Of a DNA stretch of 64,000 nt, positions 1 through 64,000 are shown piece after piece. The notes under the pieces were generated by a model that made no database searches, was not told the DNA's origin, and saw only the letters and a list, made by a program, of their open reading frames with translations. Positions within the stretch are counted from its first letter, which is position 1, and each line of letters starts with the position of its first letter. Source of the stretch: Escherichia coli (GTDB taxonomy: Bacteria > Pseudomonadota > Gammaproteobacteria > Enterobacterales > Enterobacteriaceae); assembly GCF_044324785.1 (NCBI RefSeq), contig NZ_CP172127.1; one strand, given 5' to 3'. Made by a program: the position numbers and the translations under genes.

Positions 1-1
1 T

Positions 2-457
<456 letters not shown>

Positions 458-545
458 AATTTCATCGGGTCCGAATTTTTGGACCTTTTCTCCGCTTTTC
501 CTTGCTGTCATCTACACTTAGAAAAAAACCAGTAAGGAAACATTT

Positions 546-1079
546 ATGCGCCTGCTCCCTCTCGTTGCCGCAGCGACAGCTGCATTTCTGGTCGTTGCCT
601 GCAGTTCTCCTACGCCGCCCCGTGGCGTGACCGTAGTGAATAATTTCGATGCTAAACGCTATCTCGGTACCTGGTATGAGATTGCCCGTTTTGATCACCG
701 CTTTGAACGTGGACTGGAAAAAGTCACCGCAACATACAGCCTGCGTGATGACGGCGGCCTGAATGTCATTAATAAAGGCTATAACCCTGACAGAGAAATG
801 TGGCAGCAGAGTGAAGGGAAAGCGTACTTTACCGGCGCACCAACTCGCGCTGCGCTGAAAGTGTCATTCTTTGGTCCTTTCTATGGCGGTTATAACGTTA
901 TTGCACTCGATCGGGAATACCGCCATGCGCTGGTTTGCGGTCCGGACCGCGACTACCTGTGGATACTCTCCCGCACGCCAACCATTTCTGACGAAGTGAA
1001 ACAGGAGATGCTGGCAGTTGCGACCCGGGAAGGGTTTGATGTCAGTAAGTTTATTTGGGTACAGCAACCCGGTAGTTAA
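546..1079 (+). CDS. blc: outer membrane lipoprotein Blc (bacterial lipocalin)
   Basis: 177-aa ORF with lipoprotein signal (LVVACSS); K-12 synteny next to ampC. Confidence 0.9.
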
Positions 1080-1393
1080 TGAGTGCTGAGTTTCAGACCA
1101 ATAATCCCCAATACGATTAACGTCAGACTCGCCAGGCGCATCGGGTTAGCGGACTCGCCGAGCAGCACAATGCCGGTGATGGCCGCGCCGACTGCGCCAA
1201 TACCCGTCCACACGGCATAAGCCGTCCCTACCGGTAGCGATTTCATCGCCCAGGCAAGTAGCGCCATACTGACAATCATCGCCGTCACGGTAATAACACT
1301 TGGCGTCAAACGACTAAAGCCGTGGGTATATTTCAGGCCAACGGCCCATACCACTTCCAGCAGACCAGCAATAACTAAGATAATCCAGGACAT
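1076..1393 (-). CDS. gdx: SMR-family guanidinium exporter Gdx/SugE
   Basis: 105-aa product [26 protein letters not shown]...; the ORF-track N-terminal extension to 1456 is probably not translated; start ATG at 1391-1393. Confidence 0.9.
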
Positions 1394-1409
1394 ATCAGGC
1401 TCCGGAGAA

Positions 1410-1456
1410 TTGGGGCCGTCCCCGGTGAAAAGACGCGTTTGCAGGTCGTCCTGCAA
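1410..1456 (-). ncRNA. guanidine-II (mini-ykkC) riboswitch-like element in the sugE leader
   Basis: two short hairpins each with an ACGR loop (GGGGACGGCCCC and GCAGGACGACCTGC on the minus strand) immediately upstream of the gdx start. Confidence 0.55.
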
Positions 1457-1567
1457 AGCTGATGGTTGAACGGATATTTTGCCAGGTGGCAGAGGAATTT
1501 CAACTATTACCTTTGTGACTATCGCAAAAAAACAAACGGCACGACACAGCTGCCGTACCGTTATTGC

Positions 1568-1714
1568 TTATTGCTGCGCTTTCGTTGCTGCGCCAGAAAT
1601 CGCGTTACCGCCATCAGAAATGTCTTCACCAACGCCACGCGTGGTGTTGCAGGCAGTTAATACTGTTGAAAGCACCAGAACAGAAAAGATCGCTGCAATT
1701 GTCTTCTTCACCAT
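1568..1714 (-). CDS. ecnB: entericidin B lipoprotein
   Basis: 48-aa product [48 protein letters not shown]; below the 60-aa cutoff of the ORF track. Confidence 0.9.
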
Positions 1715-1824
1715 AACGTCTTCCTTTTAGGTAATGTTATTTATGTTTGCCTATAGCAAATTAATAATAGACAACATCGCCAAAAATGATGGAAATCTGA
1801 TGATTTTTCGGAAGAGAAGAAAAA

Positions 1825-1950
1825 TTAGCTGGCAGCGCGGGAGATGGAGTTGCCGAGGTGTTTGATATCTTCGCCGAAACCGCGAGCGGTGTTACAGCCC
1901 GTAAGCAGCGTGCTGGCAAGCAAAACAAGAACGATAAGGCGTTTCATCAT
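1825..1950 (-). CDS. ecnA: entericidin A lipoprotein
   Basis: 41-aa product MMKRLIVLVLLASTLLTGCNTARGFGEDIKHLGNSISRAAS; below the ORF-track cutoff. Confidence 0.9.
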   Translation of the reverse strand: MMKRLIVLVLLASTLLTGCNTARGFGEDIKHLGNSISRAAS

Positions 1951-2001
1951 CTCTAACCTGAATAAGTGATGGTGCAGCCTGCAGGCCGCACCACAACCGC
2001 A

Positions 2002-2568
2002 TTACTTCACGCGAGAGACGTATTCACCAGAGCGGGTATCCACTTTGATGACTTCGCCGATTTGTACAAACAGCGGAACTTTAACCACAGCGCCAGTAGA
2101 CAGGGTAGCCGGTTTGCCGCCAGTACCTGCGGTATCACCTTTCAGGCCCGGATCGGTATCCACGATTTCCAGTTCAACGAAGTTCGGTGGAGTAACGGAG
2201 ATCGGCTGACCATTCCACAGAGTTACGATACACTCTGCCTGATCCAGCAACCATTTGGCGTTGTCGCCAATTGCTTTTGCATCAGCAGACAGCTGCTCGA
2301 AAGTTTCGTTGTTCATGAAGTGCCAGAACTCACCGTCGTTGTACAGGTAAGTCAGGTTCATATCGACAACATCAGCGCCTTCAGCGGAATCAGTAGATTT
2401 GAAGGTTTTTTCTACGCGAGTACCGGTCAGCAGACGACGCAGTTTAACGCGAGCAAATGCCTGGCCTTTACCCGGTTTTACGAATTCACTCGCTTCAACC
2501 GCGTAAGGTTCGCCGTCTAACATGATTTTAAGACCAGCACGAAAATCGTTGCTATAGTACGTTGCCAT
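2002..2568 (-). CDS. efp: elongation factor P
   Basis: 188-aa [25 protein letters not shown]...; K-12 synteny. Confidence 0.95.
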
Positions 2569-2609
2569 AAGGCCCTCTGAAATTTGTTAATTGGTAGCTA
2601 AGCCACAAA

Positions 2610-3638
2610 ATGGCGCATATTGTAACCCTAAATACCCCATCCAGAGAAGATTGGTTAACGCAACTTGCCGATGTTGTGACCGATCCTGATGAACTTCTGC
2701 GTCTTTTGAATATAGACGCGGACGAAAAACTGTTGGCCGGACGCAGCGCCAAAAAGCTTTTTGCCCTGCGTGTGCCCCGCTCATTTATCGATCGCATGGA
2801 GAAAGGCAATCCGAACGATCCGCTTTTGCGTCAGGTAATTACCTCGCAAGATGAGTTTGTCGTCGCGCCCGGATTCTCCACCGACCCGCTGGAAGAACAG
2901 CACAGCGTAGTGCCAGGTTTGTTGCATAAATACCACAACCGGGCGCTTTTGCTGGTCAAAGGCGGCTGCGCGGTAAATTGCCGCTATTGCTTCCGTCGCC
3001 ACTTCCCCTATGCCGAAAATCAGGGCAACAAGCGTAACTGGCAGACTGCACTTGAGTATGTTGCTGCGCATCCGGAACTGGACGAGATGATTTTCTCCGG
3101 CGGCGATCCGCTGATGGCGAAAGATCACGAGCTGGACTGGTTGCTCACACAACTGGAAGCCATCCCGCATATCAAACGTCTGCGGATTCACAGCCGTCTG
3201 CCGATTGTGATCCCGGCACGCATCACAAATGCGCTGGTTGAACGCTTTTCACATTCTACGCTGCAAATCTTGCTGGTGAATCACATCAACCATGCCAATG
3301 AGATAGATGAAACATTCCGTCAGGCGATGGCTAAGTTGCGCCGGGTAGGCGTTACTTTGCTGAACCAGAGCGTTCTGTTACGTGGCGTGAACGATAACGC
3401 GCAAACGCTGGCAAACCTGAGTAATGCGTTGTTCGATGCGGGCGTGATGCCGTATTACCTGCATGTGCTCGATAAAGTTCAGGGCGCGGCGCATTTTATG
3501 GTGAGTGATGACGAAGCACGGCAGATTATGCGTGAGTTGCTGACACTGGTGTCGGGATATCTGGTGCCTAAACTGGCGCGAGAAATTGGCGGCGAACCCA
3601 GCAAAACGCCGTTGGATCTCCAGCTACGCCAGCAGTAA
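2610..3638 (+). CDS. epmB: EF-P beta-lysylation enzyme EpmB (lysine 2,3-aminomutase-like radical SAM)
   Basis: 342-aa ORF with CxxxCxxC radical-SAM motif (CAVNCRYCFRRHF); divergent from efp. Confidence 0.9.
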   Translation: MAHIVTLNTPSREDWLTQLADVVTDPDELLRLLNIDADEKLLAGRSAKKLFALRVPRSFIDRMEKGNPNDPLLRQVITSQDEFVVAPGFSTDPLEEQHSVVPGLLHKYHNRALLLVKGGCAVNCRYCFRRHFPYAENQGNKRNWQTALEYVAAHPELDEMIFSGGDPLMAKDHELDWLLTQLEAIPHIKRLRIHSRLPIVIPARITNALVERFSHSTLQILLVNHINHANEIDETFRQAMAKLRRVGVTLLNQSVLLRGVNDNAQTLANLSNALFDAGVMPYYLHVLDKVQGAAHFMVSDDEARQIMRELLTLVSGYLVPKLAREIGGEPSKTPLDLQLRQQ

Positions 3639-3872
3639 CTGATTAAACAGGGAAGTTTAATCTTTGCACGTTGCATAACCTTTAATTATTCATATACATT
3701 GCTGTTATTACTTTTTATATAACCAACACCAATAATTAACCTTTCTTTTCTGTTTATATAGAGTGAGCACGGCTATTTATGTTATTTTAACAACTATTAC
3801 TACCAAGCCCATTTATCTGGCTTATAAATTAAAATTAATTATTTAATTGAGAAATGGTTAGGGAGAACCTAC

Positions 3873-4742
3873 ATGGCCATAAGCATCAAGGGTGTTAATA
3901 CCGGTGTTATTCGCAAGAGCAATAATTTCATTGCACTGGCGCTGAAAATTAAAGAGCCTCGCAATAAAGAATCGTTGTTCTTTCTGTCTGTCATGGAACT
4001 GCGCGACCTTCTGATTGCGCTGGAAAGCCGTCTGCATCAAAAGCATAAACTGGATGCTGCTGCACGCCTTCAGTATGAGCAAGCTCGCGATAAAGTCATT
4101 AAGAAAATGGCAGAAAATATCCCAGAAATTCTGGTTGATGAGCTTAAAAATGCCGATATTAATCGTCGGGTTAACACGCTGGAACTTACCGATAATCAGG
4201 GTGAAAATCTTACCTTCGTATTAACGCTACATGACGGTAGCAAATGTGAGTTAGTCATCAATGAATTGCAGATTGAAATGCTGGCGCGAGCAATCATTCA
4301 TGCAATTAATAATGCGGAAATGCGTGAACTGGCATTACGTATTACCTCACTGTTAGATTTCCTGCCGTTATACGACGTTGACTGCCAGGACAATGGCAAT
4401 CTGGAATATGACACCTATTCCCAACCGGAATGGAAACATAACTTGTTCAACCATTATCTGGCGGTGCTTTACCGCTTTAAAGATGAAAGTGGCAAAGAAC
4501 AATTTAGCGGCGCAGTGGTGAAAACGCGTGAAGCAACGCCGGGTAAAGAAGTGGAGGCGATCACTCGCCGAATGCTTGATTTCAGCCCACGACTGAAAAA
4601 ACTCGCGGGTGTACCATGTCAGGTCTATGTTCGCACCGTAGCGGCAAATAACGCCCAACTGCTAACCCAGGATCAATGCTTACGCGCGCTACATCACTTA
4701 CGTGTTCAATCCACCAGCAAAACTGCACCACAGGCGAAATAA
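3873..4742 (+). CDS. yjeJ: uncharacterised protein YjeJ
   Basis: 289-aa ORF in the K-12 position between epmB and yjeI/groL. Confidence 0.75.
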   Translation: MAISIKGVNTGVIRKSNNFIALALKIKEPRNKESLFFLSVMELRDLLIALESRLHQKHKLDAAARLQYEQARDKVIKKMAENIPEILVDELKNADINRRVNTLELTDNQGENLTFVLTLHDGSKCELVINELQIEMLARAIIHAINNAEMRELALRITSLLDFLPLYDVDCQDNGNLEYDTYSQPEWKHNLFNHYLAVLYRFKDESGKEQFSGAVVKTREATPGKEVEAITRRMLDFSPRLKKLAGVPCQVYVRTVAANNAQLLTQDQCLRALHHLRVQSTSKTAPQAK

Positions 4743-4791
4743 TCCCATCTGTTTTACTACGAGGCTGGAAGTATCCAGCCTCTGGATCCCA

Positions 4792-5145
4792 TCAGTTCGG
4801 GCACTTATATACCTGGCCGATAATCTGGCTATCCGTCGGGACAAAACTGGACAACATCCCCTGCGACGGGCTGCTGATGCCATAAATCACGTTACCGCCC
4901 ATTGCAGCCGCCTGGTTGCGCAGATCGTTTGCTGCGCCGCGCATAGAACCGCCCTCTTCACCGTGTTGCCCGGAAAGCCAGTTGCTTTGCTTACCTGTCG
5001 CAGTACCAATCAGCTGGCACTCTGCGCCTGGCTGCTCGTCCACAATGCGTACACTCTGACCGGCAGCACTCAATTCGTTGCTGGAGCTACAACCCGCCAT
5101 CAGTAGCGCGGCACCGACAATCCCTGCTAAGTATTTTACGTGCAT
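4792..5145 (-). CDS. yjeI: putative lipoprotein YjeI
   Basis: 117-aa product MHVKYLAGIVGAALLMAGCSS... with lipobox; ORF-track N-terminal extension discarded. Confidence 0.8.
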   Translation of the reverse strand: MHVKYLAGIVGAALLMAGCSSSNELSAAGQSVRIVDEQPGAECQLIGTATGKQSNWLSGQHGEEGGSMRGAANDLRNQAAAMGGNVIYGISSPSQGMLSSFVPTDSQIIGQVYKCPN

Positions 5146-5225
5146 GTTATTCCCCATAATCAATGAGCTGGACGCCACTCGCGTCGTCCGTGTCTGAATC
5201 TTATACTAGAAAGATGACCAAAAGA

Positions 5226-5262
5226 AAAACCCCCAGACATTTCTGCCCGGGGGTTTGTTTAT
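5226..5262. terminator. bidirectional rho-independent terminator between groL and yjeI
   Basis: AAAAACCCCCagacatttctgcccGGGGGTTTgtttattt: GC stem flanked by A-run and T-run. Confidence 0.6.
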
Positions 5263-5282
5263 TTCTGCGAGGTGCAGGGCAA

Positions 5283-6941
<1,659 letters not shown>

Positions 6942-6972
6942 TTAAATTCGTATGTTCAGTGTCGTGCGCGGA

Positions 6973-7317
<345 letters not shown>

Positions 7318-7344
7318 TTACGTGGTTTCCCGGCTGGTGACCAG

Positions 7345-7376
7345 AGAAATGGGGATGAGGCTTCGCCCCTTCAAGG
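7345..7376 (-). promoter_or_regulatory. sigma-32 heat-shock promoter of groSL
   Basis: minus strand reads CCCCCTTGAAggggcgaagcctcatCCCCATTTc, matching the sigma-32 -35 CTTGAA and -10 CCCCATnT consensus, about 80-110 bp upstream of groS. Confidence 0.7.
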
Positions 7377-7541
7377 GGGGAAAAGAAAAAAAATTCTGAT
7401 CAGCACAAAATCGGGTGAAAACCCTGATTCACCTCACATTTCATCGCAATTTCTTCATCACCGTCATAAGCGAATCTGATTGTGCTACCATCGAAAATCT
7501 ACGCAGTTGCCCATAATTTGGGCGCAATCGGACATCAACCC

Positions 7542-8798
7542 ATGAGTGGACTCAAACAAGAACTGGGGCTGGCCCAGGGCATTGGCCTGCTATCGACGTC
7601 ATTATTAGGCACTGGCGTGTTTGCCGTTCCTGCGTTAGCTGCGCTGGTAGCGGGCAATAACAGCCTGTGGGCGTGGCCCGTTTTGATTATCTTAGTGTTC
7701 CCGATTGCGATTGTGTTTGCGATTCTGGGTCGCCACTATCCCAGCGCAGGCGGTGTCGCGCACTTCGTCGGTATGGCGTTTGGTTCGCGGCTTGAGCGAG
7801 TCACCGGCTGGTTGTTTTTATCGGTCATTCCCGTGGGTTTGCCTGCCGCGTTACAAATTGCTGCCGGGTTCGGCCAGGCAATGTTTGGCTGGCATAGCTG
7901 GCAACTGTTGTTGGCAGAACTCGGTACGCTGGCGCTGGTGTGGTATATCGGTACTCGCGGTGCCAGTTCCAGTGCTAATCTACAAACAGTTATTGCCGGA
8001 CTTATCGTCGCGCTGATTGTCGCTATCTGGTGGGCGGGCGATATCAAACCTGCGAATATCCCCTTCCCTGCACCTGGTAATATCGAACTTACCGGGTTAT
8101 TTGCTGCGTTATCAGTGATGTTCTGGTGCTTTGTCGGTCTGGAAGCATTTGCCCATCTTGCCTCGGAATTTAAAAATCCAGAGCGTGATTTTCCTCGTGC
8201 TTTGATGATTGGTCTGCTGCTGGCAGGATTAGTCTACTGGGGCTGTACGGTAGTCGTCTTACACTTCGACGCCTATGGTGAACAAATGGCGGCAGCAGCA
8301 TCGCTTCCAAAAATTGTAGTGCAACTGTTCGGTGTAGGAGCGTTATGGATTGCCTGCGTGATTGGCTATCTGGCCTGCTTTGCCAGTCTCAACATTTATA
8401 TACAGAGCTTCGCCCGCCTGGTCTGGTCGCAGGCACAACATAATCCTGACCACTACCTGGCACGCCTCTCTGCTCGTCATATCCCGAATAATGCCCTCAA
8501 TGCGGTGCTCGGCTGCTGCGTGGTGAGCACGTTGGTGATTCATGCTTTAGAGATCAATCTGGACGCTCTTATTATTTATGCCAATGGCATCTTTATTATG
8601 ATTTATCTGTTATGCATGCTGGCAGGTTGTAAATTATTGCAAGGACGTTATCGACTACTGGCGGTGGTTGGCGGGCTGTTATGCGTTCTGTTACTGGCAA
8701 TGGTCGGCTGGAAAAGTCTCTATGCGCTGATCATGCTGGCGGGGTTATGGCTGTTTCTGCCAAAACGAAAAACGCCGGAAAATGGCATAACCACATAA
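7542..8798 (+). CDS. yjeH: APC-family amino acid exporter YjeH
   Basis: 418-aa polytopic membrane protein from MSGLKQELGLAQGIGLL...; the ORF-track 20-aa N-terminal extension is probably not translated. Confidence 0.85.
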   Translation: MSGLKQELGLAQGIGLLSTSLLGTGVFAVPALAALVAGNNSLWAWPVLIILVFPIAIVFAILGRHYPSAGGVAHFVGMAFGSRLERVTGWLFLSVIPVGLPAALQIAAGFGQAMFGWHSWQLLLAELGTLALVWYIGTRGASSSANLQTVIAGLIVALIVAIWWAGDIKPANIPFPAPGNIELTGLFAALSVMFWCFVGLEAFAHLASEFKNPERDFPRALMIGLLLAGLVYWGCTVVVLHFDAYGEQMAAAASLPKIVVQLFGVGALWIACVIGYLACFASLNIYIQSFARLVWSQAQHNPDHYLARLSARHIPNNALNAVLGCCVVSTLVIHALEINLDALIIYANGIFIMIYLLCMLAGCKLLQGRYRLLAVVGGLLCVLLLAMVGWKSLYALIMLAGLWLFLPKRKTPENGITT

Positions 8799-8813
8799 TC
8801 CGGCGTTTCGGCA

Positions 8814-9290
8814 TTAATCCTGGCGATCGTCTTTATGATCAAGGCGGTCGCGGTCATCATCCTTTCGCTGGTACTCACCATCAAAAGTATTACCGCCACC
8901 GGTCCCGGCGCTAAAACCGCCGCCTGGCATGCGAGAAAAGCGCAAATGCGGCATCAACTTCACAGTCAGATGCTTTTGCACCGGCGGTAATAAAAGCAGA
9001 AGACCGAGGAAGTCGGTGAAAAAGCCCGGTAATAAAAGCAGCAAACCGGCAATGATCAGCGAAACACTTTTAATCATCTCCGCCGCTGGGTTTTCACCTG
9101 CTGCCATTTTTTGCTGCATCAGCACGAAATTCTTAAAGCCCTGGTTACGTACCAGTGACATACCGATAACTGACGTGAATATAACCAGCACGAGGGTCAG
9201 CAATACCCCCAATACATGGGCAACCTGAATAAAGATTGAAATCTCAATATAGACATAAAGGAAAATGGCAATAAAAGGTAACCAGCGCAA
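8814..9290 (-). CDS. fxsA: inner membrane protein FxsA
   Basis: 158-aa ORF with N-terminal transmembrane segments and acidic C-terminus; K-12 synteny. Confidence 0.85.
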   Translation of the reverse strand: MRWLPFIAIFLYVYIEISIFIQVAHVLGVLLTLVLVIFTSVIGMSLVRNQGFKNFVLMQQKMAAGENPAAEMIKSVSLIIAGLLLLLPGFFTDFLGLLLLLPPVQKHLTVKLMPHLRFSRMPGGGFSAGTGGGNTFDGEYQRKDDDRDRLDHKDDRQD

Positions 9291-9626
9291 AGGTTTCTCC
9301 TGTAATAGCAGCCGGTTAAACCCGGCTACCTGAATGGGTTGCGAATCGCGTTCAGCTTATATTGTGGTCATTAGCAAAATTTCAAGATGTTTGCGCAACT
9401 ATTTTTGGTAGTAATCCCAAAGCGGTGATCTATTTCACAAATTAATAATTAAGGGGTAAAAACCGACACTTAAAGTGATCCAGATTACGGTAGAAATCCT
9501 CAAGCAGCATATGATCTCGGGTATTCGGTCGATGCAGGGGATAATCGTCGGTCGAAAAACATTCGAAACCACATATATTCTGTGTGTTTAAAGCAAATCA
9601 TTGGCAGCTTGAAAAAGAAGGTTCAC

Positions 9627-11063
9627 ATGTCAAACAACATTCGTATCGAAGAAGATCTGTTGGGTACCAGGGAAGTTCCAGCTGATGCCTACTATGGTGT
9701 TCACACTCTGAGAGCGATTGAAAACTTCTATATCAGCAACAACAAAATCAGTGATATTCCTGAATTTGTTCGCGGTATGGTAATGGTTAAAAAAGCCGCA
9801 GCTATGGCAAACAAAGAGCTGCAAACCATTCCTAAAAGTGTAGCGAATGCCATCATTGCCGCATGTGATGAAGTCCTGAACAACGGAAAATGCATGGATC
9901 AGTTCCCGGTAGACGTCTACCAGGGCGGCGCAGGTACTTCCGTAAACATGAACACCAACGAAGTGCTGGCCAATATCGGTCTGGAACTGATGGGTCACCA
10001 GAAAGGTGAATATCAGTACCTGAACCCGAACGACCATGTTAACAAATGTCAGTCCACTAACGACGCCTACCCGACCGGTTTCCGTATCGCTGTTTACTCT
10101 TCCCTGATTAAGCTGGTAGATGCGATTAACCAACTGCGTGAAGGCTTTGAACGTAAAGCTGTCGAATTCCAGGACATCCTGAAAATGGGTCGTACCCAGC
10201 TGCAGGACGCAGTACCGATGACCCTCGGTCAGGAATTCCGCGCTTTCAGCATCCTGCTGAAAGAAGAAGTGAAAAACATCCAACGTACCGCTGAACTGCT
10301 GCTGGAAGTTAACCTTGGCGCAACAGCAATCGGTACTGGTCTCAACACGCCGAAAGAGTACTCTCCGCTGGCAGTGAAAAAACTGGCTGAAGTCACTGGC
10401 TTCCCATGTGTACCGGCTGAAGACCTGATCGAAGCGACCTCTGACTGCGGCGCTTATGTAATGGTTCACGGCGCGCTGAAACGCCTGGCTGTGAAGATGT
10501 CCAAAATCTGTAACGACCTGCGCTTGCTCTCTTCTGGCCCACGTGCCGGCCTGAACGAGATCAACCTGCCGGAACTGCAGGCGGGCTCTTCCATCATGCC
10601 AGCTAAAGTAAACCCGGTTGTTCCGGAAGTGGTTAACCAGGTATGCTTCAAAGTCATCGGTAACGACACCACTGTTACCATGGCAGCAGAAGCAGGTCAG
10701 CTGCAGTTGAACGTTATGGAGCCGGTCATTGGCCAGGCTATGTTCGAATCCGTTCACATTCTGACCAACGCTTGCTACAACCTGCTGGAAAAATGCATTA
10801 ACGGCATCACTGCTAACAAAGAAGTGTGCGAAGGTTACGTTTACAACTCTATCGGTATCGTTACTTACTTGAACCCGTTCATCGGTCACCACAACGGTGA
10901 CATCGTGGGTAAAATCTGTGCCGAAACCGGTAAGAGTGTACGTGAAGTCGTTCTGGAACGCGGTCTGTTGACTGAAGCGGAACTTGACGATATTTTCTCC
11001 GTACAGAATCTGATGCACCCGGCTTACAAAGCAAAACGCTATACTGATGAAAGCGAACAGTAA
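9627..11063 (+). CDS. aspA: aspartate ammonia-lyase
   Basis: 478-aa product [34 protein letters not shown]..., fumarase/aspartase family. Confidence 0.95.
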
Positions 11064-11085
11064 TCGTACAGGGTAGTACAAATAA

Positions 11086-11115
11086 AGAAGGCACGTCAGA
11101 TGACGTGCCTTTTTT
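11086..11115 (+). terminator. rho-independent terminator after aspA
   Basis: GGCACGTCAgatGACGTGCC hairpin followed by TTTTTTCTT. Confidence 0.65.
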
Positions 11116-11180
11116 CTTGTGAGCAGTAACTTAAAAATAACAATCTAATATCAACTTGTTAAAAAACAAGGAAGGCTAAT

Positions 11181-12482
11181 ATGCTAGTTGTAGAACTCAT
11201 CATAGTTTTGCTGGCGATCTTCTTGGGCGCCAGATTGGGGGGAATAGGTATTGGTTTTGCAGGCGGATTGGGGGTGCTGGTTCTTGCCGCTATTGGCGTT
11301 AAACCCGGTAACATCCCGTTCGATGTCATTTCCATTATCATGGCGGTTATCGCCGCTATTTCTGCCATGCAGGTTGCTGGCGGTCTGGACTATCTGGTTC
11401 ATCAGACAGAAAAGCTGCTGCGCCGTAACCCGAAATACATCACGATCCTCGCGCCGATCGTGACCTATTTCCTGACAATCTTTGCTGGTACTGGCAACAT
11501 CTCTCTGGCGACACTGCCAGTTATCGCTGAAGTTGCGAAGGAACAAGGCGTTAAACCTTGCCGTCCGCTGTCTACTGCAGTGGTATCCGCGCAGATTGCG
11601 ATCACCGCATCGCCAATCTCAGCGGCAGTGGTTTACATGTCTTCCGTGATGGAAGGTCATGGCATCAGCTACCTCCATCTGCTCTCCGTGGTCATCCCGT
11701 CCACCCTGCTGGCGGTTCTGGTGATGTCCTTCCTGGTCACTATGCTGTTCAACTCCAAACTCTCTGACGATCCGATTTATCGCAAGCGTCTGGAAGAAGG
11801 CCTGGTTGAACTGCGCGGTGAAAAGCAGATTGAAATCAAATCCGGTGCAAAAACGTCCGTCTGGCTGTTCCTGCTGGGCGTAGTTGGCGTGGTTATCTAT
11901 GCAATCATCAACAGCCCAAGCATGGGTCTGGTTGAAAAACCGCTGATGAACACCACCAACGCAATCCTGATCATCATGCTCAGCGTTGCAACTCTGACCA
12001 CCGTTATCTGTAAAGTCGATACTGACAACATCCTCAACTCCAGCACCTTCAAAGCAGGTATGAGCGCCTGTATTTGTATCCTGGGTGTTGCGTGGCTGGG
12101 CGATACTTTCGTTTCCAACAATATCGACTGGATCAAAGATACCGCTGGTGAAGTGATTCAGGGTCATCCGTGGCTGCTGGCCGTCATCTTCTTCTTTGCT
12201 TCTGCTCTGCTGTACTCTCAGGCTGCAACCGCAAAAGCACTGATGCCGATGGCTCTGGCACTGAACGTTTCTCCTCTGACCGCTGTTGCTTCTTTCGCTG
12301 CGGTGTCTGGTCTGTTCATTCTGCCGACCTACCCGACGCTGGTTGCTGCGGTACAGATGGATGACACGGGTACTACCCGTATCGGTAAATTCGTCTTCAA
12401 CCATCCGTTCTTCATCCCGGGTACTCTGGGTGTTGCCCTGGCCGTTTGCTTCGGCTTCGTGCTGGGTAGCTTCATGCTGTAA
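11181..12482 (+). CDS. dcuA: anaerobic C4-dicarboxylate transporter DcuA
   Basis: 433-aa polytopic membrane protein; K-12 aspA-dcuA arrangement. Confidence 0.93.
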   Translation: MLVVELIIVLLAIFLGARLGGIGIGFAGGLGVLVLAAIGVKPGNIPFDVISIIMAVIAAISAMQVAGGLDYLVHQTEKLLRRNPKYITILAPIVTYFLTIFAGTGNISLATLPVIAEVAKEQGVKPCRPLSTAVVSAQIAITASPISAAVVYMSSVMEGHGISYLHLLSVVIPSTLLAVLVMSFLVTMLFNSKLSDDPIYRKRLEEGLVELRGEKQIEIKSGAKTSVWLFLLGVVGVVIYAIINSPSMGLVEKPLMNTTNAILIIMLSVATLTTVICKVDTDNILNSSTFKAGMSACICILGVAWLGDTFVSNNIDWIKDTAGEVIQGHPWLLAVIFFFASALLYSQAATAKALMPMALALNVSPLTAVASFAAVSGLFILPTYPTLVAAVQMDDTGTTRIGKFVFNHPFFIPGTLGVALAVCFGFVLGSFML

Positions 12483-12487
12483 TGACC

Positions 12488-12512
12488 AATCGCGGGGCGT
12501 TCACGCCCCGCT
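12488..12512 (+). terminator. rho-independent terminator after dcuA
   Basis: GCGGGGCGttcaCGCCCCGC hairpin followed by TTTCTTT. Confidence 0.6.
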
Positions 12513-12597
12513 TTCTTTCCCGCCGACTAACATCCTTCCCCCGTCCGTTGTATAGTGACCTCTCTCTTGCGGTTCCATCTGTTCTTGCGAGGTGTTT

Positions 12598-12936
12598 ATG
12601 CTTGATGAAAAAAGTTCGAATACCGCGTCTGTCGTGGTGCTATGTACGGCACCGGATGAAGCGACAGCCCAGGATTTAGCCGCCAAAGTGCTGGCGGAAA
12701 AACTGGCGGCCTGCGCGACCTTGATCCCCGGCGCTACCTCTCTCTATTACTGGGAAGGTAAGCTGGAGCAAGAATACGAAGTGCAGATGATTTTAAAAAC
12801 TACCGTATCTCACCAGCAGGCACTGCTGGAATGCCTGAAGTCTCATCATCCATACCAAACCCCGGAACTTCTGGTTTTACCTGTTACACACGGAGACACA
12901 GATTACCTCTCATGGCTCAACGCATCTTTACGCTGA
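12598..12936 (+). CDS. cutA: divalent-cation tolerance protein CutA
   Basis: 112-aa product [32 protein letters not shown]... Confidence 0.9.
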
Positions 12937-14609
12937 TCCTGCTACTTTGCAGCACTTCCGTTTTTGCCGGATTATTCGACGCGCCGGGACGTTCACAATT
13001 TGTCCCCGCGGATCAAGCCTTTGCTTTTGATTTTCAGCAAAACCAACATGACCTGAATCTGACCTGGCAGATCAAAGACGGTTACTACCTCTACCGTAAA
13101 CAGGTCCGCATTACGCCGGAACACGCGAAAATTGCCGACGTGCAGCTGCCGCAAGGCGTCTGGCATGAAGATGAGTTTTACGGCAAAAGCGAGATTTACC
13201 GCGATCGGCTGACGCTTCCCATAACCATCAACCAGGCGAGTGCGGGAGCGACGTTAACTGTCACCTACCAGGGCTGTGCTGATGCCGGTTTCTGTTATCC
13301 GCCAGAAACCAAAACCGTTCCGTTAAGCGAAGTGGTCGCCAACAACGCAGCGTCACAGCCTGTGTCTGTTCCGCAGCAAGAGCAGCCCTCCGCGCAATTG
13401 CCCTTTTCCGCGCTCTGGGCGTTGTTGATCGGTATTGGTATCGCCTTTACGCCATGCGTGCTGCCAATGTACCCACTGATTTCTGGCATCGTGCTGGGCG
13501 GTAAACAGCGGCTTTCCACTGCCAGAGCATTGTTGCTGACCTTTATTTATGTGCAGGGGATGGCGCTGACTTACACGGCACTGGGTCTGGTGGTTGCTGC
13601 CGCAGGGTTACAGTTCCAGGCGGCGCTACAGCACCCATACGTGCTCATTGGCCTCGCTATCGTCTTTACCTTGCTGGCGATGTCAATGTTTGGCTTGTTT
13701 ACTCTGCAACTCCCCTCTTCGCTGCAAACACGTCTCACGCTGATGAGCAATCGCCAACAGGGCGGCTCACCTGGCGGTGTGTTTGTTATGGGGGCGATTG
13801 CCGGACTGATCTGTTCACCATGCACCACCGCACCGCTTAGCGCGATTCTGCTGTATATCGCCCAAAGCGGGAACATGTGGCTGGGCGGCGGCACGCTTTA
13901 TCTCTATGCGTTGGGCATGGGCCTGCCGCTGATGCTAATAACCGTCTTTGGTAACCGCCTGCTGCCGAAAAGCGGCCCGTGGATGGAACAAGTCAAAACC
14001 GCGTTTGGTTTTGTGATCCTCGCATTGCCGGTCTTCCTGCTGGAGCGAGTGATTGGTGATATATGGGGATTACGCTTGTGGTCGGCGCTTGGTGTCGCAT
14101 TCTTTGGCTGGGCCTTTATCACCAGCCTACAGGCCAAACGCGACTGGATGCGCGTGGTGCAAATAATCCTGCTGGCAGCGGCATTGGTTAGCGTGCGCCC
14201 ACTTCAGGATTGGGCATTTGGTGCGACGCATACCGCGCAAACTCAGACGCATCTCAACTTTACACAAATCAAAACGGTAGATGAGTTAAATCAGGCGCTC
14301 GTTGAAGCCAAAGGCAAACCAGTGATGTTAGATCTCTATGCCGACTGGTGCGTCGCCTGTAAAGAGTTTGAGAAATACACCTTCAGCGACCCGCAGGTGC
14401 AAAAAGCGTTAGCAGACACGGTATTACTTCAGGCCAACGTCACTGCCAACGACGCACAAGATGTGGCGCTGTTAAAGCATCTTAATGTCCTTGGCCTACC
14501 GACAATTCTCTTTTTTGACGGACAAGGCCAGGAGCATCCACAAGCACGCGTCACGGGCTTTATGGATGCTGAAACCTTCAGCGCACATTTGCGCGATCGC
14601 CAACCGTGA
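12912..14609 (+). CDS. dsbD: thiol:disulfide interchange protein DsbD
   Basis: 565-aa product from [19 protein letters not shown]..., with central membrane domain and C-terminal thioredoxin-like CVAC motif; overlaps the cutA 3' end as in K-12. Confidence 0.92.
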
Positions 14610-14645
14610 ACGACACTTGCAGTGGGAAAGACGGAGGAAAATAGC

Positions 14646-15221
14646 GTGCAACGTGAAGATGTACTGGGAGAAGCCCTGAAATTATTAGAATTACAAGGGA
14701 TTGCCAACACCACGCTGGAGATGGTTGCTGAACGTGTGGATTATCCACTGGACGAGCTACGCCGCTTCTGGCCAGACAAAGAGGCAATCCTCTACGATGC
14801 GCTGCGTTATCTTAGCCAACAGATAGATGTCTGGCGTCGTCAGCTGATGCTGGACGAAACGCAAACCGCCGAACAAAAGCTGCTGGCACGTTATCAGGCG
14901 TTATCGGAGTGCGTTAAAAACAACCGCTATCCGGGCTGTCTGTTTATCGCTGCCTGTACGTTTTATCCCGATCCTGGCCACCCTATTCATCAACTGGCCG
15001 ATCAGCAAAAAAGCGCGGCCTACGATTTCACCCACGAACTGTTAACCACACTGGAAGTTGACGATCCGGCGATGGTAGCAAAGCAGATGGAACTGGTGCT
15101 GGAAGGCTGTTTAAGCCGAATGCTGGTGAATCGTAGCCAGGCGGATGTCGACACCGCACATCGGCTGGCAGAAGATATCCTGCGCTTCGCCCGCTGCCGC
15201 CAGGGTGGCGCACTGACCTGA
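14646..15221 (+). CDS. yjdC: TetR-family transcriptional regulator YjdC
   Basis: 191-aa product from a GTG start ([31 protein letters not shown]...), HTH N-terminus. Confidence 0.8.
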
Positions 15222-15327
15222 CAGAAACACAGAAAAGAAGCGATTTGCCGCAATCTTAAGCAGTTGAATCGCTTTTACTGAAATTAGGTTGACGAGATGT
15301 GCATATTACGGTTTAATGCGCCCCGTT

Positions 15328-15403
15328 GCCCGGATAGCTCAGTCGGTAGAGCAGGGGATTGAAAATCCCCGTGTCCTTGGTTCGATTCCGAGTCCGGGCA
15401 CCA
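15328..15403 (+). tRNA. pheU: tRNA-Phe (GAA anticodon)
   Basis: exact 76-nt match to the E. coli tRNA-Phe sequence GCCCGGATAGCTCAGTCGGTAGAGCAGGGGATTGAAAATCCCC...GGGCACCA; K-12 position next to yjdC. Confidence 0.97.
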
Positions 15404-15579
15404 CTTTCACTTCCAGATTCATCTCCCGAACTCCACGAAACTCAAGTATAATCACATCGTTACAAGCAATCTGAACATCCTGAACTCCACCGAACTCTAC
15501 TGAACTCTCTCTCAATCAAGCGTTCATTGGGGGCACCGGTGGGGGCTCATTGTGTTCAGTCAGTTTCAGGAGCCCCCAT

Positions 15580-16764
15580 ATGGCACTTACAGCCAGACAG
15601 GTCGAAACAGCCAGACCTAAAGAAAAAGACTATAAACTCTCTGACGAACGTGGTTTATATCTGCTGGTAAAAACCACGGGTGCCCGCTACTGGCGGCTTA
15701 AATACCGGATAGCAGGAAAAGAGAAAAAACTGGCCCTCGGCGTCTATCCCGACGTCTCCCTTGCTGAAGCCAGAATCAAACGCGACGATGCCCGAAAAAT
15801 TATCTCCGAAGGTGGCGACCCGGGCGAAAAGAAGCGAAAGGAAAAACTCACTCAGAAAATCTCTGCCACCAATACGTTCCATGCCCTTGCTACGGAATGG
15901 CATCAGCATAAATCTTTGTCATGGTCTGAAAGTTACGCCAGAAGCGTACTGGAGGCTCTGGATAAAGATATTTTCCCGTATCTGGGCAAACGAAGCGTTA
16001 CTGATATCCTCCCGCTGGAAATGCTGGAAATTCTGCGCCGCATAGAAAAACGTGGCTCGCTGGAAAAACTTCGTAAGGTGCGTCAATACTGTAATCAGAT
16101 TTTTCGTTATGCCATCGCCACCGGACGAGCCACTGTCAATCCGGCATCTGAACTGACCAGTACGCTGGCGGCGCCAAAAGCTGCACATTTCCCCCACCTG
16201 AGAGCAGATGAGCTCCCTGTTTTTCTCCGGAAGCTCGCTGAATATCATGGCAGTCCTGTTACCCGCATGGCGACAAATCTGCTGCTTCTGACAGGCCTCA
16301 GAACGATTGAACTACGGTCCGCTGAATGGTCAGAAATTGATTTTGATAATGCCCTGTGGACAATCCCTGAAAGCCGCATGAAAATGCGACGTAAACATGT
16401 CGTACCACTGTCACGACAGGCCACTGACATTCTGCTGCAGCTCAAAACTTTCTCCGGACAATACCGGCTGGTTTTCCCGGGACGTTGTGATATCAACAAG
16501 CCAATGAGCGAAGCCAGCATCAATATGGTGCTCAAACGTATCGGTTACGATGGCAGGGCAACCGGTCATGGTTTTCGTCACACCATGAGTACCATTCTGC
16601 ACGAACAGGGCTTTAATTCTGCCTGGATTGAAATGCAGTTAGCTCATGTGGATAAAAATTCCATCAGGGGTACCTATAATCATGCCCTGTATCTCGATGG
16701 TCGCCGTGAAATGATGCAATGGTACGCTGACTACATTGATTCACTTTCCATCCAGGAGAGTTAA
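15580..16764 (+). CDS. P4-type tyrosine integrase of a pheU-inserted genomic island
   Basis: about 394 aa, MALTARQVETARPKEKDYKLSDERGLYLLVKTTGARYWRLKYRIAGKEKKLALGVYP..., with C-terminal catalytic region (HGFRHT...Y); located 177 bp after the tRNA 3' end. Confidence 0.88.
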   Translation: MALTARQVETARPKEKDYKLSDERGLYLLVKTTGARYWRLKYRIAGKEKKLALGVYPDVSLAEARIKRDDARKIISEGGDPGEKKRKEKLTQKISATNTFHALATEWHQHKSLSWSESYARSVLEALDKDIFPYLGKRSVTDILPLEMLEILRRIEKRGSLEKLRKVRQYCNQIFRYAIATGRATVNPASELTSTLAAPKAAHFPHLRADELPVFLRKLAEYHGSPVTRMATNLLLLTGLRTIELRSAEWSEIDFDNALWTIPESRMKMRRKHVVPLSRQATDILLQLKTFSGQYRLVFPGRCDINKPMSEASINMVLKRIGYDGRATGHGFRHTMSTILHEQGFNSAWIEMQLAHVDKNSIRGTYNHALYLDGRREMMQWYADYIDSLSIQES

Positions 16765-16849
16765 TTACACTTTGTCCTGAAATTATTCTCACAATCAATA
16801 ACCTTTCCCTCTGATCTTACAGATCAGAGGGATTCCGTTAACTTACAAT

Positions 16850-16889
16850 AAGTGATATTGGTTGTCTGGAGATTTAGGGGGACGGTCTA
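16850..16889. repeat. solo IS2 terminal inverted repeat (about 40 bp remnant)
   Basis: AAGTGATATTGGTTGTCTGGAGATTTAGGGGGACGGTCTA is near-identical to the IS2 end at 26363-26402, same orientation. Confidence 0.7.
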
Positions 16890-16913
16890 CTATAATAATT
16901 AGCAGGAGATAAT

Positions 16914-17924
16914 ATGTCACTTAAGGCGATTGCCACTGCACTCGGAGTTTCTGTCACCACTGTCAGTCGGGCTCTTGGAGGCTATGCAGATGTGTCAGCT
17001 TCCACCCGTGCACGGGTGGAAGCTGAAGCTCGTCGACGCGGTTACCGTCCTAATACTCAGGCAAGAAGACTCAAAACCGGTAAAACCGATGCTGTCGGTC
17101 TGGTTTATCCTGGACGTGATGTGCCATTTAACAGTGGTGTTTTTATGGATATGGTCAGTTGCATCAGCCGGGAACTTGCTCACCATGATATTGACTTACT
17201 ACTGATAGCTGATGATGAGCATGCCGATTGCCACAGCTATATGCGGCTTGTTGAAAGTCGCAGGGTTGATGCTCTCATCATTGCACACACTCTGGATGAC
17301 GATCCCCGTATCACACACCTTCATAAAGCAGGTATTCCATTTCTGGCTCTTGGTCGGGTACCATCTGGTCTGCCCTGTGCGTGGTTTGACTTTGATAATC
17401 ATGCCGGGACTGGACAGGCAACCCAGAAACTGATTGCTTTGGGACATAAACGTATTGCATTGTTGAGTGAAGACACTTCACATAGCTATGTTGTTGCAAG
17501 ACGTCAGGGATGGCTTGATGCACTGAATGAGCATGAACTGGAAGATACATGGCTGCGGCTGGTTTCTCCCACACGGCGAGCAGGATATCAGGCCGTGATG
17601 GAGTTAATGTCACTACCGATACCACCAACAGCTATTATTACTGACAATGACCTGAGTGGAGATGGTGCTGCCATGGCACTGCAGTTGAGCGGTCGTCTTT
17701 CAGGAAAAGATGCGGTATCTCTGGTTGTATATGATGGTTTGCCACAGGACAGTATTATTGAGCTGGATGTGGCTGCAGTTATTCAGTCAACACGAAGCCT
17801 CGTTGGTCGCCAGATTTCCGAGATGATATATCAGATAATTACTGATTCATCATCAAAACCACTACAGGTTGTCTGGAACCCGGTATTTTATCCGGGAAAG
17901 ACGATTCATCCTCCTTGCTCCTGA
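16914..17924 (+). CDS. rafR: LacI/GalR-family repressor of the raffinose operon
   Basis: 336-aa ORF with N-terminal HTH (LKAIATALGVSVTTVSRAL) and sugar-binding core; followed by operator palindromes and rafA. Confidence 0.8.
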   Translation: MSLKAIATALGVSVTTVSRALGGYADVSASTRARVEAEARRRGYRPNTQARRLKTGKTDAVGLVYPGRDVPFNSGVFMDMVSCISRELAHHDIDLLLIADDEHADCHSYMRLVESRRVDALIIAHTLDDDPRITHLHKAGIPFLALGRVPSGLPCAWFDFDNHAGTGQATQKLIALGHKRIALLSEDTSHSYVVARRQGWLDALNEHELEDTWLRLVSPTRRAGYQAVMELMSLPIPPTAIITDNDLSGDGAAMALQLSGRLSGKDAVSLVVYDGLPQDSIIELDVAAVIQSTRSLVGRQISEMIYQIITDSSSKPLQVVWNPVFYPGKTIHPPCS

Positions 17925-17944
17925 TTTTTTTATCCAGCTCACAT

Positions 17945-17983
17945 ATCCGAAACGTTTTGGTTGATACCCGAAACGTTTCGGAT
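17945..17983. promoter_or_regulatory. paired palindromic operators (RafR-type) in the rafA promoter
   Basis: two near-identical palindromes CCGAAACGTTTTGG (17947-17960) and CCGAAACGTTTCGG (17968-17981) between rafR and rafA. Confidence 0.7.
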
Positions 17984-18019
17984 CAACAGTAAGGCATCCC
18001 TGAGAAAGGAGAATGTCTT

Positions 18020-20146
18020 ATGGTTTCAAAGTACTGCAGACTGAGCAGTCCTCGCTCTGATTTAATTATTAAAACCCGTCCACATGCAGAAATTATCTGG
18101 TGGGGCTCTGCACTGAAACATTTCTCACCGGATGACTGTGCCAGCCTGGAAAGACCGGTTGCGAATGGTCGTCTGGATATTGATACGCCACTAACACTGA
18201 TGGCTGAAAATGCCCTGGGACTTTTTAGCTCTCCGGGACTGGAAGGACACAGGAATGGGCTGGATGCATCTCCTGTTTTTTATACAGTTGACGTGGAACA
18301 TACCGAAAACACTCTGAGACTTACCAGTGAAGATTCGGTAGCCGGCCTGCGTCTGGTCAGCGAGCTGGTGATGACGCCATCAGGAATTCTGAAAGTTCGT
18401 CATGCACTGACCAACCTCAGAGAGGGGGACTGGCAGATAAATCGTTTCGCCATCACTTTACCTTTAGCGGAACGTGCGGAAGAAGTCATGGCTTTTCACG
18501 GACGCTGGACTCGTGAATTTCAGCCGCACAGGGTACGTCTCACTCATGATGCTTTTGTTCTGGAAAATCGCAGAGGGCGGACATCTCATGAGCATTTTCC
18601 GGCGCTGATTGTCGGCACGCCAGGCTTCTCGGAACAACAGGGAGAGGTGTGGGCTGTGCATCTGGGGTGGAGTGGAAATCACCGCATGAGATGTGAGGCA
18701 AAAACTGACGGCAGGCGTTACGTTCAGGCTGAGGCTCTGTGGATGCCGGGTGAGAAGGCTCTCAGGAAGAATGAAACCCTGTACACCCCGTGGCTATATG
18801 CCTGCCACTCTGCGGATGGCCTGAATGGAATGAGTCAGCAATACCATCGTTTTTTGCGTGATGAAATTATCCGTTTCCCTGAGCAAAAACCCCGCCCTGT
18901 ACATCTCAATACCTGGGAAGGTATTTATTTCAATCACAATCCTGATTACATCATGCAGATGGCTGAGCGTGCAGCAGCACTGGGCGTTGAACGTTTCATT
19001 ATTGATGATGGCTGGTTTAAAGGACGTAACGATGACCGCGCGGCTCTGGGCGACTGGTATACCGATGAACAGAAATACCCGAACGGGCTGATGCCGGTTA
19101 TTAAACATGTGAAATCTCTCGGTATGGAATTTGGCATATGGGTTGAGCCGGAAATGATTAACCCGGATTCTGACCTGTTTCGTCTTCATCCTGACTGGGT
19201 ATTGTCAATGCCTGGATATTCCCAGCCAACCGGAAGATATCAGTATGTTCTTAACCTGAATATTCCAGAGGCCTTTGCTTACATTTATGAACGTTTCTTA
19301 TGGTTACTGGGAGAACATCCGGTTGATTATGTGAAATGGGACATGAATCGTGAGCTTGTACAGGCAGGGCATGAAGGCCGTGCGGCAGCAGATGCACAGA
19401 CCCGTCAGTTCTATCGATTGCTTGATCTCCTCCGTGAACGTTTTCCACATGTTGAGTTTGAGTCCTGTGCTTCCGGTGGGGGGCGTATTGACTTCGAAGT
19501 CCTGAAACGCACACACCGGTTCTGGGCATCTGACAATAATGATGCCCTGGAGCGCTGCACCATACAACGTGGCATGAGTTACTTTTTCCCTCCTGAGGTG
19601 ATGGGGGCGCATATTGGCCATCGCCGCTGCCATGCAACTTTCCGGCAGCACAGCATCGCTTTTCGTGGGCTGACGGCATTGTTCGGCCATATGGGGCTGG
19701 AGCTGGATCCGGTGGCCGCAGATGCGAAGGAATCTGACGGTTATCGCCGGTATGCCTTGCTCTATAAAGAATGGCGACAACTGATTCATACAGGAGTTCT
19801 CTGGCGTGTGGATATGCCAGATCCTTCGATACAGGTTCAGGGAGTCGTCAGCCCTGATCAGTCTCAGGCACTTTTTATGATCAGCCAGCTTGCAATGCCG
19901 GATTACACCTTACCAGGCATACTTCGTTTTCCCGGTCTGGCGGCGGAAGTGCGTTACCGGCTTCGGGTTATTGATCACCCGGACCTCCAGGTGGTTGGTG
20001 AAGGCGGTCATACCATGCGCAAATTACCTGTCTGGATGAATCAGAGCCTTGAGGCCAGTGGTGAATGGCTGGCACAGGGAGGGATTCAGCTCCCCGTACT
20101 GGATCCGGAGAGTGCGATTTTGATAGCACTTGAAAGAGCTGTGTGA
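18020..20146 (+). CDS. rafA: alpha-galactosidase (GH36), raffinose operon
   Basis: 708-aa ORF; gene order with a LacY-like permease and a GH32 invertase downstream. Confidence 0.85.
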   Translation: MVSKYCRLSSPRSDLIIKTRPHAEIIWWGSALKHFSPDDCASLERPVANGRLDIDTPLTLMAENALGLFSSPGLEGHRNGLDASPVFYTVDVEHTENTLRLTSEDSVAGLRLVSELVMTPSGILKVRHALTNLREGDWQINRFAITLPLAERAEEVMAFHGRWTREFQPHRVRLTHDAFVLENRRGRTSHEHFPALIVGTPGFSEQQGEVWAVHLGWSGNHRMRCEAKTDGRRYVQAEALWMPGEKALRKNETLYTPWLYACHSADGLNGMSQQYHRFLRDEIIRFPEQKPRPVHLNTWEGIYFNHNPDYIMQMAERAAALGVERFIIDDGWFKGRNDDRAALGDWYTDEQKYPNGLMPVIKHVKSLGMEFGIWVEPEMINPDSDLFRLHPDWVLSMPGYSQPTGRYQYVLNLNIPEAFAYIYERFLWLLGEHPVDYVKWDMNRELVQAGHEGRAAADAQTRQFYRLLDLLRERFPHVEFESCASGGGRIDFEVLKRTHRFWASDNNDALERCTIQRGMSYFFPPEVMGAHIGHRRCHATFRQHSIAFRGLTALFGHMGLELDPVAADAKESDGYRRYALLYKEWRQLIHTGVLWRVDMPDPSIQVQGVVSPDQSQALFMISQLAMPDYTLPGILRFPGLAAEVRYRLRVIDHPDLQVVGEGGHTMRKLPVWMNQSLEASGEWLAQGGIQLPVLDPESAILIALERAV

Positions 20147-20208
20147 AGAGAGGTACGGAGCCTCAGCTCCGTCCTGTTTCTCAATATTATCCCGTGAGGG
20201 TAAGAATA

Positions 20209-21486
20209 ATGAATTCTGCAAGTACGCATAAAAATCCCGATTTCTGGATTTTCGGTCTGTTCTTCTTTCTCTACTTTTTCATCATGGCAACCTGTTTTCC
20301 GTTTTTGCCTGTATGGCTGTCCGATGTGGTCGGACTGAGTAAAACGGATACAGGTATAGTCTTTTCATGTCTTTCTCTGTTTGCCATCAGTTTCCAGCCA
20401 TTGCTTGGGGTCATATCAGATCGCCTGGGACTGAAAAAAAACCTGATCTGGAGTATCAGCCTGTTACTTGTATTTTTCGCCCCCTTTTTTTTATATGTAT
20501 TTGCGCCCCTGCTGCGCTTCAATATCTGGGCAGGCGCACTGACTGGCGGTGTCTTTATTGGTTTTGTGTTTTCTGCAGGTGCCGGAGCTATTGAAGCTTA
20601 TATAGAGCGGGTCAGTCGCAGTCGTGGATTTGAATACGGTAAAGCGAGGATGTTCGGGTGTCTGGGCTGGGCGTTATGTGCGGCTATGGCTGGAATGCTT
20701 TTTAATGTCGATCCTTCTCTGGTTTTCTGGATGGGGTCAGTAAGCGCATTATTGTTGCTTCTTCTGTTGTTTCTGGCGCGCCCCAGTACCAGCCAGACGG
20801 CAATGGTTATGAATACACTGGGTGCCAATTCTTCCCTGATTTCGACCAGAATGGTCTTCAGCCTGTTTCGCATGCGTCAGATGTGGATGTTTGTTCTCTA
20901 CACGATTGGTGTGGCCTGTGTCTATGATGTATTTGATCAGCAGTTTGCCACATTTTTTCGTTCATTCTTTGACACTCCTCAGGCAGGAATAAAAGCATTC
21001 GGATTTGCTACCACTGCGGGGGAGATTTGTAATGCCATTATCATGTTCTGTACACCATGGATAATTCATCGCATTGGTGCCAAAAATACCCTGCTTGTTG
21101 CGGGGGGAATTATGACCATCCGCATTACCGGTTCTGCTTTTGCCACCACCGCGACAGAAGTGGTGATTCTGAAAATGCTTCACGCTCTTGAAGTTCCATT
21201 TTTGCTGGTTGGGGCGTTCAAATATATTACGGCAGTGTTTGACACCCGACTGTCAGCGACCGTTTATTTAATAGGTTTTCAGTTTTCCAAACAACTTGCT
21301 GCAATACTTCTCTCTACCTTTGCCGGCCACCTGTATGATCGTATGGGATTCCAGAATACGTATTTTGTGCTCGGGATGATTGCTCTGACTGTTACCGTGA
21401 TATCAGTTTTCACGCTGAGTTCTTCCCGCGGGAGCGTACACCCTTCTGTAGAAAAAGCCCCTGCAGCGCATTCGGAGATTAACTGA
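20209..21486 (+). CDS. rafB: raffinose permease (LacY-family MFS symporter)
   Basis: 425-aa product from MNSASTHKNPDFWIFGLFFFLYFFIMATCFPF...; RBS GAGGG upstream; overlaps the rafD start. Confidence 0.85.
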   Translation: MNSASTHKNPDFWIFGLFFFLYFFIMATCFPFLPVWLSDVVGLSKTDTGIVFSCLSLFAISFQPLLGVISDRLGLKKNLIWSISLLLVFFAPFFLYVFAPLLRFNIWAGALTGGVFIGFVFSAGAGAIEAYIERVSRSRGFEYGKARMFGCLGWALCAAMAGMLFNVDPSLVFWMGSVSALLLLLLLFLARPSTSQTAMVMNTLGANSSLISTRMVFSLFRMRQMWMFVLYTIGVACVYDVFDQQFATFFRSFFDTPQAGIKAFGFATTAGEICNAIIMFCTPWIIHRIGAKNTLLVAGGIMTIRITGSAFATTATEVVILKMLHALEVPFLLVGAFKYITAVFDTRLSATVYLIGFQFSKQLAAILLSTFAGHLYDRMGFQNTYFVLGMIALTVTVISVFTLSSSRGSVHPSVEKAPAAHSEIN

Positions 21487-22916
21487 TGAAACAGCGTCTT
21501 GCTTTGGCACAGTCTGCCCTTGAAAAACTTTGCGCACGTCGTGGTAATGCCTGGTACCCGATTTTTCATCTGGCTCCACCTGCCGGCTGGATGAATGATC
21601 CAAATGGCCTTATTTACTTCAATGGGCGTTACCATGCGTTCTTCCAGCATCATCCTGCAAGCGCATATCAGGGGCCAATGCACTGGGGGCATGCCACCAG
21701 TACCGACATGTTGCACTGGCAACACGAACCTGTCGCGCTGGCACCCGGAGATAAATATGATCGTGATGGCTGTTTTTCAGGGAGTGCCGTGGATGATGAT
21801 GGCGTGCTATCACTTATTTATACTGGTCATATTTGTCTCGATGATCGTGGTAATGACAGCATTATCCGTGAAGTACAGTGTCTGGCTACAAGTCATGATG
21901 GTATTCACTTTGAGAAGCAGGGCTGTGTGCTGACACCTCCGGAAGGTATAATGCATTTCCGTGATCCCAAAGTCTGGCACGAAGACGGCTCCTGGTGGAT
22001 GGTCATTGGTGCCCGGGACGCTTCTGACAATGGGCAAGTTCTGTTGTATCGCGGGACATCTTTGCGGGACTGGCATCTGGAGCATGTTCTTGCTCATTCC
22101 GCAGCCGGAAAAAGTTATATGTGGGAATGCCCCGATTTCTTCAGGTGTGGTAATTTTCACTGGCTGATGTTCTCACCACAGGGGATGCCCCCTTCCGGTT
22201 ATCGGTTCCGTAACCTTTTTCAGAGCGGTGTGTTGGCAGGGAGCTGGAAGCCTGGTTCTGTCTTTGCGCTGAAAGGGGGATTTGAAGAGCTGGATTATGG
22301 TCATGACTTTTATGCTCCACAGTCCATGCTGGCTGAGGACGGCAGGCGTATCATTATGGCATGGATGAATATGTGGGATTCACCCGTGCCCACCCGCAGT
22401 GAAGCCTGGGCAGGATGTCTGACGCTGCCCAGAGAGGTTTTTGAGCGCGATGGCCGGCTGTGCCAGCGACCTGTGCGTGAAGTCGAATCTCTGCGCAAAA
22501 AATGCCAGCCATTATCCCCTGTAAGGTTACAGGGTTTGCAATTACTGACCGAAAATGTACAGGCCGCAGAATTATTGGTGACGTGGCATACGGTTGACAG
22601 TCATGCGGAGCACTATGGCGTCCGCCTTGGAGACGGTCTGCGACTTTATGTGGATAATCAGGCCGGGCGACTGGTACTGTGGCGCTATTACCCTGAGGAA
22701 GGGTTGGATGGTTACCGCAGTGTTGAACTTCCTGATACAGAATATCTGACTCTTCGTATTTTCTTGGATCGTTCATCTGTTGAAGTGTTTGTTAACGATG
22801 GTGAGGCAACCTTATCAAGTCGTATTTATCCGCAAGCGGACTCGAGACAATTATCGTTATATGCCGCTCATGGCGATGCGATATTAACTGATGGCACTTT
22901 ATGGATGCTGACCTGA
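21486..22916 (+). CDS. rafD: raffinose invertase / sucrose-6-phosphate hydrolase-like (GH32)
   Basis: 476-aa ORF with GH32 motifs (WMNDPNGL, FRDPKV, WECPD). Confidence 0.85.
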   Translation: MKQRLALAQSALEKLCARRGNAWYPIFHLAPPAGWMNDPNGLIYFNGRYHAFFQHHPASAYQGPMHWGHATSTDMLHWQHEPVALAPGDKYDRDGCFSGSAVDDDGVLSLIYTGHICLDDRGNDSIIREVQCLATSHDGIHFEKQGCVLTPPEGIMHFRDPKVWHEDGSWWMVIGARDASDNGQVLLYRGTSLRDWHLEHVLAHSAAGKSYMWECPDFFRCGNFHWLMFSPQGMPPSGYRFRNLFQSGVLAGSWKPGSVFALKGGFEELDYGHDFYAPQSMLAEDGRRIIMAWMNMWDSPVPTRSEAWAGCLTLPREVFERDGRLCQRPVREVESLRKKCQPLSPVRLQGLQLLTENVQAAELLVTWHTVDSHAEHYGVRLGDGLRLYVDNQAGRLVLWRYYPEEGLDGYRSVELPDTEYLTLRIFLDRSSVEVFVNDGEATLSSRIYPQADSRQLSLYAAHGDAILTDGTLWMLT

Positions 22917-23110
22917 GACATATCGATATCAGTATTTTTTCTGACATTATCTGTCATTACTTTGCCAGTACACATTAATTATCTTTGCTGTGTGCTTTTG
23001 GTAATGTGTTGCGATTATATATACCAGTCTGGTGAAGAATATGAATGGTATTTTGTGTTGATACAGAGAATATAAGAGTACCCACATTTGTTTTTATTTA
23101 AGGGGGTAAA

Positions 23111-24505
23111 ATGAATAAGTTACTTTTGGGTTTATCTCTTTTTTTATTACTGGAATACAATGCGTGTGCAGCAAAAACAGGGGGGCTAACGCTTGAACAA
23201 AGAATGGCATTGCTGGAAGAACGCCTGGAAGCTGCAGAAAAAAGGGCGGAAAAAGCAGAAAGAATGTTAAAGAGTTTTGATATAGAACAACATTCTGAAA
23301 TACGTCAAATTAGTTCAGAGCAGAATAAAAAAGATGCTAACAGCTATGCAGTAGTTGAGTCAACAAAAGAAAAAACATCTTCTCCAGGTTTTCTGCTCTC
23401 TGGTTACAATGATTTGAAGTTTTATGGTGATGTGGAGTTTAATATAGATGCTGCCAGTAAACCCGGTCAGTTAGTAATGATAAGTTCCGGGGCGAACAGT
23501 GAGTCAGTGAATGAACGGTGGGACCTTAATGGCCGTATTCTATTAGGTTTTGACGGTACCCGTAAGCTTGATAATGGTTATTTCGCTGGATTTTCAGCAC
23601 AACCACTGGCGGATATGCACGGTTCAGTGAATATTGATGATGCATTATTCTTTTTTGGAAAAGATGACGAGTGGAAAGTGAAAGTCGGTCGTTTTGAAGC
23701 TTACGATATGTTCCCTCTAAATCAGGATACTTTCATTGAGTATTCCGGTAATACAGCTAATGATATTTATGCTGATGGCCGTGGTTATATCTATATGATG
23801 AAAGAGGGACGCGGTCGTTCTGACGCTGGTGGTAATTTCCTCATCAGTAAACAACTCGATAACTGGTATTTTGAGTTAAACACGTTACTTGAAGACGGAA
23901 CATCTTTATATAATAACGGTAATTATCATGGACGATATATGGAGCAGCAGAAAAATGTCGCTTATCTGCGCCCGGTAATTGCCTGGTCGCCAACGGAAGA
24001 ATTCACAGTCTCCGCAGCGATGGAAGCGAACGTGGTAAAAAATGCTTATGGCTATACCGATAATAAGGGGAATTTTGTCGATCAGTCCAATCGTTCCGGT
24101 TATGGTATTAGCATGACATGGAACGGTCTGAAAACAGATCCGGAAAATGGCATCGTGGTTACTCTTAATACCGCCTATTTGGATGCCAGTAATGAGAAAG
24201 ATTTCACTGCCAGTATTAATGCTCTGTGGAAACGTTTCGAACTGGGTTATATCTACGCACATAATAAGATTGATGAATTTAGTGGTGTCGTGTGTAATAA
24301 TGGTTGCTGGATTGATGGTGAAGGAATATACAACATTCACACCATTCATGCATCTTATCAGTTTGCTAATGTGATGGATATGGAGAACTTTAATATTTAC
24401 CTCGGGGCTTATTACTCAATTCTGGATAGTAACTGTAGATATAGTAATTGTGACATTACCGATGATCGTTACGGTGCCCGATTACGTTTCAAATACTTTT
24501 TTTGA
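23111..24505 (+). CDS. rafY: raffinose glycoporin (outer membrane)
   Basis: 464-aa ORF with signal peptide and aromatic-rich C-terminus ending in F, typical of outer-membrane beta-barrels; position after rafD. Confidence 0.7.
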   Translation: MNKLLLGLSLFLLLEYNACAAKTGGLTLEQRMALLEERLEAAEKRAEKAERMLKSFDIEQHSEIRQISSEQNKKDANSYAVVESTKEKTSSPGFLLSGYNDLKFYGDVEFNIDAASKPGQLVMISSGANSESVNERWDLNGRILLGFDGTRKLDNGYFAGFSAQPLADMHGSVNIDDALFFFGKDDEWKVKVGRFEAYDMFPLNQDTFIEYSGNTANDIYADGRGYIYMMKEGRGRSDAGGNFLISKQLDNWYFELNTLLEDGTSLYNNGNYHGRYMEQQKNVAYLRPVIAWSPTEEFTVSAAMEANVVKNAYGYTDNKGNFVDQSNRSGYGISMTWNGLKTDPENGIVVTLNTAYLDASNEKDFTASINALWKRFELGYIYAHNKIDEFSGVVCNNGCWIDGEGIYNIHTIHASYQFANVMDMENFNIYLGAYYSILDSNCRYSNCDITDDRYGARLRFKYFF

Positions 24506-25005
24506 TGCATAGTAACAAAGTATTGTTCCACACTTACATTAACGCGTTTTTCGGGCGCGTCATCAGCGATGCATACGAATGATCGCAGTCTGCCAATGGT
24601 CGATTTATCTTGGTTGCGCAGGGGCGAGCACCGGGCAGGTACCGGCGGCTGACTCTGAAGCTCTGAGTCGGGTAATTGCGTCAGGTCACGAAGGACTGAC
24701 ACGGGTATTGGTGGCAGGTGATGAAGTACTGAGTGTGGTAATTTCGGGGATGCAATGCAGGAGCTGAGTCAGGTTTGCACTGAGCTGAGGACCCGTAGCG
24801 AGCGGGTTCCTGCTATTTTTCGGTGTCAGGGGCGCAAGTCCCGACGTCGGGACTTGCCGGGAGATTGTCAGGTCATTGACCGGGTGTGAGCGGCTCGACG
24901 TAAGCGGTAGATATGCCCAATTCCCCCCGATAAATTCATTACCAAACACATTATTCAATTTGTTTTTATTTTTCCGCTTTCAGTCATTATCGCTATCGCT
25001 TCGTC

Positions 25006-25071
25006 GGTAATGACTCCAACTTATTGATAGTGTTTTATGTTCAGATAATGCCCGATGACTTTGTCATGCAG
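25006..25071. mobile_element. IS1 terminal fragment (66 bp) truncated by IS2
   Basis: GGTAATGACTCCAACTTATTGATAGTGTTTTATGTTCAGATAATGCCCGATGACTTTGTCATGCAG is identical to the start of the complete IS1 at 27354. Confidence 0.85.
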
Positions 25072-25082
25072 TGGATTTGCCC

Positions 25083-25988
25083 CTATATTTCCAGACACCT
25101 GTTATCACTTAACCCATTACTGGTCCGCTGCCGCAGATATTCCCGTGGCGAGCGATAACCCAGCGCACTATGCGGATGCCATTCGTTATAATGCTCGAAC
25201 GCCTCTGCAAGGTTCTTTGCTGCCGTTAACCCGTCTGGTTTGGGCATGATACTGATGTAGTCACGCTTTATCGTTTTCACGAAGCTCTCTGCTATTCCGT
25301 TACTCTCCGGACTCCGCACCGCCGTGTTCTTCGGTTCAAGTCCCAACATCCGGGCGAACTGGCGTGTTTCATTAGCCCGGTAGCATGAACCATTATCCGT
25401 CAGCCACTCCACTGGAGACGACGGAAGATCGTTGCCGAAGCGGCGTTCCACCGCTCCTGGCATGACGTCCTGTACTGTTTCACTGTTGAAGCCGCCGGTA
25501 GTGACCGCCCAGTGCAGTGCCTCACGATCACAGCAGTCCAGCGCGAACGTGACACGCAGTCTCTCTCCGTTATCACAGCAGAACTCGAACCCGTCAGAGC
25601 ACCATCGCTGATTGCTTTCTTTCACGGCCACTCTGCCAGTATGTGCCCGTTTCGATGGCGGTACAGCGGTTTTTCGCTCAAGCAACAGCGCATTCTGGCG
25701 CATGATCCGGTAAACACGTTTGGCATTGATCGCAGGCATACCATCAAGTTCGGCCTGTCTGCGAAGCAGCGCCCATACCCGACGATAACCATACGTGGGC
25801 AGCTCTCCGATAACATGGTGTATACGGAGAAGCACATCCGTATCATCTGAGTGACGGCTGCGGCGACCATCTTTCCAGTCATCGGTTCGTCTGAGAATTA
25901 CGTGCAACTGCGCACGCGACACCCGGAGACAACGGCTGACTAAGCTTACTCCCCATCCCCGGGCAATAAGGGCGCGTGCGCTATCCAC
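25083..25988 (-). CDS. insD: IS2 transposase InsD (OrfB)
   Basis: 301-aa ORF with DDE integrase-core features, overlapping insC. Confidence 0.9.
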
Positions 25989-26311
25989 TTTTTTGCACGC
26001 CCGTATTCAACGGCTTCTTTAAGGAGTTCATTTTCCATCGTTTTTTTGCCGAGCAGGCGCTGGAGTTCTTTAATCTGCTTCATGGCAGCAGCAAGTTCAG
26101 AGGCAGGAACGACCTGCTCTCCTGCGGCCACAGCAGTAAGACTTCCCTCCTGGTATTGCTTGCGCCAGAGAAATAACTGGCTGGCTGCCACACCGTGTTG
26201 CCGGGCAACAAGGGAGACCGTCATTCCCGGTTCAAAACTCTGCTGAACAATAGCGATCTTTTCCTGTGTAGTACGCCGTCTGCGTTTCTCCGGTCCTAAG
26301 ACATCAATCAT
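25946..26311 (-). CDS. insC: IS2 transposase InsC (OrfA)
   Basis: [56 protein letters not shown]...; the ORF-track start at 26356 is an extension. Confidence 0.9.
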
Positions 26312-26562
26312 CTGCTCTCCAATGACTAGTCTAAAAACTAGTATTAAGACTATCACTTATTTAAGTGATATTGGTTGTCTGGAGATTCATGGGGCCAGTC
26401 TAGCAGATTATGGTGCGCAGTTATACAACAGCAGTAATGAGGAGTCTACTATTTCTCTTGTTATGCCAGATGCAATTGAATGGAACGGAAAGAATACGCC
26501 AAGACGGCAATACATGATAAAATATATTGCCGTATTTAAATATTAAAATTTATTTTTGTAGA

Positions 26563-26970
26563 TCATCTGAATTTTCGGTGACCTTCAAGTTTTATATCGT
26601 TCATTTTATCCAGAGACTCACGTAATGATTCTATATTCCCGTCCTCAACTTTCTTTTTTGCAATATTGATTTCATGTTGTAGTTTTTTTAACTCTTCCTT
26701 ATAACTATCTACAGAAACTTTATCATTAACATCTATCTTTTCAGGAATAATATTCATAGAAGAATCTACAGATTTATCCATCATTTCAAGAGCATTTAAT
26801 AGTGATGATTTATCATTGGAAGATTGTAGAATACTCATACTTTTGGCAAGAGACTGCATGTTTTTATCCAGGCCGGAAGCCAAAGATACGTTGCTGAGAG
26901 ATAAAAAAATAGCTAGTACAGCACCTGAGAAAAATACCTTTTGTTTTTTCATTAATATATTCCTGTTCAA
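26563..26970 (-). CDS. cytochrome b562-family periplasmic protein (putative)
   Basis: 135-aa AT-rich ORF with signal peptide; pattern LDKNMQSL...GHRKFR parallels cytochrome b562 (LEDNMETL...YHQKYR) including candidate Met and His haem ligands. Confidence 0.45.
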   Translation of the reverse strand: MNRNILMKKQKVFFSGAVLAIFLSLSNVSLASGLDKNMQSLAKSMSILQSSNDKSSLLNALEMMDKSVDSSMNIIPEKIDVNDKVSVDSYKEELKKLQHEINIAKKKVEDGNIESLRESLDKMNDIKLEGHRKFR

Positions 26971-27368
26971 AGTTGATTATAGTTATGTCAATTTAAGTTT
27001 ATTATTATGATTTTTTATTTTTGTACTATGAATCTCCTGTATGCTTATATGTGCAGAAAATCTCATTTTATCAAGAAGAATATCAAATTTTCTCCGATAC
27101 TTCTACATACTCCATCATTCATGCTCCTTTTATCCGTGCACCGTAAAACCCCGTCCTTCAGCGGGGGATATAAGGCGCTGTTTTCCACCTAACCAGGTGT
27201 CTGCTGCTATTCAATGTATTGGCGGATGACGGATGCCGCCCGTTGAAGCAGGACCCCTCGTCCTTAGGGCGTGGAGGATGTCAAAATGAAAACTTGTGGT
27301 ATGAATCAATCCATTCATCATCCTTTCGGATCATTGCATTCAGTATAACGCTGGGTAATGACTCCAAC

Positions 27369-27872
27369 TTATTGATAGTGTTTTATGTTCAGATAATGCC
27401 CGATGACTTTGTCATGCAGCTCCACCGATTTTGAGAACGACAGCGACTTCCGTCCCAGCCGTGCCAGGTGCTGCCTCAGATTCAGGTTATGCCGCTCAAT
27501 TCGCTGCGTATATCGCTTGCTGATTACGTGCAGCTTTCCCTTCAGGCGGGATTCATACAGCGGCCAGCCATCCGTCATCCATATCACCACGTCAAAGGGT
27601 GACAGCAGGCTCATAAGACGCCCCAGCGTCGCCATAGTGCGTTCACCGAATACGTGCGCAACAACCGTCTTCCGGAGACTGTCATACGCGTAAAACAGCC
27701 AGCGCTGGCGCGATTTAGCCCCGACATAGCCCCACTGTTCGTCCATTTCCGCGCAGACGATGACGTCACTGCCCGGCTGTATGCGCGAGGTTACCGACTG
27801 CGGCCTGAGTTTTTTAAGTGACGTAAAATCGTGTTGAGGCCAACGCCCATAATGCGTGCACTGGCACGACAT
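27369..27872 (-). CDS. insB: IS1 transposase InsB
   Basis: 167-aa ORF inside IS1. Confidence 0.9.
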
Positions 27873-28066
27873 CCGACGCCATTCATGGCCATATCAATGA
27901 TTTTCTGGTGCGTACCGGGTTGAGAGGCGGTGTAAGTGAACTGTAGTTGCCATGTTTTACGGCAATGAGAGCAGAGATAGCGCTGATGTCCGGCAGTGCT
28001 TTTGCCGTTACGCACCACGCCTTCAGGAGCGGAGCAGGAAGGACATCTGATGGAAATGGAAGCCAC
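27791..28066 (-). CDS. insA: IS1 protein InsA
   Basis: 91-aa [46 protein letters not shown]... with zinc-finger cysteines. Confidence 0.9.
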
Positions 28067-28329
28067 GCAAGCACCTTAAAATCACCATCATACACTAAAT
28101 CAGTAAGTTGGCACCATTACCTGACCAAGCTTCCTCTATTGCGGCACCTGATTGCATCAATATCGAAAGTGATAAGATCCTCTCACTAGCAGGGCATGAC
28201 AAGTGTAACTGCTGATTTGTTAGCCTGTTTTAAGTTTTTTAAGATCAATTATTTCTCATTTTTTGACTTTATTGCTAGCCGTGAAAATGCAAAGCCTATA
28301 GGATACAAAAATTACAATTTGTAGGTTTT

Positions 28330-28836
28330 GTGAGTCATATGAAGGCAACCAATATAGACCCTCAACTGCTTGAAAAAGCCACGAGTATCTTTGCTGAGTT
28401 GGGCTTACCTATTGAGCAGGCTATTAACGTCTTTTTAGCTAAATCCGTTCAAGCCAAAGGTTTTCCGTTTTCTGTTGCTCTTGAAAATGAAGTAGAGACA
28501 CGGGAAGTTGCACAAACGCAACACAATATCAGCAATGCAGAGATAACCGAAGCTATCCAAGACTTGGTTGAACATGCTCTACCACTGAGTGAAATAGAAA
28601 ACCTCACGCAGCTAACCTATTGTCGCAACATTTTTGGGTTGTCATTCCCCGTGCTCAAACTGGCTAAATCATCACGGCCAGAAGACATTCGCAGTGCAGC
28701 CAAAGATGCCAAAGAGCGAAACCGCTACTCCACCACTAAAGTGGCCCAGCGAGATGAAAAAACCTATGTTATTTGCACCCAATGGACCGACAGACATCGT
28801 TCTGCATTTTGCCGTTGGCAAGCCATCTTTAGCTAG
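28330..28836 (+). CDS. RelB/DinJ-like antitoxin-domain protein with C-terminal extension
   Basis: 168-aa ORF; N-terminal 50 aa resemble the DinJ/RelB ribbon-helix-helix (ATSIFAELGLPIEQAINVFLAKSVQAKGFPF); no toxin ORF adjacent. Confidence 0.5.
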   Translation: MSHMKATNIDPQLLEKATSIFAELGLPIEQAINVFLAKSVQAKGFPFSVALENEVETREVAQTQHNISNAEITEAIQDLVEHALPLSEIENLTQLTYCRNIFGLSFPVLKLAKSSRPEDIRSAAKDAKERNRYSTTKVAQRDEKTYVICTQWTDRHRSAFCRWQAIFS

Positions 28837-28902
28837 AACGCAAAATAATAACCAAACAATACACTGATTTTTTAACGATTTAACTTCATTTAGGTAGTAT
28901 CA

Positions 28903-30882
28903 ATGAACTTACAAGACAAAGAACAAAGCGCCAAACTCTCCAGTGCTATTTGGCGTATGGCAGATGATTTATGGGGTGATTTCAAACACACCGATTTTGC
29001 GCGGATTATCCTGCCATTTTTGCTACTGCGTCGTATTGAATGCGTGTTAGAACCCACCCGTGAGGAAGTTCGTAAGTTCTATCTGGCCGAAAAACAATCC
29101 GGCATAGACCTTGGTTTAGTGTTGCCAGAAATTGCGGGATTCGCCTTTTACAACACCAGTGAATATAGCCTAGAAACCTTAGGCGCGTCAGACACCGGCG
29201 ACAACCTAGAACACTACATCAGCCAGTTCAGCAAAAACGTTCGTACCATCTTTGATGAGTTTAAATTTGGTCAAACCATAGAAGATCTGGAAAAAGCCAA
29301 GTTGCTGTATCGCATGGTAAACCATTTTGCCAACCTCGACTTGCATCCTGATGTAGTGTCTGACCGCGTATTATCAGATGCTTATGAAGAGCTGATTCTA
29401 AAGTTCGCCAGTTCGGTTAATGAAAAGGCCGGGGAATTTATGACCCCGCGTGATGCCGTGCGTCTTGCCACCAAACTGGTGCTGGCGGCGGATGAAGATA
29501 TCTTTAGTGAAAAGGGTGTGATCCGCACCATCTATGACCCAACCTGTGGCACGGGCGGTTTCCTTTCCGATGCCATTAGCCAAATTGAAGAAATGGGCAG
29601 CAGCGCTAAAGTCGTGCCTTTTGGTCAAGAGCTCGACCCCGCGACCCATGCCATGGCGCTGACCAATATGATGATCCGCGGTTTTGATGCCAATAACATC
29701 AAGCAAGGCAACACCTTATCAGACGATCAGTTACGTGCCGACAAGTTTCACTACGGCCTTGCCAACCCGCCATTTGGCATTAAGTGGGAAAAAGCCAAGA
29801 AAGAAGTAGAACGTGAGCACAAACAGCTCAAATACGCCGGACGCTTTGGGCCAGGCCTGCCGAGTATTTCTGATGGTTCAATGCTGTTTTTACTGCACTT
29901 GGTATCAAAAATGGAAACGCCGGAAAATGGTGGTGGCCGAGTGGGTATAGTCCTTTCTGGCTCGCCACTGTTTAATGGCGATGCAGGCTCAGGCCCATCA
30001 GAAATCCGCCGTTGGCTGCTAGAACAAGACTTAGTCGAAGCGATTGTTGCCCTGCCAACCGATATGTTCTTCAACACCGGCATTGGCACCTACATCTGGA
30101 TTTTGACTAACCATAAAGAGCCAAGACGCAAGAATCAGGTGCAACTGATTAACTTGGCAGATATTTGGACTCCCATGCGTAAATCGCAAGGCGATAAGCG
30201 CAAGTACCTGAGTGATGAACAGATTGACGATATTGTCCGTGCGTACGATGGCTTTGAAGCCAGTGACAACTGTAAGATCTTCCAGACTACTGATTTTGCC
30301 TACCGTAAAGTCACCATTCAGCGTCCACTGCGTGCCAAACTAGATATTACCGCTGCGGGCATTGCTGCATTTGTGCAGCAAGATACGTTTAAAAAACTCA
30401 AACCAGAGCAACAAGCGGCATGGGTACAATACCTCACCGATAACCTTGGCCTTCAGCCTTATGAATGGGCACGTTTGGCGGTTAAGAAGAATAACAATAA
30501 GGGTGACTTTGGTAAGTGCTCAAAAGCACTGGCTACGGCCTTAACTGCGCACTTTGTAAAAATTGATCCGCAATTTGAGCCTGCACTGGATGAAAAAGGC
30601 CAAGTGATCGCCGACCCTAAACTCAAAGACACCGAAAGCATTCCTTTTGACCGCGACGTTGAAGATTACTTCGCACAAGAGGTGCTGCCACATGTACCGG
30701 ATGCCTTTATTGATCACTCAGTGCGTGATGAAAAAGACGGCGAAGTGGGCATTGTCGGTTATGAAATTAACTTTAACCGCTATTTCTACCAATACGTGCC
30801 ACCACGCGAGTTGAGTGTGATTGATCGTGAGCTAAAAGCATGTGAAGCGCGCATTCAGGCTCTGCTGAATGAGGTGGCGTAA
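28903..30882 (+). CDS. hsdM: type I restriction-modification system, DNA methyltransferase subunit
   Basis: 659-aa ORF with AdoMet motif DPTCGTGGFL and catalytic NPPFG; TAATG overlap with hsdS. Confidence 0.9.
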   Translation: MNLQDKEQSAKLSSAIWRMADDLWGDFKHTDFARIILPFLLLRRIECVLEPTREEVRKFYLAEKQSGIDLGLVLPEIAGFAFYNTSEYSLETLGASDTGDNLEHYISQFSKNVRTIFDEFKFGQTIEDLEKAKLLYRMVNHFANLDLHPDVVSDRVLSDAYEELILKFASSVNEKAGEFMTPRDAVRLATKLVLAADEDIFSEKGVIRTIYDPTCGTGGFLSDAISQIEEMGSSAKVVPFGQELDPATHAMALTNMMIRGFDANNIKQGNTLSDDQLRADKFHYGLANPPFGIKWEKAKKEVEREHKQLKYAGRFGPGLPSISDGSMLFLLHLVSKMETPENGGGRVGIVLSGSPLFNGDAGSGPSEIRRWLLEQDLVEAIVALPTDMFFNTGIGTYIWILTNHKEPRRKNQVQLINLADIWTPMRKSQGDKRKYLSDEQIDDIVRAYDGFEASDNCKIFQTTDFAYRKVTIQRPLRAKLDITAAGIAAFVQQDTFKKLKPEQQAAWVQYLTDNLGLQPYEWARLAVKKNNNKGDFGKCSKALATALTAHFVKIDPQFEPALDEKGQVIADPKLKDTESIPFDRDVEDYFAQEVLPHVPDAFIDHSVRDEKDGEVGIVGYEINFNRYFYQYVPPRELSVIDRELKACEARIQALLNEVA

Positions 30883-32168
30883 TGAATGCTGGCAACATAG
30901 TAGATGCTTTCGTATCTGACTCGAAATGGAACTCAGTACCAGCTAAACGTTTATTTACGAGTAGCAAAGAAATCAATCAAGGAATGAAAGAATCTAATCG
31001 TCTTGCACTAACAATGAAAGGTGTCATAAACCGCTCGTTAGACGATTTACAAGGACTTCAATCTTCTGATTACTCTGTTTATCAGATTTTTGAAAAAGAT
31101 GACTTAGTTTTTAAGCTCATAGATCTTGAAAATATAAAGACTAGCCGAGTGGGGATTGTGCATGAACGAGGAATAATGAGCCCTGCATACATCCGTGTTT
31201 CAGCGAGTTCAAATAGCATCTACCCAAGGTTCTATTACTGGTACTTTTTTGCTCTATACCTAACCAATATTTATAACAAACTGGGTGGAGGAGTTCGTCA
31301 GAACCTAACAGCTGGTGATCTTTTAGAAATACCTGTTCCACTGATTGATATTTCATTACAGAAGCAGGTTAGCACATTCCTTGATCGCGAAACCCAGCGC
31401 ATCGACAGTCTGATCGAGGAAAAGCAGACCTTTATTAAGCTGCTCAAAGAAAAACGCCAAGCACTGATCAGCCATGTGGTCACAAAGGGGCTCTATCCCA
31501 ATGTGGAGATGCAGGACTCTGGCATCGAGTGGATTGGGCAAGTGCCGAAGCATTGGGAAGTCAAAAAGATAAAGCATATTTGCTCCAACTTTATGTATGG
31601 AACCTCTCAAGACTGTAACCAGTCTGATGTTGGCTATCCTGTTCTCAGGATACCAAACATCAAGAGTACCAATGTTGATTTTGAAGATCTCAAATATGCA
31701 AATATCAGTGATGTTGATGCTTTAACTTATCTTTTATCAAGAGGCGACATTTTAGTCATCAGAACTAACGGTAACCCTAATCTGGTCGGCCAAAGCGCGC
31801 TTTTTGATTCAAATGGGCAGTATTTATTTGCGTCGTACCTAATAAAGTTAACACCAAAGCAAGGAGTGGATACTAGCTTCTTAGTGGAAGCGATGAACTC
31901 ACTATCTGTTCGTCAAGCATTAACATTTCAGTCAAGAACATCGGTAGGTAACTACAACCTGAGCATTCCTTCACTAGCTAATACAAGTATTGCTATCCCA
32001 CCAATTGATGAGCAAAAGACAATAACGAATTACTTGAGTGCAGCAACGATAAACATTGATTTACTGATTCAAGAGACTGATAAATCGATTGATCTTCTAA
32101 AAGAACACCGCACATCGCTGATCAACGCGGCTGTCACAGGAAAAATAGACGTCAGGGAGGCGGTGTAA
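30882..32168 (+). CDS. hsdS: type I restriction-modification system, specificity subunit
   Basis: 428-aa ORF with two-TRD architecture and conserved central and C-terminal repeats (SLIEEKQTFIKLLKEKRQALISHVVTKG / LLKEHRTSLINAAVTGKIDV). Confidence 0.88.
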   Translation: MNAGNIVDAFVSDSKWNSVPAKRLFTSSKEINQGMKESNRLALTMKGVINRSLDDLQGLQSSDYSVYQIFEKDDLVFKLIDLENIKTSRVGIVHERGIMSPAYIRVSASSNSIYPRFYYWYFFALYLTNIYNKLGGGVRQNLTAGDLLEIPVPLIDISLQKQVSTFLDRETQRIDSLIEEKQTFIKLLKEKRQALISHVVTKGLYPNVEMQDSGIEWIGQVPKHWEVKKIKHICSNFMYGTSQDCNQSDVGYPVLRIPNIKSTNVDFEDLKYANISDVDALTYLLSRGDILVIRTNGNPNLVGQSALFDSNGQYLFASYLIKLTPKQGVDTSFLVEAMNSLSVRQALTFQSRTSVGNYNLSIPSLANTSIAIPPIDEQKTITNYLSAATINIDLLIQETDKSIDLLKEHRTSLINAAVTGKIDVREAV

Positions 32169-35100
32169 TGGCTGCACATCATGAAGTGCATTTTGAACAA
32201 TATATTACCGAGCAGTTGGTGAACAATGGCTGGAAAGAAGGCCATTCCTGCCACTATGACCAGCAACGCGCCCTTTACCCGCAAGATGTCATGGATTGGG
32301 TAAAGGCCACCCAGCCAGATGCCTGGCACAAACTGAATAAACTGCATGGTGTGAATGCCGAGCAGGTGCTGTTGGAGCGTTTGGAAAAAGCCCTCTCTTC
32401 CCACAAAGCTGGCAGTAAAACAGGTGGCACCATTAATGTGCTGCGTAAAGGCTTTACCATTGCAGGTTGCGGCACGATTGCCATGGGCCAACGCAAACCC
32501 GAAGATGCGCGCAATGAAGAGCGTATAGCCCGTTATGAGCACAACATTTTGCGCGTGGTGCGCCAACTGAAATATTGCCCGACTCGCGAGTGGGAAATTG
32601 ACTTGGTGTTCTTTATCAACGGTCTACCCGTTGCCACCGCCGAGCTAAAAACCGATTTTACCCAGTCGCTAGAATCGGCGATTGCGCAGTACAAAGAGGA
32701 TCGTCTGCCCGTTGACCCAAAAACCAAGCGTAAAGAGCCGCTGTTAACCTTTAAACGCGGTGCAGTGGTACATTTTGCCATGTCTGATACAGAAATCGCC
32801 ATGGCGACCAAACTGGCGGGAGAAAATACCTATTTTCTGCCCTTCAATAAAGGCCATGATGGTTCTACCTCTGATTTGCCCGTACACATCAACTTGCCGG
32901 GTGAAGATGGAGAGTATCCGGTCAGCTATTTTTGGCAAGAAATTGCCCAAAAAGATAATTGGCTACGCATTTTCTACAGCTTTGTGTATGTCGAAACCAA
33001 AGAGGTTGCCGATAGCAATGGCAAGGTTGAGCGTAAGGAAACACAGATTTTTCCGCGTTATCATCAGTTAGCCGCAGTCAACAAGATGATTGATGATGCC
33101 CGCCAGAACGGCGCAGGCATGCAGTATCTTTGTGAGCACAGCGCCGGTTCGGGAAAAACCTCTACCATAGCCTGGACGGCCCATGATTTGATTCGTTTAC
33201 GCAGCACCGATGGTAAAGCGGTCTTTAAATCAGTGATCATTGTGACCGACCGCACCGTGCTGGATTCGCAGTTGCAAGATGCGGTGCAACAGCTGGATCA
33301 TCAATATGGGGTGATTAAGGTGATTGATCGCGAAAAGAGCAGCGAGTCGAAATCAAAACAGCTGACTGAAGCGCTATTGACTGGCACGCCGATCATTGTA
33401 GTGACGATTCAAACCTTCCCATATGCGTTAGAAGCGATTCTGACCAATCAATCTTTGGCACAAAGTAACTTTGCGGTGATCATCGATGAAGCACACACCT
33501 CGCAAACAGGCTCTACAGCCAAAGGGTTACGCGCAGCGCTTACTCTAAACCTTAGCCCTCAAGAGTTGGAGCAAATGAGCATTGAGGACATTCTTACTAA
33601 GGTGCAAGAAGCGCGCGCCATGCCCAAGAACGTTTCGCACTTTGCTTTTACGGCAACACCCAAGCACAGCACCAAGATGTTGTTTGGCCGCCCGAAAGAC
33701 CCTAACCAACCAGTGTCAGATGACAATCTTCCTGAATCGTTCCACCTCTACACCCAACGTCAGGCCATTGATGAGGGTTTTATTCTTGATGTGCTGGAGA
33801 ATTACACCCACTACGATACAGCCTACAAAATTGGTGAGAACAATCTGGATGAGAAGCGCGTAGACAGCAAACAAGCTCGCCGCGCGTTGGCGCGCTGGAT
33901 GTCACTGCACCCAACCACGGTCAGCCAAAAAGTCGAATTTATTATTAAGCACTTCAAGGCCAATATCGCTCACCTACTGGAAGGTGAAGCCAAAGCCATG
34001 GTGGTCACATCGGGCAGGCCACAGGCGGTGAAATACAAGCTTGCTTTTGATAAATACATTAAAAAGCATGGTATTGAAGGTATCCAAGCCTTGGTTGCCT
34101 TCTCGGGCAAAGTCCCCGGCAAAGATTTGGGTGATGAAGACAGCCAAGACCCGCTAGAAATTGATTTCGATAAAGAGTACACCGAGTACAACTTAAACCC
34201 AGACACGCACGGGGCTGACCTGCGCCATGAGTTTGAGAAAACCGAATATCGCGTCATGTTAGTCGCCAACAAGTTCCAAACGGGCTTTAATCAACCAAAA
34301 CTGGTTGCCATGTATTTGGATAAGAAAATATCCGATGTAGAAGCGGTGCAAACGCTGTCTCGCCTAAACCGCACCTATCCAGGCAAAGACACAACCTTCG
34401 TGATTGATTTTGTTAACGATCCACAAACCATTCTCAATGCGTTCAAAAAGTACGACAAAGGCGCGCAGCTTAATGAAGTGCAAGATGTGAACGTCATCTA
34501 TGACATCAAAGATATTTTGGATGAACAGAACATATACAACCATCAAGATTTAGAGTTGTTTAAGCAAGCGCGTGGTAAATCGATTCTCGGCCAATCACCT
34601 GACAAAAAGTCACACGCGCACAAGAAACTGCTAGCTGCCACACAACGCCCTACCGATGTGTTCAACGTTAAGCTCAAAGAGCTGGTTGATGCTGCAAACC
34701 ATTGGGATCAGCAATACAACAAAGCGCACCTTGCGGGTGATGAAAAAGCGGCGAACTACGCAGAATCTCAGCGCAGTGATTTCACCAAGCAGCGCGAAGC
34801 ACTAATGCGTTTTAAGTCAGATTTAGCTCGATTTGTGAAGCACTATAGCTATATGGCGCAATTGATTGAGTTTGGTGATCCTGAACTGGAAAACTTTGCC
34901 GCGTTTGCTCATTTGCTATCACGTCGATTGAAAGGGGTAACACCAGAAAACATCGATCTCAGTGCACTGGTACTAGAAAAATTCAAAATCAAATACGACA
35001 AAGAGCCGCTTCCAGAAGCGTTTAATCAGGTACTTGAACCTATCCGCCCCAACTATAACGACCCTGCGGATCGTGAACAGGCATTTCTTGCCGATATCAT

Positions 35101-35404
35101 TCGCCGCCTAAACGAACTGTTTGGCGATGTCGGCGACGAACCCGGTCGCCGAAACTTTGCCAACGGTACTATTACGCGTGTCACCCAAAATCCAATTGTG
35201 GTTGAGCAGATAGAAAAGCACGACAAGTCGATTGCCCTCAAAGGCGACTTGCCGCAAGCGGTGAAGCAAGCCGTTGTGCAGGCTCTGCTGAAAGAAGGTG
35301 ATATAGCCCGAACGCTACTCAAAGACCCACAAGTTATGGCAAGTTATGTTGAGTTGATTTTTGACATGATGAAGCAAGGTGCAGAACAGGCGGCGGTGAA
35401 ATAA
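32168..35404 (+). CDS. hsdR: type I restriction-modification system, restriction endonuclease/helicase subunit
   Basis: 1078-aa ORF with Walker A (SAGSGKT), DEAH-like VIIDEAH and helicase motifs; TAATG overlaps on both sides. Confidence 0.9.
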   Translation: MAAHHEVHFEQYITEQLVNNGWKEGHSCHYDQQRALYPQDVMDWVKATQPDAWHKLNKLHGVNAEQVLLERLEKALSSHKAGSKTGGTINVLRKGFTIAGCGTIAMGQRKPEDARNEERIARYEHNILRVVRQLKYCPTREWEIDLVFFINGLPVATAELKTDFTQSLESAIAQYKEDRLPVDPKTKRKEPLLTFKRGAVVHFAMSDTEIAMATKLAGENTYFLPFNKGHDGSTSDLPVHINLPGEDGEYPVSYFWQEIAQKDNWLRIFYSFVYVETKEVADSNGKVERKETQIFPRYHQLAAVNKMIDDARQNGAGMQYLCEHSAGSGKTSTIAWTAHDLIRLRSTDGKAVFKSVIIVTDRTVLDSQLQDAVQQLDHQYGVIKVIDREKSSESKSKQLTEALLTGTPIIVVTIQTFPYALEAILTNQSLAQSNFAVIIDEAHTSQTGSTAKGLRAALTLNLSPQELEQMSIEDILTKVQEARAMPKNVSHFAFTATPKHSTKMLFGRPKDPNQPVSDDNLPESFHLYTQRQAIDEGFILDVLENYTHYDTAYKIGENNLDEKRVDSKQARRALARWMSLHPTTVSQKVEFIIKHFKANIAHLLEGEAKAMVVTSGRPQAVKYKLAFDKYIKKHGIEGIQALVAFSGKVPGKDLGDEDSQDPLEIDFDKEYTEYNLNPDTHGADLRHEFEKTEYRVMLVANKFQTGFNQPKLVAMYLDKKISDVEAVQTLSRLNRTYPGKDTTFVIDFVNDPQTILNAFKKYDKGAQLNEVQDVNVIYDIKDILDEQNIYNHQDLELFKQARGKSILGQSPDKKSHAHKKLLAATQRPTDVFNVKLKELVDAANHWDQQYNKAHLAGDEKAANYAESQRSDFTKQREALMRFKSDLARFVKHYSYMAQLIEFGDPELENFAAFAHLLSRRLKGVTPENIDLSALVLEKFKIKYDKEPLPEAFNQVLEPIRPNYNDPADREQAFLADIIRRLNELFGDVGDEPGRRNFANGTITRVTQNPIVVEQIEKHDKSIALKGDLPQAVKQAVVQALLKEGDIARTLLKDPQVMASYVELIFDMMKQGAEQAAVK

Positions 35405-35958
35405 TGAATACTGCGTTTCGGGTTTTACTTACGTTCAATGCAACATCACTACTAGTGATTATCTTTGCGGTACAAAAAGGGTACTCACTCGGATATTTCT
35501 TTGGTGGTTTCGCTTGCTTCGATTGGATAGCAGCACTTCCGAACGCAGTATCATATTTACTCTATTTTCTTATCCCTGTTTTATCGACTGGATTGAGTAT
35601 TTGGCTGAGTAAGTATTTGGGTAAAGACGATTTTAAGGCGGGTGAAGTAGCGAGTATTGAGCATGCCAATAACAGCTTCCTACCAAGTTATTTGGGTTAC
35701 TTTTTCGTGGCGTTGAGCATTGGTAACTGGGAGACATTGTGGTTTGTTTATGGCGTTTTGTTTGTTTTTACTCTCTTATCGCAAGCACTCTACTTTAACC
35801 CATTGTTTTTACTGTTTGGTTATGAGTTTTATAACATTACAACCAAAAACGGAACGGCCATTTTCCTTATTAGCCGAGAGCGCTACAAGAAGCCAGATGA
35901 CATCGAAATATCATTGGCTTATCGAATCAATAATTACACATTTATCGAGCGAGGATAA
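35404..35958 (+). CDS. uncharacterised predicted membrane protein (about 4 TM), candidate defence-system component
   Basis: 184-aa ORF with four hydrophobic segments; start codon overlaps the hsdR stop (TAATG) and its own stop overlaps the next gene. Confidence 0.6.
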   Translation: MNTAFRVLLTFNATSLLVIIFAVQKGYSLGYFFGGFACFDWIAALPNAVSYLLYFLIPVLSTGLSIWLSKYLGKDDFKAGEVASIEHANNSFLPSYLGYFFVALSIGNWETLWFVYGVLFVFTLLSQALYFNPLFLLFGYEFYNITTKNGTAIFLISRERYKKPDDIEISLAYRINNYTFIERG

Positions 35959-36800
35959 TGATGGACCATGTACTGGCACATATAAAAACTAGAGCAAAAA
36001 AACGCATTTTCAAATTGGTTTCTGATCAATCTCTTTTTGATACCGTCACAATCGACTTAAATGCCTGTATTCCATACAATCCAGACCATAACCTTGACGA
36101 AGACTCATGGTTTAAAATTGAAGACTTTAGTCAAAAAGAGTTTTGTATTGAACTGCTAAAAAAAGACTATGATTCAAAAGACTACGATGACTTAACCAAA
36201 GATAACTTCGCCAAGATCGCCTACTTATTTGCAATTCAAGGTAATGATTTTTACTTTCAAAAAATCACTCCAAGCCTATTCGTAAAACGCAAAACGCTTG
36301 TTTTTGGTGAAGCCGCAGAAATTGAGAAGAGCCAAACACGTTTAGTAATAAACGCCTTACCTGATGCAGTGTACTTCAAAGTGGCCGATACCTTGATATT
36401 CAAAAATCTGGCAACGATCTCGAGCATTTTTAAAGGTATCGATGAGTTGTACAAGGAAGCAACAAAAGAAGAAGTTGAGCAGTTTTTAGATGCACAGTTT
36501 ATAGAGTTGGGTAATGACTACAACGTAGATAGCGTCTCAAAACCTAATAGAAAACGTATTGGCCTTGCTATGGCAACACTTGATGCGATGTCTGCTGACG
36601 ATAAAGCTAACATGCTTGATTATATCGACGGTTACTGCGGTGAACAGAAGCTGAAATTCGATAAAGAAAATCAGAAGTTTGAAATATCTAATGACGATGA
36701 GTTGAAGTTACTGCTTTATGGCATTGAACAACGCTTCTATACGACCCCGTTTGGCAAAGAAAAAAGGCTCGCTAACTCTGTAACCGCTATGGATAAATAA
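35958..36800 (+). CDS. uncharacterised 280-aa soluble protein, candidate defence-system component
   Basis: translationally coupled to the upstream membrane-protein gene (TAATG); AT-rich; no motif recognised by eye. Confidence 0.6.
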   Translation: MMDHVLAHIKTRAKKRIFKLVSDQSLFDTVTIDLNACIPYNPDHNLDEDSWFKIEDFSQKEFCIELLKKDYDSKDYDDLTKDNFAKIAYLFAIQGNDFYFQKITPSLFVKRKTLVFGEAAEIEKSQTRLVINALPDAVYFKVADTLIFKNLATISSIFKGIDELYKEATKEEVEQFLDAQFIELGNDYNVDSVSKPNRKRIGLAMATLDAMSADDKANMLDYIDGYCGEQKLKFDKENQKFEISNDDELKLLLYGIEQRFYTTPFGKEKRLANSVTAMDK

Positions 36801-36820
36801 TAGCCCATTATCAGTAACAT

Positions 36821-37870
36821 ATGAAGGTTGATTCAATGGCCGATAACATCCCACAAGCTCCTCAAGGTGAGTTTGTTCTTTTCACCAGTGCTGATGGTCA
36901 AACCCGCGTTGAGTGTCGTTTTGAGTCTGACACCTTGTGGCTTTCTCAGGCTGCAATGGCAGAGCTTTATCAAGTTAGCTCTCAAGCAATCACCCAACAC
37001 GTAAAAGCTGTCTATTCTGAAGAAGAGCTTGAGCAAATTTCAACTTGTAAGGATTACTTACAAGTTCAACTGGAAGGTGGCAGAGAAGTAAAGCGAAGCA
37101 TTCGTCACTACAGTCTTCCGGTTATTCTTGCAGTAGGATACCGAGTTCGCTCAACACGTGGCACCCAGTTCCGCCAATGGGCAACCAGAATGTTGCAAGA
37201 ATACCTAATCAAAGGATTCGTCATGGATGACGAGCGCCTGAAAAATCCGCCCATTGGCCATTCTGCTGTGCCAGATTACTTTGATGAAATGCTGGAACGC
37301 ATTCGTGATATCCGAGCTAGTGAGCGTCGCGTTTATCTGCGAGTCAAAGAAATCTTTACCATGGCTGCTGATTACGAGCCATCTAACCAAGAGACCAACC
37401 GCTTCTTCCAAACCATTCAGAATAAGCTGCATTATGCTTGTACGCATATGACGGCTGCTGAGCTTATCGCCAGCCGTGTGGATGCCAGTAAGCCGGATAT
37501 GGGCTTAACCAGCTATAAAGGCGATGAAGTGCGCAAGACAGACGTTACTGTTGCCAAGAACTATTTGCGTGAAGACGAAATCAAAGAGCTTAATCGCATC
37601 GTCAATATGTGGCTCGACTTTGCTGAAGACCAAGCACTGCGTCGCAAGCAGGTATTTTTACAGGACTGGGCCGATAAGCTTGACCAGTTCTTGAGTTTTA
37701 ACGATAGAGATGTATTAAACGGTGCAGGAAAAATCTCCAAGAAAGACGCTGATGACAAAGCGAAATTGGAGTTTGACCGCTTTGCCCAGCAGCGCCGTCG
37801 TTTAAAAGAAGCCGAAGGCGCACGGGCCAATATCGCAGCCCTCAAGGCCATACTAAAAAAAGATAAATAG
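36821..37870 (+). CDS. RhuM-family virulence/defence-island protein
   Basis: 349-aa ORF; N-terminal region (FTSADGQTRVECRFESDTLWLSQAAMAELYQVSSQAITQHVKAVY...VAYRVRSTRGTQFRQWATRMLQEYLIKGF) is typical of the RhuM family. Confidence 0.7.
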   Translation: MKVDSMADNIPQAPQGEFVLFTSADGQTRVECRFESDTLWLSQAAMAELYQVSSQAITQHVKAVYSEEELEQISTCKDYLQVQLEGGREVKRSIRHYSLPVILAVGYRVRSTRGTQFRQWATRMLQEYLIKGFVMDDERLKNPPIGHSAVPDYFDEMLERIRDIRASERRVYLRVKEIFTMAADYEPSNQETNRFFQTIQNKLHYACTHMTAAELIASRVDASKPDMGLTSYKGDEVRKTDVTVAKNYLREDEIKELNRIVNMWLDFAEDQALRRKQVFLQDWADKLDQFLSFNDRDVLNGAGKISKKDADDKAKLEFDRFAQQRRRLKEAEGARANIAALKAILKKDK

Positions 37871-37927
37871 CCGATATAGTACAGCCCTGATCTCTAATGA
37901 GTTGAGGGCTGTGTTGTAAGATCATAA

Positions 37928-38314
37928 CTATAAAGGATTATCCATCTTAAAATCGTCGATATCGCCTGTCATTTTGAATAGATTGGTGTCATTCCAACGG
38001 CACAGTTGTCTAACCCGCATTAGATTTGAGTTGGCTCTGCGGATTATTGAGAAAGCATCTTCAACAGCAGTAATCACCGATTTTTCCCAATCTTGTGCTC
38101 GGGTAAAGGTGCTTTGTGAATAGCGATAATTGCCCTCACGGGGGAGGTAATGGCTGATCACCTGGTATTTGTCAGAATTCTTTTTAGGTTTAAACTCGTT
38201 GTAAACCCAGAAAATTTCGAGTTTTTTGTTTCTTTGCCTTACACGACAACCAAAATGACCTGGGTAGCCTTCAGAGTTTTTACCTCTATGTGCAACGTTG
38301 TTCAGCCAGAACAA
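37928..38314 (-). CDS. hypothetical protein (start uncertain)
   Basis: 128-aa AT-rich ORF between the RhuM gene and an IS3-family element. Confidence 0.35.
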   Translation of the reverse strand: MFWLNNVAHRGKNSEGYPGHFGCRVRQRNKKLEIFWVYNEFKPKKNSDKYQVISHYLPREGNYRYSQSTFTRAQDWEKSVITAVEDAFSIIRRANSNLMRVRQLCRWNDTNLFKMTGDIDDFKMDNPL

Positions 38315-38403
38315 GTCTGCAATTTTTTGTGCTATGTAGAAGTAGCGGAGCTGTTCTATTTCGGTTGATTTATGGGTGTAGTGTAGATATTGCTCTGATA
38401 TGG

Positions 38404-38604
38404 TTAAGGAAAAAGCATTGCGTCGTCTTGATTAACATTTGTGCTATTGACAATAAAGGTTTCCCAAATATTAATTTGTGTTTCTAGTCCTTTAAATGAT
38501 TTTGAGAAGGCTTCTATGTACTCAGATTGCGGTTGATTTCCCCCATTTAGTGCTGCACCAAATGTAGCTATCTGTTGTTCTAAAAATGAATGATTTTTGG
38601 TCAT
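38404..38604 (-). CDS. hypothetical small protein
   Basis: 67-aa ORF from MTKNHSFLEQQ...; the longer ORF-track version runs into the IS terminal repeat. Confidence 0.3.
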   Translation of the reverse strand: MTKNHSFLEQQIATFGAALNGGNQPQSEYIEAFSKSFKGLETQINIWETFIVNSTNVNQDDAMLFP

Positions 38605-38682
38605 TACATAATCCTCTGTGTGGTTGATACTGCGTATTTTCATGAAAGGAGATCACTCAATAACCCCCCTGTGTCAGCATAG

Positions 38683-39225
38683 TTGTCGCCTCAATTTTTT
38701 AAGGAGATAACAATGCCAGGACAACCAATACCAAATGAGCTCAAAGAAAAAGGACTGATATGGCTTTTGCCACCATACTGTTGGTCACACCGTCAGATAG
38801 CCCGGAAGCTGAAGATCAGTGCCTCAGTTGTATCAAAATGGAGATGTGAGTTAGTGGAGCAAGGACTTTTACCTGAAAATGAAAAGATTACCTCCGTTGA
38901 TGTTGAAGACTGGACACCGGAGCGTCGATTCTCAGTTGTTCTTGAGACGGCTACGCTGTCAGAAATGGAACTTGCTGATTATTGCCGACGCATGGGATTG
39001 TTTGTTGAACAGGTTAAAGAATGGCGGGCTATCTCAATTCAGGCGCATGAAAAGAAATTGACGGAAAATATCCGAACAGACAGGGCATTGCGTGACGCAA
39101 AAAATAAGTTACGAGAACTGGAGAAAGAGCTTAAGCGCAAAGATAAAGCTCTGGCGGAAGCAGCTGCCCTGCTTATATTAAGGGAAAAGTTCAATGCCCT
39201 CTGGGACAACAGCGAGGAAGACTGA
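38683..39225 (+). CDS. IS3-family transposase OrfA (HTH, leucine-zipper-like C-terminus)
   Basis: 180-aa ORF with HTH and coiled-coil (LRELEKELKRKDKALAEAAALLILREKF). Confidence 0.7.
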   Translation: MSPQFFKEITMPGQPIPNELKEKGLIWLLPPYCWSHRQIARKLKISASVVSKWRCELVEQGLLPENEKITSVDVEDWTPERRFSVVLETATLSEMELADYCRRMGLFVEQVKEWRAISIQAHEKKLTENIRTDRALRDAKNKLRELEKELKRKDKALAEAAALLILREKFNALWDNSEED

Positions 39226-40252
39226 CCCCTCTCCTGGAGCGGCATAAAATTATTTCTCTTGTCCGTGAGGCCGTCGCCAACGGCGCCCGGAAAGGTCAGG
39301 CTTGTAGGTGTATCGGTATTTCTATTCGGACACTTCAGCGCTGGACTAATGGCAACATCATCACCACGGACCGAAGATCCGATACTGTAAACAGCTCTCC
39401 CCGAAATAAGCTGTCAGAAGCGGAAAGATTGCGAATACTGGAGTTGTGCAACTCTCCAGAGTTTGCATCCTTGCCTCCAAATGTGATCGTACCAACTCTG
39501 GCAGACAGAGGTATTTATATTGCTTCTGAATCAAGTTTTTATCGTGTACTGAAATCAGCCAAGCAGTTGAAGAAACGATCCCGTGAATGCCAGTATAAAC
39601 TGGCCTGATGTACTCAGGGCCGTTGCACCGAATCAAGTCTGGAGTTGGGACATCAGCTATTTGCCGTCCTGGGTCAGAGGCCAGCATTTTTACCTCTATA
39701 TGATCGTCGATATTTACAGTCGCAAAATTATTGCTGCTGAGGTATTTGCCAGCGAATCTGGAAAACATGCAGCAGAACTACTCCAGCGTGCAGTATGGAA
39801 TGAAAAATGTTCATCCAACAATCTGGTACTCCATTCTGATAACGGTGGTCCCATGCGCAGTGACACGTTGTTGGCGAAAATGTATGCGCTTGGTGTGCTA
39901 AGTTCTTATTCCCGGCCAAGAGTCAGTAATGATAATCCTTACTCAGAATCTTTGTTCCGGACTCTCAAATATTGTCCCTGGTGGCCTGAGAACGGTTTTC
40001 GCACTATTGATGATGCCAGAGTATGGGTAAACCAGTTTTGTAAACTGGTACAACTTTGAACATAAGCACAGCGGGATCAAATACGTCACGCCAGCCGAGC
40101 GTCATCAAGGTAATGATATGAAAATACTGGCGGCCAGAAAAGCAGTATACCAGCTGGCACGCGAACAGCATCCTGAACGTTGGGGAAAGCATCTACGTAA
40201 CTGGGACTACATATCAGAAGTCTACCTGAATCCAGAAAAAGAGGCTGCATAA
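39226..40252 (+). pseudogene. IS3-family transposase OrfB (DDE integrase core), at least two frameshifts
   Basis: pieces in three frames: ...RTLQRWTNG.../...PNQVWSWDISYLPSW...HSDNGGPM...YSRPRVSNDNPYSESLFRTLK.../...NFEHKHSGIKYVTPAERHQ... Confidence 0.75.
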
Positions 40253-40328
40253 CGTAATTTTATTACAAAAGGCGACAACTACCTTGAAAAACGCCGTTAT
40301 TGAGTGATCTCCTTTCATGAAAATACGC

Positions 40329-40870
40329 ACCATGACCATACCCTCTGCAACCTGACCATCGTAGTCACGCAGCGTCAGTGAACCTCCGAACAACTGTTTT
40401 ACCCGGTACATCGCTGTTTCCGCTATCGAACGACGGTTATAATCTGTTGTCCATTTACACCGGGCATTACTTCCGGTCAGCCGCTGATTAGCCACTGCAC
40501 GGTTACGGTCTTCGTATTCACCGGGCTAGTAACCCGCACCTTTTCGGGAAGGGGTAAGCGCGCTGATTTTCTTACGCCTCAGTTCATCGTGACAGAGTCG
40601 GGGGTCGTAAGCCCCGTCTACCGCTGCAGCCATGATTTTTCTGTGAGTCTGTTGGAGAAGCCCCGGGAAGGCTTCTGAGTCCGTGACGTTGTTCAGCGAC
40701 AGGTCTGCACAGACAATTTCATGTGTGTTGCCATCAACAGACAGATGCGACGCCCCTCTTTGCCGTGCTTTTTGGCTTTCCTTTCGCCTTCCCCAAAGAC
40801 TTTTAGCCCGTTGGAATCAATCACGAGGTGTATGATTTCACCCCGGGTGGGGATTTATGTATAAGAAACA
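40329..40870 (-). pseudogene. IS5-family (IS903-like) transposase fragment, truncated by the IS3-family element
   Basis: minus-strand translation contains ...NRAVANQRLTGSNARCKWTTDYNRRSIAETAMYRVKQLFGGSLTLRDYDGQVAEGMVM and upstream frameshifted pieces; ends exactly at the IS3-family element boundary. Confidence 0.6.
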
Positions 40871-40959
40871 GCGTATTCGTGAGGGGTGAGCCATGAATAA
40901 AATCCCTTTTGAAGTATTAATCCACTCTGAAAATGCATTAATCTGCGCAAAGGAAATGG

Positions 40960-41305
40960 ACGCGTTATTAATTAAGTTAATTGATATTCCGGAAAGTGGC
41001 GATAAAACATATTCGATGACGGACAGGCGACAATGTGGTTATCTGTGCTGGCGTTTGGCAGACAGGCCGAAGCACTGGCCAGACACCAGAAAGGCGAACT
41101 GGTAAGCGTGGCAGGTAACATGCAGGTCAGCCAGTGGACAGGGCAGAACGGGAAAACGCGGCAGGGACGGCAGGTTATCGCAGACAGCGTAATCAATACT
41201 CAAACGGTGCGGCCAGGAGGAAGCAGACGCGAAACCACAGGTACACAGGGTAATCAGCCACCAACGGGAGGCGACGCCACTTACGGAGATGATATACCCT
41301 TATGA
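40960..41305 (+). pseudogene. single-stranded DNA-binding protein (plasmid/island-type ssb) remnant, frameshifted
   Basis: SSB-like C-terminal part ...AFGRQAEALARHQKGELVSVAGNMQVSQWTGQNGKTRQGRQVIADSVINTQ... ending in acidic tail GDDIPL; N-terminal part out of frame. Confidence 0.55.
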
Positions 41306-41322
41306 ATTAAGCGGGGCGCAAC

Positions 41323-41643
41323 ATGAACAACAGCACACTGAAGAGCCGGACAATAAGCGACGCGACAGCGGAAGAACTCGAGAGCAGGGGACTGTGGCGA
41401 CGTGCTGCCAGAAGGTGGCAGGATGTGATGATTACTCTTGAGAAAGACAGTCACAGACAGCTTGCAGTAATGAGAGCAAGGGAATGTATCAGGAAGGCAA
41501 AACGCCCGATACCTGAAAGCCGTATTGATATTCATACAGTCAGAAAGGCCGCAGACAGGACAATACAAAAAATGGGGCTACCGTCGCTTACTGATGAAAT
41601 ATGGCGCGATTACCCTGATAGCGTTAACGATGACGGTTATTAA
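41323..41643 (+). CDS. small island-encoded regulator-like protein (possibly PerC family)
   Basis: 106-aa ORF with motif ELESRGLWRRAARRWQDVM; family assignment is from memory only. Confidence 0.35.
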   Translation: MNNSTLKSRTISDATAEELESRGLWRRAARRWQDVMITLEKDSHRQLAVMRARECIRKAKRPIPESRIDIHTVRKAADRTIQKMGLPSLTDEIWRDYPDSVNDDGY

Positions 41644-41926
41644 CTGGCGGGGGAAACACGATACCAGCGGGCGTGACTCGGGAGAATATATACCGCTGGT
41701 GGAACATTACCGGCCCTGATGGCTGGTGGCGTGCGTTACGACCTGAAAGACCATCCATGCGGGAAGGTGACACAGGAGCACCTGGCGAACGCGGGGAAGC
41801 GACTGGATGAGATTAAGAAAAAACAGCAGGAGCGCAGAAAAAGTAACCGTCTCATTAAAACGTCTTTCGCCTCCCTTTCCTGTTTCCTATGCTAATGTCC
41901 ATTTTCGCAGTAAAAGGACATTTACG

Positions 41927-42175
41927 ATGAATGCACGAAAGGCGGTACTGGCAGATAATCCGGAATTGATCCTGCGTTTGCTACAACTGAAATTTGACGA
42001 GACACTGTCGTACCCGCGCATTTCTGCACAGACCGGTGTCAGCAAAACCGCTATTTTTTCTCTGGTGAGGCGATTTCATCAGGTATTCACTGACGGGCAT
42101 CTTTCTGGTGAATATTCCTGCGTGCAACTGACCGGGCTCTTTTCCCGGGGCGATAATATTCAGCCCCGACAGTGA
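41927..42175 (+). CDS. hypothetical HTH-like protein
   Basis: 82-aa ORF from internal ATG with RBS-like AAAGGACA upstream. Confidence 0.3.
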   Translation: MNARKAVLADNPELILRLLQLKFDETLSYPRISAQTGVSKTAIFSLVRRFHQVFTDGHLSGEYSCVQLTGLFSRGDNIQPRQ

Positions 42176-42184
42176 CTCAGCCTG

Positions 42185-42440
42185 TAAAAACAGAGAAAAC
42201 CCGTCGGAACCGATTTTCACCAGAGTAAAAATGGAGACTTGTTCAGCAAACTCTTTTACCCGGAGCCTGTGTGGCCCAGATTGCACGAGAGTCTGGCATC
42301 AATGATAATGTTATTTTCAAATGGCTCAGACTCTGGCAAAACGAAGGGCGTGTTTCGCGGCGTCTTCCGGTAACAACCACTTCTGACGCAGGCGTTGAAT
42401 TATTACCTATGGAGATAACGCCGGATGAGCAGAAAGATCC
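42185..42440 (+). pseudogene. IS3-family transposase OrfA remnant (frameshifted, 3' deleted)
   Basis: pieces ...KTRRNRFSPE... and VAQIARESGINDNVIFKWLRLWQNEGR resemble IS3-family OrfA HTH regions; followed by unrelated sequence. Confidence 0.45.
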
Positions 42441-42978
42441 GATGATTCCCCTACCGCCAGCTTTTCGCCTGCGCCGGTATACGTTTCTTTATCTTTGCCC
42501 TGCATCACCCACAGGCTGGCTCCGCCGATAATGGCGTTTTGTGGTGCATCTTTCGCGTCAGCGTCGTAAGGCATCATGCCTACGCCGTAGTTGAATTTGG
42601 CGTACTCGCGAATGTTGGCAAGAGAACCGGAAGAGGCGGTGGTCATCGCGCAATCACCTCTATAGAACTTCTCGGTGGATTCATCCTTACGCCCGACGTA
42701 GATGAAGTCGCCCTTCTTGTTCATCTCCTCGAGCATGACGATGTGTTTCACCTGCTCCGGCTTGTTGAACTCCAGCACCGCGTCCGTGGCGTCAAAACCG
42801 TTGTTTTTGCTGGCAAACGGCAGACCGTTCCTGGCGCTAAAGTTTTCCAGTTGTATCCACCTCTTTGCCCATTTCCCCTTCCATAGAGTTCCAAAACGGA
42901 ATGGTCGTCACTGCCTGTGCATTGCCCATTAACGCCAGTCCGAGCACCAGTGATGAAGCTGTATAATGTAACGGTTTC
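42440..42978 (-). pseudogene. ugpB-like glycerol-3-phosphate ABC transporter substrate-binding protein remnant
   Basis: minus strand encodes [42 protein letters not shown] then frameshift joined to ...[49 protein letters not shown]...[18 protein letters not shown]; central part deleted and C-terminus truncated. Confidence 0.7.
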
Positions 42979-43735
42979 ATCGTTTATCTCTCTTGCTTGT
43001 TGTACCTGATGTGCAAATTCACTCGTTTTATGCTCGCGGGATTACATATCATGCCCGAATTGCAGAAAAATAACTTTTTATTACATGTGTAAGACAGTAA
43101 AACCTCAGAAAGATGACAGTGTGGTGCCGGCGCGGGTGAGGAAAAATGGAAGATGGGGAATGTATAAGCGGGAAAATAGGAGGGCCTGTGGATTGTAGAT
43201 AATGTGCTCATCGTTTTCATGCCGGATGAGACATAAACACTTTTATCTGAGCATTTCTATGTATTCGGACAGTTGTTCTTGGCATCCAATGGTGCAGGTT
43301 CTGTAGTGTGTGGTGGTAGCAATAGCCTCAGCTTCATTACAATATTTATTATCTCAAACATTCAAATGTCCTTGGCCCACTTTGATAGTCACTTTGTCGT
43401 GGTTATTATGTCTTTCCTTTTCCTAAAGCCCCATTATCTGTGCTGCAGCTTTCCCTCCATCAACGAACCAACAACCAGCAATGCCTGTCCCCCATAACAG
43501 CCCGGAAAATGGCACATTCTCAGATGATTTATCCCGCGAGCTATCCCGCCTACAGCTAATCGACCTGTTTAATACATCTTGACAGTCTGCTGGCAAGGTT
43601 ACCCTTCCCAATATTGTCCGTTTTTAACATATCTAATACGAGCCCCCATCAAATATGCTTCGTGTTCACTGTAAGTGACTAAAAGTGCTGTCTGCCCTGC
43701 CTCATGCAAAATATCACGAACTTCACGGCTCAGTC

Positions 43736-44237
43736 CTACCCTTGTTTTTTATCCAAGCTGGAAAATGGTTCATCTAGCAACAGGATATCTGGATTTGGAA
43801 CCAGTGACCTTGCAAGGGCAATACGTTGCTGCTGACCTCCTGAAAGTTCATGAGGATAGCTGTCTGAATAGTGGAATAAATCCACCATTTTCAACAGTTC
43901 TGTAACTCTGGTTCGCTGTACATCTCTCGGCAGTCTTCTCAGACCAAAGCCACGTTTTGTGAAACTGTAAGGTGGGGAAAGAGCGCATATTCCTGAAAGA
44001 CTATACCGACATGACATTTCTCCGGCGGAAAATGCATATCTGCGCTGGCCACACAATGCTGTGATACAAAAATTTCCCCTTGTTCAGGCGCTCAAAACCA
44101 GCTACAGCACGTAGTACTGTTGTTTTTCCACAACCTGATGTACCAAGCAGACATGCCAGTTCACCTTTACAGACTGACATACCCCCCGCCCCGCAATACA
44201 GGATATGGGCTATTGGGATAAACAACATGGACATCAT
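43736..44237 (-). pseudogene. ABC transporter ATP-binding protein remnant (frameshifted)
   Basis: Walker A GTSGCGKTT in one frame, signature LSGGQQQR and Walker B ILLLDEP in another. Confidence 0.7.
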
Positions 44238-44267
44238 TAATACATAAAGCTGTTTCTTCAGACATAA

Positions 44268-44868
44268 TCAATCCTCTGATTTCAGTCTTTCAGCTGGAAC
44301 AAACAAAATAACCGGAAATGTCCCTGCAAGAACAATCATTAAAGCAGAGATGGCCCCTTCTTCAAAAGTTCCACGGGCTGCTTCAGCATAAAGAAGTGTT
44401 ACTGGCAGTTCTTTCATCGCATCAGTGAAAACCAGCAGGGCACTGCTCACCAGAGCAACACAGGAAAGTGAACCCGAACAAAAGTTCCTGTACCATTTTC
44501 TCCCAGCAGACGTGAGGCTTGTTCCAGTGACTCTGGTATACGTCCCAGCCGGACATCAAGTGCGCCGATGGCTATTGCCTGAAATCGCATCGTACAGCAA
44601 ATCACCAACAGGACACCGACAGACATTAAAGGTAACCCCCTGTAATCCAGTAGTTCCGCCAGCCAGCGGTCATTTAGGGAGTCAGAAAACCAATCGCCAG
44701 AATCGTGCCTGGAAAGGCATAACCCAGCGACGCCACTCTCATCACACCGCGCCTGAACAGTGGCATAGCGTTGAGGAATTCCGGGCATTCCAGACTACGA
44801 GCAGACTGACAAAAATTACGACAAAGCGTTGAAGGAAGCCAGCGCGCGGACTGACAGGACTTTACCAT
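44268..44868 (-). pseudogene. ABC transporter permease remnant (frameshifted)
   Basis: three consecutive ORF pieces with permease-like hydrophobic segments split across frames. Confidence 0.55.
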
Positions 44869-44918
44869 AAAAACACAGGCTAACCGCGCCTGCGTTTTTA
44901 ATGACGGATGAAACAGAA

Positions 44919-46499
44919 TCAGGTGCCGATTATGCCGCCGTCGGCTTTTACGATAACGACAGTTGAGGAGCGCGGACGACCAGCCTTATCGCCGTCAGGC
45001 CAGCTTGATACTGCCGTCGGATGCTGCGGATCGCTAAGCCCTTCGCTTGGCTCGCCAGGGTGCTGGATGTTAATAAACAGCGTCCGGTTATCCGGAGTGA
45101 ACGCGATGCCGGTGATTTCGCAGCCGCGCGGGCCGGTCAGGAAGCGGCGGAACTCATTGGTACCGGGGATCGTCGCCACCATCTGGTTGTTGCCCATGCC
45201 TTTGTAATCTTTAATATTTATGGTTGATGACGACACGTCGGTCTGGATCCATAGCACGCCGCGGTGATCAAAGCTCAGGCCATCGGCGCTGCCGAATTCC
45301 GCACCCTTCATGCTGCCTTTGGTTTCCAGTTTGTCTGTATCGGTGCGACCGCCCATCACAAGAATATCCCAGGCAAACTGCAGCGCGGTCGGGTCACCGT
45401 TATGCTCCAACCAGTGAATGATGTGGCCGTAAACGTTTTTGGCGCGCGGGTTGGCCGCATCCACTGGCGCTTTTCCTTCCTTACCGCGATCGCTGTTGTT
45501 GGTGAGCGTGCAGTAAACGCTGCCGGCGTGATATGGATCGACCGCAATCCACTCCGGGCGGTCCATTTTAGTGGCCCCCACGGCGTCTGCCGCCAGACGG
45601 GTTTTAATCAACAGGTCGCCCTGGTTTTCAAACCCTTTACTGGCGTCGAGCCCATTTTGTCCGAACACCAGCGGTAGCCACTCGCCTTTGCCGTCGTCGT
45701 TAAATTTCGCCACGTACAGAGTGCCTTTTTCCAGCAGGTGCATGTTGGCTTTGCGATCCTGCGGGTTGAATTTTCCTTCCGAGACAAATTTATATATGTA
45801 TTCGAATTTCTGGTCATCGCCCATATAGACCACAACGCGGTTATCCGGGGCAATTGTCACCGCTGCGCCTTCGTGTTTGATGCGACCAAGCGCGGTGTGC
45901 TTGCGCGGCACTGAATGCGGATCGTATGGATCGATTTCCACCACCCAGCCGAAGCGGTTCGGCTCGTTCGGCGTGGCGTCGACGCTGAACCTTTTATCCA
46001 CTTCGTTCCAGCGGTAAGAGTCGTCGCTCCCGCTGATACCGTAACGTTTTTCCAGCGGGTTCATCTCTGCTTTTTTTACGAAAATATCGGACCAGTTCTC
46101 TTCACACGTCAGATAGGTGCCCCACGGCGTAAATCCGTTGGCACAGTTCTGCATGGTGCCGAGAATGATTTCGCCTTTCGGATCGTCAACTGTTTGCATC
46201 AGTGGGTTATGCAGCGCCGGACCGGTGATTTTCATCGGCGTGTTAACGGTGATGCGGCGTGCGAACGATGACGGGCGCACCACTTCCCAGCCCAGGGGCA
46301 CTTTTTTTACTTCAATGACCGACACGCCCATCGCGTTCTGGCCTTTAAGAGCTTTATCGGCGCTCCAGTTGGCATCGCCATCTTTAAACAGTAGACCGTT
46401 ATCGATGTATTCATGGTTTATGGCAAGCAGGCCGTGATCGGAGCTGTTCCCTGATGCGCCGCGCGATAAATGCACTCTATCTTGTGCGATAAATGGCAT
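44919..46499 (-). pseudogene. PhoX-like (DUF839) phosphatase, N-terminally truncated at the prophage junction
   Basis: 526-aa ORF lacking a signal peptide and N-terminal region; homology starts near ...GLLAINHEY...; upstream end abuts the invertase end of the prophage. Confidence 0.5.
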
Positions 46500-46529
46500 C
46501 CACGCGGCGTTTCATTATTTGAAAAAGAA

Positions 46530-47102
46530 TTACATTTCAGGTTGCGTTATGACAGTCCCAACAGGGTGGTAGCGGTAGATCGTTGACAGTCCAATATCAT
46601 AGATAATTGCCAGCCGCTTTCTGTCATACCCTTTCTGGAGCAATCTTGCGATCTGCTCATGCTGCTCCTTCGTCAGTTTCGGGCGACGTCCTCCAACTCT
46701 TCCTTGTGCTCGCGCAGCAGCCAGTCCTGCCAGCGTGCGCTCAACTATCAGTTCACGCTCCATTTCTGCCAGTGCACCCATCATATGAAAAAAGAACCTT
46801 CCCATCGGAGTGCTGGTATCGATTGAATCCGTCAGACTGCGAAAATTGACACCTTTTGCGCGTAGCTCTTCTGTGAGAGCAATGAGGTGTTTCATTCTTC
46901 TACCCAACCGATCCAGCTTCCAGACCACCAATGTATCCCCTCTTTTAAGGCACTTTAAAGCGCGTTTCAGGCCTGGTCGTTCCGACTTGGTTCCGCTCAT
47001 TTTGTCCTCAAAAATCTGTTCACATCCTGCGCACATTAATGCATTGCGTTGCAAATCTGTGTTTTGGTCATTTGTTGACACACGTATGTAGCCAATCAGC
47101 AT
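46530..47102 (-). CDS. site-specific DNA invertase (serine recombinase, Gin/Pin/Cin/Hin family)
   Basis: 190-aa product MLIGYIRVSTNDQNTDLQ... with catalytic Ser in YIRVST and C-terminal HTH; adjacent to inverted tail-fibre cassettes. Confidence 0.9.
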   Translation of the reverse strand: MLIGYIRVSTNDQNTDLQRNALMCAGCEQIFEDKMSGTKSERPGLKRALKCLKRGDTLVVWKLDRLGRRMKHLIALTEELRAKGVNFRSLTDSIDTSTPMGRFFFHMMGALAEMERELIVERTLAGLAAARAQGRVGGRRPKLTKEQHEQIARLLQKGYDRKRLAIIYDIGLSTIYRYHPVGTVITQPEM

Positions 47103-47156
47103 TAAAAATACTCCCTTTTGAGTGGTTAAAGTACTGAGATAATGTGGGGAGGATTT

Positions 47157-47182
47157 GAGAGATAAACGTTGGTTTAGGAGAA
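47157..47182. promoter_or_regulatory. candidate gix/cix-like crossover site 1
   Basis: GAGAGATAAACG-TT-GGTTTAGGAGAA; right half matches the gix half-site GGTTTTGGATAA at 10 of 12 positions; lies at the start of cassette C. Confidence 0.5.
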
Positions 47183-47686
47183 GGCTCGGCGCTACCCGTT
47201 GGTGTGCCTGTTCCGTGGCCCACCGCCACACCGCCAGCAGGCTGGTTAAAGTGCGACGGGCGCGCCTTTACAAAAGAACAATATCCTGTTCTGGCCAGAG
47301 TCTACCCGACCCTCCGTCTTCCCGATTTACGCGGTGAGTTTATCCGTGGATGGGACGACGGGCGCAAAGTTGATACAGGACGTAAGTTGCTGTCCGCACA
47401 AGGGGCAACGCTGTTAAGAACAGCAATGCTGGATTATTATAACCAGGACACTACGGGAACCTCGGGGATAGTCGGCATGGGATTCAACAATGAAGATTCC
47501 ATTACAGACCTTCGTGAGGGCAGCTTTAAAATGCCGGACGGGACAACATTCAGCGATCCTGTCGTGGCAATGTCAGACAATGGTATGCAGGCTACTATTC
47601 TGACCTCTATCAGAAGCGGGTATGCGAAGGGTATCACTGTCAGACCCCGTAGCATTGCACTTAATTACATTGTGAGGGCAGTTTAA
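47162..47686 (+). CDS. tail-fibre C-terminal (receptor-binding) cassette C, promoterless, inverted relative to the tail-fibre gene
   Basis: reading frame open from 47159 (no ATG) encoding NVGLGEGSALPVGVPVPWPTATPPAGW...RGWDDGRK...NYIVRAV, homologous to the C-terminus of the 642-aa tail fibre. Confidence 0.7.
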   Translation: MNVGLGEGSALPVGVPVPWPTATPPAGWLKCDGRAFTKEQYPVLARVYPTLRLPDLRGEFIRGWDDGRKVDTGRKLLSAQGATLLRTAMLDYYNQDTTGTSGIVGMGFNNEDSITDLREGSFKMPDGTTFSDPVVAMSDNGMQATILTSIRSGYAKGITVRPRSIALNYIVRAV

Positions 47687-48300
47687 TGAGTAACACTGCA
47701 GTTCTGGATGAAAACGGTATCGCCACTGTAGCGGGCGAGATCACTGTATATCACTATGACGAGGAAACCCGGGAATACACCTCATCCTCTGTGGAGTATC
47801 TCGCCCTTGGGGTGGGTACTCCGGCACATTCGTGCGCCGATGCACCGCCGGAGGCAATTTCGGGTTACGTGGTTTGCCGGACTGCCACGCTGAACGGGTG
47901 GGAGCATGTGCCTGATCACCGCGGCGAGACGGTATACAGCACGGAGAACGGTAACCCCGTTCTGATTACCCAACCGGGTGATTACCCGGCGGACACCACC
48001 ACAAAACAGCCGGCCACGCCATGGGATACCTGGAACGGTGAGGCGTGGGTAACCGATACTGAACGGCAGCGAGCCGCAGAACTGGAGGTTGCCAGACAGC
48101 AACGCCAGCAACGGGTGAAACAGGCGATGGCGTCCGTCGATCTTATCAACCTCAAACTGCGTGCTGGTCGCAGTCTGACACCAGAAGAAACGGCAAAACT
48201 GAACGCCGTGCTGGATTATATCGACGAGCTGAACGCACTGGATATCAGCACGGCACCTGAAATCAGCTGGCCGGAAGCGCCACTGGCACTTGCCAGCTGA
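47686..48300 (+). CDS. tail-fibre assembly protein (Tfa/U-type chaperone)
   Basis: 204-aa ORF overlapping the end of cassette C (ATGA), in the usual position of a tail-fibre chaperone. Confidence 0.7.
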   Translation: MSNTAVLDENGIATVAGEITVYHYDEETREYTSSSVEYLALGVGTPAHSCADAPPEAISGYVVCRTATLNGWEHVPDHRGETVYSTENGNPVLITQPGDYPADTTTKQPATPWDTWNGEAWVTDTERQRAAELEVARQQRQQRVKQAMASVDLINLKLRAGRSLTPEETAKLNAVLDYIDELNALDISTAPEISWPEAPLALAS

Positions 48301-48306
48301 ACGGTA

Positions 48307-48780
48307 TCACGCCGCCCTCACGATATAGTTAAACGCGATATTGCGGGGGCGGGTTATGTTAAAGAATGCTCCGTTTAATTCGGCTTTTGCGCGACTGTTT
48401 GTTCCACCCAGAATTGCGTACCACAAATAATCGCTACGGTAATTCCCCGCAAACACCTTATCGCCGCCATAGTCAATATTATTTCCGTTACTCATGTACG
48501 AGATATCCAGCGAAGAATCGTTATCGTCATGACCGCCGACCAGTGTACCTTTCTGCCATGAAAGCAACTTACGCCCCTCGTCAATCTTGCGCCCGTCGTC
48601 CCATCCACGGATAAACTCACCGCGTAAATCGGGAAGACGGAGGGTCGGGTAGACTCTGGCCAGAACAGGATATTGTTCTTTGGTGAACGTAGCTCCGTTG
48701 CACTGTAACCAGCCTGCTGGCGGTGTGGCGGTGGGCCACGGAACAGGCACACCAACAGGCAATGCAGAGCCTTCCCCCAA
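48307..48780 (-). CDS. tail-fibre C-terminal cassette B (alternative receptor-binding domain)
   Basis: 157-aa ORF (TTG start) GEGSALPVGVPVPWPTATPPAGWLQCNGATF...NYIVRAA; frame open upstream through crossover site 2. Confidence 0.65.
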   Translation of the reverse strand: MGEGSALPVGVPVPWPTATPPAGWLQCNGATFTKEQYPVLARVYPTLRLPDLRGEFIRGWDDGRKIDEGRKLLSWQKGTLVGGHDDNDSSLDISYMSNGNNIDYGGDKVFAGNYRSDYLWYAILGGTNSRAKAELNGAFFNITRPRNIAFNYIVRAA

Positions 48781-48795
48781 ACCAACGTTTTTATG
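48770..48795. promoter_or_regulatory. candidate gix/cix-like crossover site 2
   Basis: reverse complement CATAAAAACG-TT-GGTTTGGGGGAAGG, inverted relative to site 1; lies between the tail-fibre stop and cassette B. Confidence 0.5.
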
Positions 48796-50719
48796 CGGCC
48801 CTTACGATGTAATTAAACGCAACATTGCGGGGGCGCATTGATATCCATGCCCCGGTAAAATTATCCTCCGCTGTCCTTTGAATACCCGTTATAGAGTTAT
48901 CTGCTGATGCAGGAACATAATCGCTATTATTTCCTGCTTTAGGATTAGCTGGGTTTCCAACGGTTATAACAGAATCAGCAGTAGCAAAAGCGATACCTAC
49001 TTTGACATTAGTATTCAGATCGTAACCGTAATAATCCTGCAAAGCTGTACGAATAAATGTTGCAGCCTGACCACTTAGCAATGAACGCCCCGTATCAACT
49101 TTGCGCCCGTCGTCCCATCCACGGATAAACTCACCGCGCAAATCGGGAAGACGGAGGGTCGGGTAGACTCTGGCCAGAACAGGATATTGTTCTTTTGTAA
49201 AGGCGCGCCCGTCACACTTTAACCAGCCTGCTGGCGGTGTGGCGGTGGGCCATGGAACAGGCACACCAACAGGCAGTGCAGAGCCTTCCCCCAAACCAAG
49301 GTAATTGAGGACATCTTTTATACTGCCCTTAGCGATAATAGCGCGACCAATAGCTGTAAGGGTTGCCAGCGCTGCGCGGTCTGCTCCGGTAAAATAAGGC
49401 AACCGATCTGCTGCAGTGGCAAGTCCTGCCAGAGCAGTGAGCGTGGCATCTGCCGGTTGTTTTCCGTTTGCCAGATCGTATGCAGCCTTGACCGCTTTCG
49501 GTGTGGCGGCCAGTATTTCAGACGTGCTGTTGATGGCACTGCTCAATTGTATGGTGCCTTTTGCCGTCAGCGAGGCAGCAGGCACTCCCGTTATCTGACT
49601 CCACGGGTGAGTGTGGCTGACGGGCGCCTTGCCGGCTGCAAGGTCGTATGCAGCCTTGACCGCCTTCGGCGTGGCAGCCTCAGTTTCTGATTGACTGTCC
49701 GTGGCGCTGCTCAGTTGTACGGTGCCTTTTGCCGTCAGCGAGGCAGCAGGCACTCCCGTTATCTGACTCCACGGGTGAGTGTGGCTGACGGGGGCCTTGC
49801 CGGCAGCCAGGTCATATGCAGCCTTGACGGCCTTTGGTGTGGCGGCCAGCGTTTCAGAGGTGCTGTTGGTGGCACTGCTCAGTTGTACGATCCCTTTACG
49901 GGTCGTTGTTGCATCCTGGGCTGTGTATTTTCCCCGGGCCAGATCATACGCGATTTTCACAGCCTTCGGCGTGGCAGCCTCAGTTTCTGATTGACTGTCC
50001 GTGGCGCTGCTCAGTTGTACGGTGCCTTTTGCCGTCAGCGAGGCAGCAGGCACTCCCGTTATCTGACTCCACGGGTGAGTGTGGCTGACGGGGGCCTTGC
50101 CGGCAGCTAGGTCATATGCAGCCTTGACGGCCTTTGGTGTGGCGGCCAGCGTTTCAGAGGTGCTGTTGGTGGCACTGCTCAGTTGTACGATCCCTTTACG
50201 GGTCGTTGTTGCATCCTGGGCTGTGTATTTTCCCCGGGCCAGATCATACGCGATTTTCACAGCCTTCGGCGTGGCAGCCTCAGTTTCTGATTGACTGTCC
50301 GTGGCACTGCTCAGCTGTACGGTGCCTTTTGCCGTCAGCGAGGCAGCAGGCACTCCCGTTATCTGACTCCACGGGTGAGTGTGACTGACGGGTGCCTTGC
50401 CGGCTGCAAGGTCGTATGCAGCCTTGACGGCTTTTGGTGTGGCGGCCAGCGTTTCAGAGGTGCTGTTGGTGGCACTGCTCAGTTGGGTGAACCCCTTAGC
50501 TGTCAGTGTCGCGTCCGGGTGGTTACGGGAACGTACGTGTTCAGCCAGTGACTGTGCGGCTTCCTCCGTTTTTTTCTTCAGCCATTTCGTCCTGTTTGCC
50601 AGTTGCCGGGGGGCTCGATTTGATATCCCGTCAGCACCACCCAGAACCGGATCTGATGTCTCCAGTTGATAGATTTTTTCTTCCCACTTTTCTGTTTCAT
50701 TCAGGTTTCCCATAATCAA
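48791..50719 (-). CDS. phage tail fibre protein with repeat-containing shaft and C-terminal domain A
   Basis: 642-aa ORF; central about 100-aa tandem repeats (SETLAATPKAVKAAYDLAAGK...); C-terminus GLGEGSALPVGVPVPWPT...NYIVRAA. Confidence 0.85.
   Translation of the reverse strand: MIMGNLNETEKWEEKIYQLETSDPVLGGADGISNRAPRQLANRTKWLKKKTEEAAQSLAEHVRSRNHPDATLTAKGFTQLSSATNSTSETLAATPKAVKAAYDLAAGKAPVSHTHPWSQITGVPAASLTAKGTVQLSSATDSQSETEAATPKAVKIAYDLARGKYTAQDATTTRKGIVQLSSATNSTSETLAATPKAVKAAYDLAAGKAPVSHTHPWSQITGVPAASLTAKGTVQLSSATDSQSETEAATPKAVKIAYDLARGKYTAQDATTTRKGIVQLSSATNSTSETLAATPKAVKAAYDLAAGKAPVSHTHPWSQITGVPAASLTAKGTVQLSSATDSQSETEAATPKAVKAAYDLAAGKAPVSHTHPWSQITGVPAASLTAKGTIQLSSAINSTSEILAATPKAVKAAYDLANGKQPADATLTALAGLATAADRLPYFTGADRAALATLTAIGRAIIAKGSIKDVLNYLGLGEGSALPVGVPVPWPTATPPAGWLKCDGRAFTKEQYPVLARVYPTLRLPDLRGEFIRGWDDGRKVDTGRSLLSGQAATFIRTALQDYYGYDLNTNVKVGIAFATADSVITVGNPANPKAGNNSDYVPASADNSITGIQRTAEDNFTGAWISMRPRNVAFNYIVRAA
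49284..49309. promoter_or_regulatory. candidate crossover site 3 inside the tail-fibre gene
   Basis: reverse complement CTCAATTACC-TT-GGTTTGGGGGAAGG encoding NYLGLGEG at the constant/variable junction; same orientation as site 2. Confidence 0.4.
49390..50520. repeat. 300-bp tandem repeats (about 3.5 copies) inside the tail-fibre gene
   Basis: identical 71-aa and 84-aa antisense ORFs recur 300 bp apart (49779/50079 and 49834/50134); protein shows repeated ...SSATNSTSETLAATPKAVKAAYDLAAGKAPVSHTHPWSQITGVPAASLTAKGTVQLSSATDSQSETEAATPKAVK... Confidence 0.85.
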
Positions 50720-51306
50720 CTGCTCCCGTGGTTATAACTGCCATCATGGATGGCGGTATTGTTATAGCGAATGGCCACAGACTGATACTCCAGGCTGGCC
50801 AGATGGCAGCGGGCCGGTGCAAATGCAGCGAGCGTCTGACGCAGCATCGCGGCCTGATCGTTAGTAATGGGCTGTTTCAGAATAACGCGATAAACCGCCC
50901 AGGCGGCTGCATCTCCATGAACAAACAGTCCGTTATAGCTGCGATTGCCGTCGTAACTGAGACGACCTGTGCCTTCAATCAGATCCACTTCACCAAAGCC
51001 AAAACGGCGGATAACTTCCCGGATTGACCACGGCGTCCCTTTATACCGGTGTAGTTCGATGGCTGCTTTTATAAGCATGCGGCGAACATCGTCCGATTCC
51101 GCCAGCTCCCAGCCATCGCCAGACAGTGAGAACTGCTCGCCCAGCCATGGCAGCGCAGAACTGTCGACGATATCGACGAGAAAGACCATCAGTACGCTCA
51201 GGTCGATGTTATCCAGCCGCCCTGCCAGTCTTCCCAGCGTCCTGAGACTGATATCACCCTCAAGCGGTGGCGGGAGTTGTAATGGCTCAGTCATCAGACA
51301 CTCCAC
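50716..51306 (-). CDS. phage baseplate/tail protein (P2 gpI-like)
   Basis: 196-aa ORF directly upstream of the tail fibre, overlapping the J-like gene. Confidence 0.6.
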   Translation of the reverse strand: MECLMTEPLQLPPPLEGDISLRTLGRLAGRLDNIDLSVLMVFLVDIVDSSALPWLGEQFSLSGDGWELAESDDVRRMLIKAAIELHRYKGTPWSIREVIRRFGFGEVDLIEGTGRLSYDGNRSYNGLFVHGDAAAWAVYRVILKQPITNDQAAMLRQTLAAFAPARCHLASLEYQSVAIRYNNTAIHDGSYNHGSS

Positions 51307-52390
51307 TCATGTTAAGTGTGATCGCCGTACAGTTTGCCCATTCGTTTTCTGCCACCACCCTCAGTGCCGGTGTCACCAGTTCAACCTGGTACACCCCGGA
51401 AACGGACAATGCACTGATAATCTGGCTGGGGACAATATCACGCCCCAGCGTGGCGGCACGTGATGCCACCCAGTTCTGTATGGCGCTGTTAGCGGCATCT
51501 TTTACAGACCTGGCATCCTGATCACGATAGATCGTAATCCTGGCTTCAATGGTGTAATCCACCTTCACTGGTGTTTTAGCCCGCACTGTATCAGTGAGTG
51601 GCCTGACTTTCTCATCAGAGCAGAAACTCTCTACCAGCGTGAGAACACCGCCGTCCGGCAGACCGGTACTGAGCAGCGGATACAGATCTACGGTCCCGGG
51701 AACCGGGGAAAGCACAGCAACATCGACAATGTTGGGATGGGCCTGCATGGCATGAAAGCGGTATGCGCCACGGCTTCCGGCATTGGTGAATGACTCCGGG
51801 GCCAGCCTGATACGCTCCCGGAGCCTGTCATCGTCTTCCTGTTCTGAACCGCCGGAACTGGCCGTCAGATTGCTCACCAGCAGGTCGACGTTATCAATCT
51901 CATCGAGTAACTGACTGACCTGCGCAGGTTGCCAGCCGTTACCAGCGGTACCGGGTTCGGTACAGGTGGACGTGACATTGACCAGCAGCAATCCGGCCTT
52001 CAGTACCACATCTGTATCGGTGGCAAAAATAACGCTGTCGGAAGCGCTGACGCGGGTGCCTGCCGGGATCAGCACATCAATGGTCAGTGCCTCATCCACA
52101 GAGAACTGAAGTGTGGTGGTGGCAGGCTGCGCGGCAAGGCGGTATACACCAACCAGTTCTCCGAGGTAATCAATCATCGGCTCTCGTGAAAAGGCGACCA
52201 GATTCTGCTTTGCTGCCTCCTGTACCGCAACCCTGACCAGCATTTCGCGATAGGCCCACAGATCAATCAGCAGACGTTCTGCCTGTGCCGGGTACAGCGT
52301 TTTGCCGGTATCCGCTTCATACTTCGCAATCATTTCTGCCGTGATTTTGTCGGCATCGCGTTCAATAAAATCGGGTTCTGTCAGCGCCAT
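51287..52390 (-). CDS. phage baseplate J-like protein
   Basis: 367-aa ORF in the conserved V-W-J-I-H order. Confidence 0.7.
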   Translation of the reverse strand: MALTEPDFIERDADKITAEMIAKYEADTGKTLYPAQAERLLIDLWAYREMLVRVAVQEAAKQNLVAFSREPMIDYLGELVGVYRLAAQPATTTLQFSVDEALTIDVLIPAGTRVSASDSVIFATDTDVVLKAGLLLVNVTSTCTEPGTAGNGWQPAQVSQLLDEIDNVDLLVSNLTASSGGSEQEDDDRLRERIRLAPESFTNAGSRGAYRFHAMQAHPNIVDVAVLSPVPGTVDLYPLLSTGLPDGGVLTLVESFCSDEKVRPLTDTVRAKTPVKVDYTIEARITIYRDQDARSVKDAANSAIQNWVASRAATLGRDIVPSQIISALSVSGVYQVELVTPALRVVAENEWANCTAITLNMSGVSDD

Positions 52391-52728
52391 AGCAACTCCT
52401 GAGTCCGGGTCTGTCCGTCTGAGCCTTTCCAGCTCACCCGGAGCGTAAGATGTTCGCCGTCGACGGCGGGTTTAACTGACATAAGCTGGCAGCGGGGCTC
52501 CCAGCGTCGGATGGCATCGACGGATTCGCGCACCACATGCGGAATGGCCCGGTCTACAGGCCAGTCGATATAAAGATGCAGATTGCTGCCGAACTCCGGG
52601 CGATGCGGGTCGCTGCCGCGGGGAGTCCGCAGGATAATTTGAATCGCCTGCCGGATATCATCCAGCCCCCGGACAATTTCGCCGGGAGCCTGCAGGGTCG
52701 GTTGCCAGAATACTGAGGTTGTTTTCAT
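52381..52728 (-). CDS. phage baseplate wedge protein (GPW/gp25 family)
   Basis: 115-aa ORF overlapping the J-like gene. Confidence 0.7.
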   Translation of the reverse strand: MKTTSVFWQPTLQAPGEIVRGLDDIRQAIQIILRTPRGSDPHRPEFGSNLHLYIDWPVDRAIPHVVRESVDAIRRWEPRCQLMSVKPAVDGEHLTLRVSWKGSDGQTRTQELLWR

Positions 52729-52782
52729 GGGGGCAGTATTGCCCCCGTGCGGGAACGCTGATATTAAAGGCGTTTAAAAAGC

Positions 52783-53379
52783 TCAGTGGGAGTGGTGGCT
52801 GGAGTTTTCGCCATCAGACAACATACTGCCCGTGGCATGGGCATTCCCTTTAATCTCGATATTGCCATGGATGGTCGCGGTAACACCTTCACCACCAGAA
52901 CCCGCCATGCCTCCTTCGTAAATCAGCTTACCCCTGACACGCAGATCTCCGGTAAGTTCGGTTTCCGGTGCGTCAATCGTGGCTTTCTGTGTTTTCAATA
53001 CCACATCAGCACCACACTCAATGACAATATGCTCAATGCCGCCCCGGATGATCAGAGTGTGCGTCTTCCGGTTGTAGCTGTACTCTGCACCATCAGCAAA
53101 CCGGGTTCCCCGGATATTTTTGTCACTGAACGGTGGTTTATCGACGTCTGAATACACCGCGCCCAGAATAACACCATCCTCGCCGTTGGCATCGAGCAGC
53201 ACCTCAACCTGCTCCCCCACGTCAGGGAGCCAGTAATCTTTGTTATCCTGGGTATTGCGCTGCAGCACGTTAAGCCAGTTTGTGCGCAGGTTATCGCATT
53301 CAGGCAGACGAACGCGGGCCTGAACCCTGTCGGCATCAACGGCACTGACCGTACCGACCTGACGAGTGACACCAGTCAT
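52783..53379 (-). CDS. phage baseplate assembly protein V (spike)
   Basis: 198-aa ORF with OB-fold-like N-terminus and glycine-rich C-terminus. Confidence 0.65.
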   Translation of the reverse strand: MTGVTRQVGTVSAVDADRVQARVRLPECDNLRTNWLNVLQRNTQDNKDYWLPDVGEQVEVLLDANGEDGVILGAVYSDVDKPPFSDKNIRGTRFADGAEYSYNRKTHTLIIRGGIEHIVIECGADVVLKTQKATIDAPETELTGDLRVRGKLIYEGGMAGSGGEGVTATIHGNIEIKGNAHATGSMLSDGENSSHHSH

Positions 53380-54548
53380 TTTTTCTTCTCTCTTATTACT
53401 GTGGACGTGCTGCCGTCCGGTTTATAGATGGTCAGCATCCGGGTTTTGCCGATTTTTTTACCTTTCTTCGCCTTGCCCTGTGTGATCGGCCCCCGTGCCA
53501 CTTCCAGCTCTGTGGTGTAGCCGCTGTTACGGTCAAACGCATGGCGGGCAGTGGTTATGAGCCATGGCCCGGATAACTGCCCAAAACCCACCAGTTCAAT
53601 TTTGTTGCCTGCTGTCAGTTGAGGTGTTCCCGTCAGCGTCAGGGAGCCGTTCTGCTGGTATTCGTTATGTCTGGCCAGTGCTGAATCCGCTTTAATCCGG
53701 GCACTGTCCGGGTCGCTGACGCGGCTGTTAACTTTAAGTGAGTCAGCGCTGGTAACCTTACCACCTTTGAGCTTTTTGTCGCTTTCACGGGTACCACCAT
53801 CAGCTTCGTAGACGATCAGTTTTTTACTGCTGCTTTTCTGGTGTTTTACCTTTGCAGATTTATAGACCCGGTTGATGGTGTCACGCAGGGAAAAGCGGGC
53901 CACATCCTGCGGTTTTAACTGCCTGACCGGCTCCTGACTGCGCAGTGTGGCCAGATGAGAAAAAATCAGCTGGTCACTGACCACTTTCACTGCATAACCA
54001 TACTCGCTGGCCAGCCGGCGCAGAAAACCCACGTCGGTTTCAGCATACTGGGTCACCCGGTCGATTCTGATGGACTCAATGCTGCCCACCAGTTTCAGCC
54101 GGTGCTTTCTGGCAATCCGCCCCGCAACAGCTGCCAGCGTGGTGTTCTCAAAACCACGACTGGTTTTAGTCCGCAGGGCACTGTTAACCGAGGTGGCCAC
54201 CCCACGGATAGAAACAACGGAAGCGGGCGAACTCACTTCGATCTCGTCTATAGAGAACGTACCGCAGGACAGCAGCTTCTCGTCCTGATAGCCCATTTTC
54301 AGCGTCAGCGTGTCACCCTTGCCCGGATACCACTTATCCAGCCAGCGGCCATCGGTGTCGTCCAGCTCCACCTCAATGGTATCGGACTCATTTTTGATGT
54401 TATCGCTCCAGGTCACACGGGTGACATAAGGCGCGATATCAGAGGTGATGTTTTTCTGCAGATACCACAGAGTGAACACCGGTGTCAGCACATCGCTGAC
54501 GCCGGTTAACGCTGATGTGACTTGCGCAGTGCTGTTTATCTCAGCCAT
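53376..54548 (-). CDS. phage tail protein (P2 gpD / Mu P-like, late control D family)
   Basis: 390-aa ORF between the X/U-like and V-like genes. Confidence 0.65.
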   Translation of the reverse strand: MAEINSTAQVTSALTGVSDVLTPVFTLWYLQKNITSDIAPYVTRVTWSDNIKNESDTIEVELDDTDGRWLDKWYPGKGDTLTLKMGYQDEKLLSCGTFSIDEIEVSSPASVVSIRGVATSVNSALRTKTSRGFENTTLAAVAGRIARKHRLKLVGSIESIRIDRVTQYAETDVGFLRRLASEYGYAVKVVSDQLIFSHLATLRSQEPVRQLKPQDVARFSLRDTINRVYKSAKVKHQKSSSKKLIVYEADGGTRESDKKLKGGKVTSADSLKVNSRVSDPDSARIKADSALARHNEYQQNGSLTLTGTPQLTAGNKIELVGFGQLSGPWLITTARHAFDRNSGYTTELEVARGPITQGKAKKGKKIGKTRMLTIYKPDGSTSTVIREKKK

Positions 54549-54751
54549 GGGGCAATATCCTCTTCTGTACGGGCTTCTTCAGCCTCAATCACCGGGATCA
54601 GTAACAACAGCCCGGAGGGCAGCACCGGCGTGATGGCCACGTGCGGATTGGCGGCAATAATCCGGGGATAGCCCAGCGGGTCACCGTAGTACTGCCATGC
54701 CAGCGAATCCCAGCGCTCTCCGTCACGGGTAACATGTTCAAGAAACATCAC
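54536..54751 (-). CDS. phage tail protein X-like (small LysM-like tail protein)
   Basis: 71-aa ORF overlapping neighbours in the tail operon. Confidence 0.55.
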   Translation of the reverse strand: MMFLEHVTRDGERWDSLAWQYYGDPLGYPRIIAANPHVAITPVLPSGLLLLIPVIEAEEARTEEDIAPWLR

Positions 54752-55632
54752 ACACTCCTCGTCAGTATTCTGGCGGCCATTGCACTTAATCCCGGAGACA
54801 TGCGGTTGAATGCTGTTCCGACGGCGTTAAGCTGCCCGGAAACGGTATCCAGAGCACCTGCAATATTTCTTTTGTCCACACCACTCAGCGCAGACTGTGC
54901 CTGCTGTACATACGTGGCTGCTTCGCTGGCTGTTCTGGCCAGACTGATGGCATCGGGCATGGATTCAGAGAGTGCGTTAAACGCCGGAACACTTTTCCCC
55001 AGAGCCCCGGAGATATTACCCAGTCCGCTCATCAGCCCCGGCACACGGGTCAGTGCGACAACGGGGTTATCCTTCATTTTCTGTGTCACCCGAACGGCGC
55101 TGATAGTGGTCTGGAGTACAGACTGCGCCTGTTTCGCATAGTTGACGCCGTTGCGGATGAACTGCGCCACCCCGGAAGGTGAAGGAATGGCACCGGAGAC
55201 CGCCCCGACACCCGGGAGCTTCGTGCGTATTGCCGGTGGTTGCAGAGGATTTTTCGGGTCACCGGTGTATTCCCGGAGAGACACGGTGGCACTGACAGCC
55301 AGCACGTTGCCGGTACTGTCAGTCTGCTCGCTGGTTGCAGTCACATCGGTAATCACGAACCAGCCGCGATAGTCACCGTTGCCGAAGACCAGCGCCAGTG
55401 CCTGATGGGCTTTCATGGCTGTTCGCAGTCTCGCCAGCTCCACATCGGGTACACAATAATGCTGATGGAAAACCAGAGTTATCTGGATTTCGTCCAGCCT
55501 GTCGCCGACGAACTGCAGGCCAGGCTTACCCCCGATGCGGGCATGCTCCGCATAATCGACGCCGAACGTGGCCTCGAAGCCGTCCCAGTAGGTAATCAGC
55601 TCAAACTCAATATCACCCAGTACGGCAAACAT
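54748..55632 (-). CDS. phage tail protein (gpU-like N-terminal domain with C-terminal extension)
   Basis: 294-aa ORF immediately after the tape measure gene; ...GDYRGWFVITDV... resembles gpU. Confidence 0.55.
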   Translation of the reverse strand: MFAVLGDIEFELITYWDGFEATFGVDYAEHARIGGKPGLQFVGDRLDEIQITLVFHQHYCVPDVELARLRTAMKAHQALALVFGNGDYRGWFVITDVTATSEQTDSTGNVLAVSATVSLREYTGDPKNPLQPPAIRTKLPGVGAVSGAIPSPSGVAQFIRNGVNYAKQAQSVLQTTISAVRVTQKMKDNPVVALTRVPGLMSGLGNISGALGKSVPAFNALSESMPDAISLARTASEAATYVQQAQSALSGVDKRNIAGALDTVSGQLNAVGTAFNRMSPGLSAMAARILTRSV

Positions 55633-58600
55633 CAGCGGTACTCCTTACGTTGTTTCTGAGCCAGCAGACGCTCCAGCATTTTTTCCAGCTCATGCAGACT
55701 CATATTCAGGGCACCAGTCAGTCCTGCAGGCGCTGTGGTTTCCCTGCCATTGAGGAAAAACTGAGGATTAAAGCTGACCTGGATACCACCAGACGTTCCA
55801 CCGCCGGTTGCAGCTGCACCACGGCCTGAATATCCGGCAGCCAGGATTTCAGGCGAGGGGATACGGGGAACATCCGGTGTCATCTCATTTGCCAGACGTT
55901 GCCCTGGTAAAATCGATGCCCGGGTGGAGAGCGGAATAACGGGCATGGAAGACAAACTATTGATTACGGCTCCGATCGCATTTTTAGCAGACGACATAAA
56001 CCCATTGATATCGGGCAACGGCATACTGAAGCGAACACCTGAAGTGTTATCCCGTATTTCTGGCCCCTGAATGCTCACGGGCATTCTGGGGAGCAGTTCA
56101 CTGGCCATTCGCTGCCCGGCCAGAGCTGCAAGCGGAGTGGTCCGCTGCAGGCCAATGGCGGCCCCCTGCGCGATATTGTCACCAAAGCCCATAAACACGC
56201 GGCTCGGCGAATGAATGCCCAGCTTTTCGCTGAACCAGCCACTGATGCTGTCACCCATTCCGGTTACACTGGATTTGAGCGACTCCCATTTGTTTTTGAT
56301 ACCGTTAATCAGACCGTCGACAAGATGGCCACCGAAGTCGGTGAACTTTGCCGGCAGATCAACACCAAGATATTTCAGCGCAGCTGCAAAGGCTTTATAG
56401 AGCAGACCTGCCGGCGACCAGTTAATCAGCAGCTTACCAGTTCCCGCGATACCGCCGTTAAAGGCTTCCTGAATGTCAGCCCAGCACTGTTTAAACCAGC
56501 TACTGATGCTGTCACCCATTCCGGTTACACTGGATTTGAGCGACCCCCATTTGTTTTTGATACCGTTAATCAGACCGTCGATAAGATGGCCACCGAAGTC
56601 GGTGAACTTTGCCGGCAGAGCAACGCCGAAATATTTCAGCGCAGCCGCAAAGGCTTTATAGAGCAGGCCTGCCGGCGACCAGTTAATCAGCAACTTACCA
56701 ATTCCCACAATGCCGCCGTTAAAGGCTTCCTGAATGTCAGCCCAGCGCTGTTTAAACCAGCTACTGATGCTGTCACCCATTCCGGTTACACTGGATTTGA
56801 GCGACCCCCATTTGCTTTTGATACCGTTAATCAGACCGTCGATAAGATGGCCACCGAAGTCGGTGAACTTTGCCGGCAGAGCAACGCCGAAATATTTCAG
56901 CGCAGCCGCAAAGGCTTTATAGAGCAGGCCTGCCGGCGACCAGTTAATCAGCAACTTACCAATTCCCACAATGCCGCCGTTAAAGGCTTCCTGAATGTCA
57001 GCCCAGCGCTGTTTAAACCAACCACTGACAGCCCCCCAGTTGCGGTAGATAAGGTAAGCTGCTGTCGCGACAGCGGTGATAACGAGACCGATGGGATTCA
57101 TCATCAGCGCTCGCCCAATCCAGAGAACGGCACGTGCAGCGCTCATAAAACCGCGAACGAGGCTGCCCGCCAGAACTTTGCTGAGTTTCAGTCCTCCGCT
57201 GGTCAGTCGGCTGAATCCAGTGACAAGCCAGCGTAATTTGCCACCTTCTCCGAGTGCGGTAGTCAGTCGATGCCAGTTGGTCCGGAGTAAAACAGTAGTT
57301 TTCCAGACGTTCACAAAGGGGGAAATAAGGAGATTCAGCCCCAGTTTGAGACCAATAGTCGCTATCTTAATCGCAAGGAGCGCACTGATGAGCTTAAAAG
57401 CCCCACTGACAAATTGCGGGTGAGTCGCTACCCAGTGTTTTGTCCCCTGAATGAGTGGGAGCAGTTCCTGAGTCAGAGAAATAAAAGATGGAGCTAATTG
57501 ATCGCCCAGCGTAATTGCCAGATCGCGACTGCTGACCATAAGTGTTTTAGTGGCTTCAAGGGGAGATTTCAGCCGCTGATCATAAGCACTGGCAAGCAAA
57601 TCGTTATCCGCAGCCCTGAGAGCACCGGCACGGATCTCTCGATATCTGTCCATGTTGGCCAGCATCGGGCGGATAAATGCCATGACCTGCATATCCGCGA
57701 ACATATCGCCCAGACCAAAGTTTTTCGCCAGAGCCTGAAGTGCCTCATCTCTTGCCGTATCATTCTTTATTTTCATGGCTGATTTGAAGCCGGCCAGCGC
57801 TTCGGGGCTTTTGGCATTGAGGTAACGTTCTATAACACTCAACATCCCTTCAATCGGAGAGATCCCCGCAGCTTTATAACTCGCAATAGATCCCTGCAAA
57901 TCAATACCCAGATCAGCAAACTGTTTCTGAGTATCGCGGGCAAAAATTTTGGTAAGAAAGTTTTTAAAATTATTGGCTGCTTCGTCGGTGGAACCTGCAC
58001 CGATTTTTGCTATCTGGAGACTGGCCCCGATTTCAGCAACAGCCTCTTTTCCACTGGCAAGACCCGCCATCATTGGGGCCAGGGACTGCATCCACTTGAC
58101 CTGATCCGGGATTTCAAATGACCCCTGGTCACCGGCATAAGCCATAATATTCTGAACGGCACCAAAATCTCTGGCCGCACCTTTCAGGGAGTTTTGCCAG
58201 ACTGCGGCCACTTTTGCCCAGTCCTGAGCAGACGTGCGTGTTGCCGTTGCCGCGCGGGCAATATCCGGCATCAGAAAACCGATATCTGACACATTATCAA
58301 TATTGTCGCTGATGAGTGAACCCACCGCCTCCTGCAGCTCATCCTGATACTGATTGTATTTAAGCGCCCAGCCTTTTATCTGTCCGGCAAGTGCATCCCG
58401 CGTTTTATTGTCATATTTTGCGGTGATCGACATATCAATCATTTTGTCCTGAAAAGACATGGACTGCTGAACGGCAGGGGAAACCGTATGATAAACAGTC
58501 TGTGCCATGCCATACGCTTCAATCCCCTGACCATACAGCGCCATGCGGTTAGCTTTCAGCGCATCACTGGTAGCGGATGCCGCTGACAGACGGCGCTGCT

Positions 58601-58844
58601 GGCGCTCAATTTGCTCCATGGTGCGGCTTACCCGCAGCAGCTCGCTGTTGAGATGCTGCATCCGGGAAGAACCCAGTTGACCATAACGTTCTGTTGCACG
58701 GGTTAAAGCGTTCTGACGTTCCTGCAGGCGGCGTGAGGTATCGCTCAGGGAATCAAGCGCACGGCGGGTACCGCTCATTGCAGAACGGAATGTGCTGCCA
58801 ATCATCCCGCCGATAACAACGCCGACTGAAAACTGTCCCGACAT
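55632..58844 (-). CDS. phage tail tape measure protein
   Basis: 1070-aa ORF with coiled-coil N-terminus, hydrophobic segments and internal tandem repeats, downstream of the chaperone pair. Confidence 0.85.
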   Translation of the reverse strand: MSGQFSVGVVIGGMIGSTFRSAMSGTRRALDSLSDTSRRLQERQNALTRATERYGQLGSSRMQHLNSELLRVSRTMEQIERQQRRLSAASATSDALKANRMALYGQGIEAYGMAQTVYHTVSPAVQQSMSFQDKMIDMSITAKYDNKTRDALAGQIKGWALKYNQYQDELQEAVGSLISDNIDNVSDIGFLMPDIARAATATRTSAQDWAKVAAVWQNSLKGAARDFGAVQNIMAYAGDQGSFEIPDQVKWMQSLAPMMAGLASGKEAVAEIGASLQIAKIGAGSTDEAANNFKNFLTKIFARDTQKQFADLGIDLQGSIASYKAAGISPIEGMLSVIERYLNAKSPEALAGFKSAMKIKNDTARDEALQALAKNFGLGDMFADMQVMAFIRPMLANMDRYREIRAGALRAADNDLLASAYDQRLKSPLEATKTLMVSSRDLAITLGDQLAPSFISLTQELLPLIQGTKHWVATHPQFVSGAFKLISALLAIKIATIGLKLGLNLLISPFVNVWKTTVLLRTNWHRLTTALGEGGKLRWLVTGFSRLTSGGLKLSKVLAGSLVRGFMSAARAVLWIGRALMMNPIGLVITAVATAAYLIYRNWGAVSGWFKQRWADIQEAFNGGIVGIGKLLINWSPAGLLYKAFAAALKYFGVALPAKFTDFGGHLIDGLINGIKSKWGSLKSSVTGMGDSISSWFKQRWADIQEAFNGGIVGIGKLLINWSPAGLLYKAFAAALKYFGVALPAKFTDFGGHLIDGLINGIKNKWGSLKSSVTGMGDSISSWFKQCWADIQEAFNGGIAGTGKLLINWSPAGLLYKAFAAALKYLGVDLPAKFTDFGGHLVDGLINGIKNKWESLKSSVTGMGDSISGWFSEKLGIHSPSRVFMGFGDNIAQGAAIGLQRTTPLAALAGQRMASELLPRMPVSIQGPEIRDNTSGVRFSMPLPDINGFMSSAKNAIGAVINSLSSMPVIPLSTRASILPGQRLANEMTPDVPRIPSPEILAAGYSGRGAAATGGGTSGGIQVSFNPQFFLNGRETTAPAGLTGALNMSLHELEKMLERLLAQKQRKEYR
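56200..57010. repeat. 261-bp tandem repeats (3 copies) inside the tape measure gene
   Basis: near-identical 87-aa units SSWFKQRWADIQEAFNGGIVGIGKLLINWSPAGLLYKAFAAALKYFGVALPAKFTDFGGHLIDGLINGIK; antisense ORFs at 56215, 56473, 56734. Confidence 0.85.
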
Positions 58845-58919
58845 AGTGGTTAACCTCCGGGGAAGGTGAAAAGACGTGAGGGGATAACGCAGAACAGCCG
58901 CTACTGGCGGCTGTCTGTA

Positions 58920-59177
58920 CTATGATTTGTCGCCGTACTCGCTTTTGATTTGCTCTTCAGCCTGCTCCAGCCACATCTCCAGATCGTCAGTATCGAGGGC
59001 ATCAATCTCCCCCGGCTGAAACCGGAACCATCTCGCCAGCAGCCCCTGCGCCTGCGTCAGCGCCCTGGTTGCTCTCACCCATCCCCGTGATGAGCTGAAA
59101 TCGTTTCTGTAACTGCAGGTAATCAGCCAGATCCATATTGTCGAGATCTTCCGGGAGAAGACCAGTACTGCGGGCAA
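58920..59177 (-). CDS. tail assembly chaperone frameshift extension (GT/E'-like), probable programmed frameshift product
   Basis: 85-aa ORF overlapping the 3' part of the 111-aa chaperone ORF in another frame. Confidence 0.4.
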   Translation of the reverse strand: MPAVLVFSRKISTIWIWLITCSYRNDFSSSRGWVRATRALTQAQGLLARWFRFQPGEIDALDTDDLEMWLEQAEEQIKSEYGDKS

Positions 59178-59337
59178 TCAGCGGTTCGTCCCAGTCTGCC
59201 GGGTTTTTGCTGATTTTGCGCACCTGCTTCAGGTCTTTTACCGTCAGGCGTTTCAGTTCAACCAGCTCAATTCTGGTGCCTGCAGCAGTGGTGAAGGGAT
59301 AAGACAATTTAAAAGTATCGGATGGGGTCTGTGACAT
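59002..59337 (-). CDS. tail assembly chaperone (G/E-like)
   Basis: 111-aa acidic ORF immediately upstream of the tape measure gene. Confidence 0.55.
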   Translation of the reverse strand: MSQTPSDTFKLSYPFTTAAGTRIELVELKRLTVKDLKQVRKISKNPADWDEPLIARSTGLLPEDLDNMDLADYLQLQKRFQLITGMGESNQGADAGAGAAGEMVPVSAGGD

Positions 59338-59434
59338 GATTGTGCTCCTGTGTAAGTTCAGGGCAGTATGTCGGGAGAAGCGCGTGACGGATATTAAAGG
59401 AGATTAAGAAGAAGGGGCCGGAGCCCCTGTGATG

Positions 59435-59716
59435 TCAGCAAGTGCGAAACCCCTTGCAGTTACGCAGGAAAGCGATGAGAAGCGTCTTTCCCTCAGATTT
59501 GCCGATGCCGGAGAACCAGTGGTCGGGAGGCTCCCATGCTTCAATCAAATCCGCCAGTTTGCGGGCCTTTGAACGTGTGCAGTCAATCGGGTCATTGGTT
59601 TTACGGGTATTAAAAAGGGTTTCCACCCCCGGAATATCAAGGAGGGTAAACCACGTACCATTTGACATGCCCAGTGCCGCACATCGTCCTCCTTTATCCG
59701 TCAGTTCAACACTCAC
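59435..59716 (-). CDS. hypothetical phage tail-module protein
   Basis: 93-aa ORF between the tube gene and the chaperone genes. Confidence 0.4.
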   Translation of the reverse strand: MSVELTDKGGRCAALGMSNGTWFTLLDIPGVETLFNTRKTNDPIDCTRSKARKLADLIEAWEPPDHWFSGIGKSEGKTLLIAFLRNCKGFRTC

Positions 59717-59718
59717 CG

Positions 59719-60240
59719 TCAGCCCCCGATATTGATACGGTAGTCAGTCAGTTGATCAACACCGCCGACCCGGAAGATGTTGGCCAGATAGTCCAGTTGC
59801 AGCAGCTCTTCACCATCCAGTACCTGTCTGATATACGTGCAGGTGAAGCTACTGGAGAACTCGGCGTTCTCGTGCTGTTTGAACGTCCCCAGCGGGTTCT
59901 TCTTGAACATAATCGTCAGGAAGGTGACCAGCGGGATTTCGTCAATCAGCCCCTGCGAGCTGTAGCGCTGGACGCTGGAACGACACTGCAGTGCCAGCGA
60001 CCTGTACGGGTTCGCGGCAGACAGCATCGCATCGCGGTAAAAGCTGTTCCATTTGATTTCGCCTTCCAGCTTGTCAAAACCAGCCGGGAGTTCCACCTTA
60101 CCCACCATCCCCAGCGCCTTGTGTTCCTGCATAATCATGGAGACATCGGGGAGTTTGACTTCCTCAGCCCGTCCCAGCAGGTTAGTACCATCCAGATAGA
60201 TGTTGGCATTCGTGATGCGGTTTATCTCAATCTTTGACAT
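59719..60240 (-). CDS. phage tail tube protein
   Basis: 173-aa ORF directly downstream of the sheath gene. Confidence 0.75.
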   Translation of the reverse strand: MSKIEINRITNANIYLDGTNLLGRAEEVKLPDVSMIMQEHKALGMVGKVELPAGFDKLEGEIKWNSFYRDAMLSAANPYRSLALQCRSSVQRYSSQGLIDEIPLVTFLTIMFKKNPLGTFKQHENAEFSSSFTCTYIRQVLDGEELLQLDYLANIFRVGGVDQLTDYRINIGG

Positions 60241-61667
60241 CAGTTGCCCCCTTTCAGGGTTAACAGGTATTCCGAGGTGATCTCAGTCTCAAACGTCAGT
60301 CGCTCCAGCGGCGGTGGTGGCGTATATTTGTAGCTCAGCAACAGGTGCCCGGCGGCCAGCTCCGTCTCCGGATTGCGGGCCGGATCAAACCAGCAACGGA
60401 AGCCCAGTACCGCACCATCACCAGTCATTTTGCGACCGTAGGCGTTGACCGACTCCGTCAGTGCATCAATCAGCGCCTGAGTAATCGGCATGTCGATGTA
60501 CTGCTGGCTGAAATAACGAATGGACTCGTTGATCACATCACCGGTGCGGCGAACGTTCTCAAAGTTACGCATATGGGTGACCGTTGGCCATGCTGCCGTC
60601 CGGTTACCCCACAGACGAAGGCCGCTGCCGTAACTGCTGAATACCGTGGTGATCCCCTGTTCGTTAAGCAGGTTCACCTCACTCTGCGGGTCATCAATCA
60701 TCGCGGACAGCTGGCGCTCCACGCCGGTGATCCCCAGAATCTCCTGATTGGAGGATGACCACCAGTAGCCCTTGTCCAGATCGACTCTGGCACGCAGACC
60801 TGCTGCACGCTGGCTGAGCGGCTCCAGACGCTCTGTGTTTGTCACCGGGTCATATACCTTCACATGCGGATAGCACAGACGGACGCGGTCGGAGCTGGTA
60901 TTGAAGTTGATGGTGCCTTCCGGGCCACGACCTGCCAGAGCCTGTGCAAAGGTGGTACCGACAGGCGCATCAATGTAGGTTACCGCGCCCAGCTTCTCTG
61001 CCATGGCGATAAGCTCAACTGCGACACTCTTCTGGGTGCAGAACACCGGCGCAATCAGAATTTTGGCGAAATAGCCGTACAGGTTGAAGCTGTCGTTAAG
61101 CAGCTTCATGCCGGTTCGGTTTCCGGCGCTGTTCACCCCGCCGATGATGTCCGCCGCAGTCACCTTCGACGGGTCCGCGTACTCATAGCTCACCTTCACG
61201 CTGCCACCGGCCTCAATAGCCTTGCCCAGGTTCGTGAGCACACCCGCCTGCGCATCAACACGGTAGTCCGTGTTCGCCGTGTGGGTGGTGCTGCCTTCAC
61301 TGTTTTTCACCACCACATTAGCGACAACCGGATGCGCCAGTCTGGCCTGCCCTGTCGATTTGTCAAAGGTAACCACCTCATCCTCGATCGCCGTTTTATG
61401 TTTCGCCGGGTCGAGGACGTTAATGACCAGAACGGTGCCTGCACCATGGTCATAAATCGCATCCAGCGCCTGCGGAATGGTAAAGCCGGTGAACTGGCTG
61501 CCAAATGCCGCTGCGTCTTTCTCAGACAGGCACTGTACCAGCGTATTGACATCCCCCATCGGGGCGGTACCAATCAGGCCAATAACGGCAGATTTCACCG
61601 TTTTAACCGGGCGGGCACCGTTTTCCACCTCAATGGTTTCGGGACCATGCAGATAGTTAGCTGCCAT
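60240..61667 (-). CDS. phage contractile tail sheath protein
   Basis: 475-aa ORF MAANYLHGPETIEVENGARPVKTVKSAVIGLIGTAP..., followed by the tube gene. Confidence 0.85.
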   Translation of the reverse strand: MAANYLHGPETIEVENGARPVKTVKSAVIGLIGTAPMGDVNTLVQCLSEKDAAAFGSQFTGFTIPQALDAIYDHGAGTVLVINVLDPAKHKTAIEDEVVTFDKSTGQARLAHPVVANVVVKNSEGSTTHTANTDYRVDAQAGVLTNLGKAIEAGGSVKVSYEYADPSKVTAADIIGGVNSAGNRTGMKLLNDSFNLYGYFAKILIAPVFCTQKSVAVELIAMAEKLGAVTYIDAPVGTTFAQALAGRGPEGTINFNTSSDRVRLCYPHVKVYDPVTNTERLEPLSQRAAGLRARVDLDKGYWWSSSNQEILGITGVERQLSAMIDDPQSEVNLLNEQGITTVFSSYGSGLRLWGNRTAAWPTVTHMRNFENVRRTGDVINESIRYFSQQYIDMPITQALIDALTESVNAYGRKMTGDGAVLGFRCWFDPARNPETELAAGHLLLSYKYTPPPPLERLTFETEITSEYLLTLKGGN

Positions 61668-61911
61668 GGGTGTCCTCCGTTTTCACTTCGCTGTCACTGC
61701 TGCTTCTGCGCTTTGGTGACTGCACAGCCGGTGTGCCGGCGGGTTTAGTCTCTTCAGGTACCGGCGTCAGATGTTTCAGCGCCACCAGTACCTTCACGTA
61801 GTCATGCTCCTCCGGCAGGGAAACCGTCTTCCCCGGCCAGAGCAGGATTTCGGTTCCGTCCGACAGCGTGACGCCGCTGGCCGGGCCGGAATAGCGGTAT
61901 TCTTTCATCAC
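61657..61911 (-). CDS. hypothetical phage protein (Mu gp38-like position)
   Basis: 84-aa ORF overlapping the sheath gene start. Confidence 0.4.
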   Translation of the reverse strand: MMKEYRYSGPASGVTLSDGTEILLWPGKTVSLPEEHDYVKVLVALKHLTPVPEETKPAGTPAVQSPKRRSSSDSEVKTEDTHGS

Positions 61912-62372
61912 TCGCTTTCCTCATAGTTCACTTCGGTTAACAGCGGGCCGGACGGTAAATCGCTGTCTTCGATAAAGACGCTTTCAGTCGCGAAGTCGAG
62001 GGCGTACTGCCACAGCCCCCTGACTTCACCGATAAACACCTCGCGGGTCAGCCAGATACGGCGGCGGCAGCCGGGCGGGGTGTGGCCACCGAGAATGCGG
62101 CGGACAGCATCCAGGACATTAATCGCCCCTTTTTTACCGTTGAGCTGGCGGAAGACCACCGTGACGCAGAGCTGGATAGTCTGAGACTGGATCACCGCAC
62201 CGGTATCATCCGGCCTGTCAAAGCGCGAACCGGCATAGCTCAACAGCAACGCGCCAACCGGATGGTTCAGGCGATATTCAGCCGGTTTCTCCGGGAAGTA
62301 CTCCACCTGCAGTTGCGGCAGCTTCTCGCGTAACCGGGCCAGTACCGCATCAAGGACGGGCAGAACGTTCAT
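61908..62372 (-). CDS. phage head-tail joining protein (Mu gp37-like, DUF1834-like)
   Basis: 154-aa ORF, overlapping neighbours. Confidence 0.45.
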   Translation of the reverse strand: MNVLPVLDAVLARLREKLPQLQVEYFPEKPAEYRLNHPVGALLLSYAGSRFDRPDDTGAVIQSQTIQLCVTVVFRQLNGKKGAINVLDAVRRILGGHTPPGCRRRIWLTREVFIGEVRGLWQYALDFATESVFIEDSDLPSGPLLTEVNYEESE

Positions 62373-62818
62373 CAGTATTTCTCCAGTAAACCGTCACGAC
62401 CGCCGAAAGTAGCCGGGCGACTGCGTACACGAAACTCGCCAGGCTCAGGCACATCTTTCTGAGTGGACGGCAGCCCCAGCGTGAGCCTGTTATCACGTAA
62501 CTCCCTGAGTTGCCGCAGCGCTTCTTTGTGGTCATCCTTCACCGTATCCGGGAGGTCACCTTCCGGGCGGCGGGCGTAGAGCCGGTAACGGACCAGCGTG
62601 ATGGCAATGTCCCGCAGAACAGTCGGTATCTCTGCCAGTGGCAGGATATAGCGTCCGCGCAGATGGGCATCAATCAGCTCGTCGGCATAGCGGATACAGC
62701 TGTCCACCACACGGGTATTCACTGTTGCAGGTGAGTCGAAGTCCATCTCTTCACTGGTGAGCTCGATAAGCGTCCGCTCCGGCACCTGCGCAAGCAAATC
62801 CTCCAGGGTGCAGTACAT
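62372..62818 (-). CDS. phage head-tail joining protein (Mu gp36-like, DUF1320-like)
   Basis: 148-aa product from internal ATG (MYCTLEDLLAQ...) overlapping the upstream stop (ATGTCA); the ORF-track start at 62980 is an extension. Confidence 0.45.
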   Translation of the reverse strand: MYCTLEDLLAQVPERTLIELTSEEMDFDSPATVNTRVVDSCIRYADELIDAHLRGRYILPLAEIPTVLRDIAITLVRYRLYARRPEGDLPDTVKDDHKEALRQLRELRDNRLTLGLPSTQKDVPEPGEFRVRSRPATFGGRDGLLEKY

Positions 62819-62819
62819 G

Positions 62820-63158
62820 TCACACCCCGCGCAGGATACGAATGACGTCGCCTTCACCCCCGGCTTCATCAAGTGCAATACCACAGGATTTACCGTCGCC
62901 GGACTGCGGCACGGCTCTGGCCTGAGCATCTGACTGAACAGCCACACCACGGCTGACAGCGGCCCCGGCCTCGACAGCAATAATGCCCAGAACGCTCACC
63001 GGCGTGCTGTCGCCGGTAACAGCATCCACTTCGGCAACCCCGAGCGCTGCGGCACCGGCTTTACAGGGGGTATTATTTGCCCCGACAAAACGCTGCTGTG
63101 CCAGTGCTGCCCCTGCCGTTACGGTTGTGATCAGAATGACCTGCTGAGTGGTTCCCAT
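62820..63158 (-). CDS. hypothetical phage head-associated protein
   Basis: 112-aa Ala/Gly/Val-rich ORF between the capsid gene and head-tail joining genes. Confidence 0.4.
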   Translation of the reverse strand: MGTTQQVILITTVTAGAALAQQRFVGANNTPCKAGAAALGVAEVDAVTGDSTPVSVLGIIAVEAGAAVSRGVAVQSDAQARAVPQSGDGKSCGIALDEAGGEGDVIRILRGV

Positions 63159-63167
63159 AACGCCTCC

Positions 63168-63995
63168 TTATTTACTGATACCGGTAATGAGATACCCGGC
63201 ATCGCCACCAACCACGGCGACTTTGTAGATATCGGTATAACGGCAGTACTTCACCTTGCCACCGGCTCCGTCGTATTTGTCGGCAACAGGCATCCCCTTA
63301 CGACGCAGGGTGTAGCCGAAGGACGGCTCGTTCTCGTCCGCGCTGTCCGCCCCCGGCTGCGGTTTGCCGACATAGTGCAGCATCAGATTGTCTCCCCAGA
63401 TATCCGCCGGCACGCTGTTCTTATCCATTGCCGCTTTCATGGACGGCAGGGAGACTGGGGCACCGATGACGATCTCTTCGATCTGAAAGAGGTCCTGCAG
63501 GATTTCTGTGGTGATGCGCTTGCGTTCGTTGGCTCCGATGGCGGCCTGAATCGCCGGGTGGAACTTCAGCAGCGCCATCACGCCGGCCCCCATGGTCATC
63601 AGGTTAGGACGCAGCCCCGTGGCCGTACGGACCGCTTCCATACCGGCTTCAATCACCCCGATGGGGTCCCCCTTACCACCGGCCCAGCGATCACTGGCTG
63701 TCAGTTTTTTGACGTGCCCGGTACGGTAGACCTTTTCATCCTGAGCCAGACGGGCAGCGATAAGTTCACGGCGCAGGTTCACGCCATTCGTGGCGCGACG
63801 GATGGCCTTGCTCTCTTCGTTAAACATGGACTCCGCCTGCTCGCGATAGTCCACCGGCGCAGCCAGATCGTGTTCACCCAGCACCAGGTCCAGCGTGCCT
63901 GTTTTTTCACGGACCAGAACATTGCTGTCCGCCCCGACGGCACGCTCGGTGTCATATTCCACAAAGGCGGTTTTCCCGAAGGTCGGTACACGCAC
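63168..63995 (-). CDS. phage major head (capsid) protein, probable (Mu gpT-like); 5' end at or beyond window edge
   Basis: 275-aa or longer ORF immediately upstream of head-tail joining genes. Confidence 0.45.
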   Translation of the reverse strand: MRVPTFGKTAFVEYDTERAVGADSNVLVREKTGTLDLVLGEHDLAAPVDYREQAESMFNEESKAIRRATNGVNLRRELIAARLAQDEKVYRTGHVKKLTASDRWAGGKGDPIGVIEAGMEAVRTATGLRPNLMTMGAGVMALLKFHPAIQAAIGANERKRITTEILQDLFQIEEIVIGAPVSLPSMKAAMDKNSVPADIWGDNLMLHYVGKPQPGADSADENEPSFGYTLRRKGMPVADKYDGAGGKVKYCRYTDIYKVAVVGGDAGYLITGISK

Positions 63996-64000
63996 GCCTT

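Follow-up and report, generated by a model that had tools for sequence, protein, structure and literature searches.

The 10.5-kb block between an IS1 and an IS3-family element in the pheU island of this Escherichia coli genome is, at a probability that we put at roughly 0.8, the cargo end of an MGIVchHai6-type mobilizable genomic island, carrying restriction and Kiwa-like defense genes, that became trapped in an E. coli pheU/pheV island and was truncated at both ends. In the window analyzed here (a stretch of 64,000 nt), positions 28193-38432 showed 88-90% DNA identity to three Plesiomonas loci (L015-L017) with the gene order resolvase, relB-like, hsdMSR, kwaAB, rhuM, mobI, AlpA-like, DUF927, HTH, integrase and trmE. 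The order in this Plesiomonas trmE island matches the int-xis-86-85-ig(oriT)-mobI layout described for MGIVchHai6 (PMC7449626). Islands of the MGIVchHai6/GIPmi1 family encode MobI and are mobilized by IncC-type conjugative plasmids, and most of the trmE group A islands carry type I restriction-modification (R-M) genes (Rivard et al., 2020; PMC7449626). The E. coli block is similar in having a MobI homolog beside its cargo and in carrying a type I R-M system, typical cargo of trmE group A. Unlike these islands, which are integrated at trmE, yicC or dusA, the E. coli copy lies inside a pheU/pheV island between IS elements, has a frameshifted mobI and lacks int, xis, 85/86 and oriT. The int-xis-86-85-oriT module is present in the 88-90% identical Plesiomonas island and is absent from the window next to mobI, where only 26 bp separate the mobI ATG from the IS3-family element upstream. 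The intergenic region relevant to AcaCD-responsive promoters is likewise missing here. As this module is missing, the window is taken to contain a fragment and not a functional member of the MGIVchHai6 type. Counting against this origin, the last 200 bp before the IS3-family element, at the 5´ end of mobI, did not align to the Plesiomonas island. Islands integrated at dusA and at yicC were found to carry related kwaAB pairs, together with a gene for MobI or an integrase.

Table 1. Positions of the features in and around the block, counted from the first nucleotide of the window.
Feature	Position	Strand	Basis
IS1, complete, 768 bp, left block boundary	27354..28121	-	terminal repeats, insA/insB ORFs, Pfam IS1 domains
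Candidate promoter/operator palindrome, ACAAAAATTACAA-T-TTGTAGGTTTTGT	28305..28331		inverted repeat in sequence
relB/DinJ-like gene, 165 aa	28339..28836	+	Pfam RelB, NCBIfam RelB_DinJ
hsdM, type I methyltransferase subunit, 659 aa	28903..30882	+	PADLOC, Pfam
hsdS, specificity subunit, 428 aa	30882..32168	+	PADLOC, Pfam
hsdR, restriction/translocase subunit, 1078 aa	32168..35404	+	Pfam, PADLOC
kwaA-like gene, membrane protein, 184 aa	35404..35958	+	PADLOC, NCBIfam, Pfam
kwaB-like gene, 280 aa	35958..36800	+	PADLOC, AlphaFold/Foldseek
rhuM-family gene, 344 aa (alternative start 36821, 349 aa)	36836..37870	+	Pfam PF13310, PADLOC
Hairpin, 8-bp stem, ACAGCCCT...AGGGCTGT	37881..37912		read from sequence
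mobI pseudogene	37928..38604	-	Pfam MobI PF19456, RefSeq MobI(A/C)
IS3-family element, 1699 bp, right block boundary	38631..40329	+	perfect 34-bp inverted repeats, IS3 transposase HMM, RefSeq annotation

The mobI gene characteristic of these islands is present but split by a frameshift near 38400-38415; its N-terminal ORF has 66 aa (38404-38604) and its C-terminal ORF 128 aa (37928-38314). The two can be aligned with the intact Plesiomonas MobI, of 197 aa, in successive frames, and the Pfam match falls on the C-terminal ORF. The earlier note on this DNA had listed two small minus-strand genes of unknown function within a defense island; the ORFs are there, but they are the halves of one mobilization gene, and we rejected them as defense genes.

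The host island lies at pheU, with the tRNA-Phe at 15328-15403 and dcuA, dsbD and yjdC/dicD upstream, as had been proposed. Also in agreement with the earlier note, the block is flanked by an IS1 and an IS3-family element, the latter starting one base before the position given there, and is AT-rich, with 44.3% GC for 28122-38630 versus 50.4% for the backbone sequence preceding the tRNA; GC is 47.0% in the left portion of the island and 37-39% in kwaA, kwaB and the mobI region. All of the ORFs that had been listed are present, and the dense packing with defense genes was corroborated by PADLOC, which found the type I R-M system, the Kiwa-like pair and RhuM. The IS1-type terminal repeats were read straight off the sequence, and Pfam IS1 domains occur at the same position in all of the related E. 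coli loci. We detected no 9-bp target-site duplication at the IS1 (flanks ATAACGCTG and TGACCAAGC) and no 3-bp duplication at the IS3-family element (flanks TAC and CCA), for which the RefSeq annotation and the IS3 transposase HMM indicate a frameshifted transposase. At least four different sequences are found left of the IS1 among other E. coli genomes, while the junction between IS1 and block is constant and homology among the differing contexts starts at the IS1. The lack of target-site duplications and the variable sequence left of the IS1 make IS-mediated rearrangement evident. This part of the earlier suggestion, that IS-mediated events inside the pheU island acquired or rearranged the block, is thus sustained. 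An origin of the block at that site is rejected, given that the block is probably a fragment of a trmE-type island and that the composite island, located at pheU here, is found at pheV in strains 1517k and PKF4.

The genes of the block are not scattered among related islands, the outcome that had been named as speaking against the earlier description: among 5426 complete E. coli genomes the block was present in 76, always in one piece, with at least 99% identity in 75 of them. The IS1-block-IS3 unit (27354-40296) is common to several differing E. coli contexts, as might be expected for an IS-flanked composite transposon moving as a unit among pheU, pheV and other sites. We consider such a transposon extremely unlikely, however, since the bounding elements belong to different families and not to the same one, the IS3 transposase is frameshifted, and neither the individual elements nor the whole unit have target-site duplications. 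In addition, homology elsewhere stops at 40296, within the IS3-family element and short of its right repeat, which fits recombination or deletion and not transposition. The pheU and pheV copies also have the whole island in common, integrase and raf genes included, consistent with an exchange between the two identical tRNA-Phe genes by the integrase or by homologous recombination. For the preferred origin, from an MGIVchHai6-type island, we envisage that the IS1 took the place of whatever lay left of the block and that oriT, genes 85/86, xis and int, formerly just beyond mobI, were lost to the IS3-family element, with the mobI frameshift arising after this truncation. Truncated on both sides and with mobI frameshifted, the block would be an immobile remnant, now inherited or moved only with the host island, or via IS or homologous recombination.

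The earlier assignment of hsdMSR to a type I R-M system was upheld by PADLOC and Pfam for all three subunits. HsdM matches the PADLOC model MTase_I (PDLC03029) end to end at 1.9e-243 and has the Pfam domains HsdM_N and N6_Mtase, consistent with an N6-adenine methyltransferase, and its relatives in the PDB are type I M subunits. The protein had been described as unusually long, a view contradicted by its full-length fit to this 661-position model. HsdS is covered over its full length by PADLOC Specificity_I (4e-97, residues 14-427) and matches Pfam Methylase_S, indicative of two target-recognition domains; alignment of hsdS with the Plesiomonas and Vibrio alleles was limited to the central conserved region, the pattern expected for swapped target-recognition domains. 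For HsdR, the Pfam domains HSDR_N, ResIII, SWI2_SNF2 and T1R_D3-like correspond to an N-terminal nuclease domain and an SF2 translocase, and PADLOC REase_I matches at 2.6e-30. A sequence search of the PDB with HsdR gave no relative, and the score of 166 bits against TIGR00348 is under the cut-off, which marks it as a divergent subfamily.

The two genes after hsdR had been noted as a coupled pair of unknowns. They are indeed coupled, by a TAATG overlap at 35958 that places kwaA directly before kwaB, but they need not be left as unknowns: judged by sequence profiles and a predicted structure, this is a very divergent KwaA/KwaB (Kiwa) pair. The PADLOC KwaA and KwaB models are independent and each match over nearly the full length (KwaA, 9.3e-16, residues 2-182 against profile positions 3-170 of 173; KwaB, 7e-14, 50 bits), and the KwaA signal is seen as well, though weakly, with NCBIfam KwaA (1e-5, under the cut-off) and Pfam PF28043. 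A hydropathy scan of the KwaA-like protein gave three hydrophobic regions over the threshold, with a fourth (~residues 92-110) recognized by eye; these segments followed by a beta-rich C-terminus are consistent with a multi-pass membrane protein. For the KwaB-like protein, the main support is a single fold comparison, made with a predicted structure, at 11% identity. When the AlphaFold model (pLDDT 92.6) was compared with the PDB using Foldseek, all six significant matches were KwaB (9mtn, 9mrx and 9nyu; E 1e-6 to 2e-5), with query-normalized TM-scores of 0.61-0.66 at ~11% identity, and the first non-significant match after these had an E of 0.6. The predicted structure thus has the KwaB fold.

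It is conceivable that these two proteins (184 and 280 aa) form a membrane/soluble pair unrelated to Kiwa and that the KwaB-like fold is convergent or a modeling artifact, given the low identity in the structural alignment and the results of several sequence comparisons: the KwaB-like protein has no match in Pfam, including DUF4868 (PF16162), the profile of its family found no KwaB chain among PDB sequences, and hhalign with one canonical KwaB gave nothing. We regard this as very unlikely in view of the two PADLOC matches, the weak KwaA signals and the exclusively KwaB structural hits, and because Pfam KwaB, the sole recurrent family, is matched at E ≤0.001 by two of 55 members of the KwaB-like family. 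Gene order, sizes and the membrane-then-soluble architecture are likewise those of Kiwa, which in E. coli O55:H7 and ECOR8/12/49 consists of a gene for a small multi-pass membrane protein followed by one for a ~300-aa soluble protein, and a canonical Kiwa occupies the identical slot within a type I operon in one locus (L109). As a divergent Kiwa pair, the genes differ from canonical Kiwa in the length of the KwaB-like protein (280 aa versus 315-327 aa) and in their usual position, joined to the 3´ end of restriction operons or inside them, while four of the five canonical contexts sampled were stand-alone. The KwaB-like family is large and separate (534 clusters at 50% identity). A labeled kwaA-like gene is directly upstream of the kwaB-like gene in 76 of 79 related loci; two of the exceptions are contigs cut at that point and the third (L087) is without a labeled kwaA ORF.

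The plus-strand genes from the relB-like gene through rhuM look like one defense transcription unit. Each of the four junctions in hsdM-hsdS-hsdR-kwaA-kwaB is a TAATG stop/start overlap, and rhuM begins after a 35-bp gap behind kwaB. Simple promoter and terminator scans returned nothing informative. A hairpin between the convergent rhuM and mobI genes is probably a bidirectional terminator. We infer a single transcript for the plus-strand genes. The identification of the last gene as a RhuM-family member agrees with its Virulence_RhuM (PF13310) match and with a hit to the PADLOC candidate PDC-S05 (8e-167), by which a role in defense is a candidate annotation only. A rhuM gene behind kwaB was also seen in L025, L026, L028, L094 and Plesiomonas.

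At the other end of the unit, a palindrome 8 nt upstream of the relB-like ATG overlaps a -10-like TACAAT and is a candidate promoter and operator. Its core, ATACAAA..TTACAA-N-TTGTAGG, is kept upstream of relB-like genes in E. coli/Plesiomonas, Vibrio parahaemolyticus and Aeromonas, where these genes head three different operon types. The relB-like protein matches Pfam RelB (5e-5, residues 5-67), consistent with an N-terminal ribbon-helix-helix domain, and scores 41 bits against NCBIfam RelB_DinJ, under the 45.65 cut-off. The C-terminal domain of ~100 aa is strongly conserved in an alignment of 29 homologs, and its AlphaFold model (pLDDT ~90) had no match in the PDB. Homologs (53 clusters, Gammaproteobacteria only) stand first in type I R-M plus Kiwa, SNF2/methylase/ResIII and AAA_15/RNA-ligase clusters; the gene that follows is hsdM here and encodes an SNF2 helicase or an AAA_15 ATPase in the homologous loci. 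The absence of a toxin partner, remarked on earlier for this DinJ-like gene, extends to every context examined, none of which had a RelE/YafQ-like toxin beside it. The reading as an orphan RelB/DinJ antitoxin was rejected, however, given the lack of an adjacent toxin, the sub-cut-off NCBIfam score and the homologs heading unrelated defense operons; in comparison with RelB/DinJ type II antitoxins, the protein bears the conserved ~100-aa domain in place of a toxin-binding tail. The gene probably encodes a ribbon-helix-helix leader regulator of the defense operon. Small DNA-binding leader regulators of the WYL family, BrxR/CapW, are the first gene of many different defense operons. The relB-like protein, also small and predicted to bind DNA, similarly leads differing defense operons, but has a ribbon-helix-helix N-domain and a C-domain without a known fold match instead of the wHTH-WYL arrangement, and belongs to a small family limited to Gammaproteobacteria.

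We also surveyed the context of the Kiwa-like pair in 65 species-level loci, each with at least 2.5 kb of upstream sequence. In 39 of these the pair is directly behind hsdS (22) or hsdR (13) or between hsdS and hsdR (4), mostly with gaps of -4 or -1 nt from the restriction gene, and the loci attached to type I restriction come from several bacterial phyla. Other pairs follow type III, type IIG, Dcm/McrBC-like or type IV-like restriction genes, and 21 of the 65 loci are without detectable type I genes nearby, several of them without any restriction genes. With about a third of the loci lacking adjacent restriction genes, the association is common without being obligatory. The M-S-kwaAB-R order is found in L072, L075, L086 and L092, and for the canonical Kiwa in L109. 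Pairs from Vibrio, Shewanella, Aeromonas and E. coli share ~80% DNA identity, whereas the restriction system ahead of them is swapped.

An anticodon nuclease gene, prrC, is embedded in the type Ic R-M operon of EcoprrI, and PrrC acts as a guard when restriction is blocked by DNA mimics. The Kiwa-like pair is comparable in adding a second defense function to a type I R-M operon, inside it or at its end, but the proteins are unrelated to PrrC, and any binding or monitoring of the restriction enzyme would be by analogy. The pair could be a dedicated accessory of the restriction enzyme and not an independent neighbor, either as a guard that fires when anti-restriction DNA mimics block restriction or as a membrane anchor for the restriction complex. 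In the anchor variant, the complex would be held at the DNA entry site. Such a role would account for the overlap with the last restriction gene in most loci across several phyla, for the retention of the pair in three type I gene orders, of which M-S-kwaAB-R puts it in the prrC slot, and for a pair that stays constant while restriction is exchanged; further, canonical KwaB is bound and inhibited by the DNA mimic Gam (PMC11785009), implying a DNA-mimic interface in the family. Nevertheless, we think this role unlikely, considering the 21 loci without type I genes, the sampled canonical contexts and the ability of canonical Kiwa to work alone as a two-gene system (PMC11785009), and the fact that small mobile islands often carry tightly packed, overlapping cargo genes whose products need not interact.

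Most likely, the type I enzyme would methylate the cell's own DNA at the site specified by HsdS and cut unmodified incoming DNA, and the Kiwa-like proteins would form a membrane complex with KwaA as the sensor of DNA entry and KwaB as the component that binds invading DNA, a mechanism taken from that described for Kiwa (PMC11785009). The pair may in this way add a second, methylation-independent layer of defense, produced in fixed proportion to the restriction enzyme. A type I operon that runs straight into a Kiwa-like pair is the most interesting lead to come from this block.

The block is bracketed by an IS1 and an IS3-family element, both of which were read in the sequence. The earlier note had the IS1 end at 28121 right, but the IS3-family element starts at 38631, one base before the value given there. 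Inspection of the flanks revealed no target-site duplication at either element. The GC content of the 10,509-bp block is 44.3%, compared with 50.4% for the chromosome upstream of the tRNA and 47.0% for the left part of the island, in agreement with the description of the block as AT-rich, and is only 37-39% in the kwaA, kwaB and mobI region. Because dcuA, dsbD and yjdC/dicD precede the tRNA-Phe, the sole tRNA of the window, the island is at pheU as proposed, and every ORF listed earlier was found. To the left, the island has a P4-type integrase gene and a cluster for raffinose/sucrose utilisation (regulator-like binding protein, alpha-galactosidase, MFS transporter, GH32 hydrolase and porin), then IS2 and cytochrome b562. 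A GC-rich (55-60%) phage-tail-like module elsewhere in the window, with tape measure, VgrG-related, baseplate-like and tail-tube-like proteins, probably belongs to a prophage or tailocin and is unrelated to the block.

Coordinates of features in the window
Feature	Position	Strand	Remark
tRNA-Phe	15328-15403		
Left part of island	15550-27353		
IS1	27354-28121		complete, 768 bp; terminal repeats legible in the sequence
Sequence common to nine E. coli loci	27354-40296		from IS1 outer end to within IS3-family element
Block	28122-38630		
Homology to Plesiomonas island	28193-38432		
13+13 palindrome	28305-28331		overlaps -10-like TACAAT
RelB-like leader	28339-28836	+	165 aa
Codons for HsdR residues 995-1073	35150-35386		
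kwaA-like	35404-35958	+	184 aa
kwaB-like	35958-36800	+	280 aa
Slot after kwaB, as compared	36800-37870		
IS3-like insertion in mobI of other loci	~38140		
mobI frameshift	near 38400-38415		
IS3-family element	38631-40329		perfect 34-bp inverted repeats; transposase frameshifted
Site of 44-bp difference in IS3-family element	38953-38960		
Phage-tail-like module	48791-61667	-	

All three type I restriction-modification genes, hsdM, hsdS and hsdR, are intact. HsdM had been called unusually long, but its 659 aa are normal for the subfamily, as seen from an end-to-end match to a 661-position PADLOC type I methyltransferase model (1.9e-243). HsdS likewise gave a full-length PADLOC match (4e-97). HsdR contains HSDR_N, ResIII, SWI2_SNF2 and T1R_D3-like domains; it scored under the TIGR00348 cut-off, and sequence searches for solved relatives returned none. 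Within the C-terminal 80 residues of HsdR, positions 995-1073 show a weak match (9e-6) to the C-terminal end of the PADLOC candidate PDC-S15; the last ~300 residues are otherwise without an assigned domain.

The two coupled genes behind hsdR, previously regarded as unknowns, resemble a KwaA/KwaB pair. The 184-aa protein was matched over its full length by PADLOC KwaA models (9.3e-16) and weakly by the NCBIfam and Pfam KwaA models. A hydropathy scan flagged three hydrophobic regions, with a fourth evident by eye, ahead of a beta-rich tail, consistent with a multi-pass membrane protein. The 280-aa protein matched PADLOC KwaB (7e-14); a Pfam search, DUF4868 included, gave no significant match. 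Sequence searches of the PDB yielded nothing useful for either protein, and a 55-sequence profile of the KwaB-like family found no PDB KwaB by sequence, though structures of canonical KwaB are deposited. Alignment of this profile to one canonical KwaB with hhalign also gave no match, a profile-to-single-sequence comparison that is too insensitive here. For an AlphaFold model built on the 55-sequence alignment (pLDDT 92.6), however, the only significant PDB fold matches were six KwaB chains (9mtn, 9mrx and 9nyu; E 1e-6 to 2e-5, query-normalised TM-score 0.61-0.66, ~11% identity), the next match having an E of 0.6. Since fold, architecture and PADLOC models concur, we regard the two genes as a very divergent Kiwa.

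The KwaB-like family comprises 534 clusters at 50% identity, with a KwaB of ~275 aa in the divergent clade. Proteins 82-95% identical to that of the block are found in Plesiomonas, Aeromonas, Shewanella, Vibrio, Alteromonas and Proteus, a breadth typical of mobile-element cargo. NCBI records label the protein and its homologues (P0001-P0120) "hypothetical" or "ATP F0F1 synthase synthase"; the latter is a propagated misannotation, unsupported by any search made. We also observed a second, canonical Kiwa (KwaA 202 aa, KwaB 327 aa) ~6-8 kb downstream of the block in three E. coli loci (L002, L008 and L009; ~18.4-20.0 kb of each locus, split in L002), where two very different Kiwa systems are therefore close together.

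The junctions hsdM/hsdS, hsdS/hsdR, hsdR/kwaA and kwaA/kwaB all have the sequence TAATG, which points to five translationally coupled genes. rhuM, whose product clearly belongs to PF13310 and to the PADLOC candidate PDC-S05, starts 35 bp after kwaB, and a hairpin lies between rhuM and the convergent mobI. Scans for consensus promoters and terminators found fewer sites than in shuffled controls and were no help in defining transcription units.

The gene that heads the block, described earlier as DinJ-like, does encode an N-terminal ribbon-helix-helix (RHH) domain (Pfam RelB, 5e-5), but it scores under the NCBIfam cut-off and has no toxin partner. Its C-terminal domain of ~100 aa is strongly conserved and models confidently; no fold match was found among solved structures. 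The family is small (53 clusters, Gammaproteobacteria only), and homologues with 55-70% identity open different operons (loci L021/L022, 9001-9498, and L023/L024, compared with window region 28305-28836). In Vibrio parahaemolyticus the leader is followed by genes for an SNF2 helicase, DUF4391, an N6/N4 methylase, AAA_15/DUF4276 and a ResIII endonuclease, with its stop codon overlapping the helicase start. The Aeromonas operon encodes an AAA_15/DUF3696 ATPase, a small protein and an RNA ligase. Just ahead of the start codon, by a few bases, all of them have the motif ATACAAA..TTACAA-N-TTGTAGG, which in the window takes the form of the 13+13 palindrome. An orphan antitoxin was considered and rejected, as a toxin partner is absent in four of four contexts. 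We infer that the leader would be an autoregulated RHH regulator that travels with, and controls, the defence operon that follows it.

In type I R-M systems, HsdM2S methylates a bipartite site whose sequence HsdS determines, and HsdR2M2S cuts unmodified DNA after translocating along it. A single RHH-controlled transcript would yield the restriction and Kiwa-like systems in fixed proportion, pairing a methylation-dependent layer (restriction) with a methylation-independent one (Kiwa-like); taking the anatomy of the block as accepted, we give this reading a probability of roughly 60%. For Kiwa itself, the preprint describes a membrane complex of KwaA tetramers and KwaB dimers, which responds when the membrane is disturbed at phage DNA ejection or conjugation. 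KwaB, once bound to DNA, then stops replication and late transcription, and is itself inhibited by the DNA mimic Gam (PMC11785009).

The linkage to restriction genes was surveyed in 80 loci, one per species-representative genome, found with 14 closer KwaB-like sequences. ORFs were labelled in local searches (phmmer and HMM) for which the Hsd, Kwa and other proteins of the block analysis served as seeds, and the count was limited to the 65 loci in which 2.5 kb or more of sequence lay upstream. The kwaA-like gene was immediately behind hsdS in 22 of the 65 and immediately behind hsdR in 13, and four had the pair between hsdS and hsdR; the gap in these 39 adjacent loci was mostly -4 or -1 nt. Type I genes were near but non-adjacent in five loci and undetected in 21. 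Among the adjacent loci are ones from Gamma- and Betaproteobacteria, Desulfobacterota, Bacteroidota and an Ignavibacteriaceae MAG. In the remaining loci, genes upstream of the pair include those for type III R-M (L089), a type IIG enzyme (L080), a type IV-like enzyme (L078), Dcm with a DUF2357/PDDEXK_7 protein (L010 and L028), Lamassu (L103), PDC-S06 (L097) and SoFic (L031); several loci lack a recognisable defence neighbour.

The kwaAB DNA is ~80% identical between E. coli and Vibrio, Shewanella or Aeromonas, while the preceding restriction system is entirely different; the pair therefore acts as a conserved anchor beside an exchangeable restriction slot. The slot after kwaB (compared in L010-L014, L018-L020, L051 and the window) holds RhuM in E. 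coli, Plesiomonas, some Vibrio, Aliiglaciecola and Dysgonomonas, DarT-DarG (DarTG) in Vibrio, Shewanella and Pseudoalteromonas, and a gene of unassigned identity plus Fic in Aeromonas. As a small control, five contexts of canonical, Pfam-positive Kiwa were inspected; four were stand-alone and one was within a type I operon. This last, hsdM-hsdS-kwaA-kwaB-(307 aa)-hsdR in Arcobacter roscoffensis (L109, 2628-11038), means that restriction linkage also occurs outside the divergent clade, though type I embedding looks far more frequent within that clade in this small sample. The divergent clade may habitually be translated from an mRNA shared with type I restriction genes and, at times, with those of type III, IIG or IV. 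The text of the Kiwa preprint does not mention restriction linkage, and the neighbourhood analysis in that text covers mobile elements only (PMC11785009). Full-text searches of an open-access collection, on Kiwa with type I restriction, on DUF4868 and on RhuM as a defence gene, likewise found no account of the operon fusion.

Both the cross-phylum operon fusion and the M-S-kwaAB-R arrangement suggest cooperation of the Kiwa-like pair with the restriction enzyme, which we nevertheless consider unlikely. As a guard against anti-restriction, comparable to PrrC, the nuclease encoded within the type I operon EcoprrI, the pair would respond once restriction had been neutralised; as a membrane platform, it would bring restriction to where DNA enters. 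The RelB-like RHH protein may, for its part, represent a new leader-regulator family common to unrelated defence operons. The joint proposal, in which the divergent clade would be a restriction-associated module working with the enzyme as guard or platform and the leader such a new family, is equally doubtful.

The two small genes that end the block, taken earlier for separate unknowns, are one frameshifted mobI. The 128-aa minus-strand ORF carries a MobI domain (RefSeq name MobI(A/C)); the 66-aa ORF aligns with the N-terminus of the intact 197-aa Plesiomonas MobI, and the 128-aa ORF continues the alignment in another frame. In Plesiomonas shigelloides the whole block is present with its order kept, followed by intact mobI, an intergenic region, AlpA-like, DUF927 and HTH genes and an integrase beside trmE. 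DNA identity to this island is 88-90%, the HsdS target-recognition domains excepted. The layout is that of the IncC-plasmid-mobilised MGIVchHai6-type islands, int-xis-86-85-ig(oriT)-mobI, and most trmE group A islands carry type I R-M (Rivard et al., PMC7449626). Related kwaAB pairs are in islands at dusA (Aeromonas, with MobI) and yicC (Vibrio). In E. coli only 26 bp separate the mobI start codon from the IS3-family element upstream of it, so that int, xis, 85/86 and the oriT region have been lost; on the left, homology to the Plesiomonas island ends 71 bp from IS1. Judged from its sequence, the block is now stranded and immobile, the decayed fragment of a described mobilisable-island family. 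In two E. coli loci (L002 and L008, 12256-13424), another IS3-like element, for which RefSeq names an IS1203-family transposase in hit H1, is inserted in the mobI remnant, so that this gene has decayed further.

Of 5426 complete E. coli genomes, 76 (~1.4%) have the block, each as a single copy, with at least 99% identity in 75 of the 76. DNA to the left of the IS1 varies among the nine fetched E. coli loci (cytochrome b562; sulfatase and outer-membrane protein; pterin-binding enzyme; autotransporter). A constant inner junction, variable outer neighbours and no target duplication fit an IS1-mediated adjacent deletion or inversion, or IS1-IS1 recombination, but not the transposition of a composite element. 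We rejected a composite transposon given the different IS families, the lack of target duplications and homology ending inside the IS3-family element. In strains 1517k and PKF4 the entire island (integrase, raf genes, IS2, cybC, IS1 and block) occupies pheV (speC-yqgA), whereas the window has it at pheU. Of the IS-mediated origin suggested earlier, rearrangement is thus upheld by the variable left neighbours and missing duplications, whereas the Plesiomonas homologue argues against the block having arisen within the pheU island. The IS3-family element lacks 44 bp in the window, L001 and L005 that are present in L002-L004 and L006-L009; two alleles of this degenerate element circulate.

As a defence island the block is ordinary, with most genes recognised by PADLOC models, and it is already in 76 RefSeq genomes, where it is poorly annotated. 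Correctable public labels include those of the KwaB-like protein, "antitoxin" for the leader and the broken mobI recorded as two genes. What goes beyond the known picture is the divergence of the Kiwa clade, its systematic fusion to restriction operons and the shared RHH leader. Kiwa has been described as a stand-alone membrane sensor with a DNA-binding effector, whereas the divergent clade is fused to restriction operons in many phyla. The RelB-like leader and its conserved palindrome suggest a portable regulatory cassette for the defence cargo of mobile islands. Should the linkage reflect cooperation, it would add a new case of immunity that is layered or guarded, one that can be tested in E. 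coli.

Follow-up and report, generated by a model that had tools for sequence, protein, structure and literature searches.

The stretch of Escherichia coli DNA analysed here, called the window below, is 64,000 nucleotides long (contig NZ_CP172127.1). The feature under study is an open reading frame on its + strand, from 28330 to 28836, for which a protein of 168 amino acids had been predicted. The frame is present and has this length if it is read from the GTG at 28330; the length itself is better revised, since the ATG at 28339 is the start used in RefSeq entry WP_000648433.1 and an equivalent methionine opens almost all homologues. Translation from this better-supported start to the stop codon at 28836 gives 165 amino acids, and the GTG falls within a conserved palindrome that appears to belong to the control region. 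The gene stands first in a row of co-oriented defence genes and is therefore referred to as the leader. Its product combines an N-terminal ribbon-helix-helix (RHH) domain of the RelB/DinJ type with a C-terminal domain that we designate X, and the family is accordingly called DinJ-X. The features of the locus are as follows:

28246-28338, + strand: upstream part of the portable leader unit (promoter and putative operator), delimited by nucleotide homology to loci with other cargo
28276-28281, + strand: weak -35-like hexamer TAGCCG, three of six positions matched, 17 bp upstream of the -10-like hexamer
28299-28304, + strand: -10-like hexamer TAGGAT, sharing one base with the first half-site of the putative operator; TAnnAT in 12 of 16 loci
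28304-28332, + strand: putative operator with four half-sites, TACAA (28304-28308), TACAA (28313-28317), TTGTA (28319-28323) and TTGTG (28328-28332)
28339-28476, + strand: RelB/DinJ-type RHH domain, residues 1-46, with matches in Pfam, in NCBIfam and to DinJ structures
28477-28524, + strand: flexible linker, residues 47-62, of variable length, with pLDDT below 50 at residues 47-60 and 23% pairwise identity
28525-28836, + strand: domain X, residues 63-165, and the stop codon; alpha/beta, with no described relative
28837-28902, + strand: leader-hsdM spacer of 66 bp, free of terminator-like sites and of operator copies
28903-35404, + strand: type I restriction-modification (R-M) genes hsdM (28903-30882), hsdS (30882-32168) and hsdR (32168-35404), as annotated in RefSeq, with overlapping stop and start codons
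35404-36800, + strand: Kiwa genes kwaA (35404-35958) and kwaB (35958-36800), chained to hsdR by overlapping codons
36821-37870, + strand: rhuM-family gene, the last of the cassette; PADLOC candidate system PDC-S05, E 8e-167

The two Kiwa proteins were recognised by PADLOC with E 9.3e-16 (KwaA) and 7.1e-14 (KwaB). In E. coli S30, which is 100% identical over the query, the island carrying the gene adjoins tRNA-Leu (leuX). The 5' part of the island holds, in this order, an integrase gene, a phosphoethanolamine-transferase gene, an outer-membrane-protein gene and an IS1 element (ending at about 28123), after which the leader begins; on the other side, 3' of the rhuM-family gene, lie a mobI(A/C)-like gene and IS3 elements. 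The leader is carried by 76 of 5426 complete E. coli genomes, on the chromosome in every case, with at least 99% identity across all 76 carriers and 100% identity in the 20 listed of these 76. Full-length homologues with 50-90% identity occur in Vibrio, Photobacterium, Shewanella, Aeromonas, Pectobacterium, Dickeya and Lonsdalea. Among phage records none encodes a DinJ-X protein, and among plasmid records only two do. Since dN/dS amounts to 0.02-0.17 in the RHH domain and in domain X alike, the leader gene is not decaying, and both domains are under purifying selection. Our literature search, in which subscription journals were thinly covered, found no paper on the DinJ-X protein or on domain X.

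What follows the leader differs widely between hosts. In all 17 loci compared it is the first gene and lies on the same strand as the next one, from which it is separated by anything from a 10-nt overlap to a gap of 95 bp in 16 of them; in the remaining locus the gap is 532 bp and holds a scar ORF, a fragment of hsdM. The combination of type I R-M, Kiwa and RhuM is found in the E. coli window, in V. vulnificus and in two other Vibrio (L018, L022 and L027 besides the window). A second kind of cargo is Hma-like, with the order SNF2 helicase, DUF4391, type III methyltransferase (MTase_III), in some cases HEC-01, and Res; it occurs at loci L002-5, L009-13, L017, L025-26 and L031, in V. parahaemolyticus, V. 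rhizosphaerae, Photobacterium, Shewanella, Lonsdalea and a metagenomic lineage. Other leaders precede HEC-03 and an RNA ligase (Aeromonas, L006), PDC-S06 followed by Septu-like genes (Parashewanella, L023), a different hsdM (Shewanella, L024), or RhuM alone (Dickeya, L019).

The N-terminal domain was originally read as a DinJ/RelB RHH domain, and this is borne out by Pfam: RelB (PF04221) matches residues 7-70 of the 168-residue form with E 2.6e-5 and a score of 24.5 bits, which clears the gathering score of 22.4. The NCBIfam model TIGR02384 (RelB_DinJ) matches with E 1.7e-10 and 41 bits, under its cut-off of 45.65. A profile of 28 family members, searched against solved structures, found only DinJ (4q2u, 4ml0 and 9lew; E 3e-3 to 5e-3), residues 3-47 of the family aligning with residues 9-53 of DinJ. 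The RHH assignment is therefore correct: the relationship is real but modest in score, and distant. Within the family the two helices of the domain show a mean pairwise identity of 68%, against 34% for its beta-strand, a segment of four to six residues that is the least conserved folded part of the protein. In RHH proteins this strand is usually the element that reads the bases.

The absence of a cognate toxin, which had likewise been proposed, holds at every level at which it was examined. A tblastn search of the 64-kb window with YafQ, RelE and YoeB returned chance matches only (E > 0.3). The flanks are full: with IS1 ending at about 28123 and hsdM starting at 28903, there is no free space for a toxin gene. 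All 17 related loci are devoid of a conserved small partner ORF or toxin neighbour. The family thus keeps an N-terminal RHH domain that matches RelB/DinJ profiles and has neither a toxin partner nor an extended or disordered, toxin-wrapping C-terminus. RefSeq labels WP_000648433.1 a RelB/DinJ antitoxin; for the protein encoded at 28339-28836 this name is a mis-annotation.

The same data bear on the view that the protein is an ordinary antitoxin orphaned by toxin loss, or a regulator of island excision or transfer, and has nothing to do with the defence genes. Apart from the RefSeq name, this view can draw on the many copies that sit in small integrative islands beside integrase, AlpA or primase genes, or in a GMT island. 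It is hard to reconcile with the toxin neighbour being found in none of the 17 loci, with a conserved folded domain in place of the toxin-binding tail, and with the low dN/dS (0.02-0.17). The copies in Aeromonas and Dickeya, moreover, have no integrase within 8 kb, and the gene always abuts the cargo and never the mobility genes. We regard it as highly improbable that the protein is such a remnant or island regulator.

A likely control site lies directly before the gene. When the 100 nt preceding the start codon are aligned for 15 loci, the TACAA and TTGT half-sites are invariant and the DNA upstream of them diverges. The layout [TACAA]N3-4[TACAA]N1-4[TTGTA]N2-4[TTGT(A/G/T)] occurs in most of 16 loci, its first base coinciding with the final base of the -10-like hexamer; between the first half-site and the ATG there are 33-38 nt in 15 of these loci and 44 nt in the remaining one. 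A core of three half-sites was present in seven of seven lineages, including one plasmid locus left out of its definition, and occurred 11 times in 700,000 shuffled 100-nt regions, i.e., 1.6e-5 per shuffled 100 nt. Within the window taken alone the core motif is statistically unremarkable; its significance derives from its conservation across loci. The candidate -35 element at 28276-28281 has counterparts in relatives (TCGCCA, TTGCCA) that match the consensus at four to five of six positions, with a spacing of mostly 17 bp and 16-18 bp overall. A consensus promoter scan called no + strand promoter in the region; given this, and the weak -35 (3/6) in the window, the promoter assignment rests on the cross-locus conservation of TAnnAT.

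A binding site had been expected elsewhere, in the hsdM promoter gap at 28837-28902. This expectation was not supported, because the single exact copy of TACAANTTGTA in the window lies at 28313 (the sole match with one mismatch, at 37039, is unrelated). The likely site is therefore the one at 28304-28332, before the regulator's own start. The 66-bp spacer between leader and hsdM is conserved only among closely related type I R-M loci. Since neither a terminator, nor an operator copy, nor a clear promoter was seen between the leader and the next gene, one promoter is probably shared by the leader and its cargo. In the relatives the leader and the gene behind it adjoin or overlap. In E. coli the 66-bp gap before hsdM may hold an unrecognised internal promoter. 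In this window IS1 lies 215 bp upstream and could contribute read-through transcription.

In loci with different cargo, nucleotide homology with the window starts at 28246 in Parashewanella, at 28249 in Dickeya and at 28256 in Shewanella, and it ends at 28832 or 28833, at the leader stop codon, running 36 bp past the stop in Dickeya. The Dickeya sequence matches 28249-28872 and then goes straight on to 36825-37873 (rhuM), and so is without 28873-36824, the 7.95-kb hsdMSR-kwaAB block. Scars of former neighbours are visible elsewhere: the 5' end of rhuM and the 3' end of hsdR in Parashewanella, and an N-terminal fragment of HsdM in the Shewanella locus L024. As judged from these junctions, promoter, putative operator and gene are shown to travel as one unit of about 590 bp, which appears to have been recombined before at least five unrelated defence cargos. 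The palindrome was considered as the site of cassette recombination and rejected as unlikely, because the homology breaks off some 60 bp before it on one side and at the stop codon, or shortly beyond, on the other.

The junction in Dickeya also invites another proposal, namely that the leader is an antitoxin or immunity partner of RhuM, that X neutralises RhuM, and that type I R-M and Kiwa became embedded between the two members of the pair. The direct joining of leader and rhuM, with window positions 28873-36824 missing, would fit, as would the position of rhuM at the end of all E. coli and Vibrio cassettes and the rhuM 5' scar in Parashewanella; the nesting of defence genes within other systems has been documented (bioRxiv 10.1101/2024.01.29.577857; PMC12255303). 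However, complete islands with a leader and no rhuM exist in Aeromonas (between nuoN and purL) and on a P. damselae plasmid with an Hma-like operon, and X also occurs alone or on effectors with unrelated partners. Furthermore, the toxicity of RhuM is not established, and a sequence search found no solved relative of it. A partnership with RhuM seems to us quite improbable.

The part of the protein that had been taken for a C-terminal extension is, according to structure prediction, a separate and compactly folded domain. In the AlphaFold2 model of the full-length protein residues 47-60 are disordered and residues 62-165 are confidently placed. Domain X modelled alone, on a 50-sequence alignment that included remote homologues, reached a pLDDT of 97.5 and a pTM of 0.88; its predicted fold runs through three helices, a strand, a further helix, a beta-hairpin and a last helix. 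For X, neither the protein nor a 22-member alignment of its C-terminal domain gave a match in Pfam, NCBIfam or PHROGs; ten stand-alone X members gave no match in Pfam, sequence and profile searches of the PDB were negative for X, and Foldseek against the PDB gave no match, every TM-score being below 0.26. A profile search of 1.84 billion representative proteins, on the other hand, placed X in 369 clusters (50% identity) at E <= 1e-3. The broad consensus of the domain reads KIG..V..L...L...EI..L...Y(C/S)K..FGI..PVLK...D..G..RY(Y/W)....YL.C.QW.ER.R..F..W.

From the best 147 proteins of this search we read the architectures in which X occurs; they are of four kinds, and X stands at the C-terminal end in about 80% of these proteins. 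Some consist of X alone (about 100 amino acids). Others, of about 170 amino acids, carry an N-terminal RelB/DinJ RHH, a VapB-like RHH, Phd/YefM (10 proteins) or HTH_17 (7 proteins). X is also fused to HNH, TIR, HEPN_Swt1, KAP NTPase, McrB-like AAA_5, AAA_15, HSDR_N_2, DUF3427 and DUF6946. The KAP NTPase in such a fusion is similar to PifA and QatA. The fourth kind is an unannotated 237-residue protein of the IncC plasmid pKAZ2, made up of an HNH-like domain and X. On the evidence of these searches X is a widespread, previously undescribed domain that is present on defence effectors, too. PADLOC reported no known defence system next to the Phd-X and HTH_17-X genes (few and short loci), and the Phd-X alignment had no hit in viral contigs. 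The role of defence leader is accordingly indicated for the DinJ-X family, where it was shown at the level of gene order, and is not extended to the distant Phd-X and HTH_17-X proteins.

X is distributed in a manner reminiscent of the WYL domain, which points to a role in input or targeting. As it is found both on other small DNA-binding domains and on defence effectors, we propose, with less certainty than for the regulator itself, that X is an input module or a second module for contact with nucleic acid. A bolder version, that X is a widespread sensing or nucleic-acid-reading fold of bacterial immunity, deployed in the way WYL is, we put forward as a tentative and still rather doubtful idea. 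Were it true, X joined to RHH, Phd or HTH would convert a cue from phage or DNA into transcription of a defence operon, X on HNH, TIR, HEPN, KAP or McrB-like modules would trigger or target the effectors directly, and the expression of type I R-M, Kiwa and RhuM at the present locus would be conditional on such a cue, e.g., a phage product or the condition of the DNA.

Fusion to HNH, TIR, HEPN, KAP and AAA_5 modules is a distribution typical of adaptor domains, and X might instead be a homotypic docking domain of the effector-associated type, the leader protein serving as a structural subunit or adaptor that recruits effectors to defence complexes. Homotypic docking is at odds with the finding of exactly one X per locus: when the window and 13 loci were searched in all six frames with an HMM, no second X domain turned up besides that of the leader. 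The cargos, for their part, have no protein in common on which X could dock, and the RHH domain together with the conserved putative operator indicates DNA binding. We give very little credence to a docking role for the leader and retain that of a DNA-binding regulator.

Whether X itself touches DNA is a different matter. Conservation of X equals that of the RHH helices, and the C-terminal two-thirds of the domain are basic, with 15 K/R against 7 D/E. A basic surface, a weak likeness to DNA binders and a variable RHH strand facing an invariant operator make direct contact of X with DNA possible, and as the strand is short and variable (34%) and the half-sites are invariant, the RHH domain is perhaps not the sole or main reader of the site. 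These traits can be carried further, to a two-module reader like SeqA in which the RHH domain mainly dimerises or oligomerises and X recognises either the TACAA repeats or some condition of the DNA (methylation, foreign DNA), coupling this to cargo expression. Several traits are in keeping with such a reader: the conservation of X at the level of the RHH helices, which the RHH strand does not reach, the basic C-terminal part of X, and the arrangement of RHH-like domain, flexible linker and C-terminal domain, as in SeqA. So is the placement of X N-terminal of the McrB-like AAA_5 module and adjoining HNH domains. Spots beside McrB-like AAA_5 and HNH modules are where restriction enzymes usually hold their DNA readers. 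The fusions to TIR, HEPN and KAP NTPase, however, would suit a general sensor equally well, and no TACAA repeats were found upstream of the Phd-X and HTH_17-X genes. Nor does homology come to its aid: the X profile aligned to SeqA by hhalign with a probability of 0.7%, BLASTP of a member that looked like SeqA_N produced no alignment, and the window protein shows no homology to SeqA_C. Membership of the SeqA family was rejected on these grounds, and the likeness serves at most as a faint lead. A reader of this kind we consider unlikely.

The explanation that we hold to be probable is that the DinJ-X protein is an autorepressing two-domain transcription factor heading a defence operon. In our analysis the gene is the first, co-oriented gene abutting or overlapping several unrelated defence systems, and at the sequence level a conserved site overlaps its promoter. 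The protein would retain a DinJ/RelB antitoxin's DNA-binding half, the toxin-binding tail having given way to the folded domain X. Dimers formed through the RHH domain would bind the four TACAA/TTGTA half-sites, which extend from the final base of the -10-like hexamer across the predicted transcription start near 28311, and binding there would therefore repress the protein's own promoter. One shared promoter would drive hsdMSR, kwaAB and rhuM. We infer that by binding the palindrome and repressing itself the protein determines how strongly the co-transcribed defence genes are expressed; the outcome would be a low, buffered expression of potentially self-toxic functions, and the buffering probably applies during establishment in a new host as well. 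The original prediction of a repurposed regulator or fusion protein, rather than a conventional antitoxin, is thus supported by the RHH domain, the missing toxin, domain X, the first position of the gene and the palindrome. Of the suggested control of the R-M operon, the regulatory part agrees with first position and palindrome, and the specificity for R-M does not stand, the unit heading at least five unrelated cargos.

How defence systems are kept silent and switched on is a live question. To our knowledge only a few families of defence regulators have been recognised: C proteins, BrxR/CapW, CapH/CapP, CapK/CapS and RptR. DinJ-X would add a family unrelated to these. Because the unit of about 590 bp is naturally placed before at least five cargos, it lends itself to direct testing and might serve as a portable control element. 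A ligand of X could explain the triggering of a whole set of nuclease, TIR, HEPN and NTPase defence systems. For annotation, calls of 'orphan antitoxin' beside defence operons merit re-examination.

Four known groups of regulators invite comparison with the window protein. With the DinJ/RelB antitoxins (DinJ-YafQ, 4q2u/4ml0) it shares the N-terminal RHH domain, including the 'LPF' segment after helix 2, as well as the position as first gene of an operon with a palindromic site, here a putative operator, in its own promoter. It differs from them in having no toxin gene and large defence operons downstream, and in carrying a linker and a globular domain of 103 residues where the antitoxins have their toxin-wrapping C-terminus. 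The C proteins are thought to time the expression of restriction genes during establishment. Like them, the window protein is proposed to be a small autogenous regulator encoded upstream of, and co-transcribed with, restriction genes; unlike them, it consists of RHH plus an added domain, while C proteins have an Xre-type HTH, act on C-boxes, and both activate and repress. A gene of the C family lies upstream of the hsdMSR operon of Mycoplasma gallisepticum (PMC12707154).

BrxR/CapW are regulators of the wHTH-WYL type that control defence operons, among them those of BREX and CBASS (PMC9122588). They resemble the DinJ-X protein in joining a DNA-binding domain to a second domain that is found on defence proteins, too, and in being promiscuous leaders of unrelated systems. 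In fold they differ, the window protein giving no wHTH, WYL or WCX match in Pfam, and their genes are usually divergent or separate units, whereas the window gene is co-oriented with its cargo and abuts it. RptR, the RMS-proximal transcriptional regulator of EPEC (PDB 9R2Z), is a 79-residue four-helix repressor whose gene is the opening ORF of a type I R-M/DarTG2 island; its targets are direct repeats that contain the 6-bp palindrome TAGCTA and overlap the -10 box, and it precedes non-R-M modules as well (PMC12255303). The two have in common: first ORF of a type I R-M island with a second defence system, autorepression (only proposed for the window protein), repeated short sites over the -10 box, conservation together with the site across Gammaproteobacteria, and occurrence ahead of non-R-M modules. 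RptR is nevertheless a single domain that binds TAGCTA, whereas the window protein has RHH plus an extra domain and putative TACAA/TTGTA repeats, and PDB sequence and family-profile searches gave no match to 9R2Z. With homology found neither to wHTH-WYL-WCX proteins, nor to RptR (9R2Z), nor to Xre-type C proteins, the best reading of these comparisons is that the DinJ-X protein is functionally like RptR, BrxR/CapW and the C proteins, yet unrelated to them.

In the series hsdM, hsdS, hsdR, kwaA and kwaB of the window (28903-36800), the stop codon of each gene overlaps the start codon of the next, at 30882, 32168, 35404 and 35958. From these overlaps, translation of Kiwa (kwaAB) appears to be coupled to that of the type I R-M genes, so that Kiwa would not be a separate unit. 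A second 'anti-phage protein KwaB' is present in the RefSeq annotation of the same island, about 6 kb past rhuM (window ca. 43.1-44 kb; 29994-30901 of locus L001, - strand); this would place two Kiwa systems within one leuX island.

The content of the cassette behind the leader gene (encoding the DinJ/RelB-like protein with C-terminal domain X) differs between related loci. In Dickeya fangzhongdai (L019 8540-8584) the leader directly adjoins rhuM, and the entire hsdMSR-kwaAB block (window 28873-36824) is missing; judging from this comparison with the window, the block was either inserted between leader and rhuM or deleted from that place. Parashewanella (L023 13046-13286) retains pieces homologous to the 5' end of rhuM and the 3' end of hsdR behind a PDC-S06 gene, and in Shewanella (L024 10807-10986) the leader is followed first by an ORF for a 59-aa N-terminal fragment of HsdM and then by a different hsdM, of 716 aa. 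Both remnants look like scars of cargo replacement.

Upstream of the leader and of the island core, the window holds the following features:
21486-22916, glycoside-hydrolase-like ORF, upstream of the island core
23111-24505, porin-like ORF, upstream of the island core
25083-26356, IS3-family transposase ORFs, upstream of the island core
27369-28123, IS1 copy, 215 bp upstream of the leader ATG
Strain S30 has a truncated integrase fragment ahead of IS1. Whatever originally lay upstream of the leader may have been lost or exchanged through the IS1 insertion, which could also add outward transcription. In the V. parahaemolyticus-type (Hma-like) loci L002, L025 and L017, a distinct conserved block, GGATAGCAA, takes the place of the fourth half-site of the putative operator before the leader ATG.

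Domain X is also found on the IncC plasmid pKAZ2 (KR827391), where an unannotated ORF of 237 aa (8770-9483) contains a region with an HNH-like Cys/His motif and has an X domain at its C-terminus; its identity to the leader protein is 28.5% across 94% of its length.

The gene after rhuM in the window is:
37928-38314, - strand, mobI(A/C)-like gene (RefSeq name)
Related islands are located at trmE in V. vulnificus (with integrase, AlpA and primase), at yicC in Shewanella (L011), and, on a P. damselae plasmid, within a gamma-mobile-trio (GMT) island. The leader and its cargo appear to be moved as cargo by small mobilisable islands.

Follow-up and report, generated by a model that had tools for sequence, protein, structure and literature searches.

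A divergent Kiwa-like gene pair directly downstream of hsdR in a type I restriction-modification operon of Escherichia coli

Two genes that follow a type I restriction-modification (R-M) operon in Escherichia coli encode proteins that are homologous, in sequence and in fold, to KwaA and KwaB of the Kiwa system. Kiwa (KwaA/KwaB) has been characterized in E. coli O55:H7 RM12579 and ECOR49, and structures are available under 9mrx, 9mrr, 9mrg, 9mtn, and 9nyu (PMC11785009). With considerable confidence, we assign the pair to a divergent Kiwa clade, called KwaB_2 by DefenseFinder, located at the 3' end of the R-M operon and probably expressed together with it. The pair thus belongs to a defence family that is already known, in which it is unexceptional, and not to a new class of system; the point of note is how often restriction operons carry this Kiwa clade at their tail.

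Anatomy of the operon and its neighbours

The window (the whole stretch of 64,000 nucleotides that was analysed) contains a type I R-M operon on the plus strand in which the open reading frames for all three subunits are present, intact, and named in RefSeq. These are the methyltransferase subunit HsdM (28903..30882, 659 aa), the specificity subunit HsdS (30882..32168, 428 aa), and the restriction/translocase subunit HsdR (32168..35404, 1078 aa). The respective matches to TIGR00497 (5e-29), NF007278 (8e-30), and TIGR00348 (1e-48) fall below the equivalog cutoffs. The kwaA-like gene (35404..35958, 184 aa) and the kwaB-like gene (35958..36800, 280 aa) follow on the same strand, and their limits and lengths are exactly those given in a sequence-only reading of this DNA. 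That reading also described hsdM, hsdS, hsdR, and the two genes as chained by TAATG stop/start overlaps, and TAATG was found at all four junctions (30882, 32168, 35404, and 35958), the stop and start codons overlapping by one base at each. The hsdR stop codon and the kwaA start codon thus have one base in common (the junction reads AAATAATGAAT), and kwaA and kwaB are adjacent and co-oriented with a 1-nt overlap. Purine-rich motifs resembling Shine-Dalgarno sequences (GAGGTGG, GGGAGG, GGTGA, and GAGG) are located a few bases 5' of each junction start. A consensus scan inside the block revealed no prominent promoter-like or terminator-like sites, the counts being no higher than the shuffle expectation. 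From the arrangement of the genes and their junctions we infer that the five genes are co-transcribed and translationally coupled.

A gene of the RhuM family (36836..37870, plus strand) begins 35 nt downstream of kwaB on the same strand and is probably the last gene of the hsdMSR-kwaAB unit. It matches the PADLOC candidate PDC-S05 (8e-167) and is named 'virulence RhuM family protein' in RefSeq. A RhuM-family gene also follows kwaB in the Vibrio loci L006/L007, in L009 (which is without R-M), and in the Bacteroidota locus L075. On the other side, 66 nt 5' of hsdM, lies a gene annotated in RefSeq (28339..28836, plus strand) whose product has a RelB/DinJ-like N-terminal domain (TIGR02384, 1.7e-10, residues 7-78). 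A homologue (cluster c15) is found upstream of hsdM in L006/L007, and the gene context makes it possible that this protein regulates the operon.

Relationship of the two proteins to KwaA and KwaB

The sequence-only reading proposed about four transmembrane (TM) segments for the 184-aa protein, and the hydropathy profile, with three strong peaks and a shorter fourth segment, agrees with this. In the AF2 model (pLDDT 90.2), four long helices (2-25, 47-71, 93-105, and 109-126) are accompanied by beta strands within 73-87 and 141-182. The protein is thus modelled as four membrane helices and, on the cytoplasmic side, a beta-rich module to which the TM2-TM3 loop and the C-terminus both contribute. 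The published topology of KwaA (PMC11785009) likewise comprises four TM helices, with the TM2-TM3 loop and the C-terminus making up a cytoplasmic beta-barrel, and the matching arrangement of helices and strands supports the identification of the protein as a KwaA. Nine PADLOC KwaA models match it, the best with an E-value of 9.3e-16 over residues 2-182 of 184. When the AF2 model was compared with the PDB using Foldseek, the only significant matches were to the KwaA chains 9mrx_A, 9mrr_D, and 9mrg (probability 1.00); the match to 9mrx_A has an E-value of 1e-4 and TM-scores of 0.62/0.59, and the next match has E > 3. The NCBIfam KwaA equivalog NF041622 gives 25.4 bits against a cutoff of 100. 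A Pfam scan of the single protein returned no match; its relatives carry the precomputed Pfam family PF28043, and the newest RefSeq name for the protein itself (WP_001090220.1) is 'KwaA family protein'.

The 280-aa protein has no hydrophobic segment, as expected from the earlier description of it as soluble, and consists of a beta-rich N-terminal half and a helical C-terminal half of the DUF4868 type. The PADLOC KwaB models, which are described as 'DUF4868 domain', match residues 33-276 (7.1e-14). Foldseek comparison of the AF2 model (pLDDT 92.9) with the PDB gave significant matches to the KwaB chains 9mtn, 9mrx_D, and 9nyu only (E-values of 7e-7 to 6e-6, probability 1.00, TM-scores of 0.54-0.62), with full-length alignments of 316-331 columns, and the next match has an E-value of 0.75. 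The AFDB50 neighbours, at 20-43% identity, grade into proteins named 'DUF4868 domain-containing protein'. The Pfam search for DUF4868 that had been suggested as a check gives a false negative, as a Pfam scan of the single protein that included the KwaB model PF16162 returned no match; PF16162 matches 3 of 66 diverse members of the family (E <= 1e-3). The models of PADLOC, a tool that had been suggested alongside it, match both proteins.

It had been proposed from gene architecture that the pair is Kiwa or, if not, an undescribed defence system. The second reading, in which the pair is unrelated to Kiwa and shares only the order and size of its genes, could draw on the absence of a Pfam match for either protein and on the RefSeq label, which is mostly 'hypothetical protein' for both. 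Additionally, neither phmmer searches with the single proteins nor hmmsearch with the two family profiles found a Kiwa chain among the PDB sequences, the family profiles giving no sequence match to any PDB chain, and the link to the solved KwaA and KwaB chains was made by fold comparison only, at 11-20% identity and a TM-score of about 0.6. However, the PADLOC KwaA and KwaB models match the two proteins nearly full length, both folds match KwaA and KwaB exclusively and over the full length, the family grades continuously into DUF4868 proteins, and it carries Kiwa labels in DefenseFinder as well as in RefSeq. An unrelated system is ruled out by the PADLOC and Foldseek matches of both proteins; we regard that reading as vanishingly improbable, and the Kiwa proposal is the one that stood.

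The window pair and canonical Kiwa are both two-gene operons in which kwaA precedes kwaB. Both KwaA proteins have four TM helices, and in both the TM2-TM3 loop combines with the C-terminus into a beta module. Both KwaB proteins are soluble and two-domain, and the C-terminal half, of the DUF4868 type in canonical KwaB, is probably of that type in the window protein as well. The differences are that the KwaB of the window is about 35 residues shorter (280 versus about 315 aa), that the window genes are fused to hsdR without a promoter region of their own, that identity is low, and that neither Pfam's KwaB model nor the KwaA equivalog of NCBIfam recognises them. As these two models miss the clade, most of its records are entered as 'hypothetical' or as 'ATP F0F1 synthase synthase', and recognising its KwaB under such labels improves counts of defence systems.

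Proposed mode of action

Kiwa operons lower conjugation and protect against phages, and all five operons taken from different phylogenetic clusters had anti-phage activity; the DNA-binding protein KwaB is inhibited by Gam, which is partitioned as an inhibitor between KwaB and RecBCD (PMC11785009). By extrapolation from these operons, tested elsewhere, the KwaB_2 clade may be expected to be active, to respond to the same trigger, and to bind DNA, and complex formation and anti-phage activity of the window pair are predicted on the same grounds. A KwaA tetramer in the inner membrane would hold KwaB dimers on its cytoplasmic beta-barrel. The complex would be activated by a disturbance of the membrane where a phage attaches or conjugation occurs, and KwaB would bind the incoming DNA without cutting it, blocking replication and late transcription. 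Entering DNA would thus meet two independent layers, the restriction enzyme and Kiwa. In the first, unmodified DNA would be cut by the restriction enzyme, and in the second, Kiwa would act at any methylation state and so would also cover modified phages.

Distribution of the pair and its linkage to type I R-M

Related loci were searched with a 12-sequence alignment of the family, and the 80 loci most similar to the query, which are not independent of one another, were retained. The kwaA-kwaB pair is kept in about 78 of them, from several phyla (Proteobacteria, Bacteroidota, Firmicutes, and Actinobacteria), and in 76 of the 78 kwaA is directly followed by kwaB, with spacings from a 26-nt overlap to 6 nt apart. 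Two distant metagenomic loci also have the pairing. Vibrio supplies the closest relatives of the two window proteins, at 96-98% identity. KwaB of the window clade is widespread: it makes up 534 clusters at 50% identity and is present in 109 of 5426 complete E. coli genomes. A decayed remnant is rejected, as the pair is intact and identical in 76 genomes and conserved across phyla.

Among the 73 informative loci, all from the KwaB_2 clade, 44 show the pair immediately preceded by a type I R-M gene in the same orientation, and the gap to it is -8 to +6 nt in 33 of these. The linked loci show three gene orders, with kwaAB placed between hsdS and hsdR in four cases (L053, L056, L067, and L073), and carry at least nine HsdR families that are interleaved on the KwaB tree. 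The block hsdM-hsdS-hsdR-kwaA-kwaB-rhuM is shared, at 35-47% identity, between E. coli/Vibrio and a genome of the Bacteroidota. In 24 of the 73 loci, E. coli itself being represented among them, the pair has no type I R-M gene nearby and stands alone or behind other defence operons; operons other than type I R-M with the pair at their tail are type III R-M, Lamassu, PDC-M26, and PDC-S06. The pair is a clean example of a defence cassette that other defence operons, most of all those of type I R-M, carry at their tail. DefenseFinder calls 'Kiwa KwaB_2' in Vibrio pangenomes are tabulated, without further treatment, as cluster 308 (Table 2 of PMC12409351); this cluster is of the same protein family as the window KwaB, goes under an equally odd legacy label, the identical 'ATP F0F1 synthase', and likewise co-occurs with KwaA and the R, S, and M genes of type I R-M. 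A literature search for a paper on a bias of Kiwa toward type I R-M operons found none, that table entry being the one mention.

The model of two independent layers does not by itself predict a strong bias toward type I R-M operons, and a functional integration of KwaB_2-clade Kiwa with type I R-M that goes beyond co-location deserves consideration. The pair might bring the restriction complex to the site of DNA entry, or keep it there, and so concentrate restriction at that site, or it might serve as a back-up or decoy once DNA mimics such as Ocr and ArdA have disabled HsdMS. The latter finds an analogy in the binding of the DNA mimic Gam to canonical KwaB and the sharing of this inhibitor with RecBCD (PMC11785009). 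If true, integration would account for the fusion of the pair, across phyla and in three gene orders, with hsd operons of at least nine families, and the tight junctions, the loci with kwaAB flanked by hsdS and hsdR, the interleaving of HsdR families, and the conserved six-gene block all speak for it. However, the 44 of 73 count comes from the KwaB_2 clade only and from non-independent loci chosen for similarity to the query. The loci where type I R-M is absent also argue against integration, and the use of the tails of varied defence operons fits a general tail preference better than a specific partnership. Additionally, kwaAB is poorer in GC (0.37-0.39) than hsdM and hsdR (0.48), which is in line with the insertion of a cassette, and the embedded systems TgvAB and DarTG2 work independently. 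On balance we consider integration unlikely, and Kiwa acting as an independent cassette is preferred.

A further reading would make both proteins accessory or regulatory subunits of the restriction enzyme that do not themselves act in defence; they might, for instance, anchor it to the membrane or control restriction alleviation. It draws on the fusion of the operon by stop/start codon overlaps and on the membrane association that has been reported for type I restriction enzymes. However, one third of the loci are without R-M and, to our knowledge, type I R-M systems in general lack KwaA/KwaB-like genes. The homology of both proteins to an autonomous defence system (PMC11785009) also argues against this reading. 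As the pair is also found without R-M, an R-M accessory subunit is rejected, and we judge it highly improbable that the proteins have only such a role. The placement of the pair at the tail of type I R-M operons offers a ready test of whether Kiwa and restriction are additive or cooperative on incoming DNA.

Defence genes embedded in type I R-M operons have already been described. PrrC is embedded in EcoprrI, a type I R-M operon whose enzyme physically restrains it. DarTG2 is embedded in EPEC RMS, a type I R-M operon (PMC12255303), and TgvAB in a type I R-M operon of V. cholerae VPI-2 (10.1101/2024.04.04.588119), and both work on their own. The view of type I R-M loci as hotspots for embedded defence cassettes, also expressed in the sequence-only reading, agrees with published cases. 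The window pair resembles PrrC, DarTG2, and TgvAB in being a second defence module in or at the end of an hsd operon; it is likewise predicted to be co-expressed with the operon, to be autonomous, and to complement the restriction of unmodified DNA. A dependence of the PrrC type on the adjacent type I R-M is not seen in the window clade, given the loci where type I R-M is absent. The position also differs, as the three known modules lie between hsdS and hsdR whereas the window pair follows hsdR. The effector of the window pair is predicted to be a membrane-held, non-nucleolytic DNA binder, in contrast to the toxin, anticodon nuclease, or type IV enzyme found in the known modules.

Anatomy of the five-gene block

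The block consists of five co-oriented genes: hsdM (28903-30882), hsdS (30882-32168), hsdR (32168-35404), a kwaA-like ORF encoding 184 aa (35404-35958) and a kwaB-like ORF encoding 280 aa (35958-36800). The ORF calls for the three hsd genes agree with NCBIfam and RefSeq. At four of four junctions the stop codon and the next start codon share one base in a TAATG, and a Shine-Dalgarno-like purine run lies shortly 5' of each; the chain of overlaps described in the sequence-only reading was thus confirmed in both its ORF coordinates and its junctions. This gene anatomy points to a block that is probably co-transcribed and translationally coupled. The GC content is 0.48 in hsdM and hsdR, 0.40 in hsdS, 0.39 in kwaA and 0.37 in kwaB. 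The low values of kwaAB and of the variable hsdS are consistent with a history different from that of the hsdM/hsdR backbone, and an AT-richer kwaAB is expected of an inserted cassette.

A gene of 165-168 aa (28339-28836, + strand), whose product has a RelB/DinJ-like N-terminal domain and no assignment for its C-terminal half, lies 66 nt 5' of hsdM, with a homologue at the same position in the related Vibrio loci L006 and L007. By analogy with RptR, which has such a role in other type I R-M islands, it could be the operon regulator. An IS1 copy (27369-28066, - strand) is found ~270 nt 5' of this gene and may have supplanted or modified the native promoter.

Assignment of the two proteins to Kiwa

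Nine PADLOC KwaA models match the 184-aa protein (best E 9.3e-16, residues 2-182) and three PADLOC KwaB models match the 280-aa protein (best E 7.1e-14, residues 33-276). Pfam scans gave no match for either protein, the NCBIfam scan matched no family for the 280-aa protein, and the NCBIfam KwaA equivalog scored 25 bits against the 184-aa protein, under its cutoff of 100. PDB sequence searches with single sequences and family profiles of both proteins reached no Kiwa chain. Because the curated libraries and PDB sequence searches missed both proteins, the fold was tested. The AlphaFold model of the 184-aa protein, built from 43 relatives (pLDDT 90.2), has four long helices, with strands contributed by the TM2-TM3 loop and by the C-terminus, which is the topology of KwaA (PMC11785009), and its significant PDB fold matches are KwaA chains only (9mrx_A, 9mrr_D and 9mrg). 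Hydropathy shows three strong peaks with one additional, shorter hydrophobic stretch, in agreement with the approximately four TM segments proposed earlier. The model of the 280-aa protein, for which 66 diverse relatives were aligned (pLDDT 92.9), significantly matches only KwaB chains solved by crystallography or cryo-EM (9mtn, 9mrx_D and 9nyu; probability 1.00, TM 0.54-0.62, full length, ~11% identity), and the next match has an E of 0.75. Three of the 66 family members are recognised by Pfam's KwaB model (formerly DUF4868), and the AFDB50 neighbours of the 280-aa protein form a continuous range from 'ATP F0F1 synthase synthase' to 'DUF4868 domain-containing', which ties the protein to the DUF4868/KwaB superfamily. 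Thus both genes are Kiwa components, as the sequence-only reading had suggested as a possibility from their architecture, and belong to a remote clade.

In the newest RefSeq the small protein is named 'KwaA family protein' and the 280-aa protein is still 'hypothetical'. The precomputed database entries assign Pfam family PF28043 to the KwaA partner and no Pfam domain to the KwaB family, which is listed in NCBI, UniRef and AFDB under a meaningless legacy name, 'ATP F0F1 synthase synthase'. A Vibrio pangenome study (PMC12409351) lists a cluster with type I R-M genes and members labelled 'Kiwa-KwaB_2' and 'Kiwa-KwaA' by DefenseFinder; its KwaB_2 member bears the old label 'ATP F0F1 synthase; hypothetical protein'. 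Most sources use this legacy label for the relatives of the 280-aa protein. From the DefenseFinder labels in Vibrio and the RefSeq name, standard defence finders would therefore call the locus Kiwa, and the fallback proposal of an undescribed defence system fails; the rival reading of a non-Kiwa system is refuted. The clade is recognised by defence finders and under-annotated by Pfam and NCBIfam.

Autonomy of the pair and its link to restriction operons

Within a library of 1.84 billion representatives, the 280-aa family falls into 534 clusters at 50% identity, and near-identical copies (82-98%) are present in Vibrio, Shewanella, Aeromonas, Plesiomonas, Alteromonas and Proteus. The 9.7-kb block of the window is present in 76 of 5426 complete E. 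coli genomes, in all of them on the chromosome, and ~66% identical versions of the pair are found in 33 further E. coli genomes. One such version lies 135 nt 3' of a different hsdMSR in a tRNA-Leu island and another stands alone beside a PAPS-reductase/IbrB-like gene pair, in a neighbourhood free of R-M genes. In the 80 related loci most similar to the query (one genome per species) the kwaA-kwaB order and spacing are kept in essentially all, and two distant metagenomic relatives retain the pair, one in a polysaccharide cluster and one in another defence island. The kept order and spacing together with the stand-alone and non-R-M contexts establish kwaA-kwaB as an autonomous two-gene module. 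An R-M accessory role for the two proteins is unlikely because the pair occurs without R-M.

The usual kwaA/kwaB spacing is -4 to +6 nt; in a Vibrio and Photobacterium subclade (loci L022-L024, L028 and L062) kwaA has ~10 additional codons and a 26-nt overlap with kwaB, and L028 and L062 have an extra small gene (cluster c5, ~226 aa) between hsdR and kwaA.

Both genes are present in 78 loci, and the removal of five cut by contig ends leaves 73 that are informative. A co-oriented type I R-M gene is directly upstream in 44 of these, and in 33 of the 44 its stop codon overlaps the start of kwaA or lies no more than 6 nt from it; type I genes are nearby and non-adjacent in 5 loci and absent from 24. 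Three gene orders were observed (R-M-S-kwaAB, M-S-kwaAB-R and, in the window, M-S-R-kwaAB), the partner HsdR proteins belong to at least nine families, and R-M-linked and unlinked loci are interleaved in the KwaB tree. The M-S-R-kwaA-kwaB-rhuM block of E. coli/Vibrio recurs in full in a Dysgonomonas genome, with 35-47% identity. The bias towards type I R-M is real in the sample of the 80 most query-similar loci, as counted within this Kiwa clade only. The remaining value of the locus lies in correcting its annotation and in this bias of the clade to the tail of type I R-M operons, which none of the papers found in the literature search discusses.

A genuine functional link between the pair and type I R-M, through recruitment at the DNA entry site or as a back-up against DNA-mimic anti-restriction proteins, would explain the bias, and the back-up version has an analogy in the partitioning of Gam between KwaB and RecBCD. 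We consider it improbable: in loci without type I R-M the pair is often attached to type III R-M (4-nt overlap), Lamassu, PDC-M26, PDC-S06 or a type IV-like helicase, and the AT-richness of kwaAB relative to hsdM/hsdR also argues against a specific partnership. The contexts suggest that the pair has a general habit of riding at the tails of defence operons. It is seen at the 3' end of type III R-M, Lamassu, PDC-M26 and PDC-S06 in loci L070 (7499-9999), L082 (3913-9993), L009 (4767-9998) and L078 (5537-10001).

With the homology, anatomy and autonomy shown by the pair, the best-supported reading is a working Kiwa system, all of its activity being ascribed by analogy with the published model (PMC11785009). 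KwaA tetramers in the membrane would carry KwaB dimers, the complex would be activated by disturbance at sites of phage attachment or conjugation, and KwaB would bind the entering DNA without cutting it, blocking replication and late transcription (PMC11785009). The position behind hsdR would result in the co-expression of two layers against incoming DNA, one methylation-dependent and the other methylation-independent. This arrangement has parallels in other embedded modules, among them PrrC. Two more are DarTG2, from a type I system of EPEC (PMC12255303), and TgvAB in V. cholerae VPI-2 (10.1101/2024.04.04.588119). Further systems are also known to reside in the type I R-M loci of E. coli (PMC10121019).

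Island context

A RhuM-family gene (36836-37870, + strand; PADLOC candidate PDC-S05, E 8e-167) begins 35 nt 3' of kwaB. The same family is found 3' of kwaB in Vibrio L006/L007, in L009 (no R-M) and in Bacteroidota L075, and it may move together with the Kiwa pair and not with the restriction genes. Directly after rhuM is mobI(A/C) (37928-38314, - strand; RefSeq), which in IncA/C plasmids and SXT/R391 elements is a factor for conjugative transfer, beside IS3, IS5 and IS66 debris. This neighbourhood and the closest relatives of the block, which are from Vibrio (96-98% protein identity), suggest that it derived from a mobilisable island of marine Gammaproteobacteria.

DsbD (12831-14609) is encoded upstream of a tRNA-Phe gene (15328-15403), which starts a region (15328-24505) with a tyrosine integrase (15550-16764) followed by a sugar-utilisation set (regulator, alpha-galactosidase, MFS transporter, GH32 hydrolase and porin). 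From this order, the R-M/Kiwa block belongs to an island at tRNA-Phe, which in strain 1517k is found beside yqgA, at the other tRNA-Phe gene. A phage-tail-like cluster (48791-62000, - strand) with baseplate-like (51287-52390), VgrG-related (53376-54548), tape measure (55632-58844) and tail-tube-like (60240-61667) genes could represent either a tailocin or the remains of a prophage.

Follow-up and report, generated by a model that had tools for sequence, protein, structure and literature searches.

Two small minus-strand ORFs, of 67 and 128 aa, adjoin each other next to a rhuM gene in a defense-rich island of Escherichia coli, and the question they raise is whether they form a functional gene pair or are the debris of a larger gene. 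The original prediction placed them at 38404..38604 and 37928..38314 of the window (the whole 64-kb stretch of DNA that was analyzed), and both are present there. They are AT-rich as had been stated, with a GC content of 38.7% for 37928..38604 versus 49.9% for the window, and they do lie between a RhuM gene, recognized by its Pfam match (E 1e-113), and an IS element, recognized by IS3-family inverted repeats and domains. The further statement that they have no recognizable motifs was mistaken. The 128-aa ORF matches the Pfam family MobI (PF19456) with 97.1 bits (curated cut-off 26.6, E 9.3e-28; positions 12-116 of the 116 in the profile are covered), and RefSeq calls it mobI. Since the profile is matched only from position 12 onward, the ORF seems to lack its N-terminus. 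MobI is an already known and already annotated family, which occurs here as a split pseudogene. We put the probability at about 0.92 that the locus is one frameshifted mobI gene, cut off from its promoter and oriT by an IS element and left as a non-functional remnant of a mobilizable island.

Table 1. Positions of the mobI fragments and of the elements that surround them, numbered as in the window.
Feature	Position	Strand	Remarks
IS1 copy, left boundary of fossil	27354..28121	-	768 bp, IS1-type ends
Fossil of a trmE-type MGIVchHai6-like island	28122..38630		RelB/DinJ-like gene, hsdM, hsdS, hsdR, kwaA, kwaB, rhuM, mobI pseudogene
KwaA candidate	35404-35958	+	PADLOC KwaA, E 9e-16; RefSeq 'hypothetical protein'; directly 3′ of hsdR
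KwaB candidate	35958-36800	+	PADLOC KwaB, E 7e-14; RefSeq 'hypothetical protein'
rhuM	36821..37870		Pfam Virulence_RhuM, E 1e-113
Inverted repeat between convergent rhuM and mobI	37881..37912		ACAGCCCT (16 nt) AGGGCTGT; read from the sequence
mobI pseudogene, whole	37928..38604	-	677 nt; 678 nt (225 codons and stop) with the missing T restored
3′ mobI fragment	37928..38401	-	-1 frame; MobI residues ~68-225; has the Pfam MobI domain
5′ mobI fragment (the 67-aa ORF)	38404..38604	-	MobI residues 1-65 and one altered residue, then TAA
Frameshift site	38410..38414	-	T5 run, T6 in intact relatives; from DNA alignment
Remaining mobI leader	38605..38630	-	last 26 nt; sole remnant of the ~530-bp upstream intergenic region of relatives
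IS3-family element	38631..40329	+	1699 bp; degenerate transposase; HTH_Tnp_1 and rve domains

The two ORFs as parts of mobI

Comparison with intact relatives indicates a single inactivated mobI gene, of which the 67-aa and the 128-aa ORF are one half each. What had been described as a two-gene cassette is a single ORF in every intact relative, where the DNA equivalent to both window ORFs is read as one, and 37928..38604 also comes out as one gene when its DNA is aligned with the intact loci L003 and L007. Conservation of the pair in other genomes, proposed earlier as a check, was not found: relatives have one ORF, and the split occurs in E. coli copies with five Ts at the lesion. The conceptual protein of 225 aa obtained by fusing the halves aligns at 100% coverage and 86-92% identity with MobI proteins encoded by single ORFs. 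These include proteins of 225 aa (P0009, 92% identity; P0013, 86%) and of 249 aa (P0010, 91%; P0011 from Vibrio cholerae, which is named MobI(A/C), 87%). When the 67-aa ORF alone was compared with 5.8 billion proteins, the matches were itself and near-identical E. coli fragments only; by shared words, full-length relatives were reached with the fused 225-aa query and not with the 67-aa ORF. In E. coli 1585m1 (L002) a single mobI of 194 aa is present, its N-terminus corresponding to the last 30 residues of the 67-aa ORF; in the alignment to this gene a 1-nt gap separates the two window frames.

The lesion itself is a shortened homopolymer. The T6 run of intact relatives reads CTTTTTTCC and the T5 run of the window reads CTTTTTCC. 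The window and the E. coli loci L001, L004, L005 and L006 read GCAATGCTTTTTCCTTAACC (T5), versus GCAATGCTTTTTTCCTTAACC (T6) in L007, L008 and L009, and over 45 nt this is the sole difference between the window and the latter three. In longer reads across the site, the intact loci L007, L008 and L009 have GCAATGCTTTTTTCCTTAACCATATCAGAGCAA, and the window and the four other E. coli loci have GCAATGCTTTTTCCTTAACCATATCAGAGCAA. Loss of one T at 38410-38414 shifts the frame and thereby brings the TAA at 38404-38406 into frame. An uninterrupted coding sequence of ~190-225 aa, as in island-borne MobI, is consequently absent from the window. The original prediction had also considered that the ORFs might be a remnant truncated by the IS insertion, or fragments of a larger gene disrupted by it. 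They are indeed a remnant linked to an IS and two halves of a larger gene, mobI, but the split is due to the 1-nt deletion in the T6 run; the coding sequence is not truncated by the IS, which sits 26 nt upstream.

The T5 state was surveyed with a 71-nt query centered on the T run. It was found in 71 of the 71 complete E. coli genomes that have this region, including SMS-3-5, and all were at least 99% identical to the query; one inserted or deleted base would have lowered the identity to 98.6%, so T5 is genuine and fixed. An intact T6 run, or a copy without the IS junction, occurred in 0 of these 71 complete genomes. Two records (H65 and H67) have no 'hypothetical protein' annotation, yet the split gene is present in both. 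The mobI DNA of the window is 100% identical to that of many complete E. coli genomes. Only one disabling mutation is present in the mobI coding sequence and the remaining frame is clean, which points to recent decay.

The two fragments differ in their translation signals. The 67-aa ORF starts at ATG 38604, with AGAGGA 8-13 nt upstream. Its mechanical ORF reaches further, to ATG 38643, which is irrelevant as a start since it lies inside the IS3-family element. The 128-aa ORF, with a TTG start, sits inside the 3′ fragment, which has no credible start of its own: sequence inspection revealed no Shine-Dalgarno sequence before TTG 38314 or before ATA 38401. The start of the 128-aa ORF had been called uncertain, and rightly so, given the missing Shine-Dalgarno sequence at TTG 38314 and the alternation of PGAP with ATA 38401. 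A promoter and RBS inspection, which had been suggested as a check on the pair, yielded no promoter-like site from the IS end to the ATG, no RBS for the 128-aa ORF, and the AGAGGA before the 67-aa ATG.

The annotation of this sequence is uneven. In RefSeq, DNA identical to the window is called 'conjugative transfer protein MobI(A/C)' with an adjoining 'hypothetical protein'. On identical sequences the PGAP start calls for the 3′ fragment differ, giving 157 aa from ATA 38401 in SMS-3-5 (WP_226091811.1) versus 128 aa from TTG 38314 in strain 219 (WP_001342709.1), and PGAP never flags this fragment as a pseudogene. A correct annotation would merge the 'hypothetical protein' of 67 aa (WP_012311738.1) with the 'MobI(A/C)' entries of 128/157 aa into one pseudogene.

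Structure prediction, which had also been proposed, was run on the repaired protein. The AlphaFold2 model, based on a 12-sequence alignment, has a mean pLDDT of 64.9, with a moderately confident core at residues 80-200 (pLDDT ~70-89) and low confidence for the N-terminal 78 residues. In the model the core folds as a helix, a three-stranded sheet and a long helix. Translation from TTG 38314 would give a product that cuts the predicted helix 81-106, the first of the core. A Foldseek comparison of the model with the PDB returned nothing with E < 0.06, and nothing about the mechanism could be learned from the fold. MobI forms of 225 aa are longer at the N-terminus, by ~31 residues, than the forms of 194-198 aa (residues 1-66 of the repaired protein in alignment A2). 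At the N-terminus of the repaired protein SFLEQQIATFGAAL is similar to FKGLETQINIWETF right after it, perhaps the trace of a duplication of the N-terminal helix within the protein.

The upstream region and the surrounding island

In intact relatives an intergenic region of ~530 bp precedes mobI. It holds two palindromic GCCC(A/T)5GGG(C) boxes and several repeats. In the window ~500 bp of this region is replaced by the IS3-family element, which begins 26 nt before the mobI ATG. When the intergenic regions of L003 and L002 were compared with the window by blastn-short, the remaining leader matched positions 506-531 of L003 only, in agreement with alignment A3, and no other part of the window contains the rest of the region. 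In L003 and L002, the palindromic boxes GCCCAAAAAGGGC and GCCCTTTTTGGG lie in the stretch that is replaced in the window. Judging from the published description, these boxes may be AcaCD binding sites (PMC7449626). The window has neither AcaCD-responsive promoters before mobI or xis nor an oriT directly upstream of mobI, and a promoter scan between the IS end and the mobI ATG detected no sigma-70-like promoter. In MGIVchHai6, mapping located a minimal oriT of 49 bp upstream of mobIM, together with an AcaCD-responsive promoter (PMC7449626). For L003 and L002, the putative oriT equivalent is assigned to the intergenic region from its position and not by alignment with the mapped 49-bp oriT.

The IS3-family element has perfect inverted repeats of 34 nt at its ends (38631-38664 and 40296-40329). 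A target-site duplication is absent from these ends (flanks ATAC versus CCAT) and the right flank is an IS5-family remnant, which together indicate that the junction is a rearrangement and not a simple insertion. The same junction at mobI is present in 71/71 E. coli genomes. The transposase frames of the element are broken, with ORFs of 180 aa and 158 aa and gaps between them, and RefSeq describes them as 'frameshifted; internal stop'. Its family is very common, as a 60-90-nt end of the element matches ~1700-1840 of 5426 E. coli genomes. On the other side of mobI, the inverted repeat that separates it from the convergent rhuM is kept in L002 and L003. It is a possible bidirectional terminator; a terminator scan flagged only a weak site neighboring 37881..37912.

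The IS1 copy and the IS3-family element enclose a block of 10.5 kb, at the right end of which lie the mobI ORFs. The block includes a type I restriction-modification (RM) system, with hsdM, hsdS and hsdR at 28903-35404 and 99.2% identity to the trmE island of 1585m1. The two genes that follow hsdR are probably an unannotated Kiwa anti-phage pair on the basis of their profile matches; NCBIfam KwaA scores only 25 bits with the window gene, versus a cut-off of 100. The rhuM gene also matches PADLOC PDC-S05. In L003, L007-L009 and L002 the order is HTH_17, DUF927, HTH_17, intergenic region, mobI (+) and then defense cargo, with the HTH_17-DUF927-HTH_17 cluster divergent from mobI on the far side of the intergenic region. 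An int gene is visible in L003 and L002, and in L002 mnmE (trmE) abuts the whole island. The backbone int-xis-86-85-ig-mobI is present in L002, L003 and L007-L009 and missing from the window: int, xis (HTH_17), the DUF927 gene and the intergenic region of L003/L002 gave no match in any part of the 64 kb. For the att repeat of trmE, TTCTGTATYGGNAARTRA, the window had 0 matches with at most 2 mismatches, and integration at the 3′ end of trmE was not found. The module is located downstream of tRNA-Phe (15328-15403) and an integrase gene (15550-16764).

The 10.5-kb block descends from an IncC-mobilizable trmE island of which the defense cargo (type I RM, Kiwa, RhuM) was kept. The same IS1-to-IS3-family block (27354-40329, with RM, Kiwa, RhuM and the mobI pseudogene) is found in the leuX island of SMS-3-5 (L001) and in the selC/tia island of strain 219 (L004). 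Since it is present at different tRNA genes, it may have been shuffled between pathogenicity islands by IS elements or by recombination. On a small scale, the block illustrates how a mobilizable island turns into fixed cargo of a larger pathogenicity island after parts needed for mobilization have been lost; beyond annotation, its significance is little.

Further pieces lie to the right of the block. Directly next to the IS3-family element, at 40330-40640 (-), is a C-terminal remnant of an IS5/IS903-like transposase, and at 40893-41643 (+) there are small ORFs, SSB-like and PerC-like, of a kind usual in P4-like integrative elements; both were identified by eye. At 42407-42980 (-) several short frameshifted ORFs resemble the periplasmic glycerol-3-phosphate-binding protein UgpB of E. 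coli, and these fragments may be another pseudogene remnant inside the island.

Proposed loss of function and rival readings

MobI recognizes oriT and binds the C-terminal MobI-interacting domain of TraI, the MOBH relaxase of IncC/IncA plasmids; it is needed to start transfer, and MGIVchHai6 owes an oriT specificity of its own to the MobIM that the island encodes (PMC7449626; bioRxiv 10.1101/2025.04.21.649884). In the intact state of the window gene, a 225-aa adaptor MobI would be produced from an AcaCD-activated promoter and would recognize the oriT just upstream of its own gene. It would recruit TraI of a co-resident IncC/IncA plasmid, after which the excised island would be moved by the conjugation machinery of the plasmid. 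Three losses may have ended this. With one T gone from the T6 run at codons 64-65, translation from ATG 38604 would stop after 66 residues, leaving the MobI domain in the -1 frame with neither a start codon nor a ribosome-binding site. Replacement of everything beyond 26 nt before the ATG by the IS3-family element and a rearrangement removed the promoter and the oriT region. The third loss is that of the int-xis-DUF927-HTH excision module together with the att sites. The mobI relic thus described appears functionally dead, and it would be kept only through linkage to the defense cargo (type I RM, Kiwa, RhuM).

The rival that survives best is that the gene is split but active. In this case -1 ribosomal or transcriptional slippage on the T5/U5 run would give some full-length MobI, or the fragments would act in trans, for example by titrating, like CtiC of SGI1, the TraI of IncC plasmids that enter the cell. 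The lesion does lie in a homopolymer, a -1 shift at this place restores exactly the ancestral LFSLTISEQ, and the rest of the mobI frame is intact. For a decoy, it is relevant that the locus is within a defense island, that MobI binds the MIBD domain of TraI, and that the decoy mechanism of CtiC is known (bioRxiv 10.1101/2025.04.21.649884). However, residual activity is unlikely because five Ts are few for slippage to be efficient (and CTTTTTC departs from the canonical X XXY YYZ heptamer), because the native promoter is lost with no promoter-like replacement evident, and because T5/T6 variation is absent among the 71 genomes. There is also no oriT in cis. By analogy with CtiC, a broken mobI kept alive by slippage or through its fragments might, having no oriT of its own, act in trans on the MobI-interacting domain of TraI and lower the transfer of incoming IncC/IncA plasmids. 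If so, it would be an anti-plasmid component of the defense island, but we consider this proposal very unlikely.

A toxin-antitoxin or abortive-infection cassette, as the original prediction had it, would consist of a small upstream antitoxin gene cotranscribed with a gene for a 128-aa toxin. Two short adjoining ORFs on the same strand, in a defense-rich island beside type I RM, Kiwa and RhuM, do resemble such a pair. Yet the downstream ORF is a MobI domain that lacks both a ribosome-binding site and a stable start, independent homologs of the 67-aa ORF are absent, and relatives have one ORF at this place, so the pair is not conserved as such. No toxin, antitoxin or defense family was matched in Pfam, NCBIfam or PADLOC; NCBIfam gave no significant match for either fragment and PADLOC none for the repaired protein. 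With a single ORF in relatives, no family match and no independent downstream start, the cassette was rejected as highly improbable. A sequencing or assembly error in a gene that is really intact has a practically negligible chance: homopolymer indels are common and singleton database variants carry other homopolymer shifts (P0003-P0005), but the identical T5 in 71/71 independent complete genomes, SMS-3-5 among them, rejects it, and even an intact gene would be without promoter and oriT. The preferred reading remains that of a frameshifted mobI relic.

Comparison with known MobI systems

The plasmid protein MobI(A/C) (MobIC of IncC/IncA) and the MobI of SXT/R391 ICEs belong to the same Pfam family as the mobI of the window and have a homologous core. 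The repaired protein is 27% identical to plasmid MobI(A/C) over residues 92-215, and tblastn matches in 1073 plasmid records had 27-31% identity over residues 44/92-215. The plasmid records among the matches listed were mostly annotated mobI. The identity between MobIM and MobIC is also 27% (Rivard 2020, PMC7449626). The MobI proteins of IncC/IncA plasmids are distant from that of the window and do not have its long N-terminal region, and the window copy differs in being a chromosomal pseudogene. In IncC/IncA plasmids and SXT/R391 ICEs, oriT is directly upstream of mobI (PMC7449626).

A much closer likeness exists with the mnmE (trmE) island of E. coli 1585m1 (NZ_CP086391.1). Identity is 99.2% over 28141-36840 (8.7 kb with the RelB/DinJ-like gene, hsdMSR and kwaAB) and 83% over rhuM and mobI, with the same order and with rhuM convergent with mobI. 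The mobI gene of 1585m1 differs in being intact and 194 aa long with a shorter N-terminus, and its DNA is 75% identical to that of the window gene. In the 1585m1 island, which is located at mnmE, the intergenic region, HTH, DUF927, HTH and int are still present, whereas the window does not have these features.

The known system that the block recalls is MGIVchHai6. The window mobI differs from it by the frameshift and by the lack of the intergenic region (with the oriT position and AcaCD-like boxes), int, xis and att. The MGIVchHai6-like islands are found at trmE, yicC or dusA, whereas the window copy is in a tRNA-Phe-associated island. The likeness to MobIM rests on family, length, neighbors and cargo and not on sequence identity. 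The close relatives of the window share with these islands int, xis (HTH_17), '86' (DUF927), '85' (HTH_17), the intergenic region and mobI, and the cargo type of the window fossil, type I RM, is shared as well. MobIM belongs to the same Pfam family, and the repaired window gene has the same length (225 aa, 678 bp); mobIM is 678 bp when read from ATG118 of a 795-bp ORF (Rivard 2020, PMC7449626). MobI proteins of 225 aa are also listed for Salmonella, Enterobacter, Vibrio and Shewanella (Table S1 of PMC7449626).

Follow-up and report, generated by a model that had tools for sequence, protein, structure and literature searches.

We regard the broken IS3-family transposase gene in the Escherichia coli sequence analyzed here (64,000 nucleotides of contig NZ_CP172127.1, hereafter the window) as part of a three-layer nest of insertion sequences (IS) that was afterwards scrambled through recombination, which is the best explanation of the locus and a quite probable one. 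A broken IS3-family IS lies between two 34-bp end pieces of ISEc12 (IS21 family), beside the stump of an IS903-like element (Table 1), and the PGAP annotation already marks the locus as pseudogenes. The feature itself is routine debris of known IS families; its modestly interesting part is the targeting behavior of the IS3-family element, whose clade has an apparent and, in the data presented here, well supported preference for IS21-family terminal repeats.

Table 1 Coordinates of the features discussed in the text
Feature	Position	Strand	Basis
tRNA-Phe gene	15328-15403		
Left arm: ISEc12 outer terminal repeat (istA-proximal 'A' end), tip leftward, 33 nt plus one C	38631..38664	+	100% identical to L008 3967-4000
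IS3-family IS proper, 1632 bp, pseudogene	38665..40296	+	tips matched to multi-copy relatives; plasmid copies align only to query positions 35-1666
orfA, intact, 170 aa, HTH protein	38713..39225	+	ORF list; weak HTH_Tnp_1 match
Likely programmed -1 frameshift site, GAA AAG, slip on A AAG	39184..39189	+	predicted slip position; continuous OrfAB in intact copies
Inactivating frameshift 1, extra T (AAAC-T-GGCC)	39601	+	alignment to L002 and L003; translation
Inactivating frameshift 2, extra A (AACC-A-GT)	40034	+	alignment to L002 and L003; translation
Homologous-recombination crossover interval, two parental IS copies	40035..40116	.	mosaic match pattern
Right arm: second copy of the ISEc12 'A' terminal repeat, tip rightward	40297..40329	-	complete ISEc12 ends at the identical junction in ECCNB12-2
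IS903-like (IS5 family) relic, corresponding to IS903B nt ~405-942	40330..40850	-	87% identity, 16 gap positions

The sequence-only reading of this locus had described a 1.7-kb IS with perfect terminal inverted repeats (TIRs) of its own. A repeat search of 38000-41500 reported one inverted repeat, 100% complementary over 34 nt (38631-38664/40296-40329), and no such 34-nt match is expected by chance; the perfect repeat is thus real, with its length and start revised from 33 bp at 38632. It does not form the termini of the IS3-family element. Both arms, the outer tips of which begin TGCGTATT..., are identical at 34/34 positions to the istA-proximal terminal repeat of ISEc12, as found adjoining PGAP-annotated istA/istB in strain ECCNB12-2 (L008 3967-4000), and the TG...CA tips are those of ISEc12 and not of the IS3-family element. 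The other ('B') end of ISEc12, TGCGTATTACCGTGAAGGAGATCGGTGAGTAA, has about 8 mismatches to the 'A' end, and ISEc12 holds extra subterminal copies of its own terminal repeat. Beyond the two arms, the window contains no ISEc12 sequence, with istA, istB, the second end and the subterminal repeats all absent; in place of the two different TIRs with repeated units and the istA/istB genes of a complete IS21-family element, there are two solo outer repeats of the same end.

The boundaries of the IS3-family element were defined through its relatives, for which a protein-guided scan located more than 500 encoding loci. In the multi-copy genomes of Pseudomonas corrugata, Desulfoluna limicola and Cupriavidus necator, the region of homology opens with CCCCC[TG][GC]TGTCAG... 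and closes with ...TTGA[AC]AAAC[GA]CCG, that is, at the inner tips of the window's arms, and most copies measure 1.63-1.69 kb, with a few of up to 1.79 kb. Target site duplications (TSDs) of 4 bp flank the Desulfoluna copies (TTCG, CATT, ACGT, GGAA), the Cupriavidus copies (ATGC, TCCA) and several single-copy loci of relatives; none were seen at the P. corrugata copies. The element proper in the window thus runs from CCCCCTGTGTCAG... to ...TTGAAAAACGCCG, and carries imperfect inverted repeats at 38665-38690 (CCCCCTGTGTCAGCATAGTTGTCGCC) and 40271-40296 that match at 18/26 positions by manual count. Its tips, CCCCCTGTG... and ...AAACGCCG, depart from the TG...CA norm of the IS3 family in that they open with a C-run and reach TG only at position 6-7. 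Elements of the IS3 family are generally about 1.2-1.5 kb in length, and the window element, at 1.63 kb, is longer. The short TSDs (3-5 bp) of the family are present in the relatives and in simple insertions in E. coli described below, and absent from the window copy.

The coding content agrees with an IS3-family assignment. The nearest named families, at ~50% amino acid identity, are ISPsy31 and ISSpu6 (NCBI family names), which resemble this element in the orfA/orfB organization read through a programmed -1 frameshift, the rve (DDE) domain, the 4-bp TSD and the imperfect inverted repeats. PGAP gives the element no name beyond 'IS3 family transposase'. A predicted slip at GAA AAG yields a 512-aa OrfAB in the window copy once it is repaired, as it does in intact copies, which PGAP labels 'programmed frameshift'. 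These intact copies, each 1695 bp long including the arms and 97.1% identical to the window copy, reside on plasmid pMRY16-002_1 (L002) and on the chromosome of strain 9 (L003). The IS3-family transposase gene proposed from sequence was borne out on the intact OrfB, which matches NCBIfam transpos_IS3 (NF033516) at 170.3 bits (cutoff 160) and Pfam PF00665 rve at E = 5e-16, with rve_3 also found. OrfA of the window differs from that of an intact copy by one amino acid, S8N.

In the window, orfB consists of three out-of-frame, rve-type pieces, and its damage relative to the intact copies amounts to exactly two 1-bp insertions (Table 1), in agreement with the two frameshifts beyond the programmed one that had been proposed. 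Removal of both extra bases restores a stop-free OrfAB with 12 amino acid differences from that of L002. The unrepaired OrfAB terminates at about residue 298, upstream of the rve domain, so that the window copy is unable to transpose by itself, as had been anticipated; since its own inverted repeats and orfA are intact, complementation in trans is conceivable. The probability that the two frameshifts are artifacts of sequencing or assembly, and the copy otherwise active, is practically negligible: both changes are single-base insertions, which speaks for such artifacts, but the identical bases occur in independent complete genomes. Two of these (H1 and H2) show 100% identity to the window across 1699 bp, both frameshifts are common to the structurally different L007 lineage, and PGAP marks frameshifts in several assemblies. 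The recurrence of the same two insertions in independent assemblies identifies them as mutations.

Next to the right arm lies the IS903-like relic. It shares with IS903B, in addition to the nucleotide identity given in Table 1, the C-terminal transposase motif YNRRSIAETAMYRVKQLFGG, and is unlike IS903B in being a gapped fragment with frameshifts, internal stops and no inverted repeats. Both ends of the element, and with them the 18-bp terminal repeats (GGCTTTGTTGAATAAATC) and 9-bp TSD of an IS903, are gone from the window, together with ~400 bp on the N-terminal side and the last 115 bp. PGAP annotates a frameshifted, incomplete IS5-family transposase, and the C-terminal ORF matches NF033579 (IS5-family) at 46.7 bits; this falls under the whole-protein cutoff, as the scan covered no more than a fragment. 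The alignment to IS903B stops near 40850, short of the right limit of 40870 originally given. Strain ECCNB12-2 provides a rationale for the junction itself: it carries a complete ISEc12 with istA and istB exactly at the position of the window's right junction, the last 34 bp of which correspond to window 40296-40329, and which is flanked by an 8-bp TSD, CCATGACC, of IS903-like sequence (L008 1412-1419/4001-4008). Beyond this ISEc12, the IS903-like tail persists with one end included, and it is this 115-bp tail that is absent from the window. Given an ISEc12 with a TSD at the same junction, the break in the IS903-like element appears to have been made by ISEc12 and not by the IS3-family element; the nested scar originally proposed holds insofar as the unit abuts the C-terminal side of a truncated IS903-like transposase, and fails as to which element broke it.

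The left flank of the unit reads ...GTTGATAC and its right flank CCATGACC..., and on comparing them (...GATAC and CCATG...) no target duplication, including one of 3-5 bp, was seen around 38631/40329. At the left junction there are six Cs instead of five, which renders the original TSD there unreadable. Moreover, the arms around the element vary from copy to copy: the window has A...A', L002 has A...B', L003 has B...A', and pUMNK88 (L009) has C...D', a pair of unrelated IS21-like arms, all around cores that are ~97% identical. Together, these data make it extremely unlikely that a single 1.7-kb IS3-family IS with its own perfect 33/34-bp TIRs entered the IS903-like element and acquired its frameshifts later. 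Such an insertion would account for an inverted repeat that opens with TG and closes with CA, as in IS3-family ends, and for the element abutting the IS903-like relic, but it is at odds with the missing TSD, a left flank without IS903 sequence, the identity of the arms to an ISEc12 end, the exchange of arms around a near-constant core, the termination of relatives at the inner tips, and the presence of ISEc12 alone, with an 8-bp TSD, at the same junction.

Simple insertions separate the element from its arms directly. In L196 the arrangement is B32, the IS, then GTAA and the istB-side interior of ISEc12, and in L198 it is A33, the IS, then ATAA and the istA-side interior, each with a 4-bp TSD. 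Similarly, copy 2 of strain XDL (L197) is bounded by TTAT on both sides and adjoins A' and the IS903 relic, which is the window's right junction, yet with an intact IS and the ISEc12 body retained. These arrangements bear on the possibility that the 33-bp arms are native outer ends of the IS3 clade which ISEc12 shares or has acquired, without any targeted insertion. Relatives down to about 54% amino acid identity, in Salmonella and Vibrio, are likewise bracketed by such arms, as would be expected of native ends; nevertheless, we consider this reading decidedly unlikely, because L196 and L198 have their 4-bp TSDs around the inner core within otherwise continuous ISEc12 ends, because near-identical cores occur with non-homologous arm types while distant relatives are armless, and because the arm repeat recurs subterminally in ISEc12, in the manner of IS21-family TIRs (PMC10122671).

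The window copy is a mosaic of two IS copies, that is, a recombinant rather than the simple nested insertion first proposed. In a column-by-column comparison, positions 38665-40034 match an L007-type pseudogene, which has the same left junction of hypothetical gene and A arm, except for a patch near 38955-39225, and positions 40117-40296 are identical to the intact XDL copy 2, which has the same A'/IS903 junction, with 13 sites unlike L007. This switch from an L007-type to an XDL-type match places the crossover in the interval between (Table 1). We infer the following order of events. ISEc12 would first have inserted into an IS903-like element; the 1.63-kb IS3-family IS would then have entered ISEc12 terminal repeats immediately inward of the outermost 33-bp repeat and 9 nt beyond a GATC; and homologous recombination would finally have fused two such copies. 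One parent would have been an already frameshifted copy that adjoined an ISEc12 'A' end located upstream of the mobI-linked hypothetical gene, and the other an intact copy beside the 'A' end of an ISEc12 sitting in the IS903-like relic. Recombination between copies in two ISEc12 A ends would explain identical inverted arms, the missing TSD and the loss of the ISEc12 body and the IS903 tail, which may have been deleted by the exchange or moved elsewhere; the residue would be two inverted 'A' arms only, mimicking a perfect 34-bp TIR.

Parental-type arrangements occur in other strains. XDL copy 1 has the appearance of a reciprocal-type recombinant that crossed over at another point, and L197 2991-8808 places the ISEc12 body of XDL between two inverted IS3-type copies. 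This ISEc12 has a chimeric left end, in which A-side subterminal repeats are combined with B-side ones, and one R2 unit is missing, a further rearrangement suggesting that the history is more complex than one crossover. Among 5,426 complete E. coli genomes, the left junction (hypothetical gene...GATAC/TGCG) is found in 71 and the right junction in 20, ~13 of them window-type and 7 XDL-type, so that the window feature as such is present in about 13-20. No empty site joining the window's two flanks occurs in this collection, where the flanks are found separately, and the exact parental chromosome was not encountered; the order of events is accordingly a reconstruction. L007-type copies also carry a 47-bp MITE-like insert in orfA (TGTCACGAACGG...CCGTCGTTGACA; L007 5931-5982, at about window 38955), flanked by a 5-bp duplication, CTGTC, and absent in the window. 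Window-type copies in PK8275 and others are ~50 bp longer, probably through the same insert.

The nest is part of a chromosomal island. Window positions 1-15300 are conserved E. coli chromosome (dsbD, groL, aspA and others), and the tRNA-Phe gene is followed by an island with a type I restriction-modification system, RhuM, mobI, ssb, perC and IS66 debris, with P2-like tail genes occupying 46452-64000. A small hypothetical gene (WP_012311738.1, 38404-38604, minus strand) lies 26 bp from the left arm with its native upstream region replaced, and an in-frame ATG within the ISEc12 arm lengthens its ORF to 38643 (38404-38643, minus strand). On the other side, a 98-aa Ssb-like ORF (41009-41305, plus strand) is followed by perC- and proQ/finO-like genes, a group of genes of the type seen in plasmid or ICE leading regions, left stranded within the island. 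Compared with the otherwise near-identical island of strain 1517k (NZ_CP054388.1), window 42053-46451 lacks two blocks, and PGAP calls mostly IS66-family genes in the 1517k stretch that is missing. The island sits at a tRNA-Phe beside dsbD-groL in the window, and at a tRNA-Phe beside yqgA-speC in 1517k.

Arm-arm units devoid of the IS, here termed shells, occur elsewhere. A 62-bp shell of ISEc12 B and A' ends adjoins an Alw26I-family methyltransferase gene with a 5-bp duplication, CCTGG, and is present in about 540-600/5,426 complete E. coli genomes (loci L183, E. coli Nissle, near locus position 600; L184; L003 3001-4695; L129/L145/L151); strain HH35 has the empty site, and in some strains an IS3-type element lies inside the shell, in either orientation. 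The shell is without 3 nt (TAA) that the occupied forms retain, and therefore resembles the product of a nearly precise excision. A second shell at another locus (70 bp; L185 1499-1568, strain B1.H1.1) has a central GGGG, which corresponds to terminal bases of the IS3-type element and resembles an excision footprint. The duplications differ in length, with 8 bp for ISEc12 in the IS903-like element (L008) and 5 bp for the shell (L183), which may reflect a variable TSD length or a different mobilizing enzyme.

Because arms flank the element on both sides, we considered TSD-less insertion at the center of an arm-arm MITE as the primary route, and discarded it: it is contradicted by the simple insertions with 4-bp TSDs in full ISEc12 ends, and the 62-bp shell lacks the TAA kept by occupied units. 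A related possibility is that the arm-IS-arm' unit is a non-autonomous, passenger-carrying MITE of IS21 type that was moved to the window as a block by the IstA/IstB proteins of ISEc12. At the shell locus, both a B-IS-A' unit and the 62-bp B + A' shell are flanked by the CCTGG duplication and one strain is empty, which implies that something with ISEc12 ends transposed there. Block mobilization may therefore apply to the CCTGG locus. For the window it is very unlikely and was rejected, as the copy is without a TSD, carries the A end on either side, owes its right junction to a full ISEc12 insertion and has an interior pieced together from two copies; most other units are also without TSDs and have arms mixed from different IS21-type elements.

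The element repeatedly takes the same position within IS21-type ends. In copies from E. coli, metagenomes, Salmonella, Citrobacter, Vibrio and Photorhabdus, 16/19 distinct left flanks and 7/13 right flanks have a GATC of an IS21-type repeat 9 nt (±1) ahead of the IS tip; one further right flank has the GATC mutated to GAAC, and two others are the interior sides of simple insertions. By comparison, distant relatives had the tip at this position in 0/45. TIRs of the IS21 family are composed of repeated units, L1/L2 and R1/R2 (PMC10122671), and the IS either lies immediately internal to L1/R1 or directly follows the second unit. The enterobacterial/Vibrio clade is located almost only inside IS21-type terminal repeats. 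We put at about even the chance that this clade is a dedicated parasite of IS21-family elements that recognizes the units, inserts 9 nt past GATC, splits the TIR and leaves chimeras and shells behind. Insertion would then take place between or just inside the repeated terminal units, which IstA may bind in ISEc12 by analogy with structural work on the IS21 family, and would split the TIR of the host IS; recombination or nearly precise excision could subsequently give rise to arm-IS-arm' chimeras and arm-arm shells of 62-70 bp. The basis of target recognition is likewise inferred, and by eye the IS21-type target bears no resemblance to the inverted repeats of the IS itself. A tblastn search for istA/istB next to metagenomic copies returned only one unrelated adjacent ISEc12. 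One metagenome contig (L175 1-1880) contains a distant IS21-like element, with an IstA 53% identical to that of ISEc12, the tip of which directly touches the left tip of an IS3-type relative; here the geometry is opposite, with the IS outside the TIR tip.

Comparable target choices are known in other systems. IS4321 and IS5075 (IS110/IS1111 family) enter the 38-bp TIRs of Tn21-family transposons at a constant position and, like the clade described here, use the terminal repeat of a foreign transposon as their preferred target and disrupt that end; they differ in having DEDD enzymes and no TSD, as opposed to a DDE enzyme of IS3 type, a 4-bp TSD and another target family. Within the IS3 family, IS1397 and ISKpn1 target REP/BIME palindromes and IS911 inserts next to sequences resembling inverted repeats, which are likewise sequence- or structure-specific choices, whereas the target here is a repeated terminal unit of the IS21 family with the junction 9 nt past GATC. 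In the literature searched outside ISfinder, covering ISEc12, ISPsy31/ISSpu6 and IS21 together with MITEs or target specificity, the association is not described.

For annotation, these results illustrate that element boundaries are not proven by a perfect TG...CA inverted repeat on either side of a transposase gene, as the repeats in the window are those of a different IS, and the element proper falls 67 bp short of the unit with 34-bp arms. For genome evolution, they present these IS copies as mobile stretches of homology through which the pheU/pheV islands of E. coli are reshuffled; the window, L007 and XDL arrangements all derive from the same loci by recombination. Should the targeting be confirmed, it would constitute a case, not found described, of a DDE IS3-family element selecting IS21-family terminal repeats, and would offer a handle on target choice by IS3-type elements and on how IS populations limit one another.
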